A stretch of 64,000 bases of DNA from Spirochaetia bacterium (GTDB taxonomy: Bacteria; Spirochaetota; Spirochaetia; SZUA-6; Bin103), in the NCBI GenBank assembly GCA_965215345.1, contig CBDCDL010000002.1:2250605-2314604 (forward strand). The letters run 5' to 3'. Every line of letters begins with the position of its first letter. The first letter of the stretch is position 1. The notes under the pieces are model-generated. The model saw only the letters and a program-made list of their open reading frames with translations. It had not been told where the DNA came from and did no database searches. Below, in pieces: positions 1 to 64,000 of this stretch. The position numbers and the translations under genes are program-made.

Positions 1-1561
1 TTCCGTGGACCTCCACCCGCGTCGGGTGCCAAACGATCAGATGGGACTCATCTTCGAGAACCTGATCCGCCGTTTCAACGAGCTGGCGAACGAGACTGCC
101 GGAGACCACTTCACGCCGCGCGAGGTGATCCGGCTCATGGTGAGCGTGCTGTTCATCCATGACGACGACCTGCTGGCCACGCCGGGCGTCGTGCGCAAGC
201 TGCTCGACCCGGCCTGCGGCACGGGCGGCATGCTGGCCGAGGCGCAGAGCTATCTGCGTGACCACCATCCGCAGGCCAGGCTCTACGTCTATGGGCAGGA
301 CTACAACAAGCGCGCCTACGCCACGGCCGCGTCCGACATGCTGATGAAGGAAGTGAGTCACAACGGCGGTGACGACGACAACGTACGCTTCGGCGACAGC
401 CTTACCGAGGACCGGTTCGAGGGAGAAACCTACGACTACTTCCTTACCAACCCCCCGTTCGGCGTCGACTGGAAGCGGCAGCAGAGCGAGGTCAAGCGCG
501 AGCACGCGCAGCGGGGCTTCGCCGGCCGCTTCGGCGCCGGACTGCCGCGCGTAAACGACGGATCGCTCCTGTTCCTGCAGCACATGGTGGCCAAGTTCGA
601 ACCCGTGCGCCCGGACGAGCACCGGCACGGCTCGCGGCTCGCCATCGTCTTCAGCGGCTCGCCGCTGTTCACGGGCGGCGCCGGCTCCGGTGAGAGCAAC
701 ATCCGGCGCTGGATCATCGAGAACGACTGGCTGGAAGCCATCATCGCGTTGCCGGAGCAGATGTTCTACAACACCGGCATCGGCACGTACGTGTGGATCG
801 TCACCAACCGCAAGGAGAAGCGGCGCCGCGGCAGAATTCAACTCGTCGATGCACGCGACCTGTGGACGCCAGGCGGCAGCGCGGAGAGCCGACGCAGCCT
901 CGGCGACAAGCGCCGCCACCTCGCCGACGATCAGATTGACGAGATCGTCCGGCTGTACGGTCGATTCGAGGACGAAGAGCGCTGCAAGAGCTTCCGCAAC
1001 AGCGACTTCGGGTATACTCGGGTCACCGTGGAGCGCCCCCTGCGCCTGCGCTATCAGATGACGCTGGACGCGATGGAGCGGTTCCTGGACGTCTGCCCCG
1101 AATTGCTCGACGACGTACAGGCCATCGACCAAGCTCTGGGTCGGGAACCTCAGGACGACTGGAACATCGTGTCGCAACGGATCGGCGCCCTGCTGCGCGA
1201 ACGCCGGTCACGCTGGAAGAAGCCCCAGCACAAGCTGTTCCGGGAGGCGTTCACCGCCAAGACTCCGCAGGCCGCGCCGGTCAGGAACGACCGCGGCGAC
1301 GGCTTCGAGCCCGACCCTGCGCTGCGCGACTTCGAGAACGTACCGCTCGCCGAGGACGTCGACGCCTACTTCGAGCGCGAGGTGCTCCCGCACGTCCCCG
1401 ACGCCTGTCTGGACCGCACCAGGGACAAGGTCGGGTACGAGATCAACTTCAACCGCCACTTCTACCGGTACACGCCGCCGCGACCGCTGGAGGAAATCGA
1501 CGCGGATCTGAAGCAGGCGGAAGAGAGGATCATCAGGTTGTTGCGAGAGGTCACCGCGTGA
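1..1561 (+). CDS. hsdM: Type I restriction-modification DNA methyltransferase subunit HsdM, 5'-truncated at the window edge
   Basis: The ORF runs in-frame from the window start. It has an N6-adenine MTase motif I (LLDPACGTGGML) and motif IV (LTNPPFGVDW). The C-terminal region is typical of HsdM and is followed by hsdS. Confidence 0.9.
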   Translation, partial: SVDLHPRRVPNDQMGLIFENLIRRFNELANETAGDHFTPREVIRLMVSVLFIHDDDLLATPGVVRKLLDPACGTGGMLAEAQSYLRDHHPQARLYVYGQDYNKRAYATAASDMLMKEVSHNGGDDDNVRFGDSLTEDRFEGETYDYFLTNPPFGVDWKRQQSEVKREHAQRGFAGRFGAGLPRVNDGSLLFLQHMVAKFEPVRPDEHRHGSRLAIVFSGSPLFTGGAGSGESNIRRWIIENDWLEAIIALPEQMFYNTGIGTYVWIVTNRKEKRRRGRIQLVDARDLWTPGGSAESRRSLGDKRRHLADDQIDEIVRLYGRFEDEERCKSFRNSDFGYTRVTVERPLRLRYQMTLDAMERFLDVCPELLDDVQAIDQALGREPQDDWNIVSQRIGALLRERRSRWKKPQHKLFREAFTAKTPQAAPVRNDRGDGFEPDPALRDFENVPLAEDVDAYFEREVLPHVPDACLDRTRDKVGYEINFNRHFYRYTPPRPLEEIDADLKQAEERIIRLLREVTA

Positions 1562-1621
1562 ATCTTCCGTTTCCTTGCAAGAGAGGATAGGCACGGCTCC
1601 CGAGCCACCCGAGGTGAGCAC

Positions 1622-2062
1622 ATGAACCCGGAATCATTTCTCCGTCTGCGACTGGTCGGCGCGCGTTTCGAAGGACACTCCGTCCCGCTGACGTTCCTGA
1701 AGGACATCGGCGCACAGGTCGACGATCTGCGGCTGGTCGAGGACGGTTGGCTCGAAGGAGGGGGTAGAGCGCCAGCGGGGACGGGGCTCGACTGTCTGCT
1801 TGACGTCTTCGACCAGCACTATCCCGACGAGGCACCGCTGCCACATCTCTATCCGACCGAGACGGGAGGGGTTCAGGCCGAGTGGTCTCTGGGATCGCGC
1901 GAAATCACGCTCGAGGTGGATCTCGAGACTCATGACGGTGAATGGCACGTACTCGACATGCAGTCCGGAGATATGCAAGAGCGCGTGCTTGACTATGGCA
2001 GTGATGAGGCATGGAAGTGGCTGGTGGAGCAGATCCATGCGTGTGACCAGGACAGCCCATGA
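1622..2062 (+). CDS. Hypothetical small acidic protein (146 aa) located between hsdM and hsdS
   Basis: ATG start with a GAGGTGAG RBS 5 nt upstream. The composition is protein-like and GC3-rich. I recognise no motif. Confidence 0.5.
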   Translation: MNPESFLRLRLVGARFEGHSVPLTFLKDIGAQVDDLRLVEDGWLEGGGRAPAGTGLDCLLDVFDQHYPDEAPLPHLYPTETGGVQAEWSLGSREITLEVDLETHDGEWHVLDMQSGDMQERVLDYGSDEAWKWLVEQIHACDQDSP

Positions 2063-2207
2063 CTCCCGAATCCCGCTGCTCCGGCAGGTCAATAACCGTC
2101 ACCTCCGGCATCGTCGCGAAGCGCGTAACCACTCGCCGCCATCAGGATTCTGTCTGGACTGGCCGCTCTGCGGCCGATCCTCCAAACCTTCAAACGGACT
2201 CCCTTGA

Positions 2208-3620
2208 ATGAGCGCCGCGGAATCGCTATGTCCAGGTCGAGTCGTTCCTGGAGTCGCTGTGTCCGTCGATTACCAGCCGCGTGACTTCGTGAAGCGTCTC
2301 GGCTGGACTAACACACTTCCCGATGGATGGAAGCCTAAGCCACTGCGCGCCGCGGTGTACTGTGTAGTCAGCAACGTCGACAAAGTAAAGGTCGATGGAG
2401 AAAGCCCAGTACAGCTATGCAACTACACGGATGTCTACCACAATGAGTTCATTAGACCTGGATTGGACTTTATGCGAGCTACGGCATCACAAGCAGAAAT
2501 CGCACGCTTCGCGCTGTCCGTGGACGATGTTGTCATCACGAAAGATTCGGAAGCGTGGGATGACATCGGCGTACCTGCACTCGTCGTTGAAACATTGGCT
2601 GACTTGATATGCGGCTATCACTTGGCGTTGCTACGTCCACGCAAGGACGTCATTGATGGGGCTTTCCTGTTCCGATGTCTTCAGGCGAAGCCAATCCAAG
2701 TACAGTTGGCGTTGTCGGCAAACGGGGTTACTCGCTTTGGGCTACCGAAGTCCGCGATCGGGGCAGCAGTCGTGCCTGTGCCGCCGCTGGCTCGACAGCG
2801 CGCGATCGCCAAATATCTTAACCGTGAGACGGCGCGGCTAGATGCGCTGGTAGCGGAAAAGGAGCGGTTGCTGAGCCTGTTGGAGGACAAGCGCCGCGCG
2901 CTTGTGACGCGTTCCGTCCTGCGCGGAGCGGAGCCTCGCGTGACGCTGCGTGACTCCGGCATTCCACGGGCGGGGGAGATCCCGATCCATTGGCAGACGA
3001 GACGGCTACGGTTCCTCGTACACCGTATCGAACAGGGCTGGAGTCCGGAAGCTCACGATCGCATGCCAGCAGTCGATGAATGGGGTGTCTTGAAACTCAA
3101 TGCGGTCAACCGCGGACGTTTCGACGCAACCGCGACAAAGACACTTCCGCCCAATAGGGAACCTTCCGTATTATTCGAAGTAAGACCGGGCGACGTTCTC
3201 GTGACTCGTTCCAATACGCCATCCTTGGTCGGCGATGCATGCTACGTGGAAGCTACGCGGGCGAGATTGATTCTATCGGACCTCATTTACCGATTGACGG
3301 TGCGGTCTGAGTTGATTGACGGAAGATTTCTGGTGTACTTTCTGACGCTTCCGACCGGTAGAAGTCAGATTGAGCGAGATGCCCGTGGTACCAGTGCCTC
3401 CATGGTAAAGATTTCTCAGGAACACATCAGGAACTGGCGGGTGCCAGTACCACCCGTAGAAGAACAGCGGGAGATAGTCGCGGAGATTGTATCCACGACA
3501 ACGGTGATCGACCAGATTGAGACCGCTACGAATCGCTCCATCGCGCTCCTGAAAGAGCGCCGCTCCGCTCTGATCGCCGCCGCCGTGACGGGACAGATCG
3601 ACGTTGGTGGCGCAGCATGA
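2208..3620 (+). CDS. hsdS: Type I restriction-modification specificity subunit HsdS with two target-recognition domains
   Basis: N-terminal ...LPDGWKP... motif. Central and C-terminal conserved coiled-coil repeats (ARQRAIAKYL...LDALVAEKERLLSLLEDKRRAL; VEEQREIVAEIVSTTTVIDQIETATNRSIALLKERRSALIAAAVTGQI). GC is lower than in the flanking genes, as is typical for hsdS. The exact start is uncertain. Confidence 0.85.
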   Translation: MSAAESLCPGRVVPGVAVSVDYQPRDFVKRLGWTNTLPDGWKPKPLRAAVYCVVSNVDKVKVDGESPVQLCNYTDVYHNEFIRPGLDFMRATASQAEIARFALSVDDVVITKDSEAWDDIGVPALVVETLADLICGYHLALLRPRKDVIDGAFLFRCLQAKPIQVQLALSANGVTRFGLPKSAIGAAVVPVPPLARQRAIAKYLNRETARLDALVAEKERLLSLLEDKRRALVTRSVLRGAEPRVTLRDSGIPRAGEIPIHWQTRRLRFLVHRIEQGWSPEAHDRMPAVDEWGVLKLNAVNRGRFDATATKTLPPNREPSVLFEVRPGDVLVTRSNTPSLVGDACYVEATRARLILSDLIYRLTVRSELIDGRFLVYFLTLPTGRSQIERDARGTSASMVKISQEHIRNWRVPVPPVEEQREIVAEIVSTTTVIDQIETATNRSIALLKERRSALIAAAVTGQIDVGGAA

Positions 3621-4834
3621 GAGTCGCGCGCCTCAAACTCGCCAACGTTCGGTCGGTCAAGGCCGCCGAGTTCCATTTCCGTCCAGGCATCAACCTGATC
3701 GTGGGCGTGAACGGGGTCGGTAAGACGGGCGTACTCGACGCTCTGGGGGTGTGTCTGTCGTCCTTCATCAGAGACGCGTACGACCTTCGTACCGACGTCA
3801 AGAGATTCAGGCTTGACGACGTGCGTGTGGGATCGGCAGCGCTTTACGTCGAGTGCACGGTGCGGCACGGCGGGGCGAATTACGCCTGCGACGTGCACAA
3901 GAGGGTTGTGAGTTCCGGACACCAAGGTCCCGATACGCCACAGACTATCACGGGCGGAAGCCTGCATCCGCCGTCGCCAGCGGACCCGGGTGGAATGCCA
4001 CTCGCTGTGATCTTCTCTACGCGTCGGGCGCTCGCTTCTCGCAGGACTCCCTCGGAGACCGTCGCGGCCGGCGGAGTGGCCGCAGCATGCGCCGGAGCGT
4101 TCGCCAATCGAGATCTGCAGCTCAACGAGTTTGCGCAGTGGATGCGGGCGCGACAAACCCTTGCGGCGGAACGGCCGGCTGCCGGGGACGTCCTGACCAC
4201 GTTCGCGGAAACGGTGGCACGATTCCTTCCCGGCTATTCGAACTTCCGGGTCGACGGGGACAAGCGCCCGGAACTGCTGATCGATCATGGCGGCATGGCG
4301 CTCAAGGTGAGCCAGCTTTCAGACGGCGAACGCGGCATGCTGGCCATGGTACTCGACTTGACGCGCAGACTCGCCCAAGCCAATCCGGCCCTGACAGACC
4401 CCGGCGCCGAAGCGGAGGCGGTCGTTCTGATCGACGAGATCGACCTGCATCTGCACCCGCAATGGCAGCGGCAGATCGTGCGCAATCTGACAACAGCGTT
4501 CCCCCGCTGCCAGTTCATCGCCACGACCCATTCCCCTCAGATCATCGGCGAGGTCGAACACGACCGCATCCACATCATGGCCGACGGCGAGGTCTACTCA
4601 CCGACACACTCGTTCGGCGTCGACTCCAGTCGAGTTCTGGAAGAGGTCATGGAAGCGGATCCGCGGAATAGCGAGGTCAAGGACCTGCTTTCTCGAGCGT
4701 CTCGCTCGATCGACAGGGAGCGCTTCGAGGAGGCGCGAGAACTGTTGGGCAGACTCGATGATCGGCTTGGCGACGATGACCCCGATGTGACTGGGCTGCG
4801 GACCCTTCTCGCGTTCATGGAGGGCGGGGATTGA
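3617..4834 (+). CDS. ptuA: ABC-type (AAA_15/21-like) ATPase, Septu PtuA-like
   Basis: Walker A (GVNGVGKTG), ABC signature/Q-loop-like LSDGERGML, Walker B (VVLIDEIDLHLHP) and an H-loop region (IATTHSP). The ATGA start/stop overlaps hsdS. It is immediately followed by an HNH protein. Confidence 0.6.
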   Translation: MRVARLKLANVRSVKAAEFHFRPGINLIVGVNGVGKTGVLDALGVCLSSFIRDAYDLRTDVKRFRLDDVRVGSAALYVECTVRHGGANYACDVHKRVVSSGHQGPDTPQTITGGSLHPPSPADPGGMPLAVIFSTRRALASRRTPSETVAAGGVAAACAGAFANRDLQLNEFAQWMRARQTLAAERPAAGDVLTTFAETVARFLPGYSNFRVDGDKRPELLIDHGGMALKVSQLSDGERGMLAMVLDLTRRLAQANPALTDPGAEAEAVVLIDEIDLHLHPQWQRQIVRNLTTAFPRCQFIATTHSPQIIGEVEHDRIHIMADGEVYSPTHSFGVDSSRVLEEVMEADPRNSEVKDLLSRASRSIDRERFEEARELLGRLDDRLGDDDPDVTGLRTLLAFMEGGD

Positions 4835-5475
4835 GAGGCATCACGAAAGGTGCCGAACCGGCCAGCCTGACCACACATCGCCGGACTCCGCACGGCGACT
4901 ACGACAATTACCCCGACAAGGACACGCTTCGGGTCATGCTGGCGAACGAACAGCGGGGGCTGTGCTGCTACTGTATGGGGCGGATACGCAGTGACTCGAT
5001 GAAGGTCGAACACTGGAGATCCCAGAGTCGGTTTCCCAAAGAACAGCTCGACTACGGGAACCTTCTCGGCGCCTGCCGGGGAGGAGAAGGGCAGCCGCGA
5101 TCCTCGCAGCATTGCGACACGCGCAAAGGCGATAGCGATCTGCGGTGGAATCCCGCGAACCGGAGTCACGCGATCGAGGAGCGGATCTACTACGAGTCGG
5201 ATGGTGGCATCGGATCCGACGACGCGAATTTCAACGCACAGCTCGACGAAGTGCTCAATCTCAACCTACCGGTGTTGAAGAATAGCCGGAGACGGATCCG
5301 CGAAAGGGTCCTCGAGTGGTGGAAGATGGAGAAGGGACGCCTTCGAGGTCCGGTGCCGCGCGAGCGATTCGAAAAGCAGCGCGCGCGGCGGGTCGTCGGC
5401 GCCGGCGACCTGGAACCCTATTGCCAAGTCGCTGTCTGGTGGCTCGATCAGCGCCTGAAAAGGATGGCTGCGTGA
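4831..5475 (+). CDS. ptuB: HNH endonuclease-family protein, Septu PtuB-like
   Basis: The TTG start overlaps the ptuA stop (TTGA); an alternative ATG lies at 4933. The Cys/His motif (CCYCMG...VEHWRSQS...HCDTRKG) is consistent with a TIGR02646-type HNH. The stop overlaps the hsdR GTG start. Confidence 0.55.
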
Positions 5476-8400
5476 GCGATCACCGTCATTCGGAGTCCGC
5501 GTTCGAGACGGTGATCGAAGCGCACCTGCTGGCGAACGGATACGTCTCCGTGCTGGGCGAAGCGTTCGACCGGGAACGAGCGATCTTCCCGGATACCGTG
5601 CTCAGCTTCATCCGCGGGACGCAGCCGAAGGAATGGGCGAAGCTCGAAGCGCTGCTCGGGGCGCAGACCGACGAGCAGGTCCTGACCGATCTGTGCAAAT
5701 GGATGGACACTCACGGCGCTCTGGCGACGCTCCGGCACGGGTTCAAGTGCTACGGCAGGACTCTGCATGCTGCGTTCTTCAGGGCGGCGCACGCGTTGAA
5801 CCCGGAGCTGGACGCGCAGTACGCCGCCAACCGAGTCGGCATCACGCGGCAACTTCGCTTCTCGCCGCACTCGGAGCAATCGGTTGACGTGACGCTGAGC
5901 GTCAACGGGATACCGGTCGCAACGCTCGAGTTGAAGAACCCGCTCACAGGGCAGACGGTGGAAGACGCCCGCCGACAGTATCGCGAGGACCGCGACCCGC
6001 GCGTGCCTGTGTTCGCCTTCAAGCGGCGCACGCTCGTCCACTTCGCGGTGGACACCGAGTCGGTGCTCATGACGACGCGCCTCGCCGGCAACGCGACCCA
6101 CTTCCTTCCGTTCGACCGGGGATGCGACGGCGGCGCCGGCAATCCTCCCGATCCGAACGGGCGCAGCTATCGCACCTCGTACCTGTGGGAGGAGGTGCTG
6201 CAGCGCGACAGCCTGCTGGACCGCCTGGCGCGTTTCGTCCACGTGCAGGTGGACCAGAAGCGCGACGAGCGGGGACGCAAGATGAAGGTCGAGACGATGA
6301 TCTTCCCCCGCTACCACCAACTGGAAGCGGTGCGCCTCCTGGTGGCTGCCGCGCGCCGCGAAGGCGTCGGGCACAACGCCTTGGTCGAGCACTCCGCGGG
6401 CAGCGGCAAGAGCAACACCATCGCGTGGCTCACGCATCGCCTGGCTTCGCTGCACGACGCGGACAACGCCCGCGTGTTCGACAGCGTGATCGTGGCGACC
6501 GACCGCGTGGTGCTCGATCAGCAGCTTCAGGACACCATCTACCAGTTCGAGCACAAGCGCGGCGTCGTGCAGAAGATCGACGAGCGCTCGCGGCAGCTCG
6601 CGGAGGCGTTGGAGAGCGCGGTGCCGATCGTCATCACGACGCTGCAGAAGTTTCCCTACGTGTCTCGCCAGCTTCTCAGGATGGCCGAGGAACGGGGCAC
6701 GGAGGCGACGGGCGTGCTGCCGACCCGCCGCTGTGCCGTGATCATCGACGAAGCGCACAGCTCCCAGGGAGGCGAAACCGCGACCGCGCTCAAGGGGGTG
6801 CTGGGCGGCGAGGAGCTGCGCGCGGAAGCGCGGAAGCGCGCGGCCGAGGAGGGCCTGGAAGGCGAGCACGCCCAGGAGCTGTTTCTCGGTATGGCCAGGC
6901 GCGGCCGGCTCCCCAACCTGAGCTTCTTCGCCTTCACTGCGACGCCAAAGCACAAGACGTTCAAGGTCTTTGGGCGCGGAGGCATGCCCGTCCATCGCTA
7001 CACCATGCGCCAAGCGATCGACGAGGGGTTCATCCTCGACGTCCTGCGCCACTACACCAGCTACGTCACCTACTACAAGCTGCTCAAGGCGTGCGCGGAA
7101 GATCCCCACGTGGAGCGGAAGCCGGCAGCCAGGGCGCTCGCGCGCTTTCTGCGACTGCACCCGCACAACATCGCGCAGAAGACCGAGATCATGGTCGAGC
7201 ACTTCAACGCCGTCACCCGCCACAAGATCGGCGGCCGCGCCAAGGCGATGGTGGTGACCGGATCGCGACTGGAGGCGGTGCGCTACAAGCAGAGCTTCGA
7301 CCGCTACATCGAACGGAAGGGATATCCGATCAAGTCGCTGGTAGCCTTCTCGGGCGTGGTGGAAGACGACGATGTCGCCGGCGTGACCTACACTGAGGAG
7401 CAGATGAACGACGGCGTGCGCGAGAAGGAGTTGCCGGAGCACTTCGCCACGCCCGAATATCAGGTCCTGCTGGTGGCAGAGAAGTACCAGACGGGTTTCG
7501 ATCAGCCGCTGCTGCACACGATGTACGTCGACAAGCGGCTTGCCGGCATCCAGGCGGTGCAGACCCTCTCCCGGCTCAACCGGACGCACGCGCTCAAGGA
7601 AGACACCTTCGTGCTCGACTTCGTCAACGACCGCGACGAGATCCGCGAAGCCTTCGAGACGTACTACGAAGGCGCCGCGATGGGCGCCGAGGTCGACCCC
7701 GCGCGGATGTACGAGATCAAGGGCGAGCTCGATGCGTCCGGCGTGTATCGCGCCGAGGAAGTCGAGCGCTTCTGCGCCGTGTACTTCAACCCCAGGCAGC
7801 GCCAGAGCGCACAGGATCATCAAGCGATGAACGCCGCGTTGGATCCGGCGGTGTCTCGCTTTGCCGAGTTCCTCAAGGAGGAGGAAACGGAGGCCGAGGT
7901 CTGGCGCGGCAAGCTGCACGCATTTCGCAACCTCTACGGGTTCCTGAGTCAGGTGATTCCCTACCAGGACTCCGACCTTGAACGGCTCTACGTCTTTCTC
8001 CGTCACCTTGGCGCAAAGCTGCCGCGGCGCCGCTCGCGGCCGGCCTACGACTTCGACGACGACGTGCGCCTGGAGTACTACCGCCTGCAGAAGATCAGCG
8101 AAGGCTCGATCGCGCTCGGCTCGGGTGACGCGCGCGCCCTGGATGGGCCGACCGAGGTCGGCAGCGGCGTTGCCCATGAGGAGTCGGTCCCGCTGTCCAG
8201 GCTCATCGATGTCGTCAACGACCGCTTCGGTACGGATTTCAACGACGCCGACCAACTCTTCTTCGAACAGATCGTCGAGGCCGCGGTAGCCGACGACGAG
8301 CTGCGTCAGACCGCGGCTGTCAATCCCGAAACGAAGTTCGAGCTGGTGTTCAAGAGCCTGATCGAGCGTCTGTTCGTAGAGCGCATGGACCAGAACGAGG

Positions 8401-9041
8401 AGATCTTCGTCCGCTACATGAACGATCCATCCTTCAAGGAAGTCGTGAGCGAGTGGCTGTCCTCGCAGGCGTACCAGCGGCTCCGGGACGCCGACCAGAG
8501 CGATGAGGAGCCGGAGGCCGAGGGCTTGCGAATCGTCGCAGGCCGGCTCGAAGACCGCTACGTCACCTGCGTGCCTCTGGTACCTCTTGCCGTGGCTGCG
8601 GGCGCGTTCGGCGATCCCCAGACCGTGCCGGACGAAGGCGAATGGGAATGGGTGGAAGTAGACACCGCGCGCCGGCTCCGCCCCGGCATGTTCGTCGCGC
8701 AGGTCACCGGCCGCTCCATGGAGCCTATGGTCCCTGACGGAGCGTATGCGTTGTTCCGCTCACCGGTGGAAGGCACGCGGCAGGGCAAGACCGTGCTGGT
8801 TGAGATGCGTGGCGCCATCGACCCGGAAACCGGCGAGCGTCACACGCTCAAGCGATACGAAAGCGAGCGAGTCGCCGCCGGCGATTCATGGCGGCATGAG
8901 AAGATCACCCTGAAACCGATGAATCCCGAATTTGATCCCATCGTCATCACCGGCGAGGAAGAAGGAGACCTGACCGTCGTGGCGGAGTTGGTCGAAGTAC
9001 TTCTCGTGCCCTCCGTTTCAGACGTGGCTGTTCAACCGTGA
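5472..9041 (+). CDS. hsdR: Type I restriction enzyme R subunit HsdR with a C-terminal LexA-like S24 peptidase domain fusion
   Basis: The GTG at 5472 overlaps the ptuB stop. The long in-frame ATG at 5316 was rejected because it overlaps ptuB. The N-terminus is HsdR-like (HFLPFDRGC...[13 protein letters not shown]). It has an SF2 helicase core and the conserved HsdR C-terminal helical domain. A further ~150 aa then resemble the LexA/UmuD C-domain (see findings). Confidence 0.85.
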
Positions 9042-9086
9042 ACAAGCCGTTCGTCATTCTTCGAATTTCTATAGCGAGGATTCGGT

Positions 9087-10784
9087 GTGCTGTTGAGTAG
9101 AGCAAGGGTGCGCAATTTCCGTTGTATCAAGGACCTTAGCGTTGACCTTGAGGACATGACGGTACTCATCGGTGAGAACAATACCGGCAAGACCGCGTTT
9201 CTCGACGCTGTTCGCATCTGTCTCAGCCAGCTTCGACCGCGGAGTGGCCGCCTGTTTCATGAATATGATTACCACCTGGGGGACGATGAGGCGACTCCAG
9301 CCGGCGCGGAACCCATAGTGATCGAGCTGTTCTTCGTAGAGCCCCAGCCCGAATCGTGGAGCGACGACATCGTCCGGGAGCTGGGCAACGTCGCGGTGCT
9401 CGGCGAGGATGATCGCTATGCCGTCACGTTTCGCCTCACTTCCGGCTTCGATCGGGATACCAACGACTTCAGTAGCGAATGGGCGTTCCTGGATGCTCAG
9501 CGGAACCCGCTCATCGGACCGGCGTCGTCTGCTGCGCAGCTCAATGCGTTGCAGCGGGTGGCTCCCGTGTTCTATCTCTCTGCGCTGCGAGATACGACCA
9601 CGCACTTTGCGCCTCGCGGACGGTTCTGGCGTAACTTCCTCTCGGAATCGAGTATCCCGGAACATGACCGACAACATCTTGAGCAGGCATTCTCCGAACT
9701 GAACGATCGACTCATCGCGGCACATCAGCCGCTCAAGGAAGTGCGTTCGAGACTCGAAGACGCGAAAAGAGTAATCGACTTCGGAACGGGTGACGCGGTG
9801 GGCATAGACGCGCTGCCCACCAAGCTGTTCTCGTTGCTGTCTCGCACGCAGGTCAGTCTGGCATCGCCCGCGGGCGCCAAGATCCCGGTAGATCGCCAAG
9901 GTGAGGGAACGCAGAGTCTGGCGGTCCTGCTCTTGTTCGGAGCGTTTCTGCGAAGCCAGCTATCGGATCTCGACTCGATTGCACAGCCGATTACTGCATT
10001 GGAAGAGCCGGAGGCCCATCTGCATCCGTCGGCGGTTCGCGCTCTGATGCAGGTCGTCAGGGATCTGCCGGGGCAAAAGCTCGTGTCCAGCCATAGTGGA
10101 GACCTTCTGGCAAGCGTGGACCCGCTGTCGGTGCGGCGCTTCGTCCGCCGTAGCGGCGGTATCGACGTTCACCACATTCAGCGCAATGCACTGGACGCTG
10201 AGGAGCTGAGGAAGTTCGACTTCCACGTACGCCGCAGCCGCGGGGAATTGCTGTTCGCGAGATGCTGGCTTATGGTTGAAGGGGAGACGGAGACCGTCCT
10301 GTTCGCCGGCGCGGCGGAGGCGCTCGATATGGATCTGGAGCGCTCTGGAGTTCGCACCGTGGAGTTCGGTCAAACGGATGTCGCGATGCTCGCGAAGGTC
10401 GCCAACGAGCTTGGAGTCCCGTGGTACTGTGTCGTCGACGACGATAGTGGGGCACGCACGTACGGCAACGCCGTGCGTGCGCAGCTCGGCGCCGCGACGG
10501 AAGGTGATCGCTTGACCCTTCCATACGAGAACGTGGAGATCTTTCTTTGCGAGCATGGGTTCGGAGATCTTTACGAGTCTCGTGTCTCGCAACAAAAGCC
10601 GGCACCGACTGCGCGAAATGGTACGCCAGAGTATTGGAGACAGGTGCTGGCTGCTATGCCTAATCGCTACAGCAAGCCGGCGATCGCTGTGGAGGCCGTG
10701 TTGACGATGAAGGCCGGCGAGATCCCGGTGCCAGAGACCCTGAAGAGGATCCTCGAAAAGGCTGTGGAACTGGGTAGCGAGTGA
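9087..10784 (+). CDS. gajA: OLD-family ATPase plus TOPRIM nuclease, Gabija GajA-like
   Basis: N-terminal ABC-type ATPase (RVRNFRCIKDLSVDL...LIGENNTGKTAFLDAV; EEPEAHLHPS). C-terminal TOPRIM with the acidic motifs (WLMVEGETE; CVVDDDSG). A UvrD-like helicase gene overlaps its stop. Confidence 0.7.
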   Translation: MLLSRARVRNFRCIKDLSVDLEDMTVLIGENNTGKTAFLDAVRICLSQLRPRSGRLFHEYDYHLGDDEATPAGAEPIVIELFFVEPQPESWSDDIVRELGNVAVLGEDDRYAVTFRLTSGFDRDTNDFSSEWAFLDAQRNPLIGPASSAAQLNALQRVAPVFYLSALRDTTTHFAPRGRFWRNFLSESSIPEHDRQHLEQAFSELNDRLIAAHQPLKEVRSRLEDAKRVIDFGTGDAVGIDALPTKLFSLLSRTQVSLASPAGAKIPVDRQGEGTQSLAVLLLFGAFLRSQLSDLDSIAQPITALEEPEAHLHPSAVRALMQVVRDLPGQKLVSSHSGDLLASVDPLSVRRFVRRSGGIDVHHIQRNALDAEELRKFDFHVRRSRGELLFARCWLMVEGETETVLFAGAAEALDMDLERSGVRTVEFGQTDVAMLAKVANELGVPWYCVVDDDSGARTYGNAVRAQLGAATEGDRLTLPYENVEIFLCEHGFGDLYESRVSQQKPAPTARNGTPEYWRQVLAAMPNRYSKPAIAVEAVLTMKAGEIPVPETLKRILEKAVELGSE

Positions 10785-12703
10785 CGATGCATGATACGGG
10801 CGCCATGAACGCGAACCAGAAGCGGGCGGTGGAGTGGAACGACGGACCGCTTCTGGTGCTGGCGGGTCCGGGATCGGGAAAGACGTTCGTTCTTACCATG
10901 CGTGTGGCGCGTCTGATCCGTGAGAACCCCGAAGCTCGGTTTCGCGTGCTGGGGCTCACGTTCACGACGAAGGCCGCGGACGAGATGCGCAGCCGTCTGG
11001 AAATGGTCTTGGGCGACGAGACAAGGAGAGCGCGTCTGACCACGTTTCATTCGTTCTGTGCCGAGGTGCTGCGCCAACACGGAAGTCATCTGGGACTGCG
11101 CCCCGACTTTGACATACTCGCTCGAGAAGCCGACCGCCTCCGCGTACTCGATGACGCTATCCACGGCAACAGTTCGTTGGACATGCCTGATGTTCCCGCC
11201 GATAGCGTTGTGCGAATGATCGATTACCTGTTCCGCGAAGGGCATGACGGGAACGCCGACACTCCTCTTCCTTTCTCGGGCTCCCCAAAGAAATGGATGG
11301 GTGCGGTCTACAGGACGTACCTGGACGCTCTGATTCGCAACAATCATCTGGACTACGGCGCACTGCTGGTTTCCTGCTTGCGCCTGTTTCGACAACGCCC
11401 CCGGATCGCCAAGCATTACCGCATAGTCTATCCTTACATCTGCGTCGATGAATACCAAGACACGAACAGGTGTCAGGATCGTCTGCTCCGGTTTCTCTGC
11501 CCGAGCGGCGACGCGAACCTCTTCGTCGTCGCCGATGACGATCAGATAATCTTCCAGTGGAATGGCGCCAGTCCCGCGCGTCTCGACGAGCTCCGCCGTG
11601 ATTACAGGATGCATGTCATCCAACTGCCGGACAGTTACCGGTGTCCTCCGGAAGTGATCGAGCTGGCGAACAGGCTCATTCGGTTCAACCTCGAACGATC
11701 GGCGATCAAGGAGCCGCTGAGATCGGCGGTCCCGGCGGGACGGGCCGATTCGATTCGCGTGCGGCGATTTCCTGATCAGTTGGCAGAGATGGCATGGATC
11801 GCCGACGACATGCGGTGTCGCGAACTGCGGCCCACTGAATGCGTGGTGCTGGGGCGCAGCGCAAAGCTCGTCGAGTCGGCCGCGGCGGCGTTGAGACATG
11901 CGCATTTCGTTCCGTACGTGATCAAGCGCAGGCAGGATTTCTACTCGCCCCCGCTGCGTTTCGTACAAGCGGCTCTGAGGCTCGCAATCGCACCACAGCA
12001 GAGCGACCAGATGCGGATCATGTGCAAGGCGTTCTTCGATCTGACGGGGGTCGACGTGCGGGTGGAAGATGCAGAGGCGGAAGGCGAAGCGTATGGCGGG
12101 GCGCTGCTAAGGGGTTTCCTGGAGGCGACGGAAGGAGTTTCCGCCGTAGTGATGGAGTCCGCGCCGCTGCTTGAAGCGCTGCATGACAAACTCGTAGAAC
12201 GGTTGGAGTACGGTGGATTCGTGGACGCGGTCTTCGAATGGTACCATGATCGTGTTCGGCCAAACGAGGTGAGCACGGAGCAACGTGATCTGGATGATGC
12301 TGAAGAGGAGATCGGTATCTGGAACGAGTTGAATCGGGACGTGTGTCGTCACGTTGGCGCGCCGACGTTGAGTCGATTCCTGCAGGAGATGGACCTTCGG
12401 CCGAAGGTGACTCCGCCGGGGCGGGACGCAATTCAGTGTTTGACGATTCACCTGGCGAAGGGAAAGGAATTCGAGCACGTCTACCTGGTAGGAATGGCGG
12501 AGGATCATCTGCCGTCGTATCACGCGAGACGGAAGGGTGCCAATAGTCGCGCGATCGAAGAGGAACGTCGAGAGTGCTTCGTCGGCATTACGCGCGCGCA
12601 CACCAGTCTGACACTCACCTACTCGGCATCTTACTTCGGCTGGCCCAAGGAACCATCGCGGTTCTTGAGCGAGATGGGGTTGGTCTCGATGGAGGCGCGC
12701 TGA
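10781..12703 (+). CDS. gajB: UvrD/PcrA-like superfamily 1 helicase, Gabija GajB-like
   Basis: ...NANQKRAVEWNDGPLLVLAGPGSGKT (Walker A) ...DEYQDTN... (motif II). The GTG start overlaps the gajA stop; an alternative ATG lies at 10805. Confidence 0.7.
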   Translation: MTMHDTGAMNANQKRAVEWNDGPLLVLAGPGSGKTFVLTMRVARLIRENPEARFRVLGLTFTTKAADEMRSRLEMVLGDETRRARLTTFHSFCAEVLRQHGSHLGLRPDFDILAREADRLRVLDDAIHGNSSLDMPDVPADSVVRMIDYLFREGHDGNADTPLPFSGSPKKWMGAVYRTYLDALIRNNHLDYGALLVSCLRLFRQRPRIAKHYRIVYPYICVDEYQDTNRCQDRLLRFLCPSGDANLFVVADDDQIIFQWNGASPARLDELRRDYRMHVIQLPDSYRCPPEVIELANRLIRFNLERSAIKEPLRSAVPAGRADSIRVRRFPDQLAEMAWIADDMRCRELRPTECVVLGRSAKLVESAAAALRHAHFVPYVIKRRQDFYSPPLRFVQAALRLAIAPQQSDQMRIMCKAFFDLTGVDVRVEDAEAEGEAYGGALLRGFLEATEGVSAVVMESAPLLEALHDKLVERLEYGGFVDAVFEWYHDRVRPNEVSTEQRDLDDAEEEIGIWNELNRDVCRHVGAPTLSRFLQEMDLRPKVTPPGRDAIQCLTIHLAKGKEFEHVYLVGMAEDHLPSYHARRKGANSRAIEEERRECFVGITRAHTSLTLTYSASYFGWPKEPSRFLSEMGLVSMEAR

Positions 12704-12718
12704 TACGCGTGCGGGAAA

Positions 12719-12937
12719 GTGATTGCGACGGAGTGGCGCCGGCACATAACTGTTGATCCCAGTATCTGTCATGGACGAGCGTGCATCACGGGCACACGCG
12801 TGCTGGTGACCACGATTCTCGACAACCTCGCTGCCGGACTGGATGCCGAGGAAGTCGCCAAGAGCTACCCGTCGATCAGTCGCGAATCGGTCGAGGCGGC
12901 GGTGTGCTACGCTGCGGACTTGGCTCGCCGTGTCTGA
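12719..12937 (+). CDS. DUF433-family small protein (antitoxin-like)
   Basis: 72 aa. ICHGRACITGTRVLVTTILDNLAAGLDAEEVAKSYPSISRESVEAAVCYA matches the DUF433 consensus (C.G.P.I.GTR..V..IL..L..G.s.eEI...YP.l....I.AAl.YA). Confidence 0.6.
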   Translation: MIATEWRRHITVDPSICHGRACITGTRVLVTTILDNLAAGLDAEEVAKSYPSISRESVEAAVCYAADLARRV

Positions 12938-13319
12938 ATCCGGATCGCGCTCGCTTCGCCTGTCGAAGCTCGACGCGCACGCGTGGGCGTCGGAGGCGTT
13001 GCTGTGCGTCTCGTGCGGTGAGGAGGTGACGGGCGATGGGGCGCGGATCAACGTCGCGGGCGCGCACCGGCATGACTTCTTCAACCCGCAGCGCGTCCAC
13101 TACGCGATCGCCTGCTTTGCCCCGGCTGACGGGTGCCGGACGGTGGGCGAGCAGACCGATCGCTTCACATGGTTCGCCGGGTACGCGTGGACGATCGCGC
13201 TGTGCCGGCGGTGCGGGACCCACTTGGGCTGGCGTTTCGTCTCCGCCGGGGGCGGCCACCGCTTCTTCGGACTGATCGAGTCGCGCCTGGTCCGTCTTGG
13301 GCAGGGTCGCGCCAACTGA
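12930..13319 (+). CDS. Cereblon-like CULT-domain protein (zinc-binding beta-tent)
   Basis: CxxC (LCVSCGEE) ... FFNPQRVHYAIACF ... TWFAGYAWTIALCRRCGTHLGWRF. This is nearly identical in pattern to human cereblon, [24 protein letters not shown], with the aromatic-cage Trp/Tyr and a second CxxC. The assumed start is a GTG overlapping the DUF433 stop by 8 nt. The frame is open from 12843, so the true start is uncertain. Confidence 0.6.
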   Translation: MSESGSRSLRLSKLDAHAWASEALLCVSCGEEVTGDGARINVAGAHRHDFFNPQRVHYAIACFAPADGCRTVGEQTDRFTWFAGYAWTIALCRRCGTHLGWRFVSAGGGHRFFGLIESRLVRLGQGRAN

Positions 13320-13330
13320 GCGATGCGCAC

Positions 13331-14554
13331 ATGAGCGGCCGCGTCGACGGCCCGCGCCGCTGCCGGCCCGAGGAGTTGCCGCAGGTGGTCGAGCTGATCG
13401 ACGCGATCTTTCGCGCCGGCTCCGACCAGCACATCGCGACCGACTACCCGCTGGTGTTCACCCCCCTCCATGCCTATCGGTCGCGGGTCGTGGCGGTCGA
13501 CGGCCGGATCGTCGCCCACGTGCCGGCCGCGCCGCGCGTCGCCGCGGCCGGTCCGGACCGGTTCGGCGTGGCCATGATCGCGCCCACGGCGACTCATCCG
13601 GACTACCGCCGCCGCGGCTACGCCACGCAGTGCCTGCGCGATGCGCACCGCGTCATCGTCGCGCACGGCTGCCCGGTCGCGGCGCTGTGGACGGAGCGGG
13701 CCACGTTCCCGTTCTATCGCCACTCGGACTGGGAGGCGGTGGCCTCACAGGGCGAGGCATTCATGCTCACCGCGGCGGACCGGGACCGGTTCCGGCCGGC
13801 TCCGTTCGCGGTCAGCACGCTGGGCGACGACGAGCAGGGCATTGCCGAACTCCTGGCGCTGCATCGGGCCGAGCCCTGGCGGCTGGAGCGGGACGAGCAG
13901 CAGGCGCGCGCGCTGTTCCGGCTGCCCAAGATCACCGTGTACCGGGCCGAGGACGCGGGCGTTCGGGCCGGCACCGGTCGCCTCCGCGCCTACCTGGTAC
14001 TGGGCGCCGGCACCAACAAGCCGGGCATCGTCGAGGCGACGGGCGATCCGGTGGCGGTGGAGCACCTGCTGCACCATGTGCTCGGCAGCCGCGCCGGCGG
14101 AGCGCCCGTGCAGGTGGTGCCGCCTCCCGCCCGGCCCGACGGGGTCCCGTCGACCCTGTCCGCCGTGATCGCGGGCCGCGGAGCGGGGCGGCGCATCACG
14201 CTGGAAGAGGCCGCGGGCGTCGGCTTGCAGATGATGCGGCTCTTCAGCCTGCCGCGCTTCCTGCAGGCGATCGGCGGGTACCTGCGGCAGGCCGCGGCGT
14301 CCGGTGTCGAAGGGGCGCTCACGCTGGGCTGCCGTGAGGACGGCCAGGCGGTTCGCGTGCGGCTCGCGGGCGGCGAGGCTTCCGTCGAGCAGGCAGTTCC
14401 CGCCGCGGCGCAGATGCTCGGCCGCCGGCAGCTCGTGCAGGTGCTCTTCGGCCATCATCCCGGCGATGACCCGCCGCCGCTGCTCGACGACACCGGATTG
14501 GCGGCGGCACTGTTCCCGTACCGGGTGCCGCTCTGGGAGCTGGACCACTGTTGA
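13331..14554 (+). CDS. GNAT-family N-acetyltransferase with C-terminal extension (Eis-like architecture)
   Basis: N-terminal GNAT-like region (VAMIAPTATHPDYRRRGYATQCL). ATG at 13331 chosen; the upstream in-frame extension overlaps the CULT gene and looks non-coding. Confidence 0.5.
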   Translation: MSGRVDGPRRCRPEELPQVVELIDAIFRAGSDQHIATDYPLVFTPLHAYRSRVVAVDGRIVAHVPAAPRVAAAGPDRFGVAMIAPTATHPDYRRRGYATQCLRDAHRVIVAHGCPVAALWTERATFPFYRHSDWEAVASQGEAFMLTAADRDRFRPAPFAVSTLGDDEQGIAELLALHRAEPWRLERDEQQARALFRLPKITVYRAEDAGVRAGTGRLRAYLVLGAGTNKPGIVEATGDPVAVEHLLHHVLGSRAGGAPVQVVPPPARPDGVPSTLSAVIAGRGAGRRITLEEAAGVGLQMMRLFSLPRFLQAIGGYLRQAAASGVEGALTLGCREDGQAVRVRLAGGEASVEQAVPAAAQMLGRRQLVQVLFGHHPGDDPPPLLDDTGLAAALFPYRVPLWELDHC

Positions 14555-14570
14555 AGAGAGAGGAGTGACC

Positions 14571-15578
14571 ATGGAACGACGAGAGTTGACCGGCATGCCC
14601 GACGGGGTATCGGTCATCACGCTGGGGACCATGCTGTTCGGTCGGCCCGTGCCGCGGCAGGAGGCCATCGGGCAGGTCCACGCCGCGCTCGACCTGGGCG
14701 TCGACCTGTTCGACACCGCCGACATCTACGAGGGCTACGACCGCTTTCTGGGCTCGCCCGGCGGGGTAGCCGAGACGATCCTGGGCGAGGCGCTGCGCGG
14801 CCGGCGCGACCGGGCGCACATCACCACCAAGGTGGGCAACCCGGTCGGCAGCGGGCAGGACGGCGGCCATCCGGCGGGCGCCGACTACGCGGGGACCGGT
14901 CTGAGTCCCGACCACGTCGAGCAGCAGATCGACGCCAGCCTCAGGCGCCTGCGCACCGACTACGTGGACTACTACCTGCTGCACATCGCCGACCCGGACA
15001 CGCCGCTGGAGGACACGCTCGGCGCCGTCGACCGGCTGGTCCGCGCCGGCAAGGCCCGGCACTGGGGCTTCTCCAACTTCGACGCGGCACAGATCGAAAC
15101 CATGCTCGACCTGTGCCGCGCCGGCGTGGCGCCGCCGCCGGTGGTGGCGCAGCCGTGCTACAACTGGCTGGAACGCGACGTGGAGTCCGGTTACCTGCCG
15201 GCCTGCCGGCGGGCGGGCATCGGTATCACCCCGTACCGGCCGCTGGCGGGCGGCCTGCTGAGCGGGAAGTACCGGCCGGGCCGGACGCCGCCGGCCGGCA
15301 GCCGGGCCTCCGAGTCGGCCTGGATCGACGCCGCGGAGATCCCCCACGAACGGCTGCGTCCGTTCGATGAAGAGGCGGCAGCCGCGGGCGTCCCGCCGGC
15401 CTGCCATGCGGTCCGCTGGCTGCTCGCGCGCGACGGGGTGGTGTCGGTGGTGACCGGCGTGAAATCGACCGCACAGCTCACGGAGCTGGCTGCCTGCGTC
15501 CGGGAGCCCGGACGGGACGGTGACACGCCCCCACGCAGGGCCGGCGTTCCGGGCGGTCGCGCGGAGCCCGCCTCATGA
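14571..15578 (+). CDS. Aldo/keto reductase family oxidoreductase
   Basis: AKR motifs: LFDTADIYEGY, YVDYYLLHIADPDTPLEDTLGAVDRLVRAGKARHWGFSNF. RBS GAGAGAGGAG precedes the ATG at 14571. Confidence 0.8.
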   Translation: MERRELTGMPDGVSVITLGTMLFGRPVPRQEAIGQVHAALDLGVDLFDTADIYEGYDRFLGSPGGVAETILGEALRGRRDRAHITTKVGNPVGSGQDGGHPAGADYAGTGLSPDHVEQQIDASLRRLRTDYVDYYLLHIADPDTPLEDTLGAVDRLVRAGKARHWGFSNFDAAQIETMLDLCRAGVAPPPVVAQPCYNWLERDVESGYLPACRRAGIGITPYRPLAGGLLSGKYRPGRTPPAGSRASESAWIDAAEIPHERLRPFDEEAAAAGVPPACHAVRWLLARDGVVSVVTGVKSTAQLTELAACVREPGRDGDTPPRRAGVPGGRAEPAS

Positions 15579-16753
15579 GTGCGGACGCCGCCCGCGACGC
15601 GGTCGACCAGGGCCGCCTGACGGCCACCGCCACGGCGCTGATGGAGGTCCCCAGCCCCACGGGACAGGCCGGAGCGGCCGCCGACCGGCTGGCCGAGCTG
15701 TTGACGGCCGACGGGTTCGAGGTGGAGCGCATGGCCGCCGGCCACCCGGATGCCGCGGCCGTGATCACGCGGCTGGCCGGCGCGCGGCCCGGACCGACCC
15801 TGCAGTTCGACGGCCACCTGGACACCGTCCACCTGCCGTACCGGCCGCCACGGCTGGCGGGCGGCGTGCTGTCCGGCAGCGGCGCGGCCGACATGAAGGC
15901 CGGGATTGCCGCGGCGGTGGAGGCGCTGCGCGCGGTGCGCGACGCCGGCGGCCCGCCGGCGGGCGGCCTGCTGTTGACCGCGCACGACCTGCACGAGGCG
16001 CCGTGGGGCTACGGCGAGCAGCTCGACGCCATGATCGCCGCGGGCGTCGCCGGCGACGCGGTGATGCTGCCCGAGTACGAGGGCGCGGAGCTGCCGGTGG
16101 CCGGGCGCGGCAACGCGGTGATCGCCGTGACGGTGCGGCGGGATGGCGAGCCCATGCACGAGGTCCTGGGCGGCGCGGAGCAGCCCGACGTAATCGCCGC
16201 CGGCGCCGGGCTGACGCTGGGCCTGAAGGATCTGGCCGCCGAGCTCGGCGCCGAAGGCGCAGGCGTTGCCGGCCGCGCCAGCGTGTTCATCGGCACGGTC
16301 GCAGGCGGGCAGATGTTCAATCAGTCGCCGGTCGAGCTCACCCTGGAGGGGACGCAGCGCTGGCTGCCCGGCACCCGGCCGGAAGCGGCCGAACGGCGGT
16401 TGCGCGACTGCCTGGCCCGGCACACGCCGCCGGGGATCCGGGTGGACTGCCGCTGGCAACTCGTCCGTGGCGGCTTCGAGCTGGACTGCGGCCACCCGGT
16501 GGTGGATTCCTTCGATCGCGCGGTGGCTGCCGAGCTCGGCGCGCCGCTGCCGCGCGGCCCCAAGCGCTTCGCCGACGACGGCAACAGCTTCAGCGACCTG
16601 GCCGGGATCCCGGCCATCACGCACGGGCCGCGCGCCACCGGCGCGCACACGGTCGACGAGCGGGTGCCGGTGGGCGAGCTGATCCGCGTGGCGCGCGTGT
16701 ATGCGGCGACGGCCGTGTGCTACTGCGCCGGCGCCGGGGACCGGCGGCGGTAG
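15575..16753 (+). CDS. M20-family metallopeptidase (ArgE/DapE-like deacylase)
   Basis: LQFDGHLDTVH ... GSGAADMKAG ... M20 metal-binding motifs. The start overlaps the upstream stop. Confidence 0.7.
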   Translation: MSADAARDAVDQGRLTATATALMEVPSPTGQAGAAADRLAELLTADGFEVERMAAGHPDAAAVITRLAGARPGPTLQFDGHLDTVHLPYRPPRLAGGVLSGSGAADMKAGIAAAVEALRAVRDAGGPPAGGLLLTAHDLHEAPWGYGEQLDAMIAAGVAGDAVMLPEYEGAELPVAGRGNAVIAVTVRRDGEPMHEVLGGAEQPDVIAAGAGLTLGLKDLAAELGAEGAGVAGRASVFIGTVAGGQMFNQSPVELTLEGTQRWLPGTRPEAAERRLRDCLARHTPPGIRVDCRWQLVRGGFELDCGHPVVDSFDRAVAAELGAPLPRGPKRFADDGNSFSDLAGIPAITHGPRATGAHTVDERVPVGELIRVARVYAATAVCYCAGAGDRRR

Positions 16754-17972
16754 AGCCGGTAGAGGACGATCGCCAGCACGCCGGCGACGCAGCCGGCCAC
16801 GAACACCGGATCGTAGCCCCAGGCGGCGATCACCGGGCCGCCGCCGAAACCGACCGCGATGAAGGACAGCGCTGCCGCCGTCTCGGTGGCGCCCGCCATT
16901 CTGGTCCGCCAGCGTCCGGACACGCTGCTCATGGCGGTGAGCAGGATGGCGGTGCGGGCGATGTGGGTGATGCCGTTGAAGCCGACCAGGGTGACGAGCG
17001 CGCCGGGCCGCGAGTCGAACACGGCGATCGGCAGCATCACCAGCGCCACCGCCGCCATGGAGACGTACAGCGTGCGATCGGCGCCGAAGCGGCGGATCAG
17101 CTCCGCGGACGCCAGCACCAGCGGGATGGCGAGCGCCATGGACGCCGACCACGCGGTGCCGATCGCCTGCGAGGTGGCGCCCTGCGCCTGGTCCAGGAAC
17201 ACGCTGCCGTAGGTGTACATGATCGCTCCCGGCGTCACGCGCAGGAACATCATCAGGAACATCACGGCGATCGCCAGCAGCGGCGCCCGCTCGTTCGACG
17301 GAGGAGCCGGCTGCCCGGCGCGCGCGGCCGGCTGCGGTTCGACGTCCGCCGCGCGCGAGATCAGGAGGGCCGCCGGCATCGTGGCCGTCCCCACCAGCAC
17401 CAGCGTCAGGGCGAACGGTTCGGCATGCTGCTGGGTGAGCCGCAGGAGGTCGGCCGAGGCGGCCGACAGGAAGCCGCCGCCAAGGCTGCCGACCAGCCGC
17501 CGGCCATGCCCGACGCCGCCCACGCGGCATAGGCGCGGGCGTGGGTGCTGGGGGTCGAGGCGGCCATCAGATACGGCTGTAGCGCCACCATGTACAGGCC
17601 CAGTCCCAGCGAGCGCAGCAGCAGAAGGCACAGGACGAACGGGGTGCGCGCCGGTGGCGGAATGAACAGGGCGAGCGGCACCAGCAGGTTGCTCGCCTGT
17701 CCGAGCACCGCCCCCAGCATCATCGCCGCGCGCGGGCGCATCCGGAACGGCAGGCCGCCGGCGCTCACCGCCACCGCGCAGGCGGCGTACATCACCACGC
17801 TGATCGCGTGCAGACGGCCGACCGCGGTGACGTCGTAGCCCAGGCGCAGCAGGAACAGGTTCATCACCGCGCTCTGCACCCCGAACACGGTGGTGGAGAT
17901 CATCAGATCGGCGCCCAGCACCCACCAGACGTTCCGACCTACCCCGATTCCGCGTCCCTCCGACACCTCCAC
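16720..17972 (-). pseudogene. MFS transporter gene interrupted by a frameshift (pseudogene or sequencing error)
   Basis: The N-terminal half is in the frame of ORF 17406..17972. The C-terminal half is in the frame of ORF 16720..17925. Both halves are hydrophobic MFS-like TM segments. The frame switch lies near 17480-17520. Confidence 0.6.
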
Positions 17973-18002
17973 GGATGGTGCGGCGATCGAGCGCTCGGCG
18001 GC

Positions 18003-20107
18003 GTTAGCCCAAGTTTAACGGGCTGAAACATATCCTGCTACGGGTGCATAAATTAGAAGGTCTCATATCGGCGGGTGGCACTACATTCGCTGCGCAACTG
18101 GTGAGCATCGCTACTCTGCGACCACCGTCCTGATCCCACCGGGGGCCGGATCAGCTCCCAACGCATCGTAGATCGCACGCTGGTCTGGCTCGGCCTCGGT
18201 CGCCTTGCGCACGTGCAGGGTGCGACCGTCAGCACGGCGAAAGGTGGCCGTGACGCGCTGCTGGCCGGCGAGGATGCTGCGCACCGTGCGCCATGAGGCG
18301 TGCTCGCCGTGCTCGCGCAAGCGGCGTCGGATCACCTGCACCAACTGATAGGCCAGCACGGTAATGAACAGATGACCATTGGCGCGATCCGGCTTCTGGT
18401 GGAAGATCGGCCGCAGCCCCAGCTCGGACTTCAGGGATCGAAACACCGCCTCCAGATCGGTCAGCGTGATGTAGGTACGCCACATCGTCTCGGCATCCCA
18501 GTCGGTCTGGTTGCTGCGCAGGCAGTACACCCCCGGATGGGTCAGCTTCGAACCGGCAACCGGGCGTTGTTCCCACTTGATGGCGGTGGCCTTCTCGCCG
18601 CTCTTATCGGTAACCACCTCGATATGGTAATGCTGAGCCGCACCGCTGCTGTTGGTCTTCAGGCGCCCGATGCGCTGCCAGATCCTTTCGGTCTTCTTGT
18701 GCGTCCGCGGCCGAGACAGTCCTTCGTGCAGCTCCTGCAGGTGCTTCTCGAAGCGCTCGGTAGCCCGTTTCAGCATCGCCTGCTCCTTGCCGTGCCGAGC
18801 CTCCGAGTAGCAGTACAGGCGCACTTCGGCGCCGTCCTCCGACCGCACCATCTGCACCTGTATCTCCTGCCGTGAGGCCGTCTGCAGGCGCAGCGCCGCC
18901 TCGGCATCAAATCTTCGGGTGCGCTCGCGACTCACCGCCAAATACCGGTATCCCTGCTCCCGCAGCCATTGCAGATTCTTCTCGGTGGCCGCCCCGCAAT
19001 CCATCACGAGCAGCGCGTGGTCAGGCACCTGCAGGCGCTTGAGCACCCCTTGCAGGACATCCTGTTCGACGACATTGCCAGCCAATACCTCGCTGCGACG
19101 CACGAACCCGCTGCCGTCCAGCACCAGACCCAAGGTCAGCAGCGGACAATCGCTGCGCTTCTCCTTGGAATGACCGCGCTGGGCCAGCGGCTGATCTGCC
19201 GCCTCCCCCTCGAAATAGGAGTTGGTCAGGTCATATAACGTGACAGTCGTTCCCAGGCAGAACAGATCCGTCACTTGCTTGAACAGATGCTGTTCGATCG
19301 CCTGTTGCTGGCCGACCAGCGCGTCGGAGGCGCGGTACAACTGCATCATGCTCATGGTCTCGAAGTCCACCTGCAGCAGTTCGCCCAAGGCGCTGCACTG
19401 CTGCAACCAGCGATAGGTGGCCCGTTCGGAGCCGGGCGCGGCCATGCGGGCGATGATGGAGCCGACCGCCGCAGCGCGCTGCGGGCCGCTCAGACCCAAC
19501 CTGTTGAGCAACGGGATCAACTGCACCTGCTGCATGGCCCATAGGCCGACCTGTTCGACGCCGACGCTGCGTGGCCGCAGCAGTTGCAGAGAAGCGACGT
19601 CGACGCTGTGGAACTCGCTTTCGCCAGCGCTGTCCTCTGGAGAGGAGGCCGCGTGCAGCGGTACTTGACGGGCGATCAACTGCGCGGCGATCCGTTGTGC
19701 TTCCCGCTCGATGGGCGGGCGAATATCGGTGGACAGCAGCGCATCTTGGGGGCTTAGCAGTTGCTTGATGCGCGAGCACAGCAGCGGCCAATCGGCGTGA
19801 GGAAGCGAGAAGTGGCGGCCGAGATTGAGCAGAGTGCGCTGCCGGACGTGGGCGCCGCGGCGTTCAGAACGCACCAAGCGATAGGTAAAGTAGCGGTCGC
19901 CGTTGGCGGTGGCTCGGGTCTGAGTGCGGCGCACGAACATGGCTGACTGAAGGTAGATAGCCGGCAAGAGGCGGTCAATGGCCTCGCTGACTATTATGGC
20001 ACTACTTCGGCCGATCAGCCCATTTTGGAGGCAGAGCCCCCCATAGATTCGCGGAAATCACTCCAACTTCCTGAAATCGCCTGCGCGAGTGTTAAACTTG
20101 GGTTAGC
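18003..20107 (-). mobile_element. IS1634/IS4-family insertion sequence (~2.1 kb) with imperfect terminal inverted repeats
   Basis: Single 618-aa DDE transposase ORF (18111..19967). Terminal IRs GTTAGCCCAAGTTTAAC (18003-18019) and GTTAAACTTGGGTTAGC (20091-20107, reverse complement GCTAACCCAAGTTTAAC), matching 15 of 17 positions. The ends are lower-GC. Confidence 0.75.
18111..19967 (-). CDS. IS1634-family transposase
   Basis: 618 aa; the typical IS1634/IS4 DDE transposase length and sequence pattern (…YFEGE…, …SDCPLLTLGLVLD…). Confidence 0.75.
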   Translation of the reverse strand: MPAIYLQSAMFVRRTQTRATANGDRYFTYRLVRSERRGAHVRQRTLLNLGRHFSLPHADWPLLCSRIKQLLSPQDALLSTDIRPPIEREAQRIAAQLIARQVPLHAASSPEDSAGESEFHSVDVASLQLLRPRSVGVEQVGLWAMQQVQLIPLLNRLGLSGPQRAAAVGSIIARMAAPGSERATYRWLQQCSALGELLQVDFETMSMMQLYRASDALVGQQQAIEQHLFKQVTDLFCLGTTVTLYDLTNSYFEGEAADQPLAQRGHSKEKRSDCPLLTLGLVLDGSGFVRRSEVLAGNVVEQDVLQGVLKRLQVPDHALLVMDCGAATEKNLQWLREQGYRYLAVSRERTRRFDAEAALRLQTASRQEIQVQMVRSEDGAEVRLYCYSEARHGKEQAMLKRATERFEKHLQELHEGLSRPRTHKKTERIWQRIGRLKTNSSGAAQHYHIEVVTDKSGEKATAIKWEQRPVAGSKLTHPGVYCLRSNQTDWDAETMWRTYITLTDLEAVFRSLKSELGLRPIFHQKPDRANGHLFITVLAYQLVQVIRRRLREHGEHASWRTVRSILAGQQRVTATFRRADGRTLHVRKATEAEPDQRAIYDALGADPAPGGIRTVVAE

Positions 20108-21092
20108 TGACGACGTTGCGCGGCGCGCCGCGCAGGAACGCCAGGATGTTGTCGACCGCGCCCCCGTTCAGCAGGTCGACCCCCTCGGGGGTGGTGTCCG
20201 CGCAGTGCGGGGTGAGCACCACCTGCTCGCAGGAAAGCAGTGGGTCATCGCCCGGCAGCGGCTCCTCCGCGAACACGTCCAGGCCGGCTCCGCCCAGGTG
20301 ACCGGAGTCCAGGGCGGCCTTGAGCGCCGCCGCATCGACGATCGGACCGCGCGCGGTGTTGACCAGCAGCGTGCCGGGCCGCATCAGCGCCAGCTCGCGC
20401 GCCCCGATCAGGCCGCGGGTCGTCTCGGTGAGCTTGACGTGGATGCTCACCGCGTCCGCGGTGGACAGCAGCTCGTCCAGCTCCAGGAAGCGCACCCCCA
20501 GCCGCTCCGCCCGTTGCGGCGACGGATGCGGCGTCCAGGCCACCGCCTCCATGCCGAGCGCCCGCCCCAGGCGCGCCACGGCGCTGCCGATGTCGCCGGC
20601 GCCGATCACCCCCAGCGTCTTGCCGCCCAGGTAGCAGTTGTCCATCCGCTCCCACCGGCCCGCCCGCATCGACTCGGTAAAGAAGGCGGTGCGCTTGGCC
20701 ACGGCCATCAGCAGCGCCACCGCGTGCTCGGCGACGATCGGGGCGGTGCGGCCGGGCTGGTTGCAGACCAGGATGCCCAGCTCCCGCGCCACGGCCAGGT
20801 CGATGTTGTCGACGCCGATCGAGCAGGTCGCGATCAGGGCCAGCTTCGGCAGGCGGCGGAGCGCGTCTTCCATCCAGGAAACCTGTGCCCGCGAGTTGAG
20901 GATCACGTCGGCGTCCCGAGCTCGCTCCACCTGCTCCTCGAGTCCGCCGGGCAGGTCGGTGAAGACCGTGACCCGATGCGCATCGAGCCGTCGCAACTGG
21001 GGCGAGTCGGCGATGTGCGGGGGATGATCGCCCGGAATCACGATGTGCGCCGGGTTCCGTGCGGTCCGGTGCGGAGGGGGAGAGGCGCTCAT
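20103..21092 (-). CDS. D-isomer-specific 2-hydroxyacid dehydrogenase (PGDH-like), NAD-binding
   Basis: GKTLGVIGAGDIGSAVA (Rossmann), catalytic-region motifs. The stop codon lies inside the right IR of the IS. Confidence 0.8.
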   Translation of the reverse strand: MSASPPPHRTARNPAHIVIPGDHPPHIADSPQLRRLDAHRVTVFTDLPGGLEEQVERARDADVILNSRAQVSWMEDALRRLPKLALIATCSIGVDNIDLAVARELGILVCNQPGRTAPIVAEHAVALLMAVAKRTAFFTESMRAGRWERMDNCYLGGKTLGVIGAGDIGSAVARLGRALGMEAVAWTPHPSPQRAERLGVRFLELDELLSTADAVSIHVKLTETTRGLIGARELALMRPGTLLVNTARGPIVDAAALKAALDSGHLGGAGLDVFAEEPLPGDDPLLSCEQVVLTPHCADTTPEGVDLLNGGAVDNILAFLRGAPRNVVS

Positions 21093-21131
21093 CGCGGCGA
21101 CAACGTAGGGGTTTGCGCGATCGCCGACAAG

Positions 21132-22004
21132 CTACTTCCAGCGGTGCGGACGCACCTGGTCCCCGTCCAGTCCCAGCCCGTCGCGCAGGCGCTCGAAACG
21201 TGTGCGCGGCGCACCCTGCCACCGCAGGTCGCCGATGGTCTCGGCGATCGGCACGTCGGTCACCAGGGTGGCCAGGCGCTTGTACAGCAACGCCCGGTCG
21301 CGCTCCGCGTTGAGGTTTCGCGCCAGCGCCTCGGCGCCGCGCGGACGCACCGACCACTCGTCCGCATCCTCCGGGATCGCCTCGACGCTGCCGTAGCGGG
21401 CCAGCACCGTCGCCGCCGAGCGGGCGCCCCAGCGCGGGATGCCCGGCAGCCCGTCGGCGCCGTCGCCGACCAGCGCCAGAAAGTCGGGGACGGATGCGGG
21501 CGACACCCCGAAGCGCTCGCGTACGCCGGCCTCGTCACGGCGCGCGCGCCGGATGCGGTCGAAGGTGACGATGCGCTCGCCGTCCACGACCTGCGCCAGG
21601 TCCTTGTCCGGCGAGCAGATCACCACCTGCCCGACCTCCGGCCGCGCGGCGCAGCGCAGCGCAGCCGTGGCCAGGGCGTCGTCGGCCTCGTACTCGTCCA
21701 TCGGCCAGGTGACGATGCCGAGCGCCCGCGACGCCTCCTCGGCCTGATCGAACTGGGCCAGCAGCTCCTCCGGAACGCCGGCGCTCGACTTGTACGGACC
21801 GAAGAGCCGGTTGCGGAACGACTCGATGGGGTTGTCGAAGGCGCAGGCGACGTGGGTCACGTCGCGTTGCCGGAGCAGGGCGGCCAGCGAACGCAGCAGA
21901 CCGGCCACCGCGCCCACTTCCCGGCCCGACGGCGCGCGCAGGGGCGGCGCGCCGTGGTAGGCGCGAAACAGCTCGAAGGTACCGTCGACCAGGTGGACCC
22001 GCAC
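21132..22004 (-). CDS. 5'-3' exonuclease / flap endonuclease (Pol I N-domain-like, Xni/ExoIX family)
   Basis: MRVHLVDGTFELFRAYH... ; acidic-cluster motifs (DEYEADD; SPDKDLAQV) and an H3TH region (GIPRWGARSAATVLARYGSVEAI). Confidence 0.75.
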   Translation of the reverse strand: MRVHLVDGTFELFRAYHGAPPLRAPSGREVGAVAGLLRSLAALLRQRDVTHVACAFDNPIESFRNRLFGPYKSSAGVPEELLAQFDQAEEASRALGIVTWPMDEYEADDALATAALRCAARPEVGQVVICSPDKDLAQVVDGERIVTFDRIRRARRDEAGVRERFGVSPASVPDFLALVGDGADGLPGIPRWGARSAATVLARYGSVEAIPEDADEWSVRPRGAEALARNLNAERDRALLYKRLATLVTDVPIAETIGDLRWQGAPRTRFERLRDGLGLDGDQVRPHRWK

Positions 22005-22031
22005 CGGTCCGTCAGCGCGGGGGAGGGCCCC

Positions 22032-22617
22032 CTACCACCACCCCATCTTGTCGCGCAGCGTGTTGACGTGGGCGATGTGGTGCCGTCCGTGCCACGCGTA
22101 GCTCTGCACGATCCAGCTCACGGTGATCACTCCCTGCTCGGGGTGATTCAGGGTGCGCTTGAACGCCTCTTCCTCCGCGGCGCGCAGCGTAGCCACCCAC
22201 CGGGCGTGCAGCGCCTCCAGCAGGCTCATGGACGATTCGATGGGGGCGGCCGAGCCGTCCGGCAACTCTGCCCAGGCGGCCTGGTCATAAGGCTTGATCG
22301 TCGGCTCCTCCTCGGTGAGGGCCAGCTTGGTCCGCACGTAGGCGTTCAGGTGGCTGTCGGCCAGATGGTGCACGACCTGCCGCACGGTCCAACCGTCCGG
22401 CCGGTAGGGGGTGTCGAGCTGCCGCTCGGACAAATCCTGAACCAGGGCGCGCAACTCGCCGGGAACCCGGCCGATCTGGTCGATCCAGCCCTTGTGCTTG
22501 GCGCGGGTAGGCTGCGGATCCTCCTCGAACCTGCCGATCGGGAACCGGAGGGCCTCCAGCCGCGAGTCGTCGATGACCGTGCCGGCGCTTGTCGTATCGT
22601 TCGCGTAGTCTTCCACT
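22032..22617 (-). CDS. DinB/YfiT-like (DinB_2 superfamily) putative metal-dependent hydrolase/thiol transferase
   Basis: C-terminal ...SYAWHGRHHIAHVNTLR... His triad pattern. GTG start. Confidence 0.5.
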
Positions 22618-22676
22618 GACAAGTGTATACTGCCGCGAGGGGCCTTCCGTCGAGCCGTGCTATCGTCAGGGCCGTC

Positions 22677-23753
22677 ATGGCACACCTGTTCGGGCGGACC
22701 TTCACGCGGGACGAGCTGCTCGATCTCGTCGGCGACATGAGCCAGGTTGCGGCCGTGCGGCGCGCCGAGCTGGTCGAAGGCAACGAGCGCGGCTCCGGTC
22801 TGATCGAGGTCACCAACGCCTCCGGCCTGTCCTTTTCGCTGCTGCCGGGCCGCGCCCTGGATATCGCCTCCGCCTTCTACCGCGGGATGTCGCTCTGTTT
22901 CCGCGGCAACACCGGCGATGTGGGGCCGGCCTTCTACGAACCGCCGGGCTACGGCTGGATGCGCGGTTTCTACGGGGGAATGCTGACCACCTGCGGGATG
23001 ACGTTCGTCGGCCACCCGGAGGTGGACCCGGAGGTGGAGAACGAGGAGCTCGGCCTGCACGGCCGCCTGTCCTTCCTGCCGGCCAAGCAGGTGCGCGCCG
23101 GCGGCCGCTGGCAGGGGGACGACTACGTCATGGAGGCCACGGGCACGATTCGCGAGGCGGTGGTGTTCGGCGCCTGCCTGGAGCTGTCGCGTACGGTGTC
23201 GACCACGCTGGGCGAGCGCCGCATCCGCGTCCACGACCGGGTGGAGAACCTGGCCGCCGAACGCTCACCGCTGATGATGCTGTACCACATGAACCCGGGG
23301 TTCCCGCTCCTGGATGCGGGCGCCCGGCTGGTGGTGAACAGCGAACGCACCACGCGGTGGCAGGACGATGTCGAGGTCGGGCCCGACGTGTACGCGGCGG
23401 CTGCGCCGCCGCAGCCGGGCGGGGGTGACGTGGTGTACGTGCACCGGCCGGTCGCGGACGCCGACGGCATGGCGAGCGCGGCGCTGCTCAACGAGCAACT
23501 CGGCCTGGGGCTCCGCGTTCGCTTCCCGAAGGTCGAGGTGCCGCTGCTGACGCAGTGGCAGCACTTCGCGACCCGCACCTACGTCACCGGCATCGAGCCC
23601 GGCAACTGCAGCCCGTTGGGCCGCGCCTGGAACCGCGCGAATGGCTACCTCGAGCACATCGAGCCGGGCGAGGTGCGCGACTTCCACATGGAGATCACCG
23701 TGCTCGACGGCGCCAAGGAGCTGGCTGCCGCCGAGCGCGAAGTCGCCGGGTGA
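22677..23753 (+). CDS. DUF4432-like protein (aldose-1-epimerase-like fold), function unknown
   Basis: ~358 aa; the composition is protein-like and recalled to be similar to DUF4432 proteins. Start chosen at MAHLFG. Confidence 0.4.
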   Translation: MAHLFGRTFTRDELLDLVGDMSQVAAVRRAELVEGNERGSGLIEVTNASGLSFSLLPGRALDIASAFYRGMSLCFRGNTGDVGPAFYEPPGYGWMRGFYGGMLTTCGMTFVGHPEVDPEVENEELGLHGRLSFLPAKQVRAGGRWQGDDYVMEATGTIREAVVFGACLELSRTVSTTLGERRIRVHDRVENLAAERSPLMMLYHMNPGFPLLDAGARLVVNSERTTRWQDDVEVGPDVYAAAAPPQPGGGDVVYVHRPVADADGMASAALLNEQLGLGLRVRFPKVEVPLLTQWQHFATRTYVTGIEPGNCSPLGRAWNRANGYLEHIEPGEVRDFHMEITVLDGAKELAAAEREVAG

Positions 23754-23900
23754 CGCCCGCGCGCGCGGCCCTCGCCTTGACGCGGGAGAGCGCGCGGCTA
23801 TGATTGGGGCCGGTTCGGCCGCATCTCCGAGTCCGCCGCTCCGGGGACCCGGGCAGGCAATGACGAACCGAACAATGACAAAACCGAAAAGAGGTTCGCT

Positions 23901-25943
23901 GTGAGCAAGACGCTACTGATCGCATGCGCGCTCGTGCTGGCGCTGCCGTTCTCGGCATTCGCTACCGGCACGGAGGAAGAAGATGGCGATGGTTCGGCCG
24001 CGGCCGCCGATCGTACCACGTTCGACCACGAGTGGAACGACATCCGCTACTACAACACCATCGCCGACTACGCCAACGCCACCGGCAAGACCATCACCTC
24101 GTTCCAGGAGGCGCCGATGCTGGCCGACATGGTGGCCGCCGGCGACCTGCCGCCGGTTGACGAGCGCCTGCCGGACGAGCCGTACGTGGTCGTGCCCTAT
24201 CAGGAGATCGGCCAGTACGGCGGCTACGCCTACGTGGGCCGCGACGGTACCGGCCACTGGGGCGACGGCCACCTGCTGATCGGCATCGAGCAGTTGAACC
24301 GCATCGCCGGCGACCTCTCGACCCAGTCGCCGAACGTCGCGACGCATCACGAGCTGTCGGACGACGCCAGGGTGCTCACTGTGAAGCTGCGCGAGGGCAT
24401 CAAGTGGTCCACCGGCGAGCCGTTCACCACCGATGACATCAAGTTCTGGTACGAGGACATCGTCCTCAACGAGGAGCTCACGCCGAATCCGGCCCGCTTC
24501 CTGCAGCCGGGGGGCGAGTTGATGAAGATGAACTTCATCGACGACTACACCTTTCAGTTCGCGTTCGCCGTCCCCAATCCGGTGGCGGTCGAGTGGCTGC
24601 CCCATCCGAACCGCGGGGTGACGCCGATCAAGCACGCCAAGCACTACTTCAGCCAGTTCCATCCCACGTACGTGGGCGCAAAGAAGGCCGAGGAGCTGGC
24701 CAGGGAAGCCGGCTTCGAGAGCTGGGTCCAGCACTTCAGCGATCTGAACAATTCCTGGAGCGAGCTGCCCAAGTTCAATACGGATCGGCCCATGCTCACC
24801 GCCTACCGGCTGGCGGAGATCGGCACCGACCTGGCGCGCTGGGAGCGCAACGCCTACTACTGGAAGATCGACGTCGAAGGCAACCAGCTCCCCTACATGG
24901 ACGGCATCAACGCCGAGGTGTTCCAGGATTTGCAGGTGTTCGCGGGCAAGATCATCGCCGGTGAGATGACCATGTCGATCGGCTGGTACGCCCCCCTGAG
25001 CGACTACCCGCTGTTGAAGCAGAACGAGGAGGCCGGCGACTACACCGTCGAACTGTGGCCCAGTCTGGAGGGCTCCGCGCAGTTGTTCCAGGTCAACCGC
25101 ACGGTCGAGGACCCCGTGCTGGCCCCGATCTTTGCCGACAGCCGCTTCTCGCAGGCCCTGTCGCTGGCGCTCGATCGCGACGAGATCAACGAGGTGGTGT
25201 TCCAGGGCCTGGGCACGCCGCGGCAGCACACGTTGATCAGGGAGTCGATCTACTTCGAGCCGCAGTTCGCCGCGGCATACGCCGAGCACGACCTGGAGCG
25301 CGCCAACCGGCTCATGGACGAACTGGGGCTGGCCTGGGACGCCAACCAGGAGTGGCGCCTGCTGCCCGACGGCAAGCGCTTCTCGGTGGTCATGGACACC
25401 GGCAACGCCGTCCTGCCCATTCACGAGCTGGCGGTGGAGCAGTGGAAGGAGATCGGCCTCGATGTGACCATGAAGAGCTTCTCCTACCAGCAGAGCGAGG
25501 AGCGCTCCAAGACCAACCAGATGCAGCTCTACGGCGGCTCGGCGGGATTCAACGCCCGCTCGGAGGCGTTCGTGGCCTCCCCGCTGTTCTTCGTCCCGCA
25601 GCGCCAGGGCTGGGAGAACCCGTGGGGCAACCAGTGGGCGCTCTGGTACGTCTCCGGCGGCGAGAACGGCATCGAGCCGCCCGACGAGGTCAAGCGCAAC
25701 ATCGAGCGCTGGGAAGGCATGATCGCGACCCGCGATCTCGACGAGAAGACCCGGCTGGGCAAGGGGATTCTCGCCTCGCAGGCGGACAACCTGTGGGTGA
25801 TCGGCACGGTCGGCGAGGTGCCGCTGCCGATGCCGCGCAGCAACAAGCTGCGCAACTTCCCGGAGCGGGGCGGCCACGACTGGTCGATCGGCTCCTGGAC
25901 CGGCCCGCAGCACCCCTCCCAGTTCTACCTGGTGCAGGAATAG
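23901..25943 (+). CDS. ABC transporter substrate-binding protein, family 5 (oligopeptide/nickel OppA-like), secreted
   Basis: N-terminal signal peptide (MSKTLLIACALVLALPFSAFA). The length (~680 aa) and motifs are typical of SBP family 5. GTG start with an AAGAGG RBS. Confidence 0.75.
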   Translation: MSKTLLIACALVLALPFSAFATGTEEEDGDGSAAAADRTTFDHEWNDIRYYNTIADYANATGKTITSFQEAPMLADMVAAGDLPPVDERLPDEPYVVVPYQEIGQYGGYAYVGRDGTGHWGDGHLLIGIEQLNRIAGDLSTQSPNVATHHELSDDARVLTVKLREGIKWSTGEPFTTDDIKFWYEDIVLNEELTPNPARFLQPGGELMKMNFIDDYTFQFAFAVPNPVAVEWLPHPNRGVTPIKHAKHYFSQFHPTYVGAKKAEELAREAGFESWVQHFSDLNNSWSELPKFNTDRPMLTAYRLAEIGTDLARWERNAYYWKIDVEGNQLPYMDGINAEVFQDLQVFAGKIIAGEMTMSIGWYAPLSDYPLLKQNEEAGDYTVELWPSLEGSAQLFQVNRTVEDPVLAPIFADSRFSQALSLALDRDEINEVVFQGLGTPRQHTLIRESIYFEPQFAAAYAEHDLERANRLMDELGLAWDANQEWRLLPDGKRFSVVMDTGNAVLPIHELAVEQWKEIGLDVTMKSFSYQQSEERSKTNQMQLYGGSAGFNARSEAFVASPLFFVPQRQGWENPWGNQWALWYVSGGENGIEPPDEVKRNIERWEGMIATRDLDEKTRLGKGILASQADNLWVIGTVGEVPLPMPRSNKLRNFPERGGHDWSIGSWTGPQHPSQFYLVQE

Positions 25944-26047
25944 GCGCGCCACGCATCGCCGCGGCGCATGGCCGACGGCCGTCCGGATCGGGCCGGCTCA
26001 CCTGAGCATCGCCCGGCCTGGCGGCCGTTCGTCTGTCCCGGAGTCCC

Positions 26048-27049
26048 ATGGGACCGTTGATACTCCGCCGTACGCTCTACATGATCGTCTCGCTCTGGGC
26101 GATCTCCATCGTGGCGTTCGTGGTCATCCAACTGCCGCCGGGTGACTTCGTCGACACCATGATCCTCAGCATGGAGCAGCAGACCGGGGAAGAGGTCGAG
26201 GAAGAGGAGGTCGCCAAGCTCAAGCGGCTGTACGGGCTGGATCGGCCGCTGGTGCCGCGTTACTTCGCCTGGATCGGCAAGATCGTGCTGCACGGCGACT
26301 TCGGCCGCTCGTTCGCGTTCAACAAGCCGACCGCGGAGTTGCTCGCCGAGCGGGTTCCGTTGACCATGCTCATCACCATCCTGACGCTGGTGGTGACCTA
26401 TCTCATCGCCATCCCGATCGGCATCTACTCGGCCACCCATCAGCACTCCTGGGCCGACCATCTGTTCAGCGGGGTAGGCTTCATGGGACTGGCCACCCCG
26501 AACTTCGCCCTGGCGCTGGTGCTGATGTGGCTGGGCTTTCGCTACTTCGACGTCTCCATCGGGGGACTGTTCTCGACCGAGTACCGGCTGGCGCCGTGGT
26601 CGTGGGCGAAGCTGTGGGACGCCGTCAAGCACCTGCCGGTACCGTTGCTGGTGATCGGCACCGCCGGCACCGCCGGGCTGATCCGGGTGATGCGCGGCAC
26701 GCTGCTGGACGAGCTCGGCAAGCAGTACGTGATCACGGCCCGCGCCAAGGGGGTGGACGAGCGGCGCCTCCTGTTCCGCTACCCGGTGCGCATCGCCATC
26801 AACCCGCTGATCAGCACCGTCGGCTGGCTGCTGCCGGCCATCGTCTCCGGCGAGGCGATCACCGCCATCGTGCTCAACCTGCCTACCACCGGGCCGATGC
26901 TGCTGCGCGCGCTGCTGTTCCAGGACACTTACCTGGCCGGCAGCACGGTGCTGTTCCTGGGCGCGCTGACCGTGATCGGCACCTTTCTTTCCGACCTGGC
27001 GCTGGTGTGGGTGGATCCCCGCATCCGCTTCGAGCGAGTCGCGGCATGA
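26048..27049 (+). CDS. ABC transporter permease (DppB/OppB-like)
   Basis: Multiple TM helices and an EAA-like loop. It is adjacent to the binding-protein gene. Confidence 0.8.
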   Translation: MGPLILRRTLYMIVSLWAISIVAFVVIQLPPGDFVDTMILSMEQQTGEEVEEEEVAKLKRLYGLDRPLVPRYFAWIGKIVLHGDFGRSFAFNKPTAELLAERVPLTMLITILTLVVTYLIAIPIGIYSATHQHSWADHLFSGVGFMGLATPNFALALVLMWLGFRYFDVSIGGLFSTEYRLAPWSWAKLWDAVKHLPVPLLVIGTAGTAGLIRVMRGTLLDELGKQYVITARAKGVDERRLLFRYPVRIAINPLISTVGWLLPAIVSGEAITAIVLNLPTTGPMLLRALLFQDTYLAGSTVLFLGALTVIGTFLSDLALVWVDPRIRFERVAA

Positions 27050-28176
27050 GCAGCACGGAACGCGGCGCCGCCGGCCAAGGCGCCCCTGCCGTCCGGGAGG
27101 AACGCTACTACGTCGCATCGCAGTGGCAGTTGATGTGGCGGAAATTCCGCCGCCACCGCATGGCCCTGATCGGTGGTAGCGTGCTGCTGTTCCTGTACCT
27201 GACCACCGCCGTGGCCGGCTTTCTCAGCCCGTACGAGAAAGCCACCCGCGATGCACACTACGTGCTGGCGCCCCCGCAGCGGGTGCGCCTGTTTCACGAC
27301 GGACGGTTCGTCGGGCCGTTCGTGTACGCGCTGGAGAGGACCCGCGACCCGGAGACCCTGCAGCGCATCTACACCGAGGACCGCAGCGCTCCGCATCGCA
27401 TCCGGTTGTTCGTGCGCACCGATCCGTACAAGTTCCTGGGCTTCATCCGCACGGACCTGCACCTGTTCGGGGTAGCGCCGCCCGCCACGCTCTACCTGTT
27501 CGGGACCGACGAGCTGGGGCGCGACCTTCTCTCCCGGGTGTTCCATGCCGGCCGGGTGTCCCTGTCGGTGGGACTGATCGGCGTGATCATCAGTTTCCTG
27601 CTGGGCGTGATTATCGGCGGCATCTCCGGGTACGTCGGCGGGGCGGTGGACACGGTGATCCAGCGCATCATCGAGTTCCTGATCAGCGTCCCGACGTTGC
27701 CGCTGTGGATGGGTTTGACGGCGGCCCTGCCGCCGAAGTGGCCGGCCCTGCGCGTGTACTTCGGGGTCACGATCATCCTGTCGATCCTGGGCTGGACCGG
27801 ACTGGCGCGCGTGGTGCGCGGCAAGCTGCTGGAGTTGCGCAGCGCCGACTTCGTGCTCGCCGCGCGGGTGAGCGGCGCCACCGGCGGGGCGATCGTCCGC
27901 CGCCACCTGCTGCCGTCGTTCCTGAGCTACCAGATCGTCCATCTGACCCTGGCGGTGCCGAACATGATCCTGGGAGAAACGGCGCTGAGCTTCATCGGGT
28001 TGGGCCTGAAGGCGCCGGTGGTGAGTTGGGGCGTGCTGCTCACCGATGCCCAGAACTTCCGCACGGTCGCCCTCAGCCCCTGGCTGCTGATCCCGGTCCT
28101 GTTCGTGGTGGTCACGGTCATGGCCTTCATGTTCCTGGGTGACGGCTTGCGCGACGCCGCCGACCCGTACAAGTGA
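27046..28176 (+). CDS. ABC transporter permease (DppC/OppC-like)
   Basis: ATGA overlap with the upstream permease gene. TM-rich. Confidence 0.8.
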   Translation: MSSTERGAAGQGAPAVREERYYVASQWQLMWRKFRRHRMALIGGSVLLFLYLTTAVAGFLSPYEKATRDAHYVLAPPQRVRLFHDGRFVGPFVYALERTRDPETLQRIYTEDRSAPHRIRLFVRTDPYKFLGFIRTDLHLFGVAPPATLYLFGTDELGRDLLSRVFHAGRVSLSVGLIGVIISFLLGVIIGGISGYVGGAVDTVIQRIIEFLISVPTLPLWMGLTAALPPKWPALRVYFGVTIILSILGWTGLARVVRGKLLELRSADFVLAARVSGATGGAIVRRHLLPSFLSYQIVHLTLAVPNMILGETALSFIGLGLKAPVVSWGVLLTDAQNFRTVALSPWLLIPVLFVVVTVMAFMFLGDGLRDAADPYK

Positions 28177-28216
28177 GCCCACGTGCCCGAACCCAGCCGC
28201 GGTGGAGGATGACGCG

Positions 28217-29065
28217 ATGACACGGTCGGACCTCGACGGACACCTGCAGCATGTCCGCCGTGACGGATTCACCGTCCTGCGCAGCCTCACCCGCGCACAC
28301 GTCCCAAGGTGGCGGGCGGCCATCCTGGATCGCTACGGCATCGATGGAAAGAGTCCCATCGACCTCCTGGCCGAGCGCCCGGAGCTGGTGCTGCCGTACG
28401 TCACCCATCCCGACCTGCTCGACCTGCTGGAGGGGCTGATGGGACCCTTCGTCGGGCTTGCCGGGTCCGGAGCCCTGGTCGAGCCCTCCGTCGCGGAGGA
28501 CCTCGCGCGTCGCGAGCGGGTGTGGCATCGCGACATGTGGCCGCTCCCCGGTTGGACCGACGACTACCTGCCGCCCGACGGCGTGAACGTGCTGACGTAC
28601 CTGCAGGAAGGCGAGGCGGCCGGGCCGCTGCGCGTGCTGCCCGGTTCTCACCGCGGCCGGCGCGGCATCCCGGACGACGCCGTTCAGCAACCGCATCCCG
28701 ATGAGCTGGCGGTGCGGGTCGAGCCCGGCGATACGGTGGTGGTGCACTCCGGCACGCTCCACAGCGGGGCCGGCAACTTCAGCGGCGCCGAGCGGATCCT
28801 GGTGTACGCGTTCTTCACCAAGTGCTGGCTGCCCCGGGAAGGCGACCACGACAACGCGGAAATCCGGCGCCTGCTCGACGACGCGCGGAGGCGTAACGAT
28901 CGGCGCGTGGTGCGTCTGTTCGCGCCGGATCGTGCCGAGCTGATCGATCGGGCCAAGCAGTTTCACGCGCACCGCCCGAACGGCTGTTCGATCTCCCAGG
29001 AGGAGATGTGGCGGCGGTGGATCGCCGAGGATCGCGCGGCCCTGGACGCCACGGGTCCGGCATGA
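28217..29065 (+). CDS. Phytanoyl-CoA dioxygenase (PhyH) family Fe(II)/2OG oxygenase
   Basis: HRD ... H motif context (VWHRDMW ... VHSGTLHSGAGN). GGAGGA RBS before the ATG at 28217. Confidence 0.55.
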   Translation: MTRSDLDGHLQHVRRDGFTVLRSLTRAHVPRWRAAILDRYGIDGKSPIDLLAERPELVLPYVTHPDLLDLLEGLMGPFVGLAGSGALVEPSVAEDLARRERVWHRDMWPLPGWTDDYLPPDGVNVLTYLQEGEAAGPLRVLPGSHRGRRGIPDDAVQQPHPDELAVRVEPGDTVVVHSGTLHSGAGNFSGAERILVYAFFTKCWLPREGDHDNAEIRRLLDDARRRNDRRVVRLFAPDRAELIDRAKQFHAHRPNGCSISQEEMWRRWIAEDRAALDATGPA

Positions 29066-29084
29066 TGGAAATGGGGGATACGCG

Positions 29085-30065
29085 ATGAGAATAGGTGTGG
29101 TCGTTCGGCCGCTGAACGACGCCAACCTCCGGCTGGCCGCCCAGATCGGGGCGGACGAAGTATGCGCGGGCATCTCGCACCAGTTCGGCCGGGTCTGGTC
29201 CCTGGAGGAGATCGCCGATCTGAAGCGGCGTATCGAGGACTTCGGGCTGCGCTGGCGGGTGGTGGAGACGCTGCCGGTCAGCGACGCCGTCAAGCTTGGC
29301 CTGGAGGGTCGGGACGCGGAGCTCGACGCCCTGCGCGAAACGATCAGGAACCTGGGAGCGGCGGGACTCGACACTGCCGTCTATACGTGGACGGCCGTGT
29401 TCTCGTGGCTGCGAACCGATCTCGCCGTGCCCGTGCGGGGCGGCGGACTGGCCACCGGTTACGACCACGCCGTCATGCAGAGCAGACCGCCCGCGACCGT
29501 CACGGTCCGGGAAGACCGGTTGTGGGAGACGCTCGACTACTTCCTGCGCGCGATCGTTCCGGTAGCGGAGGAGGCCGGGGTCAAGCTGGCGCTCCATCCG
29601 GACGATCCGCCGCTGTCGCCGGTGCGCGGCGTGGGGCGGATCATGATCAGCCCGGAACACTTCCAGCGGGCGCTGGACCTGGTGCCCAGCGAGGTCAACG
29701 GGATGACGCTGTGCCAGGGGTGTTTCTCGGAGATGGGCGTCGACGTCCCGCGTGAGATCGCGCGGTTCACCGGTCAGGGGCGCGTGAACTTCGCCCACTT
29801 CCGCAACCTGCGTGGTACCGGTCAGCGGTTCACCGAGCAGTTCCACGATGACGGCGACGTCGACATGGCAGCGATCATGCGCGCCTTCCTGGACGCCGGC
29901 TACACCGGCGCCATGCGGCCGGATCACGTGCCGCTCATGGAGGGCGATGGCAGCGACGACCCTGGCTACACCATGACCGGCCGGCTGTTTGCGGTCGGGT
30001 ACATGCGTGGCCTCATGCACGCGCTGCGCGGCGACCGAAACGAATGGGTGCAGGTCTCGAACTGA
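29085..30065 (+). CDS. uxuA: Mannonate dehydratase (UxuA-family)
   Basis: AIVPVAEEAGVKLALHPDDPP ... HFRNL ... GDVDM ... MRPDHV. These match E. coli UxuA blocks [21 protein letters not shown] / HLRS / GDVDM / MRPDHG. Confidence 0.75.
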   Translation: MRIGVVVRPLNDANLRLAAQIGADEVCAGISHQFGRVWSLEEIADLKRRIEDFGLRWRVVETLPVSDAVKLGLEGRDAELDALRETIRNLGAAGLDTAVYTWTAVFSWLRTDLAVPVRGGGLATGYDHAVMQSRPPATVTVREDRLWETLDYFLRAIVPVAEEAGVKLALHPDDPPLSPVRGVGRIMISPEHFQRALDLVPSEVNGMTLCQGCFSEMGVDVPREIARFTGQGRVNFAHFRNLRGTGQRFTEQFHDDGDVDMAAIMRAFLDAGYTGAMRPDHVPLMEGDGSDDPGYTMTGRLFAVGYMRGLMHALRGDRNEWVQVSN

Positions 30066-30129
30066 GCGATTCTGCGGTGTCTGACAGGGTCGTGCTATCT
30101 TTTGTAATTCGATGGAGGTTCTAACTAAC

Positions 30130-30990
30130 ATGCGACGAGTACTAATCACGGCGGCGATCGGTGCCGTCCTGGTGATGGCGGCCGCCGCCCACGACGACGA
30201 GGTGTCGACCGCCGACGTTCTGGCGGTGCTGGAAGAGATCAACCGGAAGGTGGGTGACGAAGAACCGGTCTCCTCTGACCGAGCGTCCGAATCCGGGTTC
30301 GGCGGCGGCCCGTTCCTGCCGTTGCGCTACCTGCCGGGCGTTGCCGACCTGAACGCCTACTTCGAGCAGCTCGGCTCGTACGCGCCGATGAGCGAGTTCT
30401 TCTACCCGCTCAAGGATGGCGGCGGCGGCACGTGGCGCTGGAGCGTGGACGGGAGCCTCCAGTTCGGCATGGAGTACGCTGGGTTCGGCCAGGACGTTCT
30501 CGGCTTTGCCAAACACGTGACTGATCCCCACGGCCCCCGCGACACCGTCGATGCGGACGCGGATGGATACGACGACTACCACAGCTACTCCGGGTACGGA
30601 CAGCGCTACTACGCCGGCATCGCGCAGTACAAGTGGGCGCTCGCGCCGAGTCTCTACCTGCAGACCGGAATCAAGGCCGGGCTCGGCTTCGAGTTGCTGC
30701 GCTACGGCATGAACCGGCGCCAAGTACTCACGGACACGCTTGGCATCACCTCGGGCGTCAACTCGTGGACGCGCACCAGCCTGCTCGGCGGCGCATACGC
30801 CGGCCTCCAGATCGGTCTGGACGGCGACCGCAACGTCGTCAAGCTGGGCCTCGAGGTCGGCGTGAACGGGCACTTCGCCCTTGGAGACTGGCAGCCGGCA
30901 ACCGGCGTGCACAAGCTTGTCCCGGTTCCGCCGGCAGACATGCAGGCGCACAACTTCTGGTTGTGGATCGGCCCGCAGTTCCACTACTGA
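30130..30990 (+). CDS. Hypothetical secreted protein, possible outer-membrane beta-barrel (C-terminal ...QFHY)
   Basis: Signal peptide (MRRVLITAAIGAVLVMAAAA). Gly/Tyr-rich alternating pattern and a terminal aromatic residue. Confidence 0.4.
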   Translation: MRRVLITAAIGAVLVMAAAAHDDEVSTADVLAVLEEINRKVGDEEPVSSDRASESGFGGGPFLPLRYLPGVADLNAYFEQLGSYAPMSEFFYPLKDGGGGTWRWSVDGSLQFGMEYAGFGQDVLGFAKHVTDPHGPRDTVDADADGYDDYHSYSGYGQRYYAGIAQYKWALAPSLYLQTGIKAGLGFELLRYGMNRRQVLTDTLGITSGVNSWTRTSLLGGAYAGLQIGLDGDRNVVKLGLEVGVNGHFALGDWQPATGVHKLVPVPPADMQAHNFWLWIGPQFHY

Positions 30991-30999
30991 GTCGGCAGT

Positions 31000-31070
31000 G
31001 CCACCGATCATCGAAGTAGAGAAGCTGCATAAGCGGTACGGCGACGTGGTGGCGGTCGACGAGGTCGGAG
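31000..31070 (+). pseudogene. N-terminal remnant (~24 aa) of an ABC transporter ATP-binding protein
   Basis: VPPIIEVEKLHKRYGDVVAVDEV is the canonical first beta-strand block of an ABC ATPase. Protein similarity is lost immediately downstream, where the toxin-antitoxin cassette begins. Confidence 0.5.
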
Positions 31071-31205
31071 AATCCGGCCAGCTATCGCAATCTGGCGCGC
31101 CACATTTCGCTGCCGATCGCGGCCCGACCCGTCAGGCCGCGCCGTCGCCCGTCCGGCAGCATCGTCACCCTGATCGGCATGAGTTGCGCGGACGCGGCTT
31201 CCGAG

Positions 31206-31577
31206 CTACCAGACCGCCTCCGGATAGTAGGTGTGGATCGTGTCGTCCTTCGTCAGCAGTGGCGATTCGTCGAGTGCAGCCTGCGCGGTGATGAGTCTAT
31301 CGAATGGATCGCGGGTCCACTTCATGCCGATCGCCTTCCGTACTACCGCCGCGAACGGCTTGCTGCACATACCGATCTGGATGGTGGCGTGCAGGTAGTC
31401 GTGGATCTCGGCCGCCTTGGCTCCGATCCTGCCGGTCTCGAACAGGTACTCCAGTTCGAGGAGCACCATCGGAGACACCAGGAGATCATGACTCTCGATC
31501 AGCTCCCGTGCCATGCGCGAGATGCGCTTCTCATCCTTCTGGTAGAGCCAGATGACCACGTGAGTATCAAGGTACAC
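31206..31577 (-). CDS. PIN-domain toxin (VapC-like)
   Basis: MYLDTHVVIWLY... is a PIN N-terminal motif. 123 aa. It overlaps the upstream antitoxin gene by 11 nt. Confidence 0.7.
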   Translation of the reverse strand: MYLDTHVVIWLYQKDEKRISRMARELIESHDLLVSPMVLLELEYLFETGRIGAKAAEIHDYLHATIQIGMCSKPFAAVVRKAIGMKWTRDPFDRLITAQAALDESPLLTKDDTIHTYYPEAVW

Positions 31578-31803
31578 GGTCGGCGCGCCACTCGTGGGAC
31601 CAGTCGATGTGCACGAGTTCGTCCGGGTCGCCGACGACGATCTGATGCGCGGTCAGTCGGTCCCACTTCGATGCCCGCTCCTCGGCCACGATTCTCAGTA
31701 GCCGGCCCCGGCGTTCGACTTCCACCGGGACGCCCGTGTCTACCACCGAGTCGAGGATGTTGTAGAGGTTTTGCCGGAGTCTGGTTGCGCTGATGGCTGC
31801 CAT
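31567..31803 (-). CDS. Phd/YefM-family antitoxin
   Basis: MAAISATRLRQNLYNILDSVVDTGVPVEVERRGRLLRIVAEE is a Phd/YefM N-terminal fold pattern. 78 aa. Confidence 0.65.
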   Translation of the reverse strand: MAAISATRLRQNLYNILDSVVDTGVPVEVERRGRLLRIVAEERASKWDRLTAHQIVVGDPDELVHIDWSHEWRADRVP

Positions 31804-31939
31804 GGCGGCGAAGATAGCCAGGTAACGTACGTGTGGCAAGCGCGTAACGTACGTAGCACGACAGCTTGTTCTCCATGGCGATATCCTCGATCTGGACAGC
31901 AACGCCCGTGGTCGGGTGCAGGAATGGTCGGGTGCAGCT

Positions 31940-33337
31940 TCAAGGACGGGCGGAAAGGTCGACAGGGAGGGCGGCCGCCCGCAAGGCAGCGTTGGCGCCG
32001 TGGCCGTTCCGTTCGCCGTGCGACGCGTGCACGTGCTCGATCTCCGCGCCCAGTGAGCGGTACACGGCAAGCACGTCCGGGTAGCGGCGGCGCAGGATGT
32101 CCGTGCCGTGGATGACGGTCTCGGCCGGATCGGCCAGCGCGGCCAGGAACAGCGACTTGACCGACTGGATCACTTCCGGCGGGGTGACCTCTCCGCCGTG
32201 GAAACGGGTCGGCGGCTCCGGCGCCACGACCCGCTGAGAGTCGAGCACCTCGATGTCGGCGCCGAGCTGGTTGAGCTGATGGACGAAATTCAGCCCGTGC
32301 TCGTACATCCAGTTCTGGAACAGGACGCGTCCGTTCATCTTGCACGCCAGAGAGACCATCACCGGCAGGACGTCGGTGGGGAATCCCGGCCACGGGCGCA
32401 CCGCCAGCTTCGGCAGTCCGGGGGCGGCCGACGGCAGCAGCTCCGCGTTCAGGAACAGCTCGTCGGTCCCGTCGGCGATCAGGTCGGCGCCGTCGCGGGT
32501 GATGGCGAGTCCGAACCGCTCGAACCAGTCGATGAGCCCGGTCATGATGTCGGGCAGATTCGCGCCGCGGATGCGGATCCGGCCGCCGGTCATGCCGGCC
32601 GCGACGATGAAGCCGGAAATGTCCACGTGGTCCGGGGACGGCCGGAAGTCGACGATCTCCGTGCGTCCGTCGATGCCGCCGGTCGCGGTCACCCGGTTGG
32701 TGTTGATGCCTTCGATCTGCGCTCCCAGGTCGCACAGCAGGTCGAGCAGATCCCGCACGTGCGGCTCACAGGCCGCGTCGACGATCTCCACCGTCGTGCC
32801 GGTGCCGGCGGCGTACATGGCGACGTTCTCGGTCGCGGTGACGCTGGCCTCCGGGAGCCACACGGTGCGCCGGGGCCGGTCGCCGCGCGGTGCGGTGAAC
32901 CGCAGGTAACCGTCCACTTCCTCGACGGTGACGCCGAGAGCCCGGAACGCAGCGATGTGGGTCTCCAGCGCGCGCTGCCCGAGGCGGCATCCGCCGGGCA
33001 TCGGCAACTCGGCCACGCCGAAGCGCGCCAGTAGCGGCCCGACGAACAAAACCGGTGCGCGAAACCGGGAGCCCAGGTCGGCGTCGACCCGGTACGAGGA
33101 GACGGGACGGCAGTCGATGGTGACGTCGCTGCCGTCCTCTTCGATGGCGGCTCCCCAGTGACGATAGATGGACAGGAACGTTTCCACGTCGCTGGTGGCC
33201 GGAAGGTCGCGGAAGCGCACGGGCCGATGGCACATCACCGCGACCGGCAACGCCGCCATCAGAGAATTCTTGTTCTGGATCGGCAGGACCGTCCCGCTCA
33301 GCCGGTGACCGCCCACGATCCGGTACGTCCCGTTCAT
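31940..33337 (-). CDS. UDP-N-acetylglucosamine 1-carboxyvinyltransferase (MurA) paralog with C-terminal extension
   Basis: EPSP-synthase-fold enolpyruvyl transferase. The active-site Cys loop LPMPGGCRLGQRA (cf. MurA PGGCAIGARPVDLH) is present. Start at MNGTYRIVGG. Confidence 0.65.
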   Translation of the reverse strand: MNGTYRIVGGHRLSGTVLPIQNKNSLMAALPVAVMCHRPVRFRDLPATSDVETFLSIYRHWGAAIEEDGSDVTIDCRPVSSYRVDADLGSRFRAPVLFVGPLLARFGVAELPMPGGCRLGQRALETHIAAFRALGVTVEEVDGYLRFTAPRGDRPRRTVWLPEASVTATENVAMYAAGTGTTVEIVDAACEPHVRDLLDLLCDLGAQIEGINTNRVTATGGIDGRTEIVDFRPSPDHVDISGFIVAAGMTGGRIRIRGANLPDIMTGLIDWFERFGLAITRDGADLIADGTDELFLNAELLPSAAPGLPKLAVRPWPGFPTDVLPVMVSLACKMNGRVLFQNWMYEHGLNFVHQLNQLGADIEVLDSQRVVAPEPPTRFHGGEVTPPEVIQSVKSLFLAALADPAETVIHGTDILRRRYPDVLAVYRSLGAEIEHVHASHGERNGHGANAALRAAALPVDLSARP

Positions 33338-33600
33338 CGCACTCCCTTTCCCATGGTAAGGTGCTACCTTACCATGACTTGCGTAGATGGCACAACGGCC
33401 GCCGGAAGCGCGGCCCGCACGGTCAGCCACCGCTCCCTGTGCGCCCGGTCGTGAGCTCGGCAACATGATTCGCCCTCCCGGTTTCCATTGTCGGCACGGA
33501 TCGACGAAAGCTGTTGTCCCGCGCGCGCATTCCAGGGCACTGCGGAAACCGCTCGCCGGGCCTGCGTAAGAACCGCCGGCTCCGACCGATCCAGACGACG

Positions 33601-34803
33601 ATGTTGAAGTTTCAATCCTCCCACGCGCGTGTCGCGTTCGCCATCTTCTTCGCCGCGATCCTGGCCGTTGCCGGGGTCTCGATCGCCGGCCCGCGGGCGG
33701 AGACCTCAGCGGCGCCGGCGGATGCCGGCAGCGTCGAGCTGCTTCCCGAGGAGTCGGCGCCGCCGGGCGCGACCAGGCAGTTCCGTACCGACTTCAGCCG
33801 GCACACGGTGCCGTACTCGGCGATCCTGTCCGGCGGTCCGCCCAAGGACGGCATCCCCGCGGTCGACAACCCGCAGTACCTGTCGGTCGCCGACGCCGAT
33901 GCCTGGCTGGAGCCCCTTGAGCCGGTAGCCGTGATCGAGGCCGGCGGGCGGGTGCGCGCGTATCCCATCCAGGTCCTGACCTGGCACGAGATCGTCAACG
34001 ACCAGCTCGGCGACCTGCCGGTGACGGTCACGTTCTGTCCGCTCTGCAACACCGCGATCGCCTTCGACCGCCGGTTCGACGACCAGGTGCTGGATTTCGG
34101 CACGACCGGGCGGCTGTATTACAGCAACCTGATCATGTACGACCGGCAGACCGAGACGTGGTGGCAGCAAGCCACGGGCGAGGGGATTGCCGGCACCTAC
34201 GCCGGCAGCCGGTTGCGCTTCGTCCCGCTTGCCATGGTGAGCTGGGAGGATTTCAAGGCCTCCTTTCCCGACGGCGACGTCGTGTCCAGGGACACGGGCC
34301 ATCGGCGCCAGTACGGCATGAATCCCTACGGGGGCTACGATCGCGAAGGGAGCCGCCCGTTCCTGTACCGCGGTCCCGCCACGCCGTCCGACCTTCCGGC
34401 GATGGCGCGGGTGCTGACCATCGAGCTGGATGAAGAGGCGGTCGCCTATCCCTACGCACTGCTGCAGGAGCGCCGCGTGGTGAACGACCAGGTAGGTGGA
34501 ACGCCCGTCGCGGTGCTGTGGGCGGAGGGCACGGCGTCGGCACTCGACCACGCGGTGATCTCCTCCGGCCGCGACGTGGGCGCCGCGGTGCCCTTCTCCC
34601 GCCAGGTCGGGGACCGGGTGCTGGAGTTCGAGCTGCGCGACGGCCGTATCGTCGATACGGCCACCGGATCGGTGTGGAACCACCTGGGCCGGGCGGTGGA
34701 AGGCGAGCTTGCCGACACGCAACTGGTGCCGGTCGTGGGAGTGAACCACTTCTGGTTCTCGTGGGCGGCCTTCCGGCCGCAGACTCGCGTCTTCAGCGGC
34801 TGA
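33601..34803 (+). CDS. Secreted DUF3179-like protein
   Basis: Signal peptide (MLKFQSSHARVAFAIFFAAILAVAGVSIAG). The ...KDGIPAVDNPQY... motif is recalled from DUF3179. Confidence 0.45.
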   Translation: MLKFQSSHARVAFAIFFAAILAVAGVSIAGPRAETSAAPADAGSVELLPEESAPPGATRQFRTDFSRHTVPYSAILSGGPPKDGIPAVDNPQYLSVADADAWLEPLEPVAVIEAGGRVRAYPIQVLTWHEIVNDQLGDLPVTVTFCPLCNTAIAFDRRFDDQVLDFGTTGRLYYSNLIMYDRQTETWWQQATGEGIAGTYAGSRLRFVPLAMVSWEDFKASFPDGDVVSRDTGHRRQYGMNPYGGYDREGSRPFLYRGPATPSDLPAMARVLTIELDEEAVAYPYALLQERRVVNDQVGGTPVAVLWAEGTASALDHAVISSGRDVGAAVPFSRQVGDRVLEFELRDGRIVDTATGSVWNHLGRAVEGELADTQLVPVVGVNHFWFSWAAFRPQTRVFSG

Positions 34804-34940
34804 CACGCCGCCGCGGCGCGTTGACCGCCGCATGGCCGGCGGGTATGTTCTGACCTCCACGGAGCCTGTATGAGGCGGGCGCCGACCGCGCGACGGCATA
34901 CGTCGGCGGCAGGGTAGAATCGCGGACAGGGGTATGGCAG

Positions 34941-37211
<2,271 letters not shown>

Positions 37212-37229
37212 GCGCCGCCGTACACGGAC

Positions 37230-37811
37230 ATGGACATCACCTCACTGCAGCACGTAAACGTCAAGGTGGCCGCGGACGCCTGCGGCTTCGATCTCACCCG
37301 CGCGATCCCGGTGTTCCATCGCTGGATCCAGGACGGCGTCCTGACCGATGAGCTTGCCATCGACGTCGCCGACTACCGCCACGTGCCCGACGGTCCGGGC
37401 GTGATCCTGGTCGCGCACGAGGCGATCTACGGCCTGGACCAGGGGGACGGATCGCTGGGCCTGCTCTACGACCGGCGCACAGCCGTCGAGGGGACGCCGC
37501 AGGAGCGGCTGCGGCAGGCCGCGCGCGCGGCGCTGACCGCCTGCCGGCTGCTGGAGGAGGATGCGGAGCTGGGCGGCGACCTGCGCTTCGACGCCGGCCG
37601 CATCCAGGTGAGCGTCAACGACCGCGCGATCGCTCCCAACACCGACGACACCGACCGAGCGTTGCGCCCGGAGGTGGAGCGGATGCTCGAAACGCTCTGG
37701 GGCATGGGCGACCACGCCATCGAGCGGCTGGGCGAGCCGCGCGAGCGCTACCGGCTGGGCGCCTCGGCCGGCCGGCAGATCCCGGTGGCGGAGATCCTCG
37801 GCCGGTTCTGA
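37230..37811 (+). CDS. Hypothetical acidic protein downstream of sulfite reductase
   Basis: 193 aa with protein-like composition. The antisense frame is typical GC-rich noise. Confidence 0.5.
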   Translation: MDITSLQHVNVKVAADACGFDLTRAIPVFHRWIQDGVLTDELAIDVADYRHVPDGPGVILVAHEAIYGLDQGDGSLGLLYDRRTAVEGTPQERLRQAARAALTACRLLEEDAELGGDLRFDAGRIQVSVNDRAIAPNTDDTDRALRPEVERMLETLWGMGDHAIERLGEPRERYRLGASAGRQIPVAEILGRF

Positions 37812-38356
37812 TCGGGCTCGTCGATCAGGAGCACGGCCTTCCGGTGCGAGTAGAGGCTGCAGGATCGGCTCTTCGGTCTCCAGGCCCGACATCGGATAGA
37901 GCAGGTGCACGTTCAATGCGGCCGCCGTCCTGATCGCGTCCGGATTCTGCAGAGTGGACTGGTCGGGCGTGCAGTAGACCAGATCCTCGCCCTGATTGCG
38001 GAAGCGCATGGTCACCGGCTCGACGCTATTCTCATGCTGCACTCCGACGGTGATCAGAAGCGGAATCTCTCGATTACCGGTACGGACGGCGGTGTTGTGC
38101 CAGAAATACCGGGTGCGCTGAACGGGAACCGAGACGATGTTCAGACGGTTGAGCGATGTCGCCGTTCGCTCTTTTGGCCTGGATCGGCCTTTGGCTTCGT
38201 GCCAGGTCTTCACCGCTTGCGACCACAGGGCGATCGCCTGGATGGCCGTCGTCAAGCTCCCCCGGCGCCCGTTACCGCGAGAGGGCTGTCCCCCGCACTG
38301 TTCGATCGACTCGGGCTACCGGAATGCACGTGCGCGGCTCCGGGAGCTCCGGGCCA

Positions 38357-40303
<1,947 letters not shown>

Positions 40304-40334
40304 GCGCGAAAGTATACCAAGGCGCGCGCGGCGC

Positions 40335-40364
40335 CGCGTCCGGGACGCGCGGGTCCCGGACGCG
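40335..40364. repeat. Perfect 12-bp inverted repeat (CGCGTCCGGGAC / GTCCCGGACGCG, 6-nt loop) between the P450 3' end and the acs start
   Basis: Read directly in the sequence. It is either an intrinsic-terminator-like hairpin for the P450 gene or an operator in the acs promoter. Confidence 0.35.
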
Positions 40365-40437
40365 GATCGACGCCAGCGGAGCGGTACCGGATGTCGTCGG
40401 TGGACTGTTTACGACGGAGGGTTGACGCCCGAACCGG

Positions 40438-41832
40438 TCAGGCGGGGGACTGCTCCCCGGGCAGCGGCGGCGGATGGCGCTCCCCGGTGATCGTGATCCG
40501 GAACCGGTCGTCCGGGCTCGGCAGCGGATTCATGACGACGCGCAACTCCTGATCCGGGGGCCGCATTTCCACGTGGAAGTGGCGGAACAGCACGCCCGAG
40601 ATGATCAGGTACAGGAGATCGGCGGCGGAGGCTCCCAGGCAGGTATGCGGACCGAGCCCGTACGGGCAGTACACGTTGGGCTGCACGTGCTCCTTGCGCT
40701 CCGGAGCATAGCGGCCGACGTCGAAGCGTTCGGGATCGGGGAAGAACTCGGGCAGGTGATGGGTCACCGTGTTGGCGATGAGGCAATACTCGTCCTTGGG
40801 GATCTCGTAGCCCTGGAACTGGAAGGAAGCTATGGACATACGGGGAAGGACGGGCGCCGGCGGATACAGGCGCAGGATCTCCATTGCCGCGCGCCGCGTC
40901 TGGATCATCCGGCGCAATGAGTCTCGATCGGGATAACCGTTGGCGAACGCCAGGTCCGCTTCGGCCACGACCGCGCGATGCAGTTCCGGATCCCGCAGAA
41001 TGTGGTACAGCAGAAAGGAGGTGGTGCTGGCCGCGGTATCCATACCCGCGATGAACGGACCGACGAGCACCGCCACGGCGTCCCGTTCATTCATCAGCCG
41101 CGGGTGCTCGGCGTGGAACCTGCGGATCAGGTCGACGAAGTCGCCGTCGTCTTCCAGGTAGTCGCGCACGTGATGCTCGTCCCAGATGCGGCGCATCATC
41201 GCCAGCACCGAGCGCCTGGATGAGACGTAGCGCGGCAGGTACCTCATGAAGCCGGGCCACACCTTGCGAATGTGGATCTGCACGAGCGCCCGGAAGAAGT
41301 AGATCAGGTCGTCCATGATCTCATCCGGTTCCTCGTTGGTCGCCATGTAACCCAGCAACGACGAGACCAGCCGCTTGACGTAGGCGAAGGCGGGAATGGG
41401 TGCTCCGTGTGGCCAGCTCCGGAGCATATGGAGCTGGCTGCCGACCAGCTTCTCCATCTGGGCGTACAGGGTCCTGCCGGAGAAGCCGTCCTTGAGGCCG
41501 GCGCGCATGGTGCGGTGATCGGGGCCGTCCAGCTCGATGAGCGTCGGGTTGTCGCCGCCGAGCACCTGGTGGATGTCCTGCATGACCGCCCCGGACGCGA
41601 ACAGGCGGTGGCCCTGCTGCTTCATGAGCGCGTTCGCCTCGGGGCCGGCCAGCACCAGCGGGCGATGGTTCAGGATCGGCACGCGGAATACCGGTCCCAG
41701 CCGCTGGTACTGGGTGGTGAGGAAGCTGCTCATGGCGGTGAGCATCGGCCGCACGTTGCCGACGATCGGAGGCCCCGGCGCCAGCGGGATCGTCAGAGCG
41801 GATGCGGTAGCCATCGGTCGCAAGGTACCCAC
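40438..41832 (-). CDS. Cytochrome P450
   Basis: C-terminal heme-binding loop FxxGxHxCxG (YGLGPHTCLG); EXXR (EILRLYPP). Alternative ATG at 41814. Confidence 0.85.
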   Translation of the reverse strand: MGTLRPMATASALTIPLAPGPPIVGNVRPMLTAMSSFLTTQYQRLGPVFRVPILNHRPLVLAGPEANALMKQQGHRLFASGAVMQDIHQVLGGDNPTLIELDGPDHRTMRAGLKDGFSGRTLYAQMEKLVGSQLHMLRSWPHGAPIPAFAYVKRLVSSLLGYMATNEEPDEIMDDLIYFFRALVQIHIRKVWPGFMRYLPRYVSSRRSVLAMMRRIWDEHHVRDYLEDDGDFVDLIRRFHAEHPRLMNERDAVAVLVGPFIAGMDTAASTTSFLLYHILRDPELHRAVVAEADLAFANGYPDRDSLRRMIQTRRAAMEILRLYPPAPVLPRMSIASFQFQGYEIPKDEYCLIANTVTHHLPEFFPDPERFDVGRYAPERKEHVQPNVYCPYGLGPHTCLGASAADLLYLIISGVLFRHFHVEMRPPDQELRVVMNPLPSPDDRFRITITGERHPPPLPGEQSPA

Positions 41833-41893
41833 GGCCCTGACGCACGGTCAAGCGGCCGCCATGGGACGGTCTGCGCTATCATGGGTGCGGAGC

Positions 41894-42562
41894 ATGGCGG
41901 GCAGACGGGCGACGGTACCGATCCTTGCGGCGTTGCTCGCGTTGCCGGCCCTGGCGGGCGCGGAGTGCACGTCCGAGGTCGCCGGGGCTTCCGTGGCGGT
42001 CGAGTCCTGCCCGATCGAGCACACCGGCTACCGCCTGGTGGTCAGCCGCACCGTGGCCGCCGGCACGGTGGGCGGGGCCGTCCTCCTGCTCCAGGAAGAG
42101 GCCGAGCGCGACACCGGGGCCGGTCCCGCGCACCGCTCGGTCCTGCACGAAGTGACCGGCGCCGGCCTGAGTCACCGCGTGGTGGTCAGCCGCCGGTCAT
42201 GGTGGCGGCTCGACGGCGGCGGGGTGGTGCTGGACATCGTCGGCGCCGATGACCTGGAGACGGACCTGCCGGGGACCCGCGTGCTCTGCCTGCGCTCGCG
42301 GTGGACGGTCACCCCGGCGGAGGCAGCGGGCATGGTGACGATCCTGCAGGAGACGGTGAGCGATCCGCGCCCGCCGTTCGGCCTGACCGGTCTGGTGACC
42401 TCCGAGACGGCGCGGGTCATGCACGGGATGCTGACGGATCTGCGCCGGCAACTCGCGATCCCGGGGCAACCGGCGGATCCCGACCTGACCGCGTGGCCGC
42501 TGCTCACCGAGCCGCGGCCCGACATGTCCGCCCATTTCGCGGCCTGCCACCTGGGTGGTTGA
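41894..42562 (+). CDS. Hypothetical secreted protein
   Basis: Signal peptide MAGRRATVPILAALLALPALAGA. No recognisable domain. Confidence 0.4.
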   Translation: MAGRRATVPILAALLALPALAGAECTSEVAGASVAVESCPIEHTGYRLVVSRTVAAGTVGGAVLLLQEEAERDTGAGPAHRSVLHEVTGAGLSHRVVVSRRSWWRLDGGGVVLDIVGADDLETDLPGTRVLCLRSRWTVTPAEAAGMVTILQETVSDPRPPFGLTGLVTSETARVMHGMLTDLRRQLAIPGQPADPDLTAWPLLTEPRPDMSAHFAACHLGG

Positions 42563-42594
42563 GGAGCCCGCCACCGGGCACTCGCGGGTTCGGT

Positions 42595-43194
42595 TCAGCC
42601 GGCGCCGGGAGCCGGCACGCGGCGCAGGTCGGCGTCCGTGTCGATGTCGAGCTCGCCTCCCGGAAAGTCGACGATTTCGAGCGGGGAACAATCGCGCAGC
42701 ACGCGCCTGGCGCCGCTGTCCCCGGTCAGGGCCGACAGGCGGTCGAACAGCGCCGGGGTGAAGAGCACCGGCGCGCCGACCGTCGCGCCGTACCGGCACG
42801 CGACCGCGGCGGGACAGGCGTTTCGGGATCGCTCGATCAGCCTGGCCAGCAGGCGGGCCGTCAGGTGCGGCTGGTCGCACGGCAGCACGATGCAGCCGGC
42901 CGGGCGTCCGGCCGCGACCGCGCGCACACCGCACGCTATGGATCCGCCGACGCCGTCCGCCCAGAGCCGGTTGTCGGCGTGCAGCACCGGCAGATCGGCG
43001 ACCGCGGCACGCACCGCCTCCGCCTCGGAGCCGAGCACCACCAGCACCGGATCGCAGCCGGCGTCCAGCGCCGTGCGGGCGGCGCGGCGCACCAGCGGCT
43101 CGCCGTCGATTCGTACGAGCTGCTTGGGGCGGCCGAGCCGGGCGGAACCGCCGGCCGCCAGCACGACCGCCGCAATCGAAGCCGCGGCGCTCAC
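42595..43194 (-). CDS. MobA-like NTP transferase (molybdenum cofactor cytidylyl/guanylyltransferase family)
   Basis: VVLAAGGSARLGRPKQL N-terminal nucleotide-binding motif. The start overlaps the stop of the upstream xdhC. Confidence 0.65.
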   Translation of the reverse strand: MSAAASIAAVVLAAGGSARLGRPKQLVRIDGEPLVRRAARTALDAGCDPVLVVLGSEAEAVRAAVADLPVLHADNRLWADGVGGSIACGVRAVAAGRPAGCIVLPCDQPHLTARLLARLIERSRNACPAAVACRYGATVGAPVLFTPALFDRLSALTGDSGARRVLRDCSPLEIVDFPGGELDIDTDADLRRVPAPGAG

Positions 43195-44303
43195 GGCGAC
43201 CGGTCGTGGATCGGGGCGGCGCGGTCGCGCAGGTGTCCGGGGATACGTGAGGACAGGACGGAAAGGACCTCGCCGATCACGGAAAGCGCGATCTCTTCCG
43301 GGGTCTGCGCCCCCAGGTCCAGGCCGGCCGGACAGTAGAGCCGGCCGCGGTCGGCGGCATCCCAGCCCGTCTCGCCGATGAGCCGTTCAGCGCGGGAGCG
43401 AGGGCCGACCACTCCGACGTACGCGGCCGGGGTTGCCAGCAGCGCACGGAGGATTGCCGCGTCCCGCAGGTAGTCGTGGGTGACCGACACGCACGCGGTC
43501 CGCGGTCCCGGGACGATGCGGCGCACCGCCTCGCCCGCGTCGGCGACGTGCAGCACCCCGGCGGCGGCCGGGTGGCGCCGCGGGTCGGCGTAGGCCGGTC
43601 GATGGTCCACCATCGTCACGTGCAGCCCGACCCGGGCCGCGATCTCGGCCAGCGGCGCTGCGTCGTCGCCGGCGCCGAACACCGCCAGGCGGCGCACCGG
43701 GATCAGCCCTTCGAGCATCACCTCCACGGCGTGACCGGCGAGCGCGTAGCGGTTCACGACGACCTGCTCGCAGTCGAGCAGCGGCCGCGCATCCCGTTCG
43801 ACGGCCGACTCCAGGTCAGGGTCACCCAGAGAACCGCGTACCTTCCCGTCCCCGGTCACGAGCAGGCGCGCGCCGAGGGGCGCAGGGCAGCGGTCCGCGG
43901 CCGGACCCACCACCGTGGCCAGCACCGACGACCGGCCGCGCACGGAAGGCTCCAGGCACGCCCGCAGCGGCGGTTCGTGTCCGTCGTCGACCGGCGCCAG
44001 CAGGATGTCGACGACCCCCTGGCAGCCGCTGCCCGAGCCCATCAGGACATCCGTGGGTCCGGTGGTGTCGAAGCGGTGCAGGGACGTGCGGCCGCTCTGC
44101 ATGGCCCGCTGCGCCCGCTCGTCCAGGTCGAAGCAGCCGCCGGAGAGCATCCCCACGCGCTCTCCAGCGGCGCCGAACAGCATGCGCGCGCCGGCGCGGC
44201 GGTAGCTGGAGCCGGCGACCTGCACGACCGTGGCCACCGCGCCGGGCCGGCCGCGCCGCTCCAGCATTCGCAGGTGGTCGAGCAGACGCTCCCGTTCGGT
44301 CAC
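43191..44303 (-). CDS. xdhC: XdhC/CoxI-family molybdoenzyme maturation factor
   Basis: Two-domain XdhC architecture (...ATVVQVAGSSYRRAGARML... ; ...RLAVFGAGDDAAPLAEIA...). Confidence 0.65.
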   Translation of the reverse strand: MTERERLLDHLRMLERRGRPGAVATVVQVAGSSYRRAGARMLFGAAGERVGMLSGGCFDLDERAQRAMQSGRTSLHRFDTTGPTDVLMGSGSGCQGVVDILLAPVDDGHEPPLRACLEPSVRGRSSVLATVVGPAADRCPAPLGARLLVTGDGKVRGSLGDPDLESAVERDARPLLDCEQVVVNRYALAGHAVEVMLEGLIPVRRLAVFGAGDDAAPLAEIAARVGLHVTMVDHRPAYADPRRHPAAAGVLHVADAGEAVRRIVPGPRTACVSVTHDYLRDAAILRALLATPAAYVGVVGPRSRAERLIGETGWDAADRGRLYCPAGLDLGAQTPEEIALSVIGEVLSVLSSRIPGHLRDRAAPIHDRSP

Positions 44304-44310
44304 TCCGATC

Positions 44311-44859
44311 TCACCCTGCCTGCGCGCCGGGGGCGTACAGCAGCGCGTAGATCAGCACGCCGGTGACCGACACGTACAGCCAGATCGGGAGCGTCACGCG
44401 CGCCAGGGGGCGATGGCCGGGGTGGCGGGTCCAGCCGCGCCGCAGCGTCACGAGCGCGAGCGGTACGATCGTGACGGCGAGGATGATGTGGGTCACCAGG
44501 ACGGGGTAGTACAGCCACGGCGCCGATCCCTCGTAGGGCTTCGCGCCGCCGCTCGCTCCGTGATAGATCAGGTACCCGGTGAGGAACAGCGTCGAGGCCG
44601 CGAAGGCCGCCAGCACGAGCGCCCGATGGGCGCCGACCGCGCCGCGCCGGATGGCGATGAAGGCTGCCACCAGCAGGACGGCGGCGATCGCGTTCCAGAC
44701 CGTGTTCACGGCCGGCAGCGCCGACACGTCGAGCCGCGACGCCGTGCGCTCGCCGGTGACGACGAAGGTGACCGCCGCCACGGCGACCACGCTGAAGATG
44801 GCGATGATCGTCAGCCAGAAGCGGTCTGCGGCGGCGCGTTCGGCCGCGGTACGGGGCAT
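44311..44859 (-). CDS. DUF420-like integral membrane protein
   Basis: 182 aa with 4-5 predicted TM helices. Confidence 0.4.
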   Translation of the reverse strand: MPRTAAERAAADRFWLTIIAIFSVVAVAAVTFVVTGERTASRLDVSALPAVNTVWNAIAAVLLVAAFIAIRRGAVGAHRALVLAAFAASTLFLTGYLIYHGASGGAKPYEGSAPWLYYPVLVTHIILAVTIVPLALVTLRRGWTRHPGHRPLARVTLPIWLYVSVTGVLIYALLYAPGAQAG

Positions 44860-44865
44860 GGATAG

Positions 44866-45762
44866 ATGAGTATACCGGCAGCAGGCGAGGGGAAAGGCGT
44901 GCGGCGCGCGCTGGTGATCACCGATCGAGCGCTGGCGGCCGCGGGCGGCGAACCGGCGGTGCGCAGGCGTTGTGGAGAGCGTGCGCTGGACACGGAGTTC
45001 GCGTTGCGCCGCGAGCACGAACGCGGCGGCCTGGACCCGCAGGCATCGTGGCTGATCGACGGCCACGCGCGCGGTTTCGTGGTGGCGCTCGGCGCCGATC
45101 GGGCGGCGGATGCCGGCTTCCACGTATCCGTCTGCGGGTCGATCGGCGCCGCGCTGAACCATGTGCGGGCGGTGTGGGACGAGCGGCCCACCTTCTCGTC
45201 CCGGCGCGCCGCGGCGGCCACCGTGGAGCGGCTCCGCTCCCGCGGGCGGCTGGTGTTCACCAACGGCGTGTTCGACCTGCTGCACGCCGGCCACGTGCGG
45301 TCGCTGGAGCACGCGCGCGGTCTGGGCGCGTCGCTCGTGGTAGGCCTCAACAGCGACGCCTCGGCGCAAGGGCTGCGGCCGGCCGGCCGGCCCGTGATCG
45401 GCCAGTTCGCGCGAGCCGAGCTGCTGGCGGCGCTGCGCTGCGTGGACGCGGTCATCATCTTCGGCGAGGCCGATCCGCTGCGCCTGATCGAGGCAGTGCG
45501 CCCCGACGTGCTGGTCAAGGGCGGCACCTACACGGCCGATCGAGTGGCCGGCGGAGCCGAGGTGCGCGCGGCCGGCGGAGTCGTGGCGCTGTCGCCGGTG
45601 CTTGCCGGAACCTCCACCAGCGCCATCGTCGAGCGCATCAACCGAGCAGGCGCCGGCACGCGCCGAGCACCGGATCGACGGCGATGTCGTCCATCGATGC
45701 CCCGGCCGGCGGCGCCGGCAAGGCCGCGCAGCGATCACCCGGGACGACCGACGACGGCGTGA
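44866..45762 (+). CDS. D-glycero-beta-D-manno-heptose 1-phosphate adenylyltransferase (RfaE domain II-like cytidylyltransferase)
   Basis: LVFTNGVFDLLHAGHVRSLEHARGLGASLVVGLNSDAS (HxGH nucleotidyltransferase motif) ... TSAIVERI. The N-terminal ~100 aa are non-canonical, so the start is uncertain. The 3' tail overlaps the convergent GT9 gene. Confidence 0.6.
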   Translation: MSIPAAGEGKGVRRALVITDRALAAAGGEPAVRRRCGERALDTEFALRREHERGGLDPQASWLIDGHARGFVVALGADRAADAGFHVSVCGSIGAALNHVRAVWDERPTFSSRRAAAATVERLRSRGRLVFTNGVFDLLHAGHVRSLEHARGLGASLVVGLNSDASAQGLRPAGRPVIGQFARAELLAALRCVDAVIIFGEADPLRLIEAVRPDVLVKGGTYTADRVAGGAEVRAAGGVVALSPVLAGTSTSAIVERINRAGAGTRRAPDRRRCRPSMPRPAAPARPRSDHPGRPTTA

Positions 45763-46570
45763 TCACCAGCACCGGACCGCCGGACGGGGCCGGCGCCCAC
45801 ACCGCGGGGTCGCTGACCGCGAACAGCGCCACGACCGGCACCGACAGCGCGGCGGCCAGGTGGGACAGCCCGGAATCGTTGCCCAGCAGCAGCGCGCAGG
45901 AGGAGATCGCCTGCGCCGTGCGAATGAGCGGCCGGCCGCGCACGATCAGGTCGCCGGCGGCGGCCTGCGGGCGCAGTTCCTCCTCGGCCGGGCCGAGCAG
46001 CCACATCACCTTCGCGTCCGGACGGAGCGCATCCGCGACGGCGGCGAAGCGGTCGAGCGGCCAGTTCTTGCGAGCGCTGCCGGAGCCGGGCGCGATGCCG
46101 ATGCGGCGGAGCCTCGGCTCGGCAGGAAGCTGAAGCGCCGGCGCGCGATCGTCCGCGGGCGCGGCGCCGACCGACCGCAGATGGTGCCGGACAATGGGCT
46201 CACGGCGCGCCGGCACCGGACGCACTACGCTGACCGGGCCGGGCACCGCCGCGGCCAGCGCCTGCTCGATGGGCCCGCCCGGCGCCGTGAAAGCCAGAGC
46301 CGCCGCGACCGGCGAGGGCAGGGATGGCCGCGCGCCCCGATACGCGCCGGCGAACCACGCTGCGCCGGCGTCCCAGCGATCGCCCACGATGCCTGCCGCC
46401 TGCAGCAGCTCGCCGGGATGGCCACGGCCGAGGAGCACCAGCCGTTCGACGCCGCGGTCACGGGTCCAGTGCCCGATCGCCGGCACGGCGACGACCAGAT
46501 CGCCCAGCGCGCCGGTGTGGTAGACGACTGCCGTTCGCACGCCGCGGAAACAGTAGACTACGCATGCCAT
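45638..46570 (-). CDS. Glycosyltransferase family 9 (LPS heptosyltransferase-like)
   Basis: Start at MACVVYCFRGVRTAVVYHTGALGDLVVAVPAI (typical GT9 N-terminus); C-terminal ...SMDDIAVDPVLGACRRLL. Confidence 0.65.
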   Translation of the reverse strand: MACVVYCFRGVRTAVVYHTGALGDLVVAVPAIGHWTRDRGVERLVLLGRGHPGELLQAAGIVGDRWDAGAAWFAGAYRGARPSLPSPVAAALAFTAPGGPIEQALAAAVPGPVSVVRPVPARREPIVRHHLRSVGAAPADDRAPALQLPAEPRLRRIGIAPGSGSARKNWPLDRFAAVADALRPDAKVMWLLGPAEEELRPQAAAGDLIVRGRPLIRTAQAISSCALLLGNDSGLSHLAAALSVPVVALFAVSDPAVWAPAPSGGPVLVITPSSVVPGDRCAALPAPPAGASMDDIAVDPVLGACRRLLG

Positions 46571-47552
46571 GGGCAGCGGCAACGCCGGGACGGCGGGCGA
46601 AGGAACTTCCCGGCCGCGCGGCGTCGCGTGGGCGTGCCTCACCCTGGTCCGTGGTGTGGCGATGGGAGTCGTCGAGCTCGTACCCGGTGTCAGCGGCGGC
46701 ACCATGGCGCTGGTGCTGGGCATCTACGGGGAGTGGATCAACGCGGTCGCCGACACGTTTGCGTGGATCGGACGAGGCGTTCGCCGGTTGCTGTCGGGCG
46801 GCCGCCGTGCGGCCGGCAGCGGTGGTACCCCGCCGGTCTCGTTTCTGGCACTCCTGGTGGCCGGCATGGCGGTTGCGCTGCTCGCCGGCAGCCACGTGGT
46901 GACGGCGCTGCTGGACACGGCGCCCGGTCCGACCTACGCGTTCTTCTGCGGCCTGGTGCTGGCATCGGTGGCCACGCCGTGGCGGCTGATGGAGCGACGC
47001 GGCCCCGCCGAGGTGGCCGTGATCCTGTGCGCGGCGGCCGCGAGCTTCCTGGCCACCGGCTTGGGCACGGCGGAGGCCGGCACGCCCACGCTCCCGTTCC
47101 TGCTGCTCTCCGGAACGCTGGCGGTTGCCGTGCTGGTGCTGCCGGGAGTGAGCGGCTCGTTCGTGCTGCTCGCGCTCGGATCCTACGGGTACGTGATCGA
47201 ACGCGTGCGCGGTCTCACCGCCGGCCAGGTCGGGGACTCCGTCCTGCCGCTGGCGGTGTTCGGGATCGGCGTCGTGCTGGGCTTGGCGACCGTGACGCGG
47301 CTCATTTCCCGGCTGCTCGCACGCCACCGGTCGCTCACCCTGGCGGCCCTCACCGGGCTGATGCTGGGGTCGGTGCGGGCGCTCCGGCCGTTCTACCGGG
47401 ATGGACAGGCCGTGCCGCTGCGCGAGGTCGGGATGGGTGTCGAGCTGCTGCCTTTGGCGATCGCCGCCGCGGCCGGCGCCGCAACGGTGGTGCTGTTGTC
47501 GTGGGCCGCGCACCCGGGCAGGCTGCCGCGATTCTCGCCGCCGATCGAATGA
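46569..47552 (+). CDS. DUF368-family membrane protein
   Basis: MGVVELVPGVSGGTMALVLG matches the DUF368 VPGVSRSG motif. Multiple TM helices. The true start is probably internal, among CTG 46641, GTG 46653 and ATG 46659. Confidence 0.5.
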   Translation: MGSGNAGTAGEGTSRPRGVAWACLTLVRGVAMGVVELVPGVSGGTMALVLGIYGEWINAVADTFAWIGRGVRRLLSGGRRAAGSGGTPPVSFLALLVAGMAVALLAGSHVVTALLDTAPGPTYAFFCGLVLASVATPWRLMERRGPAEVAVILCAAAASFLATGLGTAEAGTPTLPFLLLSGTLAVAVLVLPGVSGSFVLLALGSYGYVIERVRGLTAGQVGDSVLPLAVFGIGVVLGLATVTRLISRLLARHRSLTLAALTGLMLGSVRALRPFYRDGQAVPLREVGMGVELLPLAIAAAAGAATVVLLSWAAHPGRLPRFSPPIE

Positions 47553-47607
47553 AGCGCCGTCGCCGCGGGCATCGCTCATTGGCCATGAGCTATAGTGGGA
47601 GGCACTG

Positions 47608-47922
47608 GTGGGAGAGCCGGTGATGCTGAGGGACGAGGATGTGGGCCGCGTCGGGGACTATGTCAAGCCGTGGCTCCGGGAACTGGTGGACCGGATGGTT
47701 CCGCGGCCGGAGACCGCCGGCGTGGACGTCGCGCTGCTGGAACGCATGGTGCGGGTCGAGGAAGAGCTCAGGGCGCAGCGGGAGCTGATGGACGAGCGCT
47801 TCGGGTTCATGGAGCAGCGGTTCGAGACCGTGGACAAGCGCTTCAACACGCTCACGTGGATGATCGGCGTGGGATTCGTGGTCATCACGTCGCTGACGAC
47901 GGTGTTCGCCCTGCTCGCGTAG
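47608..47922 (+). CDS. Small coiled-coil protein with C-terminal TM anchor (XhlA-like architecture)
   Basis: 104 aa. The helical segment LLERMVRVEEELRAQRELMDERFGFMEQRFETVDKRF is followed by the hydrophobic tail TLTWMIGVGFVVITSLTTVFALLA. Confidence 0.4.
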   Translation: MGEPVMLRDEDVGRVGDYVKPWLRELVDRMVPRPETAGVDVALLERMVRVEEELRAQRELMDERFGFMEQRFETVDKRFNTLTWMIGVGFVVITSLTTVFALLA

Positions 47923-47953
47923 GGCGGCCTGCCGCTGCGCTCGGCCGGGGTCG

Positions 47954-48976
47954 TCACCATGACGGCGCCAGGCTGACGCGCGTTCCGGTACGCGCCGATT
48001 CGTGTGCGGCCTCGATCACGCGCAGGGTGCCGACGGCGAAGTCGGCGCTCAGCGGCTCGTCGTCCGGCGCCGCCAGGCGGTCCTGGAAGTGGGCGATGGC
48101 GGGCGCGAACGCCGGGCCGCCGTTGTCCAGCGTGATCACCTCGCGGCGGTCGCCGCAGGTGAGATGGATCGTGCTCTCCTCCGGCGGGTGGTAGGGCTCC
48201 GGCACATGGATGGTCCCGGCGCTGCCGGTGATGGTCACGCCGCGGTGGCGGTGATCGTCGAACCCTCCCATCGCGACCGCCTGCACGCCGTCCGGGAGCT
48301 CCAGAAGCAGGCTGGCGGCGCCGTCGACGCCGAACCCGGCGTCGTAGCGGACCGCCGCCTGCACGGTGAGCGGCTCGGCGTCCAGCAGGTGGCGGATGTA
48401 GGCGATCGGGTAGCACACCACGTCCAGCATCCCGCCGCCGCCCAGCGCGGGGTCCATGCGGATGTCGGTTGCGCGCTCGACCCGGTCGAAGAAGAAGCTC
48501 ATGTGGCCGGTGACCTGGCTGACCGTGCCGATGCGGCCGCCCGCGATCAGGTCGCCGACCACCCGCGTCTGCGGGTGGTAGCGGAAGACGAAGGCCTCCA
48601 CCAGCGGGACGCCCAGCTCCCGGCAGCGCGCGGCCAGGCGCGCGGCGCTGTCGCTGGCGTCGGTGAGCGGCTTCTCGCAGAACACGGGAATGCCGCGCTC
48701 GGCCGCCGCCAGGGTCCAGCGCTCGTGCTCGGAGTTGGGAAGCGGCACGTACAGCGCATCGACGGCGCCGGAGTCCAGCAACTCCCGGTACGACCCGAAT
48801 GCGCGCGCGGCGCCCTGCTCAGCGCCGCGGACGGCGGCGGCAAACGCCTGCGCGCGCCCCGCGTCGCGGCTGGCAACGGCGGACAGCTCCGCGCCGCGCA
48901 CCGTGCGCAGCGCCGGGATGAAGACGTTGGCGGCGATCTGCGCGGTTCCCAGGATCCCCCAGCGCACCGTGTTCAT
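47954..48976 (-). CDS. Gfo/Idh/MocA-family oxidoreductase
   Basis: MNTVRWGILGTAQIA (N-terminal Rossmann motif) ... EKPL ... typical family motifs. Confidence 0.8.
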   Translation of the reverse strand: MNTVRWGILGTAQIAANVFIPALRTVRGAELSAVASRDAGRAQAFAAAVRGAEQGAARAFGSYRELLDSGAVDALYVPLPNSEHERWTLAAAERGIPVFCEKPLTDASDSAARLAARCRELGVPLVEAFVFRYHPQTRVVGDLIAGGRIGTVSQVTGHMSFFFDRVERATDIRMDPALGGGGMLDVVCYPIAYIRHLLDAEPLTVQAAVRYDAGFGVDGAASLLLELPDGVQAVAMGGFDDHRHRGVTITGSAGTIHVPEPYHPPEESTIHLTCGDRREVITLDNGGPAFAPAIAHFQDRLAAPDDEPLSADFAVGTLRVIEAAHESARTGTRVSLAPSW

Positions 48977-51171
48977 GACGCCCCCAGGGTACGGCGCCCG
49001 GCGCGTCGGCCGGGCCACAGGGACCGCAGCCGGCTGCGCCGCCAGCTCCGCCTGACCGTGGCGGCGGCGCGCGCGGCGCCGCCGACCTCGGCCGCGGTAG
49101 GCCGGTAGCCGGCGTAGGCGACGCGCACGAACAGACCGACGAACTCGTGCAGCGCGCTCGCCGCCTCCGGCAGGCGGGCGCCGAAGGACCGTTCCCACAT
49201 CAGCCAGCCGGTCGTCTCCGGAAGCGGGATGCCGGCGCGGGCGCCGAGCCTGACGTAGCGTTGCGCGACGCGGCCGATCGGACTGGCGCGCAGCGAGGCG
49301 CGGGTGGACGCGACAAGGCGGACCGCCACCCAGACGACGACGGCAAGGATGAGCACCGCGGCGGCCGCCACCATCGGCCGCGTGTTCAGCGCGCGGCGCT
49401 CGGCCCGGATCTCCTGGCCGAGCATGGAGGAGAGCTGCCGTGCGGTGGCCGCGTCGAGCTGCACCTCCTCGTCGACCGTCGGCACCTCATCGGCCTCCGC
49501 CTGGCCCAGGCTGGGGAGGAAGCCGGGATTGACCGCCGGGGTCGCCTCCCAAGTGGTCCAGCCATGCTCTCCCAGCCACACCTCCGCCCAGGTGTGCGCC
49601 GCCAGGCCGGTGACCACCGCTTCCGTGGTGACCAGCTCGGCGGCGTCGAGGTCCGGGTCCTCCAGCTCGTCGAGGCCGGTGATGATGGCGTCGAGCGACG
49701 TCACCGGGAAGTGGACGAGGTAGCCTGACACGTACCGGGCGTGGATGCCGTGAAGGCGGGCGAAGATGGTGAAGGCGGTGGCGAAGTGGACGCAATAGCC
49801 CTCCCGTTCGCCCATCAGAAAGTGGCCGATGAAGTCCTCGCCGCGGGACGGTGTCGGGGGTGTCAGCGAGTAGACGGCGCTCGACTTGAGGAAGCGCTCG
49901 ATGCTGCGCAGCCGCTCGGTGGTGCTCTCGGTTCCCTCGGTCACCTCGTACGCCAGTGCCCGGACCTCCGCGGGCAGGCTGGCCGGTACCTGCAGGTAGC
50001 GGTTGTCGGTCGGCGGAGCGAGAAAGCGGGTGAGCGGATCGCGCCGGAGCGTGATCGACAGGCCGCGCAGGATCGGCTCCGCCGGGAAGAAGCCGCGGGC
50101 GTAGTCCGCGACGGCGAGCTGCGGCGCGTACGGGCTGACGCCGAAGTCGACCGTGTCGACGGTGTGCGGCAAACGGTCGTACGCGTCGGCGAGCAGCTCG
50201 ACCTGCACGTCCGAGTCACTGCCTTCGCGAGGCGGCGGAACGTTGATGAAGCGCGCCGTGTCGCCGTGGTTCGCCGGCTCCTCCCGCGTGAACGCCCAGG
50301 TGGTGCCGTCATAGTGATCGAATACCTCGGTGCGCAGGTAGATCGTGCGCCCCTGCGGCGAGTACACGCGCAGTAGCGGGAGTGGCGAAAGCACCGGCGT
50401 GCCGCCCAGGCGGCGCTCCTCGTGCTGGGTGCCGAATCCGGGGATGGAGTACAGCAGCGGGAACTGCGGAAAGGTAGCCGAGATCGCCCCGCGCATACGC
50501 GGGTGCAGCACCAGGTCGACGAAGTAGTTGCCGCCGGCCGCGCGCGGGAACAGCAAGCCCGCCCCGGTGGCCAGCAGCACGATGGTGGCGGCGAACAGCA
50601 CGGAGCCGCCGGTGCGCTCGACGCCGCGGCTGCCCAGCACGACCAGCGCCAGCACGACCGCCGCCAGGGTGAGCAGGTTGAGCAGCGTCGACTGGACGAT
50701 CAGCGCTGCCAGACCCACGCCCAGCACCGCCAGGACGGCCGCCGCCAGGCCGAAGCCGCTCGACAGCACCACCCCGGACGCCGACGAGAACGCCCAGCCG
50801 GCGACCAGCGCGAACAGGTTGGAAACCGCTCCCTGCTGTTCGCCGGCGTGCACCTCCGCGAACCAGAGCCGGTAGGAGGAGAACGGCGTGATGAGGATGC
50901 CGATCAGGATCGATACGCCGAACAGCGCCGAGGCGGCTGCCGCCGCCCAGCGCGCTGCCTGCGCGGCGGGCGCCGGCACGAAGGCCGCGGCGATCTGCAG
51001 TGCCACCACCGCGCCGGTGAGGCCGAGGAGCAACACGACGGACAGATTGGCGCGCAACAGCCACCAGACGGCCAGCGGCAGCGCCAACGCCGAGGCGGCG
51101 GCCGCCGCGGCCCGCACGTGGTCAGGCCGAACGGCCGAGAGCCACAGGCGCAGCCGCGCGGAGATCTCCAC
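48973..51171 (-). CDS. Transglutaminase-like domain membrane protein (TgpA-like)
   Basis: N-terminal TM helices; transglutaminase core GYCVHFATAFTIFARLHGIHARYVSGY (Cys nucleophile). GTG start with a GAGGAGGA RBS. Confidence 0.65.
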   Translation of the reverse strand: MEISARLRLWLSAVRPDHVRAAAAAASALALPLAVWWLLRANLSVVLLLGLTGAVVALQIAAAFVPAPAAQAARWAAAAASALFGVSILIGILITPFSSYRLWFAEVHAGEQQGAVSNLFALVAGWAFSSASGVVLSSGFGLAAAVLAVLGVGLAALIVQSTLLNLLTLAAVVLALVVLGSRGVERTGGSVLFAATIVLLATGAGLLFPRAAGGNYFVDLVLHPRMRGAISATFPQFPLLYSIPGFGTQHEERRLGGTPVLSPLPLLRVYSPQGRTIYLRTEVFDHYDGTTWAFTREEPANHGDTARFINVPPPREGSDSDVQVELLADAYDRLPHTVDTVDFGVSPYAPQLAVADYARGFFPAEPILRGLSITLRRDPLTRFLAPPTDNRYLQVPASLPAEVRALAYEVTEGTESTTERLRSIERFLKSSAVYSLTPPTPSRGEDFIGHFLMGEREGYCVHFATAFTIFARLHGIHARYVSGYLVHFPVTSLDAIITGLDELEDPDLDAAELVTTEAVVTGLAAHTWAEVWLGEHGWTTWEATPAVNPGFLPSLGQAEADEVPTVDEEVQLDAATARQLSSMLGQEIRAERRALNTRPMVAAAAVLILAVVVWVAVRLVASTRASLRASPIGRVAQRYVRLGARAGIPLPETTGWLMWERSFGARLPEAASALHEFVGLFVRVAYAGYRPTAAEVGGAARAAATVRRSWRRSRLRSLWPGRRAGRRTLGAS

Positions 51172-52399
51172 CGGCCAGGTCCTCCTCGATCGTGTCCGTG
51201 CCCCGCAGCAGCAGCACGCGCCCGCCGCGGTTGCGCACCGTGTTGAAGTACTGCTCGGCATCGTGCATCCCGCGCGGGCTGCGGCCGGTGCCGTTGAAAA
51301 TCACGCCGGTCACCTGCTTGGAGCTGACCGACGCCTCGATGATCGTGAACAGCTCCGGGTCAAGGTGGTGAGTCAGGAACATGACCGCCTCCGCGTCGTC
51401 GGCGCGCGCCTCCCAGTCGGCCCAGAACAGCCGTGCCGGCGACACGCTGTCCCCGAACGCCAGCCGGAAGTTCTCCTCGTAGAGCCGGTCGAACTCGTCC
51501 GGATGCTGGCCGGAGAAGGCGTACACGCCCTGCCCGACGGCCGCGCGCACCGCGGTGGGCACGCCCGTCGACAGGAAGTGGCGGACCACCGCCAGCAACG
51601 CCTCCATGGTAACGTCCTCGACGGCCAACACAGGCGCGTCGCCGGCTTCCTCGGCCGGCATGCGCAGGTCGACGTAGATGGTCACCGCCGGCTCCGAGCT
51701 TGCCTGGTACTGGCGGACGAACGGCTTGCCGATGGCCGCGAACTTCCGCCAGGCGATGTGGCGGGCAGGCTCCCCGTGGCGTGCCTCGCGGAGCTGGGTG
51801 AACATGGCGTAGTCGGGCTCGCCGACCATCGACTCGCGCCGCCCCGCGTGCGGATGCGCCTCGTCCCCGGCCGCCAGGCGGGCGATCTTCAGCACCCGCG
51901 GATAGACCTGGAACTCCCGGAAGCCCACCGCCGGCCGCGCCGTGAACAGGCGCAGCGGATCGCGCACGGTGACGCGCCGCATGCCGATCGTGTAGACGCC
52001 GCGGTAGGGGAGCTGGATCGGGTAGTCGCGATCGATCACGGCGCTGCCGCCCAGATACATCGACAGGTCCGGGATCACGGTCTCTCCCAGCGGGCGAACC
52101 ACCTTGAACTCCACGTGGAGCTGCGAGATCGGGATCACCGAGCGGTTCTCGAGCCGGAACGAATAGACCATTTCCTCGCCCTTCACCGGGTGCGCGCTGG
52201 AGAACTTCTGCCCGAAGGCGAGGGACGAGGCGGCCACGTGCAGGGCGACGAAGGAGAACAGCGGCACCAGCAGCAGCATGATCGCCAACGCGACGAAGAA
52301 CCCGCCCAGGTAGGCGGCCGCCAAGTAGGCGATGACCAGGGTGGCGGCATAGAAGCCGAGAGCCCGCGCCCGCTGACCGACCGTGAAGGACCGGGTCAT
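51122..52399 (-). CDS. DUF58-domain protein (vWA-like), partner of transglutaminase
   Basis: Two N-terminal TM helices followed by a DUF58-like region. It is co-oriented with the TgpA-like gene and overlaps its start. No MoxR gene is present. Confidence 0.45.
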   Translation of the reverse strand: MTRSFTVGQRARALGFYAATLVIAYLAAAYLGGFFVALAIMLLLVPLFSFVALHVAASSLAFGQKFSSAHPVKGEEMVYSFRLENRSVIPISQLHVEFKVVRPLGETVIPDLSMYLGGSAVIDRDYPIQLPYRGVYTIGMRRVTVRDPLRLFTARPAVGFREFQVYPRVLKIARLAAGDEAHPHAGRRESMVGEPDYAMFTQLREARHGEPARHIAWRKFAAIGKPFVRQYQASSEPAVTIYVDLRMPAEEAGDAPVLAVEDVTMEALLAVVRHFLSTGVPTAVRAAVGQGVYAFSGQHPDEFDRLYEENFRLAFGDSVSPARLFWADWEARADDAEAVMFLTHHLDPELFTIIEASVSSKQVTGVIFNGTGRSPRGMHDAEQYFNTVRNRGGRVLLLRGTDTIEEDLAGGDLRAAAPVALGRSA

Positions 52400-52455
52400 C
52401 AGTGTGAATCTACCATGACTCGGCGCCCGTGTCGGTGATACGATGGCGGCTTGTC

Positions 52456-53280
52456 ATGCAGGACGCTTCTCTCACGCTCGCAGACAGGTCGTTCGTGGTC
52501 ACCGGGGGCGCGCTCGGCATCGGCGGCGCCATCTCCGACGCGGCGGCCGCGGCCGGCGCCAGGGTGCTGGTGGCCGACCGTGACGCCGACGCGGGCGCGG
52601 CGCGGGTCGACCGGATCACCGCGGCCGGCGGCACCGCCGTCTTCCGGCAGGCCGATCTGGCCACCCACGACGGCTGCCGGGCCGCGGTGAACGAGGCGGT
52701 TGCCGCCTTCGGCACCGTCGACGTGCTGTGCAACAACGTCGGCATCCAGCCTCCCGACTCCTATCGGACGGCGGAGGACACGACCGAGGAGGCGTGGGAC
52801 CTGATCATGTCGGTCAACGTGAAGAGCTACTTCCTGACCGCCAAGTACGCCATCCCGCACATGCGCAGCCGCGGAGGCGGGGTGATCATCAACATCGCCA
52901 GCGTACAAGGTCTGCAGTCGGCGCCGCTGGTGCCCGCGTACGCCGCCAGCAAGGGCGCGGCCCTGTCGCTGACCCGCCAACTGGCGATCGACTACGCGCG
53001 TGAGAACATCCGCGTGCTGGCCGTCTGTCCCGGCAGCATCGACACGCCGTTGCTGCGCGCCGCGGCGGCCATGGAGGACGGCGACCTGGAGCAGACCGTG
53101 CACGACTGGGGACTGTCCCATCCGCTCGGCCGCACCGGGCAGCCCGAGGAGATCGCCGCGGTCGTGGTGTTCCTGGCCGGATCGGGTGCGTCGTTCATGA
53201 CCGGCGAGTACGTCTGCGTCGACGGCGGCTACAACGCGCTGGGAGCCTGGGCGCAGCCGCGAGATCCGGGCGACGCGTGA
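52456..53280 (+). CDS. SDR-family oxidoreductase
   Basis: VVTGGALGIGGAI (TGxxxGxG); catalytic YxxxK (YAASK). Confidence 0.85.
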   Translation: MQDASLTLADRSFVVTGGALGIGGAISDAAAAAGARVLVADRDADAGAARVDRITAAGGTAVFRQADLATHDGCRAAVNEAVAAFGTVDVLCNNVGIQPPDSYRTAEDTTEEAWDLIMSVNVKSYFLTAKYAIPHMRSRGGGVIINIASVQGLQSAPLVPAYAASKGAALSLTRQLAIDYARENIRVLAVCPGSIDTPLLRAAAAMEDGDLEQTVHDWGLSHPLGRTGQPEEIAAVVVFLAGSGASFMTGEYVCVDGGYNALGAWAQPRDPGDA

Positions 53281-54068
53281 GCGACGGCCTGGACGGCCGC
53301 GTGGCGGTCGTCACCGGCGGCGCCGGCGGCATCGGCCGGACCGTGTGCCGGCACTTCGTGGAGCGGGGCGCGCGCGTGACGGTCGCCGATCTGGCGGCCG
53401 ACCAGGCGGCGGAGACGGCCGCCGAGTGCGGTGAGCAGCACGCGGTCGGCGTGCGGATCGACGTGGTCGATCCCGCCTCTGCCGCGGACTGCGTCGCGGC
53501 CACGGTCGAGCGGTTCGGCCGCGTCGACTACCTCGTGCACTGCGCCGGCAACAACATCAAGGGGCCGGCCCTGGCGCTGAGCCTGGAAGACTGGCGCAGC
53601 CAGCTCGACACCCATCTGACCGGCGCGTTCGTCTTCTGCCAGGCGGTGGGCCGGCGCCTGGTGGCGCAGCGGGAGGGGGGCCGCATCGTGCTGCTCTCGT
53701 CCGTCGCGGCGTGGGCGCCGATCCCGCAGCGCGGCGCCTACAGCCCCTCCAAGGCGGGCCTGGTGAGCCTTGCGCAGGTGCTGTCGGTGGAGTGGGCGGA
53801 GCATCGGATCAACGTCAACGCCGTGTGCCCCGGCGTGGCCAAGACACCGATGACCGATATGGTGTATTCACGTGACCCGGAGTTGAAGCGAACCCGCCGG
53901 AACCGGATGCCGATTCCCCGCGAGGTGCTGCCGGAGGAAATCGCCGACTTGGTGGTCTTCCTGTGCGGCGCCGGCTCGGCCTACATCAACGGGGCGGCGA
54001 TTCCGATCGACGGCGGCTTTCTCAACTCGGGGTTCATGCCGGAGCGGAACCTCGACGAGAGCTCTTGA
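53277..54068 (+). CDS. SDR-family oxidoreductase (3-oxoacyl-ACP reductase-like)
   Basis: VTGGAGGIGRTV; YSPSKAG. The GTG start overlaps the upstream stop. Confidence 0.85.
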   Translation: MSDGLDGRVAVVTGGAGGIGRTVCRHFVERGARVTVADLAADQAAETAAECGEQHAVGVRIDVVDPASAADCVAATVERFGRVDYLVHCAGNNIKGPALALSLEDWRSQLDTHLTGAFVFCQAVGRRLVAQREGGRIVLLSSVAAWAPIPQRGAYSPSKAGLVSLAQVLSVEWAEHRINVNAVCPGVAKTPMTDMVYSRDPELKRTRRNRMPIPREVLPEEIADLVVFLCGAGSAYINGAAIPIDGGFLNSGFMPERNLDESS

Positions 54069-54101
54069 GGCAAACCAAAGGGAAGGAAGGAGCAAGGAAC
54101 A

Positions 54102-54343
54102 TGGCGGACAAGAAGCTACAGGACATCGACCAGCGCCTGATCGGCGTGATCATCGGCGCCGTCGGTCTGGTGCTATTCGTGTTGGGCGTGGTTGGCGCGC
54201 TGAGAGTCACCTTCTTGGGGGTGATCGGGGTGATCGTCGGCGTCATCGTCTACTTCGTCGGCGTCAGCAACAAGAAGAAGTGGGAAGAGGTAAAGAAGGA
54301 CCTGTACCCGGAAGGTGAGGACGCCGGCGGCGAGAGCAGCTAG
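54102..54343 (+). CDS. Small two-TM membrane protein
   Basis: 80 aa. Strong RBS (GGAAGGAAGGAG). Gly/Val/Ile-rich TM segments. Confidence 0.5.
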
Positions 54344-54409
54344 CGCCCCGAAACCGTCGCCTGCGGCTCCGTTTCCGCCGCCGGAATCGGCCATGGCCGT
54401 ATACTCCCC

Positions 54410-55549
54410 GTGATGACCCGAGCAGCCGGAGTGCACGACCTGTCGGTCTGTGCGGCACGGCGCGCCGACATGCGTGCCTTCGTCAGGTTCCCGTGCGCGA
54501 TCTACCGGGACGATCCGCACTGGGTGGCGCCGTTGCTCCGGCGCGAGCGGCGGCGCCTGAATCCGGCGGCGAACCCGTTCTTCGAGCACGCGTCCATCCA
54601 GCCGTTCATGGCGTTCCGGGACGGCCGCATGGCCGGCCGCATCGCCGCGATCGTCGACGAGCGGCACAACCAATACCACGGCGAAGCGGCCGGGTTCTTC
54701 GGCTTCTTCGAGTGTGTGGACGACGCCGAGGTGGCCGCGGAGTTGCTGCAGGCGGCGGCGGACTGGCTGCGGGGCCGCGGCATGACCGTCATGCGCGGCC
54801 CGTTCAATCCGTCCACGAGCGACTCGCTCGGCATCCTGGTGGACGGCTTCGGCAGCCCGCCGGCTTTTCTGATGGCCTACAACCCGCCGTACTACCCGTG
54901 CCTGCTGGAAGGCGCGGGACTGGTCAAGGCGCGGGACCTGTACGCCTACTACATGCATTCGTCGGAATCGGAGATACCGCCCAAGATCGCCCGCGTGGCG
55001 GCTGCGGTGCGCAAGCGCCAAGGGGTGAGCGTCCGCGGCGGGGACCCGCGGCGCATTCGCGCCGAGATGGATCTGATCAAGCTGATCCACAACGAGGCAT
55101 CGGGCAGCAACTGGGGATTCGTGCCCAAGACGGAGGCGGAGCTGGACCGCATGGCCCGCGATCTGAAGCGTCTGGTCGATCCCGAGCTGGCGCTGTTCGC
55201 CTTCGTGCACGGCGAGCCGGCCGGCTTCTCGCTGGCGCTGCCCGACTGGAACCAGGCGTTCCGGAACCTCAACGGCCGCCTGTTCCCGTTCGGATACCTG
55301 AAGCTGCTGCGCGACCGGCGCCGCATCAACCTGCTGCGCGTGTACACGACGGGAGTGCGGCCGCGCTTCCGCAACCTGGGGCTGGACGCGATCTTCTACT
55401 ACGAGACCTGGGTGCGCGGCGTCGGCCGGGGGCTTGAGGGCGGCGAGTTCTCCTGGGTGCTGGAGGACAACGTCAACATGCGCAACACCCTGGAGAACAT
55501 GGGTGCGCGCCGGTACAAGACCTACCGCATCTACGAGCGCTCGCTGTAG
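54410..55549 (+). CDS. GNAT-fold acyltransferase-like protein (FemAB/BioF2-like superfamily), function unknown
   Basis: ~360-380 aa. ...AFVRFPCAIYRDDPHWVAPL... N-terminus is recalled from uncharacterised GNAT-like families. The probable start is the ATG at 54470. Confidence 0.35.
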   Translation: MMTRAAGVHDLSVCAARRADMRAFVRFPCAIYRDDPHWVAPLLRRERRRLNPAANPFFEHASIQPFMAFRDGRMAGRIAAIVDERHNQYHGEAAGFFGFFECVDDAEVAAELLQAAADWLRGRGMTVMRGPFNPSTSDSLGILVDGFGSPPAFLMAYNPPYYPCLLEGAGLVKARDLYAYYMHSSESEIPPKIARVAAAVRKRQGVSVRGGDPRRIRAEMDLIKLIHNEASGSNWGFVPKTEAELDRMARDLKRLVDPELALFAFVHGEPAGFSLALPDWNQAFRNLNGRLFPFGYLKLLRDRRRINLLRVYTTGVRPRFRNLGLDAIFYYETWVRGVGRGLEGGEFSWVLEDNVNMRNTLENMGARRYKTYRIYERSL

Positions 55550-55948
55550 CCGGCCGGCCGGGGTCCCGATCTGCTCCATGTCCTTGCCGATGAACAGCAG
55601 ATGGGCGCAGGCGGCAGGCGGCGATGTCGCGCGGGCCCTCCATGCTGAAGATCGGATAGGCAACAGCTCGCGGAGAACCGATAGTATCCTTCGTGTCGGC
55701 ACCGATCTCATCTACATCGTGGCACACGCGCGTCACCGCGCGCGTTCTCCCTGTTGCCTCTGCTCTGGAGACGCTGCTACGATGGTGGATGCACTACAGT
55801 TCCGATGGGACGCCGCCGAACCACGAGTCGCCGAGTTGATCGTCGGCTGGCGCCCGCCTTATGCACGTCAGCACACAGGACCAAGCTGGCTGGCTTGTAG
55901 ACCGGAGCTCCCAACTGAACAAATGTCGCGCGCAAGGAGTCAAGGAAC

Positions 55949-56608
55949 ATGTCAACGACGGTCTCCCTGAAACATTCGCAGAGCGGGGTCATCAAGGCCG
56001 CACCGGTCGGGTTCTCATGGACCACGTTCTTTTTTGGAGGATTTCCAGCTCTCTTGCGCGGTGACCTGAAGTGGGCGGTGATCATGTGGATCGTCTTCTG
56101 GCTGTCGGGCTGGGGACTGCTCTACCTCACGTTCGTCATTGCCTTCCTCCCGTTCAGCATTACCCCTGTGGTACTCGGAATCGTGCTTGCTGTCAGAAGC
56201 GTGCTTGCTGTCATCTACAACAAGCGGTATGTCGTCGAGCGCATGGAGAAAGGCTATGTGCCAGCGGACGATCATTCACGAAACGTGCTGTTGAGGGCGG
56301 GCATCGGCACGACATCACCCGTAGAAAGCCCAACTTCCAAGTCGACGGAACCTCCACCGCAACCAGAGGATGCTCTGACCATGCAGCAACGCATCCTGAT
56401 GTGCGCAAAGGATGAAGGGGGAGTCGTTACCCCATTGAAGATCGCCATGGAGACCGGCTGCTCGCTTGATGAAGCTAAAGCAGAGCTCGACGGTTTGGTG
56501 AGTCAGGGACACTTTGAGGTACGTCCTCGACGAGACGGATCACTGGTCTATATGGTTCCGGACCTGCTCATTGACGAAAAGCGCGCTGATCTCGAATCGA
56601 TAACGTGA
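55949..56608 (+). CDS. Membrane protein with DUF2628-like N-terminal domain and a soluble C-terminal (winged-helix-like) domain
   Basis: Lower GC than the surroundings. N-terminus ...[26 protein letters not shown]... with 2 TM helices; C-terminal ~90 aa are soluble. Confidence 0.4.
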
Positions 56609-56675
56609 AGGCATCCCGCTCAAATACGTGGCATCTTTGGAAGCAAATATAAGTAGGTGCCTTTGATGAACGCAT

Positions 56676-57167
56676 ATGCTCGGTGAGTGCTTTGCGGAGG
56701 TCCTGGCGGCGCTGCGCTCCGCGTGTGTCCGGCACTACGGCGACCGATTGGTGACCGTCGGCGTGTTCGGGTCCGTCGGGCGCGGCACGCCCGGCCCTTC
56801 TTCTGACGTCGACACGCTGATCATCGCCAACCGTCTGCAGCGCGGACACGGGCGCCGGATGCGCGACTTCGACGCCGTGGAAGCCGCGTTGAGCGACGTG
56901 CTTGCCGCAGTCGCGGGTCGCGGTTGTGACACGACGATCTCGCCGGTCATCAAGACGCCGGAGGAGGCTGCCGCCGGGAGTCTGCTGTTCCTGGACATGA
57001 TCGATGACCTGCGCCTGCTCTACGACCGGGAAGGTTTCTTCCGGAGTCATCTGGATGGATTCGCCGCCCGGCTCCGATGCCTCGGCGCCCGTCGCATCCG
57101 CCGCGACGGGACGTGGCATTGGGATCTGAAGCCCGACTACCGCCCCGGCGAGGTCTTCGAGCTGTGA
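56676..57167 (+). CDS. Minimal nucleotidyltransferase (MNT/MntA-like antitoxin)
   Basis: GVFGSVGRGTPGPSSDVDTLI is the NTase fold motif GS(x)9-13 DxD. Confidence 0.65.
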   Translation: MLGECFAEVLAALRSACVRHYGDRLVTVGVFGSVGRGTPGPSSDVDTLIIANRLQRGHGRRMRDFDAVEAALSDVLAAVAGRGCDTTISPVIKTPEEAAAGSLLFLDMIDDLRLLYDREGFFRSHLDGFAARLRCLGARRIRRDGTWHWDLKPDYRPGEVFEL

Positions 57168-57622
57168 CCAGCGTCTCGCTGGGCGCCAGCTACCTGGAGA
57201 AGGCGGCCACGCGGCTCAAGGTGCTGGAGCTGCTCCTTCGCGAGCGCGCCTATTCCGACGTCGTCCGCGAGGCGCAGGAGGTGGTCGAGCTCGCGCTCAA
57301 GGGCGTGCTGCGCGTCCTGGGCGTGGAGCCGCCCAGGATTCACGACGTAGGTCCGCTCATTCTGGAGTACCGCGATCGGCTGCCAAGCCAGATCCGGCCC
57401 GATGCCGATCGCATCGCCGAAGCATCTCGCTGGCTGCGGAAGGAACGCGAGTTCTCGTTCTACGGCGAAGTCGATCTCATCCCGACCGAAGAGTATGGAA
57501 TCGAAGATGCCGACCGGGCGCTGGCCGATGCCCACTTCGTCGTCGGCCGCGCCCGCATCGTCTTCGCCTCGGTGCGCAACGAGCGGCGTCAGGGACGTTC
57601 CGAGGTCGACGACGAGCAGTGA
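57164..57622 (+). CDS. HEPN-domain protein (HepT-like toxin partner of MNT)
   Basis: The GTG overlaps the MNT stop (GTGA). The helical HEPN pattern (EAQEVVELALKGVLRVLGVEPPRIHDVGPLI...) follows the MNT gene. Confidence 0.55.
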   Translation: MTSVSLGASYLEKAATRLKVLELLLRERAYSDVVREAQEVVELALKGVLRVLGVEPPRIHDVGPLILEYRDRLPSQIRPDADRIAEASRWLRKEREFSFYGEVDLIPTEEYGIEDADRALADAHFVVGRARIVFASVRNERRQGRSEVDDEQ

Positions 57623-57704
57623 CGACCGTCCCCTGTTCCGACGCGAAGGTGGGGATGGGCCGAAAGCGGAGCCGTAGGCGACGGTTTCGGGGCGCAAGGA
57701 ATCG

Positions 57705-57867
57705 TTGCGGGGTGACAGCCCGGCGCGCGTTCGCGAAGCGGTCTGCGCATTTGCCAACGATCTGCCGGATCATCGGCGTCCGGGGGTGGTATTCGTGGAG
57801 CGGACGACGCGGGCCGCCCGGTGGGTCGCTACGGCTTCGGCATTCCGGCGGCGCGGCGTAAGCGACC
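57705..57867 (+). pseudogene. 5' fragment of an AlbA_2 (Schlafen/RecG-like) DNA-binding protein gene disrupted by IS66
   Basis: VREAVCAFANDLPDHRRPGVVFVERT matches the AlbA_2 N-terminal motif (AfANt.GG.l.iGv). The ORF runs into the IS left end. Confidence 0.4.
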
Positions 57868-57881
57868 GGCGAAACCAGTCT

Positions 57882-59522
57882 CTATGAAGCCGGCGGCGGC
57901 GGACGTGCAGTGGGCAGGAGTGTAAGGTAGTCAGCGCGGGTGCGCGCATGGGGCAGCTTCTCGAAGAGCTCGCGCAGATACCAGTACGGCTCGCGGCGGT
58001 TGGCCTTGGCGGTCTCGATCAGGCTGTACAGGATCGCGCTCGCCGCCGCTCCGCGCGGGCTTCCAGAGAACAGCCAGTTCTTGCGGCCCACCACGAACGG
58101 CCGGATCGCCTGCTCGCAGGCGTTGTTGTCCGGCGTGAGCTGCGGGTGTTCCAGATAGCGGATCAGCTTCGGCCACTCACCGAGCGCGAAGGCGACCGCC
58201 TTGCCGAGCGCCGAGCCGGGCAGCACCTGATCGCGTTTGTCCTGCAGCCAGCGGTGGAACGTGTCGAGCACCGGCTGTACCTGTGCGCGCCGCGCGGCCA
58301 CGAATCCCGCCGGATCCTCCTTGCGGTGCTTCGCTAGCTGCGCCTCGGCGCGGTACAGCTTGGCGATGAACCCCAGCGCTTGCAGCGCCGCTCCGACGCG
58401 GCCGGACACCTTGCCCAGCGCGTCGGCGGCCTCTTTGAACGCTCGGCGCACGTGCGCCCAACAGCCCACGTGCACGATGCCGGGCTGCGCGCACGGACGC
58501 GTGTAGCCGTCGTAGCCGTCGGTCTGCACGTAGCCTTGGTAGTCGTCGATGATCTGGAAGGCCACCCGCGCGGCGCGGCTGGGCTCATAGCGATAGACCA
58601 GCACCGGCTCATCAGGCGGGCCGCCGCGGGCCACCCACACGTAGCTGAGATCGGTGTTGGCGCGCTCGTGCTCCTTGAGCACCTGCACGGTGGTCTCGTC
58701 GATCTGCAGCGTCGGCCCACTGCGCAGCTTGTCGAGCAACGCCGCCATCAACGGCTGGCAGGCGCCGGCGGCCGCGATCATCCAGTCCGACATCGTGCGC
58801 CGCGACAACTCGACTCCAAGGCGCGCGAACTGCCGCTCCTGCCGATACAGCGGCAGCGCGTCGCAGAACTTCGCCGTGGCGATGAACGCCAGCAGCCCCT
58901 CCGAGGCCAGGCCCTTCGGGATCAGCGCCGCTGGCGGCGGCGCCACCCGGACCGCCGGATGCCCTTCGTCGCCGGAGCCCTCGCAGTGATGGCAGGCGTA
59001 CTTGGGCCGCACCGTGCGGATCACCTGCACCTGCGGCGGGATCACGTCGAGCTTCTCGGAGGTGTCCTCGCCGATGCGCACCAAGCGGTGGCCGCACTCA
59101 CACTGCTTGTCCTGCTCGGTCAGGTCGATGACCTGCTCGACGCGCGGCAGCGCCTGCGGCAGCGGTCTGCGCCGCGGGCGACGGCGGGTTCGCTCAAGCA
59201 CTTCGGCGGTCGCCTCATCCGGGGGCGGCTCAGCGGGCGCTTGGTCCTCTGGGGGGTCGGTGTCGGCGGCGTGTTCGACCTCATCGAACAGCCGGATCTG
59301 CTGCAGCTCGGCGGCGGTGAGTTGTTCGCTGCTGCGGCCGTACAGCTTGTTCTTGAACCACGCCACCTGCTCTTCGTAGAGATCCAGCTTCTTGTTCAGT
59401 GCTCGGAGTTTCGTGTCCAGCTCACCGTTTTTCGCCGTCAGCTCGTCCTTCTCCAGGATCAGACGGCGATTCTCTTCGCGCAACGCATCGCGTTGTTCGG
59501 CGACCGGTAGAGCGCTGGACAT
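57882..59522 (-). CDS. tnpC: IS66-family transposase (TnpC/Orf3)
   Basis: 546 aa. N-terminal leucine-zipper/coiled-coil, zinc-ribbon CxxC...CxxC (CECGHRLVRIGE...YACHHCEG), DDE region. Confidence 0.85.
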   Translation of the reverse strand: MSSALPVAEQRDALREENRRLILEKDELTAKNGELDTKLRALNKKLDLYEEQVAWFKNKLYGRSSEQLTAAELQQIRLFDEVEHAADTDPPEDQAPAEPPPDEATAEVLERTRRRPRRRPLPQALPRVEQVIDLTEQDKQCECGHRLVRIGEDTSEKLDVIPPQVQVIRTVRPKYACHHCEGSGDEGHPAVRVAPPPAALIPKGLASEGLLAFIATAKFCDALPLYRQERQFARLGVELSRRTMSDWMIAAAGACQPLMAALLDKLRSGPTLQIDETTVQVLKEHERANTDLSYVWVARGGPPDEPVLVYRYEPSRAARVAFQIIDDYQGYVQTDGYDGYTRPCAQPGIVHVGCWAHVRRAFKEAADALGKVSGRVGAALQALGFIAKLYRAEAQLAKHRKEDPAGFVAARRAQVQPVLDTFHRWLQDKRDQVLPGSALGKAVAFALGEWPKLIRYLEHPQLTPDNNACEQAIRPFVVGRKNWLFSGSPRGAAASAILYSLIETAKANRREPYWYLRELFEKLPHARTRADYLTLLPTARPPPPAS

Positions 59523-59565
59523 ATCGATACCATAGCACGAAATACGCCGAACATGTCAACCCCTT

Positions 59566-59919
59566 TCAGGCGATTTCCCGGTACCGAAGCTCCGCGTGTT
59601 CGTGCCAGAAATCGATGCCGGTCAGCAGCATCCGAAGCTGCTTGACATCGATCTCCCGGCGCGCCTCAGCCGCCGTTCGCGGCCACGGAAAACGCCCTTT
59701 CTCCAGCCGCTTCATCCACAGACAGAATCCCGTGCGGTCCCAGTACACCGCCTTCAGGACCCGCCGCTGCGCGTTGCAGAATACGAACAGCGCCGCCTCG
59801 AACGGACTCAGCTGCATCTGCTCCTGCACCTCAAGCACCAGCCCGTTGATCTGCTTGCGCAGGTCGGTCGCCCCCGGCCGTACGAAGATCCGCGCCGTGC
59901 CCAGTTGCAGATGAATCAT
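59566..59919 (-). CDS. tnpB: IS66 Orf2 (TnpB) accessory protein
   Basis: MIHLQLGTARIFVRPGATDLRKQINGLVLEV... is the conserved IS66 Orf2 N-terminus. ATGA overlap with tnpA. Confidence 0.8.
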   Translation of the reverse strand: MIHLQLGTARIFVRPGATDLRKQINGLVLEVQEQMQLSPFEAALFVFCNAQRRVLKAVYWDRTGFCLWMKRLEKGRFPWPRTAAEARREIDVKQLRMLLTGIDFWHEHAELRYREIA

Positions 59920-60233
59920 CTCAGGCTCTCCAGCACCGCCAGCACCTCGCGCAGATGGTCCGCACGCAGATTCGGCCTCAGCCTCAGCACGTACCGCTCG
60001 CCCACCACCAATTCGATGGCCGCCCCCTGCTCGACGTTCCCGCCGCCCATCGGCTCCAGTTCCACCAACCGTTGCCCCGGCGGCTGCGGCTGCTGCGACG
60101 GCGACAGCTTGCCCGCCCAACGGCACAGCGACCAGTACGGCACCCCGTGCTGCTCGCAGTACGCCTTCTTCGTCAGCCCGCTGCCCCGCCACGTTTCCAC
60201 ATGCCGGCTCCAGTACTCGCGTCCTTGCTGCAT
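59916..60233 (-). CDS. tnpA: IS66 Orf1 (TnpA) HTH accessory protein
   Basis: 105 aa. ...YWSRHVETWRGSGLTKKAYCEQHGV... is a typical IS66 Orf1. Confidence 0.75.
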   Translation of the reverse strand: MQQGREYWSRHVETWRGSGLTKKAYCEQHGVPYWSLCRWAGKLSPSQQPQPPGQRLVELEPMGGGNVEQGAAIELVVGERYVLRLRPNLRADHLREVLAVLESLR

Positions 60234-60440
60234 CGTTCGTCCCTCCTACCGGGACGATCGCCCGTTCCTATCCTTCTCGTAAGGTGGGGTTCAGCGGACG
60301 CTTACGGCGCGGCGCGAGTTGAGGGCCAACGGCCAACCCGATCCCGCGTTCCGCGTCGATCCGAACTGGGGTCCATTGCACGGTATGGCACGGTGCCCGT
60401 GATTGACCCGGAGAGACCGCACCGATAGCATCCCGACTCC

Positions 60441-61010
60441 ATGTCGGTACTCCAAACCATCGCCGAGCGGCGCTCGATCTTCGATTTTCAGCCGACGGCC
60501 GTGCCGCGCGAACGGATCGAGCGCGCGCTGCAGGCGGCCGTCTGGGCCCCCAACCACAAGCTGACCGAACCGTGGCGGTTCATCGTCGTCGGGCCTGCGT
60601 GCAAACGCCGGCTGAGCGAGGTCTACGCGCGCATCAAGCAGGACGACGTGCCGGTCGAGATCGCGCCCGAGGCACTAAACGAGATCGGCCGCAAGGCGGT
60701 CAAGAAGCTCATGAGCAAGCCGACGGTGATGGCGGTGACCTGCGCCGTGTCCGGCGATCCCATGCTGGACCGCGAGGACTATGCGGCCACCTGCTGCGCG
60801 ATCCAGAACATCATGCTGGCGGCGTGGGAGGACGGCATCGGCATGCAGTGGAGCACCAGCGGCCTGATCGAGGACGCGGAGGCGCTGTCGGTGCTGGGCG
60901 TGGACCCCGAGCGGGAGCAGGTGGTCGGCTTGCTGTATGCCGGCTTCGCGGACCGGGTGCCCTCCTCGAAGCGGAAGCCCGCTGCCGATCTCACCACGTG
61001 GCTGTCCTGA
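60441..61010 (+). CDS. Nitroreductase-family protein
   Basis: RRSIFDFQPTAVPRERIERALQAAVWAPNHKLTEPWRFIVV (canonical nitroreductase N-terminal block). Confidence 0.8.
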   Translation: MSVLQTIAERRSIFDFQPTAVPRERIERALQAAVWAPNHKLTEPWRFIVVGPACKRRLSEVYARIKQDDVPVEIAPEALNEIGRKAVKKLMSKPTVMAVTCAVSGDPMLDREDYAATCCAIQNIMLAAWEDGIGMQWSTSGLIEDAEALSVLGVDPEREQVVGLLYAGFADRVPSSKRKPAADLTTWLS

Positions 61011-61023
61011 GGTCCGTCCGCAC

Positions 61024-62127
61024 ATGAACGCCGCCACTCCGATCGGATTGCCCGTCAGCGCGCTGGACACCCCGGCGCTGCTGGTCGACCTGGACCTGCT
61101 GGACCGCAACATCGAACGGATCGCCCGCGTCGTGATCGACGATGCCGGCATCGGCTGGCGGCCGCACACCAAGGGCCTGAAGACGCCGGCGCTGGCGCAC
61201 CGCCTGATCGCCCGCGGCGCGCTGGGGGTGACCTGCGCCAAGCTGGGGGAGGCGGAGGTGATGGCCTCAGCCGGCATCAAGGACATCCTGGTCGCCAACC
61301 AGGTGGTCGGACCGGCCAAGACGCGGCGCCTCGCGCACCTGTGCCGCGGCGGCGCCGACGTGGTGGTCGCCGTCGATTCGGAGACCGGCATACGGCAGGT
61401 CGGCGAGGCGGCCACCGCCGCCGGCAGCGAGGTGCGCGTGGTGGTCGAGCTGAACGTCGGCATGGACCGCGCCGGGGTCGCCCCGGGGGAGGAGGCGGTG
61501 CGCATGGCGCGCGTCGCCGCCGACACTCCGGGCGTGCGGCTGGCCGGGCTGATGGCGTGGGAAGGGCACACCCTCGGCATCGAGCCGATCGATGCGAAGC
61601 GCGCGGCCATCGAAGCAGCCGTCGGCCTGCTGACCGACAGCGCCGACCGCTGCCGCGCGGCCGGGCTGCCGATCGACATCGTGAGCTGCGGCGGCACCGG
61701 CAGCTACTGGATCACCGCCCGCCAGCCGGGCGTGACCGAGATCCAGGCCGGCGGCGGCGTGCTCGGCGACGCCATGTACCGCCAGCGGTTCGGGGTCGAC
61801 CACGACTGCGCGCTGCGCATCGCCGCCACGGTCACCAGCCGGCCGACCCCGCAACGGGTCATCTGCGACGCCGGCCGCAAGACCATGAGCGTGGAGCCGA
61901 CCACGCCGCAGGTGCAGGGCATCGCGGTGACGGAAGCGAAGTTCTCCGCCGAGCACGGGGCGCTGACCCTGGCCGAGCCGTCGGCGGAGCCCGGCGTCGG
62001 CGACCGGCTGGAGTTCATCGCCGGCTACTCGGACACCACCGTCTTCCTGCACGACACCATCTACGCGACACGCGACGGCGTCGTGGAGGCGGTCTGGCCG
62101 CTACTCGGCCGCGGGCGCCTGACCTGA
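61024..62127 (+). CDS. Alanine racemase-domain protein (DSD1 family: D-serine deaminase / D-threonine aldolase-like, PLP-dependent)
   Basis: LLVDLDLLDRNIERIA ... PHTKGLKTPALA (PLP-lysine HxKG/T context) ... C-terminal beta domain. Start at ATG 61024. Confidence 0.65.
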   Translation: MNAATPIGLPVSALDTPALLVDLDLLDRNIERIARVVIDDAGIGWRPHTKGLKTPALAHRLIARGALGVTCAKLGEAEVMASAGIKDILVANQVVGPAKTRRLAHLCRGGADVVVAVDSETGIRQVGEAATAAGSEVRVVVELNVGMDRAGVAPGEEAVRMARVAADTPGVRLAGLMAWEGHTLGIEPIDAKRAAIEAAVGLLTDSADRCRAAGLPIDIVSCGGTGSYWITARQPGVTEIQAGGGVLGDAMYRQRFGVDHDCALRIAATVTSRPTPQRVICDAGRKTMSVEPTTPQVQGIAVTEAKFSAEHGALTLAEPSAEPGVGDRLEFIAGYSDTTVFLHDTIYATRDGVVEAVWPLLGRGRLT

Positions 62128-62140
62128 ACGAGCATGGCGG

Positions 62141-63289
62141 CTACGCCTGACAGACCTCCCGCACCTGACAGACCTCCCGAACCATGCGGCGGTACACGTC
62201 CACGGCCCGGCGGAGCTGCGCCACCTCGATCCACTCCCCGTCGGTGTGGGCCTGGGCGATGTCGCCGGGACCCATCACCACGAGCTGCACGCGTTTCTTG
62301 AAGGCGTGCGCGTCGGTGCCGTACGGCACGGTCCTGGCGCGCTCGGCGCCGGTGGCTGCCAGCGCGGTGCGCACCACCTCCGAGTTCGGGTCGACCTGGA
62401 ACGGCGTGCCGGCGTGGGCTTCGACCTCCAGGCCGAGCGCGCGGGCGCGCTCCGACACCATCGCGAGCACGTCCTGCGTGCGGTCGCCCGGCGCCGGCCG
62501 GAAGGACACGGTGCAGACCGCCTTGGGGGCGCTGACGTTGGGCCGCGTGCCGAAGTCGGTGTAGACGACGTTGAAGCCGTTGGTCGGCGGATCGAAGTCG
62601 CGGTTCCAGAAGCTCTCGTCGGTGCGGAAGGTTTCCGCCAGTCCCGGCAGCTCGGCCAGGAAGGGCGCCATCAGCAGGTTGGCCGACACGCCGCGGTCGG
62701 TGGAGGTGTGCGCAGCCCGTCCGTGTGCGGTGACGATCACGCGCGCGCCGCCCTTGTGGGCGTACACCGGCACCATGCGGGTCGGTTCGGCGATGACCCC
62801 GCAGCGCGGCAGCTCGGCGTTGTAGAGCACCGACTCCCGGTCGATCTGCCGTGCGCCGCGGCCGGAGATCTCCTCGTCCGCCGTGGCCGCCACGTACACC
62901 GCGCGCTCGAGATGCTCTTCCCGCAGCGCCGCCGTTGCGCACAGCGTGGCCGCCAGCGGTCCCTTCATGTCGCAGCTTCCCAGACCGACCACCCGCTCGT
63001 CGCGCTCGACCGGGCTGTGCGGGTCGGTCGACCAGCCGTCGCCCGGGACGGTGTCCACGTGCGAGTAGAACGCCAGCCCACCGGCGCCGCGGCCCTTCTT
63101 GCCGATCACGCTGTCCTTGCGCACGCCGGTGTCGTCGCGGTAGCTGAGGCGCTCGATCTCGAAACCGTGGCGCTGCATGAAGTCCTCGACGACGTCGCAC
63201 ACCGGCGCGCTGCTCACCCGGCTCACCGAATCGACGGCCACCAGGTCCTTGGTCAGGGCTACCGGGTCTGCCCCGGTACCATCAGCCAT
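62141..63289 (-). CDS. M20-family peptidase (ArgE/acetylornithine deacetylase-like)
   Basis: SHVDTVP ... GSCDMKG ... M20 metal-ligand motifs. The C-terminus carries a 6-aa tandem duplication (VREVCQ x2) from an 18-bp DNA repeat. Confidence 0.7.
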   Translation of the reverse strand: MADGTGADPVALTKDLVAVDSVSRVSSAPVCDVVEDFMQRHGFEIERLSYRDDTGVRKDSVIGKKGRGAGGLAFYSHVDTVPGDGWSTDPHSPVERDERVVGLGSCDMKGPLAATLCATAALREEHLERAVYVAATADEEISGRGARQIDRESVLYNAELPRCGVIAEPTRMVPVYAHKGGARVIVTAHGRAAHTSTDRGVSANLLMAPFLAELPGLAETFRTDESFWNRDFDPPTNGFNVVYTDFGTRPNVSAPKAVCTVSFRPAPGDRTQDVLAMVSERARALGLEVEAHAGTPFQVDPNSEVVRTALAATGAERARTVPYGTDAHAFKKRVQLVVMGPGDIAQAHTDGEWIEVAQLRRAVDVYRRMVREVCQVREVCQA

Positions 63290-64000
63290 TGTCGCCGCTC
63301 CCCGCCGGTGCGACCGGACGGCCGGTGCGTGCCGACTCGTAGAGGGCGTCCATGAGCTCGCTCTGGCGCACGCCGTCGGTCGGGCCGGTGGCCGGCTCCT
63401 CGTCGCCGCGGATCGCCGCCACGAAATTGAGCGTGGTGGGCGTCGCCTCGCCGGTGCAACTCAGCTCGTCGACCTCGCCGTCGCCGTCGTAGGCGCGCAG
63501 CCAGCTCCCCGACCAGCCGTCGATCGCCACGCGGCCGCCGGTGAAGATGAACTCCATGCCGGAAGCGGACGCGGGACAGTTGCCGGAGATGACGATGGTG
63601 GCCAGGACGCCGCTCTCGAAACGGGCCACCAGCGCGGAGTTGATGTCCACCGGCTGGTCCATGAAGTCGACCATCGCGTAGACCTCCTCGGGGCTGGACT
63701 CGAGGGTCCAGATCAGGCTGTTCAGCAGGTGGGCGCCGGAGTCGCAGGCTTGGCCGCCGCCGGCCAGCACCGGGTCGCGCCTCCACGGCCGGCCGCTGGA
63801 GGTGAGCTTCAGCCACGGCTGCGTCAGGTAGCCGGTGACCAGCTCCAGCTTCCCCAGGCGCTCGCTGCGCACGATGGAGCGCAGCCGCTGGAAGGTCGGG
63901 GTGCAGGGCGTGTTGTAGCCGATCAGGAGCAGCTTGCCGGCGGCTTCCACGCGGTCGCGCAACGCGTAGGCGTCGGCCACGGTGGTGACCATCGGCTTCT
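63282..64000 (-). CDS. Gfo/Idh/MocA-family oxidoreductase, C-terminal part (gene continues beyond the window end)
   Basis: The C-terminal alpha/beta dimerisation-domain pattern of the family. The apparent M at 63992 is probably internal. Confidence 0.55.
   Translation of the reverse strand, partial: KPMVTTVADAYALRDRVEAAGKLLLIGYNTPCTPTFQRLRSIVRSERLGKLELVTGYLTQPWLKLTSSGRPWRRDPVLAGGGQACDSGAHLLNSLIWTLESSPEEVYAMVDFMDQPVDINSALVARFESGVLATIVISGNCPASASGMEFIFTGGRVAIDGWSGSWLRAYDGDGEVDELSCTGEATPTTLNFVAAIRGDEEPATGPTDGVRQSELMDALYESARTGRPVAPAGSGDNG

Follow-up and report, generated by a model that had tools for sequence, protein, structure and literature searches.

Septu is a widespread defence system whose natural trigger is still debated, and the characterised PtuAB systems differ in their substrate, which is either DNA or tRNA-Tyr. 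In the window, that is, the whole 64,000-nt stretch of DNA analysed here, ORF calls placed hsdM, orf146, hsdS, ptuA, ptuB and hsdR in this order on the plus strand. This arrangement raises the question whether a Septu pair enclosed by the genes of a type I restriction-modification (R-M) system only shares their expression and inheritance, or whether the R-M enzyme can sense for the nuclease or regulate it, as EcoprrI does PrrC. The gene order, the three start/stop overlaps of 4 bp each and the coordinates given in an earlier note on this DNA were all reproduced by the ORF calls and by direct reading of the junctions (Table 1).

Table 1. Features of the hsd-ptuAB operon and of the adjacent Gabija genes (positions refer to the window)
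Feature	Position (nt)	Strand	Basis and remarks
hsdM, type I methyltransferase subunit	5-1561	+	N-terminus cut by window edge
orf146	1622-2062	+	PADLOC PDC-M32A 141 bits, profile positions 258-371 of 376 only
hsdS, specificity subunit	2208-3620	+	PADLOC Specificity_I 314 bits plus full-length matches; Pfam Methylase_S
Shine-Dalgarno-like motif GGTGG	3606-3610	+	
ATGA overlap, hsdS stop and ptuA start	3617-3620	+	Read directly; kept at 64/78 related loci
ptuA, Septu ABC-type ATPase, 405 aa	3617-4834	+	PADLOC, Pfam, PDB, Foldseek
Shine-Dalgarno-like motif GGAGGG	4819-4824	+	
TTGA overlap, ptuA stop and ptuB start	4831-4834	+	Read directly; kept at 71/77 loci
ptuB, Septu HNH nuclease, TIGR02646 family, 214 aa, TTG start	4831-5475	+	PADLOC, NCBIfam, PDB, Foldseek
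Shine-Dalgarno-like motif AAGGA	5460-5464	+	
GTGA overlap, ptuB stop and hsdR start	5472-5475	+	Read directly; kept at 35/61 loci with hsdR found
hsdR, restriction/translocase subunit, 1189 aa, GTG start	5472-9041	+	Pfam domains
gajA	9087-10784	+	PADLOC GajA 650 bits
gajB	10781-12703	+	PADLOC GajB 768 bits

According to Pfam and PADLOC, the host operon has the composition of a type I R-M system, with an N6-adenine methyltransferase (HsdM), a specificity subunit containing two target-recognition domains (HsdS) and a restriction subunit that combines a nuclease with an SF2 motor (HsdR). HsdM was matched by Pfam N6_Mtase (178 bits) and by PADLOC MTase_I PDLC03029 (669 bits, profile positions 145-660 of 661), and HsdR contains HSDR_N, SWI2_SNF2, ResIII and T1R_D3-like domains followed by a C-terminal S24/LexA-like domain (Peptidase_S24, aa 1041-1172). 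The scores remained below the NCBIfam cut-offs for TIGR00497 (68 versus 242.75 bits for the hsdM copy cut by the window edge) and TIGR00348 (195 versus 284.55 bits for hsdR), and the PGAP labels for the family are “class I SAM-dependent DNA methyltransferase” and “type I restriction endonuclease”. Judged by these profile comparisons, the R-M system is a divergent type I family. Its most variable gene is hsdS, with a mean pairwise identity of 0.32. Since HsdR retains its own PD-(D/E)xK nuclease motif (D139...E153-x-K155), as do at least 97% of the homologues aligned with it, restriction is self-sufficient, and the conserved D139, E153 and K155 rule out that PtuB substitutes for a dead HsdR nuclease. 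The gene orf146, which has no match to any Pfam family, looks like a truncated remnant, corresponding to the C-terminal third of PDC-M32A, of another embedded candidate defence gene; the hsdM/hsdS slot of two related loci (L073 and L080) holds homologues of 372-393 aa. The Gabija genes, which share the orientation of hsdR and begin 45 nt after its end, form an adjacent system outside the conserved core. Gabija also adjoins hsdM or ptuB in relatives, for example in L070 and L162.

The inserted pair is assigned to Septu PtuA/PtuB by profile HMM, closest solved structure and predicted fold. PtuA matched the PADLOC PtuA profile PDLC00271 with 372 bits (residues 1-402 on profile positions 1-415 of 421) as well as Pfam AAA_21 (74 bits) and AAA_15 (68 bits), its top PDB sequence match was PtuA 8EE4 (E 5.8e-37, 131 bits), and the top 50 Foldseek PDB matches of its AF2 model, which is of moderate confidence (pLDDT 67), were all PtuA chains with E-values down to 8e-20. 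PtuB matched PADLOC PtuB PDLC00322 over its full length (234 bits) and TIGR02646 above the cut-off (54.8 versus 52.15 bits), with PtuB 8EE7 as its top PDB sequence match, and the top 8 Foldseek matches of its model, also of moderate confidence (pLDDT 74), were all PtuB chains. As in Septu, ptuB lies directly 3′ of ptuA on the same strand. Thus, the Septu-like label that the earlier note had given to the pair held under HMM classification, and the motifs listed there were found as well: GVNGVGKT (Walker A), the signature-like LSDGERG and LIDEIDLHLHP (the Walker B block with DEIDLHLHP) in PtuA, and an HNH core formed by CCYC (45-48), EH (60-61), N77 and HC (94-95) in PtuB. Across 78 homologues, conservation reaches at least 95% at the residues of Walker A, the signature, Walker B and the H-loop of PtuA, and across 76 homologues it does so at K6, C45-C48, E60-H61, N77, C82 and H94-C95-D96 of PtuB; this conservation of catalytic residues indicates that both proteins are under constraint.

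Several other identities were considered for the ATPase. The earlier note had named AriA of PARIS and RloB as candidates that would overturn the Septu assignment. AriA matches in the PDB reached 33 bits versus 131 for PtuA, and the partner is an HNH protein and not the TOPRIM/DUF4435 protein of the PARIS (AriA/AriB) and RloA/RloB pairs. AbiEii, RloA/B-type, OLD and MADS mad3 identities were likewise ruled out by the scores and the HNH partner; the matches to the MADS mad2, mad3 and mad5 equivalogs (51, 21 and 44 bits) did not reach the cut-offs of 720, 420 and 400. Homologous PtuA/PtuB proteins also occur in type I-A retrons (Eco7/Ec78, Eco4/Ec83), which were among the high-ranking fold matches and in which PtuAB is the effector arm kept latent by another module (PMC12673091). 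However, the retron PtuA is about 550 aa long and has a coiled-coil insert, versus 405 aa here, and the matches to the NCBIfam retron PtuA and PtuB equivalogs stayed below the cut-offs (219 versus 500 and 88 versus 150, respectively). A retron effector was ruled out, as no reverse transcriptase gene was found in or next to the operon and an Rfam search of the window returned no RNA family. By profile, PDB sequence and fold, the pair is matched best by the Septu type I proteins (E. coli ATCC 25922, PDB 8EE4/8EE7/8EEA; E. coli B88), with which it shares the ptuA-then-ptuB unit of an ABC-type ATPase and a TIGR02646 HNH protein. Nevertheless, PtuA is only about 24-26% identical to the solved Septu PtuA, it is shorter (405 versus 465 aa) and its residues ~63-203 were unaligned by sequence. 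Furthermore, unlike Septu type I, the ptuAB genes described here are not autonomous, lying without intergenic space within an hsd operon.

Examination of the junctions revealed a Shine-Dalgarno-like motif 6-7 nt upstream of the ptuA, ptuB and hsdR starts, in each case within the 3′-end of the preceding gene. Among the related loci, the ptuA/ptuB overlap is spelled ATGA (42), GTGA (22) or TTGA (7), and ptuB/hsdR junctions lacking the 4-bp overlap hold 17-3800 bp, in many cases further cassettes. A consensus scan for separate promoters or terminators found no promoter-like or convincing terminator-like sites at the three junctions, which is weak evidence in a G+C-rich genome, where the scan gave fewer matches than shuffled controls and is uninformative. 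The tight co-directional array and the coupled-looking junctions favour the translational coupling and co-expression proposed in the earlier note, but the “stoichiometric” expression claimed along with them does not follow from 4-bp overlaps. Neither direct nor inverted repeats were found flanking 3617-5475, and no G+C step was seen at the ptuAB borders. Together with the sharing of the arrangement among PtuA relatives of 33-62% identity, this rules out a recent ptuAB insertion, and “spliced into”, if taken as an insertion event, could not be maintained. Since the arrangement is common to relatives down to about 33% identity, it appears to be an old, inherited architecture.

The sample of PtuA relatives comprised about 90 genomic and metagenomic places from about 20 phyla and one archaeal bin. 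In the readable flanks, hsdS lay directly upstream, barring a few degraded or ambiguous junctions. Among the best 80 of 291 PtuA-bearing genome loci, hsdS was directly 5′ and ptuB directly 3′ wherever the contig permitted, and hsdR was located downstream of ptuAB in 61 of these 80; it was not seen in eight loci for which the sequence extended over 9 kb on the downstream side. Further defence cassettes were situated mostly between ptuB and hsdR; in L092, another cassette separates hsdS from ptuA. A more distant PtuA sub-lineage (33-36% identical), including Marinobacter salarius and Defluviicoccus, showed the same order in five of five contexts, as did the Ketogulonicigenium vulgare plasmid pYP1. 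The hsdS-ptuAB-hsdR arrangement, for which the earlier note had suggested a survey, recurs in relatives across about 20 phyla. No PtuA of this clade was detected outside type I operons among the readable contexts of the ~90 places. The R-M-embedded PtuA sub-lineages share 32-42% identity with one another and 26-34% with the three available outgroups from outside R-M. As the order recurs in related loci and the overlaps are kept at the frequencies given in Table 1, the operon arrangement is more than chance. On the basis of these comparisons, we concluded that the locus represents a composite defence operon conserved in the order hsdM-hsdS-ptuA-ptuB-[variable slot]-hsdR and not a one-off insertion, and that ptuAB is a fixed partner in it, distinct from the interchangeable cassettes of the neighbouring slot.

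Divergence of the proteins was correlated in Mantel tests for PtuA-HsdM (r 0.50), PtuB-HsdR (0.62) and PtuA-PtuB (0.55), the observed value being reached by 0/300 permutations in each case, while the correlation of PtuA with HsdS was weak (r 0.17). By this measure, the divergence of the two Septu proteins tracks that of HsdM and HsdR about as closely as PtuA and PtuB track one another. The R-M lineage itself can do without the pair: neither the plain hsdMSR operon of Rhodococcus pLW3 (HsdM 50% identical) nor the R-M operon of L163 (53%) contains ptuAB, and in L088 (74%) a HEC-01A ABC ATPase occupies the slot in place of ptuAB. These loci rule out that ptuAB is obligatory for the R-M lineage, and no adjacent PtuA of the clade was found in 823 plasmid records with HsdM of less than 60% identity. 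Thus, the dependence, as far as it can be read from gene contexts, is one-way, since the PtuA clade was found only in the R-M context and the R-M system occurs without ptuAB; PrrC has an equal asymmetry. This exclusivity is compatible with licensing by HsdMS or with a backup that acts when restriction is blocked. The absence of the clade from other contexts counts against a fully autonomous PtuAB because standalone Septu occurs elsewhere, and it hints at a dependence on R-M beyond shared transcription. In three loci (L168-L170), ptuAB and hsdM are intact and hsdR is a pseudogene with a frameshift and a ~157 aa deletion, which argues against dependence on HsdR.

That type I R-M operons can harbour other defence systems is already known, but full-text literature searches found no published description of a conserved ptuAB lineage, and a “septu” entry is absent from the accessible portion of the supplementary files of Payne et al. 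A close parallel is PrrC/EcoprrI, where an ABC-ATPase nuclease effector likewise lies between hsdS and hsdR on the same strand, is nearly exclusive to this context and is not required by its R-M host. Whereas PrrC carries its anticodon nuclease as a C-terminal domain on one and the same polypeptide, the present pair divides ATPase and HNH nuclease between two proteins, and a PrrC model was absent among the top PADLOC matches. PtuAB nested in DNA-modification defence genes in the same orientation is also known from Hma (Payne et al., 10.1101/2024.01.29.577857), and among the plasmid relatives from other contexts that align over most of their length, the two closest include the Hma PtuA of R. 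rhizogenes pC6.5e (31.5% identity over 78% of the query); the host system of Hma (helicase, DUF1156 methylase, ATPase) is, however, different from type I R-M. DarTG2 in EPEC (PMC12255303) and TgvAB in V. cholerae VPI-2 (PMC11411939) occupy the hsdS/hsdR slot in shared orientation and have been proposed to act in layered defence, but they belong to other effector families and were described in particular strains, not as fixed R-M partners across phyla.

The likeliest function, to which we give about an even chance on sequence and analogy, is that of a co-transcribed and co-inherited second-line Septu nuclease in a type I R-M lineage. Transcription would start from the hsd promoter upstream of hsdM and, judging from the gene spacing, yield a single transcript; ptuA and ptuB, having no intergenic space, would owe their translation to coupling or to re-initiation within the 4-bp overlaps. 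Owing to the overlaps and the shared transcription, Septu would be made whenever the methyltransferase genes are expressed and would be inherited with them. Homology and predicted fold suggest that PtuA and PtuB form an ATP-bound latent complex as in solved Septu. Unmethylated invader DNA would be attacked first by type I restriction, and a phage escaping or overwhelming it could de-repress PtuAB in one of the ways known from Septu, for example through falling ATP, whereupon the HNH nuclease would cut tRNA-Tyr or nick DNA, leading to abortive infection, as published for Septu and retron PtuAB. Septu cuts tRNA-Tyr, requires its Walker A/B and HNH residues and functions in E. coli without an R-M partner (PMC13096335), the DNase of E. 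coli Septu is inhibited by ATP (as summarised in PMC12673091), and depletion of ATP activates Septu type I (PMC13001434). Coupling to R-M would then concern expression, inheritance and layered function, with no physical control by Hsd proteins assumed. TgvAB (PMC11411939) and BrxU (10.1101/2024.01.29.577857) are examples of embedded type I R-M cassettes acting on their own. If the coupling is co-expression only, the operon is a tidy but ordinary case of layered defence.

A more intimate relationship, in which HsdM2S1 holds PtuAB inactive until a phage anti-restriction protein (Ocr, ArdA, Stp-like) disables or distorts the complex, so that R-M is the sensor and Septu the effector, is plausible, though less likely. 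PrrC has been shown to be masked by its R-M enzyme and released by an anti-restriction peptide, and PtuAB might behave likewise: ptuAB takes the prrC position in the hsdS/hsdR interval, the one-way exclusivity is the same and Payne et al. call PrrC almost exclusively type I R-M-embedded. PtuAB also stays beside hsdMS, the extra cassettes being mostly on the hsdR side of ptuB, and its retention next to a pseudogenised hsdR and an intact hsdM suits restraint by M/S rather than by R. The presence of another ABC ATPase, HEC-01A, in the L088 slot points in the same direction, and the masking of PtuAB by RT-msDNA in retron Eco7 provides a precedent (PMC12673091). Against this, the exclusivity could stem simply from the missing own promoter and the overlapping genes, the L092 cassette intervenes between hsdS and ptuA, E. 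coli Septu needs no R-M partner (PMC13096335) and PtuA hardly follows the divergence of HsdS. Signalling might instead run through ATP, if translocation of HsdR on unmethylated invader DNA lowered the ATP level and de-repressed PtuA and the neighbouring GajA, much as Tmn does with Septu and Gabija. Sensing of ATP depletion, and firing by an upstream ATPase, have been described for Septu type I, Gabija and PrrC (PMC13001434), the type I motor, Septu and Gabija stand here in one co-directional array, and Gabija recurs beside hsdM or ptuB in relatives. Nevertheless, the intact ptuAB of L168-L170, the eight loci where hsdR was not found and, as general knowledge has it, the few type I complexes per cell, which are unlikely to collapse the ATP pool, make such a relay very unlikely.

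Two further explanations dispense with signalling. PtuAB could be a selfish passenger that gains linkage and expression with no combined host benefit, its conservation reflecting physical linkage only. Payne et al. discuss this possibility together with a “genomic sink” idea, and the slot does accept many unrelated cassettes; but the catalytic residues of both proteins are preserved across ~77 diverged homologues, and neutral passengers would be expected to decay or vanish over the span of ~33% PtuA identity and ~20 phyla through which the linkage persists, so we consider it unlikely. That PtuB is the DNA-cleaving activity of the R-M lineage and PtuA its clamp is hardly credible, as the tight operon structure, the sole point in its favour, is outweighed by the conserved HsdR nuclease residues and by the close and sister R-M operons without ptuAB. 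The idea that the type I methyltransferase/restriction complex acts as a sensor for the Septu effector, which we hold only tentatively, can be taken further: PtuAB would be restrained by HsdM2S1 and fired by anti-restriction hits or, less likely, by HsdR ATP drain, and the hsdS/hsdR slot would be a general docking site for interchangeable ATP-sensing ABC-ATPase effectors (such as PrrC, PtuAB, HEC-01 and Gabija). If so, Septu would gain a defined natural trigger, and the recurrence of such effectors inside type I operons would be explained. A lineage found only linked to hsdS in type I operons in any case offers a natural setting in which to ask if Septu can have an R-M enzyme as its sensor or regulator, and telling a fixed partner apart from interchangeable slot cassettes refines the “guilt-by-embedding” picture. 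Carriers in culture are Marinobacter salarius, Ketogulonicigenium vulgare pYP1, Geothrix rubra and Adhaeretor mobilis.

The earlier note had read the two genes between hsdS and hsdR as a Septu-like pair, an ABC-type ATPase (PtuA) and an HNH nuclease (PtuB), and this classification was upheld by the profile and structure searches. PtuA gave a full-length match to the PADLOC PtuA model PDLC00271 (372 bits, E 1e-111), almost all of the other PADLOC matches listed were PtuA models as well, and its Pfam matches were AAA_21, AAA_15 and SMC_N. PtuB likewise gave a full-length match to the PADLOC PtuB model PDLC00322 (234 bits) and, at 54.8 bits, exceeded the curated cut-off of 52.15 for TIGR02646. 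The closest solved relatives by sequence were the E. coli Septu proteins (PtuA, 8EE4, E 5.8e-37; PtuB, 8EE7, E 1.2e-5), while the PARIS ATPase AriA reached only 33 bits against PtuA in the PDB sequence search. AlphaFold2 models built from homologue alignments were of moderate confidence (pLDDT 67 for PtuA and 74 for PtuB), and in Foldseek searches of the PDB the top 50 hits of the former were exclusively PtuA chains and the top 8 hits of the latter exclusively PtuB chains, belonging to Septu and retron I-A complexes. Thus, both products match the Septu families and the pair is Septu-type, but it forms a diverged branch of Septu: the window PtuA is only about 24–26% identical to the solved E. 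coli PtuA, is shorter (405 vs 465 aa) and has a middle segment unalignable by sequence, and the window proteins score below both NCBIfam equivalog cut-offs for retron PtuA and PtuB. Given the full-length PADLOC matches, the two proteins are already catalogued as Septu at the protein level.

The motifs quoted from the sequence were also found in place, namely Walker A GVNGVGKT, LSDGERG and LIDEIDLHLHP in PtuA and the HNH core CCYC...EH...N...HC in PtuB. In the homologue alignments, at least 95% conservation was observed for Walker A residues G30, N32, G33, G35 and K36, signature residues S235, G237, E238 and R239, Walker B residues D273 and E274, and H278, H280 and H305 of PtuA, as well as for K6, C45–C48, E60–H61, N77, C82 and H94–C95–D96 of PtuB, and this conservation indicates that both enzymes are catalytically intact. 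The HsdR nuclease motif D139...E153-x-K155 was at least 97% conserved, indicating that the R-M system retains its own nuclease.

The ORF list and the junction sequences agreed with the gene order hsdM-orf146-hsdS-ptuA-ptuB-hsdR and with the overlaps ATGA (hsdS/ptuA), TTGA (ptuA/ptuB) and GTGA (ptuB/hsdR). Shine-Dalgarno-like motifs lie 6–7 nt 5′ of the ptuA, ptuB and hsdR starts, each within the preceding gene, and a consensus scan, which is weak for G+C-rich DNA, detected neither promoter-like nor convincing terminator-like sites at any of the junctions. PtuA and PtuB are encoded in a tight co-directional array without room for signals of their own. The product of orf146 matched the PADLOC candidate PDC-M32A over its C-terminal third only and no Pfam family; the gene, which is followed 3′ by a non-coding stretch of 145 nt, looks like a truncated remnant of another embedded cassette. 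Homologues of 372–393 aa fill the same hsdM/hsdS slot in L073 and L080 (L-numbers denote related genome or metagenome loci retrieved by PtuA- or HsdM-seeded scans).

Features of the defence array and its surroundings in the window
Feature	Position	Strand	Remark
hsdM	5-1561	+	cut by window edge (ORF list)
orf146	1622-2062	+	ORF list
hsdS	2208-3620	+	ORF list
GGTGG	3606-3610		Shine-Dalgarno-like, ptuA start
ptuA	3617-4834	+	ORF list
GGAGGG	4819-4824		Shine-Dalgarno-like, ptuB start
ptuB	4831-5475	+	TTG start (ORF list)
AAGGA	5460-5464		Shine-Dalgarno-like, hsdR start
hsdR	5472-9041	+	GTG start (ORF list)
Peptidase_S24/LexA-like domain	8592-8987		HsdR residues 1041-1172 (Pfam 30.2 bits)
gajA	9087-10784	+	Gabija (PADLOC)
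gajB	10781-12703	+	Gabija (PADLOC)
DDE transposase, 618 aa	18111-19967	-	Pfam DDE_Tnp_1; about 5 kb past island

Searching one genome per GTDB species with the PtuA-homologue alignment yielded 291 loci, the best 80 of which (PtuA 43–62% identical) were analysed by searching their ORFs with the window proteins. These 80 span about 20 phyla, including Pseudomonadota, Acidobacteriota, Planctomycetota, Chloroflexota, Gemmatimonadota, Spirochaetota, Bacteroidota, Deinococcota, Nitrospirota, Myxococcota, Armatimonadota and several candidate phyla, together with one Methanothrix bin, and the order hsdM-hsdS-ptuA-ptuB-(...)-hsdR was present in essentially every sufficiently long locus. Overlaps of 4 bp were detected at the hsdM/hsdS junction in 52/76 of these loci, at hsdS/ptuA in 64/78, at ptuA/ptuB in 71/77 and at ptuB/hsdR in 35/61, ptuB and hsdR being 17–3800 bp apart in another 26. 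No hsdR was found within reach in 19 of the 80; some of these contigs simply end, while eight lack hsdR despite 9 kb of downstream sequence. The additional ptuB/hsdR sequence carries other known or candidate defence cassettes, namely IetAS, PDC-S02 (YhcG nuclease), Gabija or a GajB-like helicase, an M78-peptidase/DUF4411 pair and a DUF4365-TPR protein. From these junction statistics and inserts it follows that hsdM-hsdS-ptuA-ptuB is the stable block and the ptuB/hsdR junction the main variable slot; exceptions are a cassette between hsdS and ptuA in L092 and cassettes between hsdM and hsdS in a few loci, the window included. Consequently, the pair is not aptly described as "spliced in", as the earlier note had put it: the window operon is one instance of a conserved type I R-M/Septu composite operon.

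The same order occurs on the Ketogulonicigenium vulgare plasmid pYP1 (PtuA 38.6%, HsdM 67.5% identical), where RefSeq labels the pair "AAA family ATPase" and "retron system putative HNH endonuclease" between a "restriction endonuclease subunit S" and a "type I restriction endonuclease". It was also seen in metagenome loci L087, L091, L092 and L095 and in 5/5 contexts of relatives of the L091 PtuA, including Defluviicoccus and Marinobacter salarius, the module of the latter sitting on an integrase-bearing island. Carriers in culture include M. salarius, K. vulgare Y25 (pYP1), Geothrix rubra Red803 and Adhaeretor mobilis HG15A2. These distant PtuA sub-lineages are 32–42% identical among themselves vs 26–34% to three non-R-M outgroup PtuAs, and a single origin of the R-M-embedded sub-lineages is plausible from these values. 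In L008 (7281–10004) and L050 (1183–3843), hsdM and hsdS read through as a single ORF up to the ptuA overlap, which may be a natural M-S fusion. In L001, a near-identical metagenome contig, ptuB is split into two ORFs and its region (3429–4066) is without a gene in public calls; automated neighbourhood surveys may therefore miss some ptuB genes of the lineage.

Mean pairwise identity across loci was 0.74 for HsdM, 0.76 for HsdR, 0.55 for PtuA, 0.56 for PtuB and 0.32 for HsdS. Mantel correlations of the distance matrices were 0.50 for PtuA-HsdM, 0.62 for PtuB-HsdR, 0.55 for PtuA-PtuB and 0.73 for HsdM-HsdR, values reached in 0/300 permutations for all four pairs. Judged by these correlations, PtuAB has accompanied the R-M genes with about the same fidelity as ptuA and ptuB have accompanied each other, and has evolved faster; the architecture is old and co-inherited. 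Mosaic loci L168–L170 (three independent metagenome samples, at about 5.5–13.7 kb in each) are close to the window in HsdM (91%), PtuB (81%) and HsdR (82%) but only 54% identical in PtuA and 32% in HsdS, so a joint exchange of hsdS and ptuA is possible. Their hsdR is frameshifted near residue 504 and lacks residues 606–762, while hsdM, ptuA and ptuB are intact, and PtuAB can thus evidently be retained without a working HsdR. For hsdS, the gene call in these loci gives a product of 267 aa, whose alignment with the window HsdS starts at residue 123 of the latter.

Viewed from the R-M side, in HsdM-seeded metagenome loci over a range of HsdM identity to the window, the informative loci at 67–76% included three with ptuA (L086, L087, L089) and one without ptuAB (L088, HsdM 74%), where the hsdS/hsdR slot (3497–4714) holds a HEC-01A ABC ATPase (PADLOC 538 bits); this replacement suggests that ABC-ATPase effectors are interchangeable there. 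At 52–55%, ptuAB was present in L091, L092 and L095 and absent from L163, and metagenome loci at or below 51% carried no ptuAB, having plain hsdMSR or other cassettes such as PD-Lambda-5 and PDC-S05/S34. All four plasmid records with HsdM above 60% carry ptuAB (all K. vulgare), adjacent clade PtuA was found in 0/823 plasmid records below 60%, and Rhodococcus pLW3 (HsdM 50%) has a plain hsdMSR operon. Since R-M relatives without ptuAB exist and clade PtuA was seen only in R-M context, the association is one-sided: the PtuAB clade was found only in this R-M family, which is itself independent of PtuAB.

Embedding of defence systems within others has already been described and named, with Septu commonly nested in Hma, same-orientation genes often harboured by BREX, DISARM and type I R-M, and PrrC "almost exclusively" embedded in type I R-M (Payne et al., bioRxiv 10.1101/2024.01.29.577857). 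DarTG2 (PMC12255303) and TgvAB (PMC11411939) are already known to occupy the hsdS/hsdR gap. An Hma-embedded Septu was among the closest plasmid PtuA relatives from other contexts (31.5% identity over 78% of the query). Hence the components and embedding as a general phenomenon are known, and full-text literature searches found no description of a Septu lineage stably paired with a type I R-M lineage. What appears to be new is that PtuAB is fixed beside hsdS at the level of a lineage and across phyla, and that its dependence on the R-M family is one-sided.

The most likely reading, to which we give an even chance, is that of a layered, co-expressed Septu. A single transcript would start upstream of hsdM, ptuA and ptuB would be translated by coupling, and their products would form an ATP-bound latent complex, as in solved systems. 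When a phage gets past restriction, PtuAB would serve as a second line, its HNH nuclease cutting tRNA or DNA to abort the infection. [quoted passage not shown] The main rival, possible though rather doubtful, is that HsdM2S1 restrains PtuAB until anti-restriction proteins release it, in the manner of PrrC, which has been labelled with PARIS as "R-M guardian systems" (PMC12707154). The one-way exclusivity resembles that of PrrC, PtuAB stays with hsdMS relative to the variable slot and survives without HsdR, HEC-01A occupies the same slot, and masking by a partner has a precedent in retron Eco7, where RT-msDNA keeps PtuAB inactive and cutting of msDNA by a phage nuclease is the first step towards its release (PMC12673091). 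However, the E. coli Septu is autonomous, and the exclusivity may merely reflect gene overlaps and the absence of an own promoter. The R-M/Septu cross-talk raised in the earlier note stands as a testable hypothesis.

That PtuAB is a purely selfish passenger is unlikely, fitting poorly with catalytic residues conserved over deep divergence. Type I Septu, Gabija and PrrC are described as sensors of ATP depletion that the ATPase Tmn can set off (PMC13001434). A relay with PtuA and GajA triggered when HsdR consumes ATP is very improbable, being weakened by the loci with dead hsdR. It is hardly credible that PtuB is the restriction nuclease of the R-M system, as this is contradicted by both the conserved HsdR motif and the relatives without ptuAB.

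The C-terminal Peptidase_S24/LexA-like domain of HsdR is present in about half (32/61) of the related HsdR proteins, with at least 90% conservation around its Ser/Lys dyad (G-x-S1082-M-E-P and K1127-R-Y). The domain could serve restriction alleviation as a switch that cleaves itself or responds to RecA. Downstream of hsdR, on the same strand and separated from it by 45 nt, lies a complete Gabija system whose gajA and gajB overlap by 4 bp, so that the R-M, Septu and Gabija genes may belong to a single array of about 12.7 kb. Among relatives, Gabija immediately follows hsdM in L162 and occupies the slot 3′ of ptuB in L070, and an hsdM fragment precedes gajA in L168–L170. The G+C content of the array (window 1–13000) is 0.54–0.68, whereas it exceeds 0.70 from about 13 kb on, a contrast that fits horizontal acquisition. 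Lowest within the array is hsdS, and the genes beyond the array with G+C above 0.70 are host genes such as a GNAT acetyltransferase. The left edge of the island is outside the window and the right edge is near 12.7–12.85 kb, followed further on by the transposase gene.

Follow-up and report, generated by a model that had tools for sequence, protein, structure and literature searches.

Restriction enzymes that depend on ATP, Type I among them, can kill their own host if methylation lags, as with DNA damage, recombination or a new host. To our knowledge, the safeguards that are understood act in trans only, through ClpXP for EcoKI and through Lon-like proteases in Pseudomonas, and we know of no mechanism for most restriction families. 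[quoted passage not shown]

For EcoKI (Type IA/IB HsdR), ClpXP removes HsdR post-translationally, which shields the host chromosome as damage or recombination produces unmodified sites (PMC11109961; PMC3874165). For the Type I HsdR of P. aeruginosa (iREN), Lon-like proteases inactivate HsdR, which avoids self-targeting of the hypomethylated genome (bioRxiv 10.1101/2024.10.21.619520). In LexA and LexA-like proteins, a ClpXP C-degron is embedded right beside the autocleavage site (PMC5742171; PMC10584840). In S. mutans IrvR, HdiR and S. aureus phage CI, autocleavage exposes a ClpXP C-degron next to the cut, after which the N-terminal fragment is broken down (PMC5742171, PMC10584840), and the LexA-like IrvR undergoes autocleavage without RecA (PMC7101444). 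The terminal Ala-Ala of a ClpXP C-degron is critical, being necessary yet insufficient, and the consensus is [LFYW][LAR]LAA (PMC10862746).

Here, we analysed a window of 64,000 nucleotides from a Spirochaetia bacterium, in which the gene for a Type I HsdR subunit continues in frame into a LexA-like S24 peptidase module. Full-text literature searches returned no description of an HsdR-S24 fusion, and major Type I and R-M reviews make no mention of S24 or LexA domains, in agreement with the impression given in a preliminary description of the sequence that no such fusion had been described.

RESULTS

Domain layout of the HsdR-S24 protein

The hsdR-S24 fusion gene occupies positions 5472..9041 of the + strand and encodes a product of 1189 aa as a single ORF, a length that agrees with those of related loci and homologs. 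The frame opened at 5472 has no stop until the TGA at 9039-9041, and the preliminary description was thus right that the HsdR frame runs on into the tail without a stop. Pfam analysis of the whole protein returned HSDR_N at residues 117-206 (1.9e-13), SWI2_SNF2/ResIII at 279-525 (SWI2_SNF2, 2.4e-26), T1R_D3-like at 662-711 and Peptidase_S24 at 1041-1172; it returned no HTH family, and the N-terminal partner of the module is HsdR.

The HsdR core (residues 1-1005; 5472..8486, + strand) was delimited by the Pfam matches, the invariant motifs and the endpoints of S24-less orthologs. It contains the PD-(D/E)xK nuclease motif (D139, E153 and K155) and an SF2 motor with Walker A AGSGKS (309-314) and DEAH (426-429), all unchanged in 64/64 sequences, and a C-terminal helical domain ending at R1005 (nt 8486). 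The HsdR part looks functional as a Type I restriction subunit. It is followed by an acidic, hypervariable linker (residues 1006-1018; 8487..8525, + strand), recognised by a drop in identity and low pLDDT, and then by the LexA-like S24 peptidase module, predicted to be self-cleaving (residues 1019-1177; 8526..9002, + strand), which was defined by PF00717, Foldseek, hhalign and dN/dS. The conserved module begins at about L1019 (nt 8526), upstream of the position 8560 first given for its start.

The score against TIGR00348, the NCBIfam hsdR model, was 194.9 bits and did not reach the cutoff of 284.55. The PADLOC REase_I models covered only residues 113-738 of the product, and the best PDB sequence match of the HsdR was EcoR124I HsdR, with an E-value of only 5e-8. 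By sequence comparison, the HsdR of the window is a divergent lineage outside the well-studied IA-IE prototypes.

Operon and defence island

The hsdR gene is encoded together with hsdM and hsdS, and this arrangement is conserved in related loci. The Type I methyltransferase gene hsdM lies at 5..1561 (+ strand; Pfam N6_Mtase, 2.6e-52), with the part encoding its N-terminus beyond the window; a contig related at 96% encodes an HsdM of 660 aa with HsdM_N. The specificity subunit gene hsdS lies at 2208..3620 (+ strand; Pfam Methylase_S, NCBIfam type I S subunit). Among 80 related loci, hsdM was found upstream in 56 and hsdS in 60. Nested between hsdS and hsdR is a Septu system (3617..5475, + strand) consisting of ptuA (3617..4834; PADLOC PtuA, 1.3e-111) and ptuB (4831..5475; PADLOC PtuB, 2.8e-70), both also recognised by the NCBIfam PtuA/PtuB models, and the stop of ptuB and the start of hsdR overlap. 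The same nesting was seen in 29/80 related loci and on a Ketogulonicigenium vulgare plasmid.

Downstream of the fusion gene, a Gabija system (9087..12703, + strand) is encoded by gajA (9087..10784; PADLOC GajA, 7e-196) and gajB (10781..12703; PADLOC GajB, 1.4e-231). Gabija adjoins hsdR-S24 in only 2-3 of the 80 related loci, but is present in the 96%-related contig; it is part of the same defence island and lies outside the R-M operon. When the genes downstream of hsdR-S24 were compared in 69 loci, no conserved gene that might serve as a partner or trigger was found. Neither tRNA genes nor Rfam matches that might mark island borders were present within the window. The GC content of the island is low, and with this and the cross-phylum identity described below, the systems look horizontally mobile.

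Family, fold and predicted catalytic residues of the S24 module

The Peptidase_S24 (PF00717) score was 30.2 bits for the whole protein and 35.9 bits for the tail alone, both exceeding the Pfam gathering score of 23.3. When the family profile was aligned by hhalign with E. coli LexA, using a LexA sequence identical to PDB 7b5g_A, the probability was 87.7% with an E-value of 3.4e-6. In this alignment Ser1082, the predicted nucleophile (GRSMEP; 8715..8717, + strand), is paired with LexA Ser119, and Lys1127, the predicted general base (TLKRY; 8850..8852, + strand), with LexA Lys156.

The scissile bond is predicted to lie between Ala1043 and Gly1044 (8598..8603, + strand), within [14 protein letters not shown], on the basis of its conservation across homologs and fusion partners; the codons are gcg (8598-8600) for Ala1043 and ggc (8601-8603) for Gly1044. 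The peptides and coordinates quoted in the preliminary description, including the Ala-Gly codons at 8598-8603, were exact. Agreement between the PLV...AAG segment and the PLVGRVAAG of LexA needs a one-residue indel, and hhalign puts the AAG one residue out of register. The distance from Ala1043-Gly1044 to Ser1082 is 38 residues, compared with 34 in LexA; S24 self-cleavers typically have an Ala-Gly or Cys-Gly bond some 35 residues ahead of the Ser.

The last 289 aa of the product were modelled with AlphaFold2, giving a mean pLDDT of 82.9, with the blocks of the S24 beta-core mostly between 87 and 95 and linker residues 1011-1016 below 50. In Foldseek comparisons of the model with the PDB, LexA, lambda CI and UmuD accounted for all of the top 27 matches, with signal peptidases coming next; the LexA match had an E-value of 4e-6 and a target-normalised TM of about 0.65. 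In the model, LAVAAGA forms a short helix, unlike the strand-loop of LexA. Sequence-only searches of the PDB, by phmmer with the tail and by hmmsearch with the family profile, found no S24 structure, and their sole matches were to RNA polymerase alpha at chance level (E about 0.3). Since even the profile search gave no S24 match, this S24 clade has diverged from the characterised members. The tail also has no model in NCBIfam or PADLOC. The module is predicted from these sequence and model data to be a catalytically competent S24 peptidase that carries its own Ala-Gly site.

Recurrence, conservation and selection

The same fusion was found at about 60 genome loci in at least 14 phylum-level groups, and these related uncut loci have stop-to-stop ORFs of about 1180-1300 aa. 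Among the top full-length database homologs, 120/120 carry the fusion (1166-1376 aa), and PF00717 had been precomputed for 114 of them. The core-S24 junction is also kept in hundreds of database fragments. With hundreds of independent sequences showing it, the fusion is far beyond chance. The tail recurs among HsdR homologs across phyla; what had been presented as a one-off fusion belongs to a large family, itself within a broader S24 clade associated with restriction.

Two trivial explanations were considered. Searching with the tail (C-terminal 289 aa) gave only proteins of up to 502 aa, which might have represented standalone tail genes; this was ruled out, as these matches reflect fragments or candidate selection, and with the full-length query 120 fusions were returned, each about 1185 aa long. 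Nothing was found in favour of an artefact in which a frameshift or overlooked stop merges hsdR with a lexA-like gene; it is refuted by the continuous fusion ORF in the independent 96%-identical contig, by the ~60 loci and by the 120 homologs, leaving it a negligible probability.

The positions of Ser1082 and Lys1127 are invariant in 67/67 aligned and in 120/120 full-length sequences. A1042 and A1043 are present in 67/67 sequences and G1044 in 66/67, and Ala-Ala-Gly is found in 118 of the 120 full-length homologs; the Ala-Gly site, Ser and Lys expected in the alignment are thus all near-invariant to invariant. Mean identity to 63 homologs was 79% for the core, 67% for the S24 module and 13% for the linker, and cross-phylum identity was 57-85% for the C-terminal 289 aa and 76-85% for the HsdR core. 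The median dN/dS of the S24 module was 0.155, versus 0.106 for the core, and the module is under purifying selection. The claim of a complete LexA/UmuD-type S24 module on HsdR is borne out by the HMM match, the predicted fold, the invariant residues, the purifying selection and the recurrence.

Orthologs lacking the module and other enzymes carrying it

An ortholog that lacks the module is encoded on plasmid pYP1 of K. vulgare (WP_013368424.1, NC_014621.1), with 75.9% identity over residues 1-1004. It is 1012 aa long and ends 7-8 residues past the last core helix, and the S24 module, the linker and any downstream S24 remnant are all absent at this hsdR. The plasmid operon has the same order, hsdM-hsdS-ptuA-ptuB-hsdR, and S24-less orthologs terminate at positions equal to residues 1002-1012. 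As the K. vulgare ortholog stops at the linker, the S24 module is an add-on that is dispensable for the HsdR core. This protein also offers a natural S24-less control in a cultured organism.

The same S24 clade (45-71% identity) was found at or near the C-termini of other restriction and defence proteins, namely Type ISP, MmeI-like, DEAD+MZB+REase, McrC, LlaJI, PLD/NgoFVII-like, HNH, ResIII and Schlafen-like helicase proteins; further carriers are single-chain R-M-S enzymes and one HsdS-like protein. The signature [AV]AAG...G[KRH]SMEP...TVKRY is kept in all partner classes, with the AAAG/VAAG cleavage motif preserved across fusion partners, and the module has shown itself portable among many putatively self-dangerous nucleases. 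No plain HTH-S24 repressor was found among 40 scanned members of the clade (0/40). This result, together with HsdR as the N-terminal partner, indicates that hsdR-S24 is not a LexA/CI-type repressor. What is new here is a restriction-associated S24 clade that spans many enzyme classes.

DISCUSSION

We propose that the S24 module would cut its own polypeptide between Ala1043 and Gly1044, most likely when it meets a RecA-ssDNA filament (RecA*) on a host chromosome that is broken or under repair. Cleavage would free a fragment of about 16 kDa and leave HsdR(1-1043) ending in ...PLAVAA-COOH (family consensus ...PLKAAA), a new end that would mimic a latent ClpXP C-degron, as LexA exposes at ...RVAA, and would also resemble the ssrA degron. 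HsdR would then be degraded and restriction would be off while host DNA is unmodified or damaged, an outcome amounting to cis-encoded restriction alleviation, an autoimmunity fuse.

The restriction-alleviation switch suggested in the preliminary description gains indirect support from the dispensability of the module for the HsdR core, its portability among nucleases, the lack of a dedicated partner gene and the LexA-like Ala-Ala C-degron that cleavage would expose. The steps of this proposal differ in strength. That self-cleavage occurs is likely. For RecA* as its trigger the chances are about even: the lack of a conserved downstream partner gene in 69 loci points to an intrinsic trigger or a housekeeping factor such as RecA*, although dependence on RecA* cannot be assumed, because RecA-independent self-cleavers of the IrvR type exist (PMC7101444). 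Inactivation through a degron is a tentative reading, to which we give somewhat less than even chances. For the window, the predicted new C-terminus reads LAVAA, and for the family consensus LKAAA, with Val or Ala at P3 and not Leu; the resemblance to the ClpXP C-degron consensus is in sequence only. Unmasking of a degron by cleavage would fit any N-terminal partner and would give the switch a partner-independent logic. Destroying the single-chain R-M-S or HsdS-like S24 fusions would cost methylation too, an observation that runs against the degradation model. Taken as a whole, the model of damage-triggered self-cleavage, degron exposure and HsdR destruction is possible but falls a little short of an even bet.

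Other readings share the cleavage and change what triggers or follows it. The module might be a self-cleaving off-switch that answers to something other than RecA*, with cleavage being slow or spontaneous, or set off by the state of the enzyme (stalled translocation or finished cleavage) or by another stress; such a switch might be a timer, capping the lifetime of the enzyme or delaying or limiting restriction upon entry into an unmethylated host. RecA-independent autocleavage is documented in IrvR (PMC7101444), no partner gene is conserved, and the systems look mobile, establishment in a new host being a real problem for R-M systems. An enzyme-state trigger, however, would need to be reinvented for each of at least 10 unrelated partners, and the nearest structural matches are the RecA*-responsive LexA proteins; we consider this reading rather unlikely. 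Cleavage could instead be an on-switch, in which the S24 module keeps the nuclease latent or mis-assembled until RecA* arising from phage DNA or infection arms it, in the style of UmuD to UmuD'. UmuD is indeed an S24 protein activated by cleavage, its RecA complex (8gmt) is among the fold matches, and many defence effectors stay latent before infection. R-M enzymes, though, already tell self from non-self through methylation. That the core works without the module is indicated by the S24-less ortholog, whose core is 76% identical. Autoinhibition would need partner-specific contacts, yet the partners are not related to one another, and the linker is disordered and hypervariable. An on-switch is therefore improbable.

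The remaining readings assign the module another task than self-processing. [quoted passage not shown] Unused Ser, Lys and Ala-Gly residues would decay, yet they are kept in 120/120, 120/120 and 118/120 homologs, respectively, and in all partner classes, and this conservation argues that proteolysis is in use and that the module is not a mere scaffold. With the catalytic and cleavage-site residues invariant, dimerisation by itself is distinctly unlikely as the role, and it may accompany regulated cleavage. It is also conceivable that the module acts in trans on another substrate, for instance an anti-restriction protein from a phage or some factor of the host; the related signal peptidases cut in trans, and in UmuD dimers one molecule cleaves the other. 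The strictly conserved LexA-like site at the canonical distance upstream of Ser is a hallmark of self-processing, and makes action in trans very improbable.

The self-cleavage model, if true, would have consequences beyond this locus. A built-in domain that senses damage and cleaves itself would account for restriction alleviation in many uncultured lineages and couple innate immunity directly to the SOS signal at the level of protein. Synthetic biology would also gain a compact, portable "cleave-and-degrade" tag. The further generalisation is that the whole S24 clade is a portable cis SOS fuse on at least 10 unrelated classes of restriction or defence nucleases and translocases across bacteria. 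The fuse would sense RecA*, a sign of self-inflicted or ongoing damage to the chromosome, cleave itself off and unmask an Ala-Ala ClpXP degron, and the enzyme would be destroyed. This reading, which would amount to a general and previously unrecognised control of restriction and autoimmunity, is doubtful.

Compared with the described restriction systems, HsdR-S24 differs in where the protease would reside. In EcoKI, a protease acts in trans on translocating HsdR, which has no self-cleaving domain, whereas here a cis S24 module is the proposed maker of the degron; the studied families are also only distantly related to the HsdR of the window. The P. aeruginosa iREN system likewise relies on separate proteases; it is triggered by temperature and lacks an S24 domain.

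The likeness to the S24 proteins lies in the module itself. The C-terminal domain of E. coli LexA (MEROPS S24; PDB 1JHE/1JHH/7B5G/8TRG) has the same fold and an aligned Ser-Lys dyad, and HsdR-S24 shares with it the PLV..AAG motif and an ENSEFKPIV-like C-terminal strand. Relative to LexA, HsdR-S24 is longer at three places: by one residue ahead of AAG, by 8 residues in the Ser-Lys interval and by 9 residues beyond Lys. Cleaved HsdR-S24 would end in ...[AV]-Ala-Ala, and LexA(1-84) ends in ...RVAA. Unlike LexA, with its winged-helix N-terminal domain, HsdR-S24 has a 1005-aa nuclease/translocase as the partner, and IrvR, HdiR and phage CI are small HTH repressors with no enzyme fusion. UmuD and lambda CI share the fold and the dyad with HsdR-S24 (fold matches 8gmt and 2ho0) and are both RecA*-stimulated; UmuD is activated when it loses its short N-terminal arm, and CI acts as a repressor. 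P2 is not Ala in UmuD or lambda CI, unlike the HsdR-S24 clade, which keeps x-Ala-Ala|Gly near-invariantly.

Reading frame and fold of the S24 tail

The hsdR-S24 gene lies on the + strand at 5472..9041. As claimed in the preliminary description, hsdR runs into its tail without a stop: the frame is uninterrupted from the GTG at 5472 to the TGA at 9039–9041 (1189 codons), and its start overlaps the stop of the upstream gene (4831..5475), an arrangement matching that of the related Ketogulonicigenium vulgare operon. Pfam placed HSDR_N at residues 117–206, SWI2_SNF2/ResIII at 279–525, T1R_D3-like at 662–711 and Peptidase_S24 at 1041–1172, the last (PF00717) scoring 30.2 bits in the whole protein and 35.9 bits in the isolated tail, above the gathering score of 23.3. 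The peptides and coordinates first described were exact, with the motif-predicted scissile bond Ala1043-Gly1044 at nt 8598–8603, Ser1082 at 8715–8717 and Lys1127 at 8850–8852, all on the + strand. The Walker A and DEAH motifs of HsdR and its nuclease motif (D139, E153, K155) were all invariant among homologs, so that the host HsdR enzyme looks active.

The proposed LexA-type nature of the tail was upheld when hhalign was used to compare the family profile with E. coli LexA (a sequence identical to PDB 7b5g_A), at a probability of 87.7% and E 3.4e-6. Ser1082 and Lys1127 were paired with LexA Ser119 and Lys156, and the cleavage-site segment matched GLPLVGRVAAG of LexA apart from a difference of one residue in length. 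In an AlphaFold2 model covering the C-terminal 289 residues, for which 50 homologs were aligned, mean pLDDT was 82.9, the beta-rich S24 part being mostly at 87–95 per 10-residue block; residues 1011–1016 were disordered, and the predicted cleavage-site region was drawn as a short helix. When this model was compared with the PDB by Foldseek, the best 27 matches were LexA, lambda CI and UmuD, followed by Type I signal peptidases (best match: E 4e-6, target-normalised TM about 0.65). Sequence-only PDB searches with the tail or family profile found no S24 structure, which indicates a divergent S24 lineage. We conclude that the tail is a genuine S24 domain.

Recurrence and conservation of the fusion

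A query of the final 289 aa, comprising the last helices of HsdR and S24, matched 988 proteins, the best 120 of which had 61–85% identity and ~95% query coverage, so that the HsdR/S24 junction was spanned. The full-length query matched at least 120 proteins of 1166–1376 aa with 76–96% identity, and PF00717 was precomputed in 114 of 120 full-length homologs among the matches listed. A genome scan with one genome per species yielded 244 relatives, and the best 80, which were kept, belonged to at least 14 phylum-level groups (Spirochaetota, Nitrospirota, Latescibacterota, Acidobacteriota, Pseudomonadota, Desulfobacterota, Myxococcota, Planctomycetota, Binatota, Methylomirabilota, Gemmatimonadota, Verrucomicrobiota, Elusimicrobiota, Bacillota and more). 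The stop-to-stop ORF was about 1180–1300 aa in ~60 loci uncut by a contig end, and a 96%-identical protein was encoded, with conserved gene order, in an independent 949-kb metagenomic contig. The homolog search first suggested for the tail thus reveals a phyletically recurrent fusion (~60 genome loci, at least 120 database homologs). Together with the independent contig, these continuous ORFs rule out a missed stop or frameshift, leaving an artefactual origin practically no chance. All of the best 80 loci were from metagenome-assembled genomes, and the exact fusion was found in no cultured host; the nearest cultured relative is K. vulgare, whose HsdR has no S24 tail.

Mean identity to the window protein over 63 full-length homologs was 79% in the core (residues 1–1005), 13% in the linker (1006–1018), 67% in the S24 module (1019–1177) and 7% in the final 12 residues. 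Among the invariant or nearly invariant S24 positions were C1033, P1035, P1038, L1039, A1042, A1043, G1044, F1046, W1060, G1080, S1082, M1083, P1085, K1127, Y1129, H1142 and N1151. Among the matches listed, the predicted catalytic Ser and Lys were present in all 120 database homologs and Ala-Ala-Gly in 118. The other two (P0201 and P0227) and 1 of 67 locus ORFs had Ala-Ala-Ala-Ser at the predicted scissile site with Ser and Lys retained, and may represent naturally occurring variants that cleave slowly or not at all. The median dN/dS (Nei-Gojobori, 1250 unsaturated pairs) was 0.106 for the core versus 0.155 for S24; both are under purifying selection. In the locus pairs L003/L059, L005/L009 and L053/L080, S24 dS was 3–5 times core dS (e.g. 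2.3 vs 0.47), which suggests that the module has been exchanged between lineages by recombination.

HsdR without the tail, and the module on other partners

The K. vulgare plasmid pYP1 carries an operon in the order hsdM-hsdS-ptuA-ptuB-hsdR. The HsdR it encodes shares 75.9% identity with window residues 1–1004 and terminates (...WLSSEAYRKLNHSLEDTPAD, then stop) at the exact point where the window linker starts, and no S24 remnant was found downstream. Matches to haloarchaeal plasmid HsdRs (Natronococcus, Halobacterium, Halorussus; ~49% identity) end at residue 1002–1008, and no S24 tail was seen in this tiny sample. Archaea lack a RecA/LexA-type SOS response. Their tailless HsdRs thus fit an SOS-linked role of S24, although the sample is tiny and the bacterial ortholog is tailless too. 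By these alignments, the module is an add-on to HsdR.

When the S24 module alone was searched exhaustively by HMMER against 1.84 billion cluster representatives, 1815 matched at E<=1e-3, 147 of them at E<=1e-30. Most of the best 150 had N-terminal regions with no relation to the HsdR core. In 40 of these 150 that were scanned with Pfam, the module lay C-terminal to its partner domains, mostly at the very end. The partners were Type ISP R-M enzymes, MmeI-like enzymes, DEAD helicase + MZB + REase proteins, McrC, LlaJI endonuclease, PLD/NgoFVII-like and HNH nucleases, ResIII helicases, one Schlafen-group-3 helicase and one HsdS-like protein; none of the 40 was an ordinary HTH repressor. Modules on other partners (P0243–P0389) were 45–71% identical to that of the window, and the signature [VFY]x-L-[KRQ]-[AV]-A-A-G-x-F ... 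G[KRH]SMEP ... TVKRY was retained whatever the partner, with the cleavage-site motifs AAAG (83), VAAG (12) and IAAG (5) recovered across the clade. Judged from sequence, the window module is a member of a distinct clade fused to restriction-associated proteins, an observation that reaches beyond the single hsdR-S24 fusion.

Genomic neighbourhood

The window begins inside hsdM (5..1561, +), and hsdS follows at 2208..3620 (+). Between them, a 146-aa ORF (1622–2062) matched only the C-terminal third (about 258–371 of 376) of the PADLOC candidate PDC-M32A (E 1e-41); similar ORFs occurred in 5 of the best 80 of 244 loci. A Septu pair (PtuA ATPase and PtuB HNH; 3617..5475), whose stop and start codons overlap its neighbours, is nested between hsdS and hsdR, as in 29 of these 80 loci and in K. 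vulgare plasmids; the gap serves as a recurring site for another defence system. A complete Gabija system (GajA OLD-type ATPase/TOPRIM and GajB UvrD helicase; 9087..12703) starts 45 nt downstream of hsdR-S24, an adjacency found in just 2–3 of the 80 loci and shared with the 96%-related contig. No conserved downstream gene was found among 69 loci. GC content was 59–65% in the defence island (1–13000) versus 70–75% in most of 14000–64000, consistent with horizontal acquisition. Local dips in GC coincide with two transposase genes, at 18111–19967 (-) and 57882–59522 (-), of which one has a DDE_Tnp_1 domain and the other belongs to the IS66 family. Housekeeping genes elsewhere encode a peptide-binding SBP_bac_5 protein, sulfite/nitrite reductase, acetyl-CoA synthetase and a transglutaminase-like protein; no tRNA genes or Rfam matches were found anywhere in the 64-kb window.

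Discussion

In the hsdR-S24 protein, a flexible linker joins a competent-looking HsdR to an S24 protease that looks competent too and includes its own predicted cleavage site, and we infer self-cleavage at Ala1043-Gly1044. The new HsdR C-terminus is predicted to be ...LAVAA in the window and ...LKAAA in the family consensus. Two papers (PMC5742171; PMC10584840, citing Neher et al. 2003) describe a ClpXP C-degron hidden immediately before the cleavage site in LexA and LexA-like proteins, and ClpXP C-degrons require a terminal Ala-Ala (consensus [LFYW][LAR]LAA; PMC10862746). Given this precedent and the predicted Ala-Ala end, we propose a feedback in which self-restriction or DNA damage would cause double-strand breaks, these would give rise to RecA*, which would trigger self-cleavage, and the exposed ...LAVAA end would lead to HsdR degradation, removing the nuclease. 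This whole chain, amounting to cis-encoded restriction alleviation, is put forward tentatively, as plausible rather than probable. A caveat is that single-chain R-M-S enzymes carry the clade module too, and degrading them would abolish their methylation.

The many unrelated partners, the lack of a dedicated partner gene and the closest likeness to LexA make RecA* the most economical trigger, and an output independent of the partner's structure the most economical output. An identical off-switch with a RecA-independent trigger or a timer is unlikely. That cleavage instead activates HsdR is rather improbable. A module for dimerisation only is doubtful to a slightly greater degree, the Ser and Lys being invariant and the predicted cleavage-site residues nearly so. 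A protease acting in trans is very improbable in a protein carrying its own predicted cleavage site.

PF00717 is already tagged on hsdR-S24 homologs in databases, where some fragments bear the name "S24 family peptidase". Full-text literature searches uncovered no account of a restriction enzyme with an S24 domain, and none appears in two comprehensive reviews (PMC3874165, PMC12707154), in agreement with the early impression that the fusion was undescribed. It is a combination of known kinds, a Type I R-M enzyme and an S24 self-cleaver. Restriction alleviation relies on ClpXP supplied in trans for EcoKI (PMC11109961) and on Lon-like proteases in P. aeruginosa (bioRxiv 10.1101/2024.10.21.619520), whereas the version proposed for the window HsdR would be encoded in cis.
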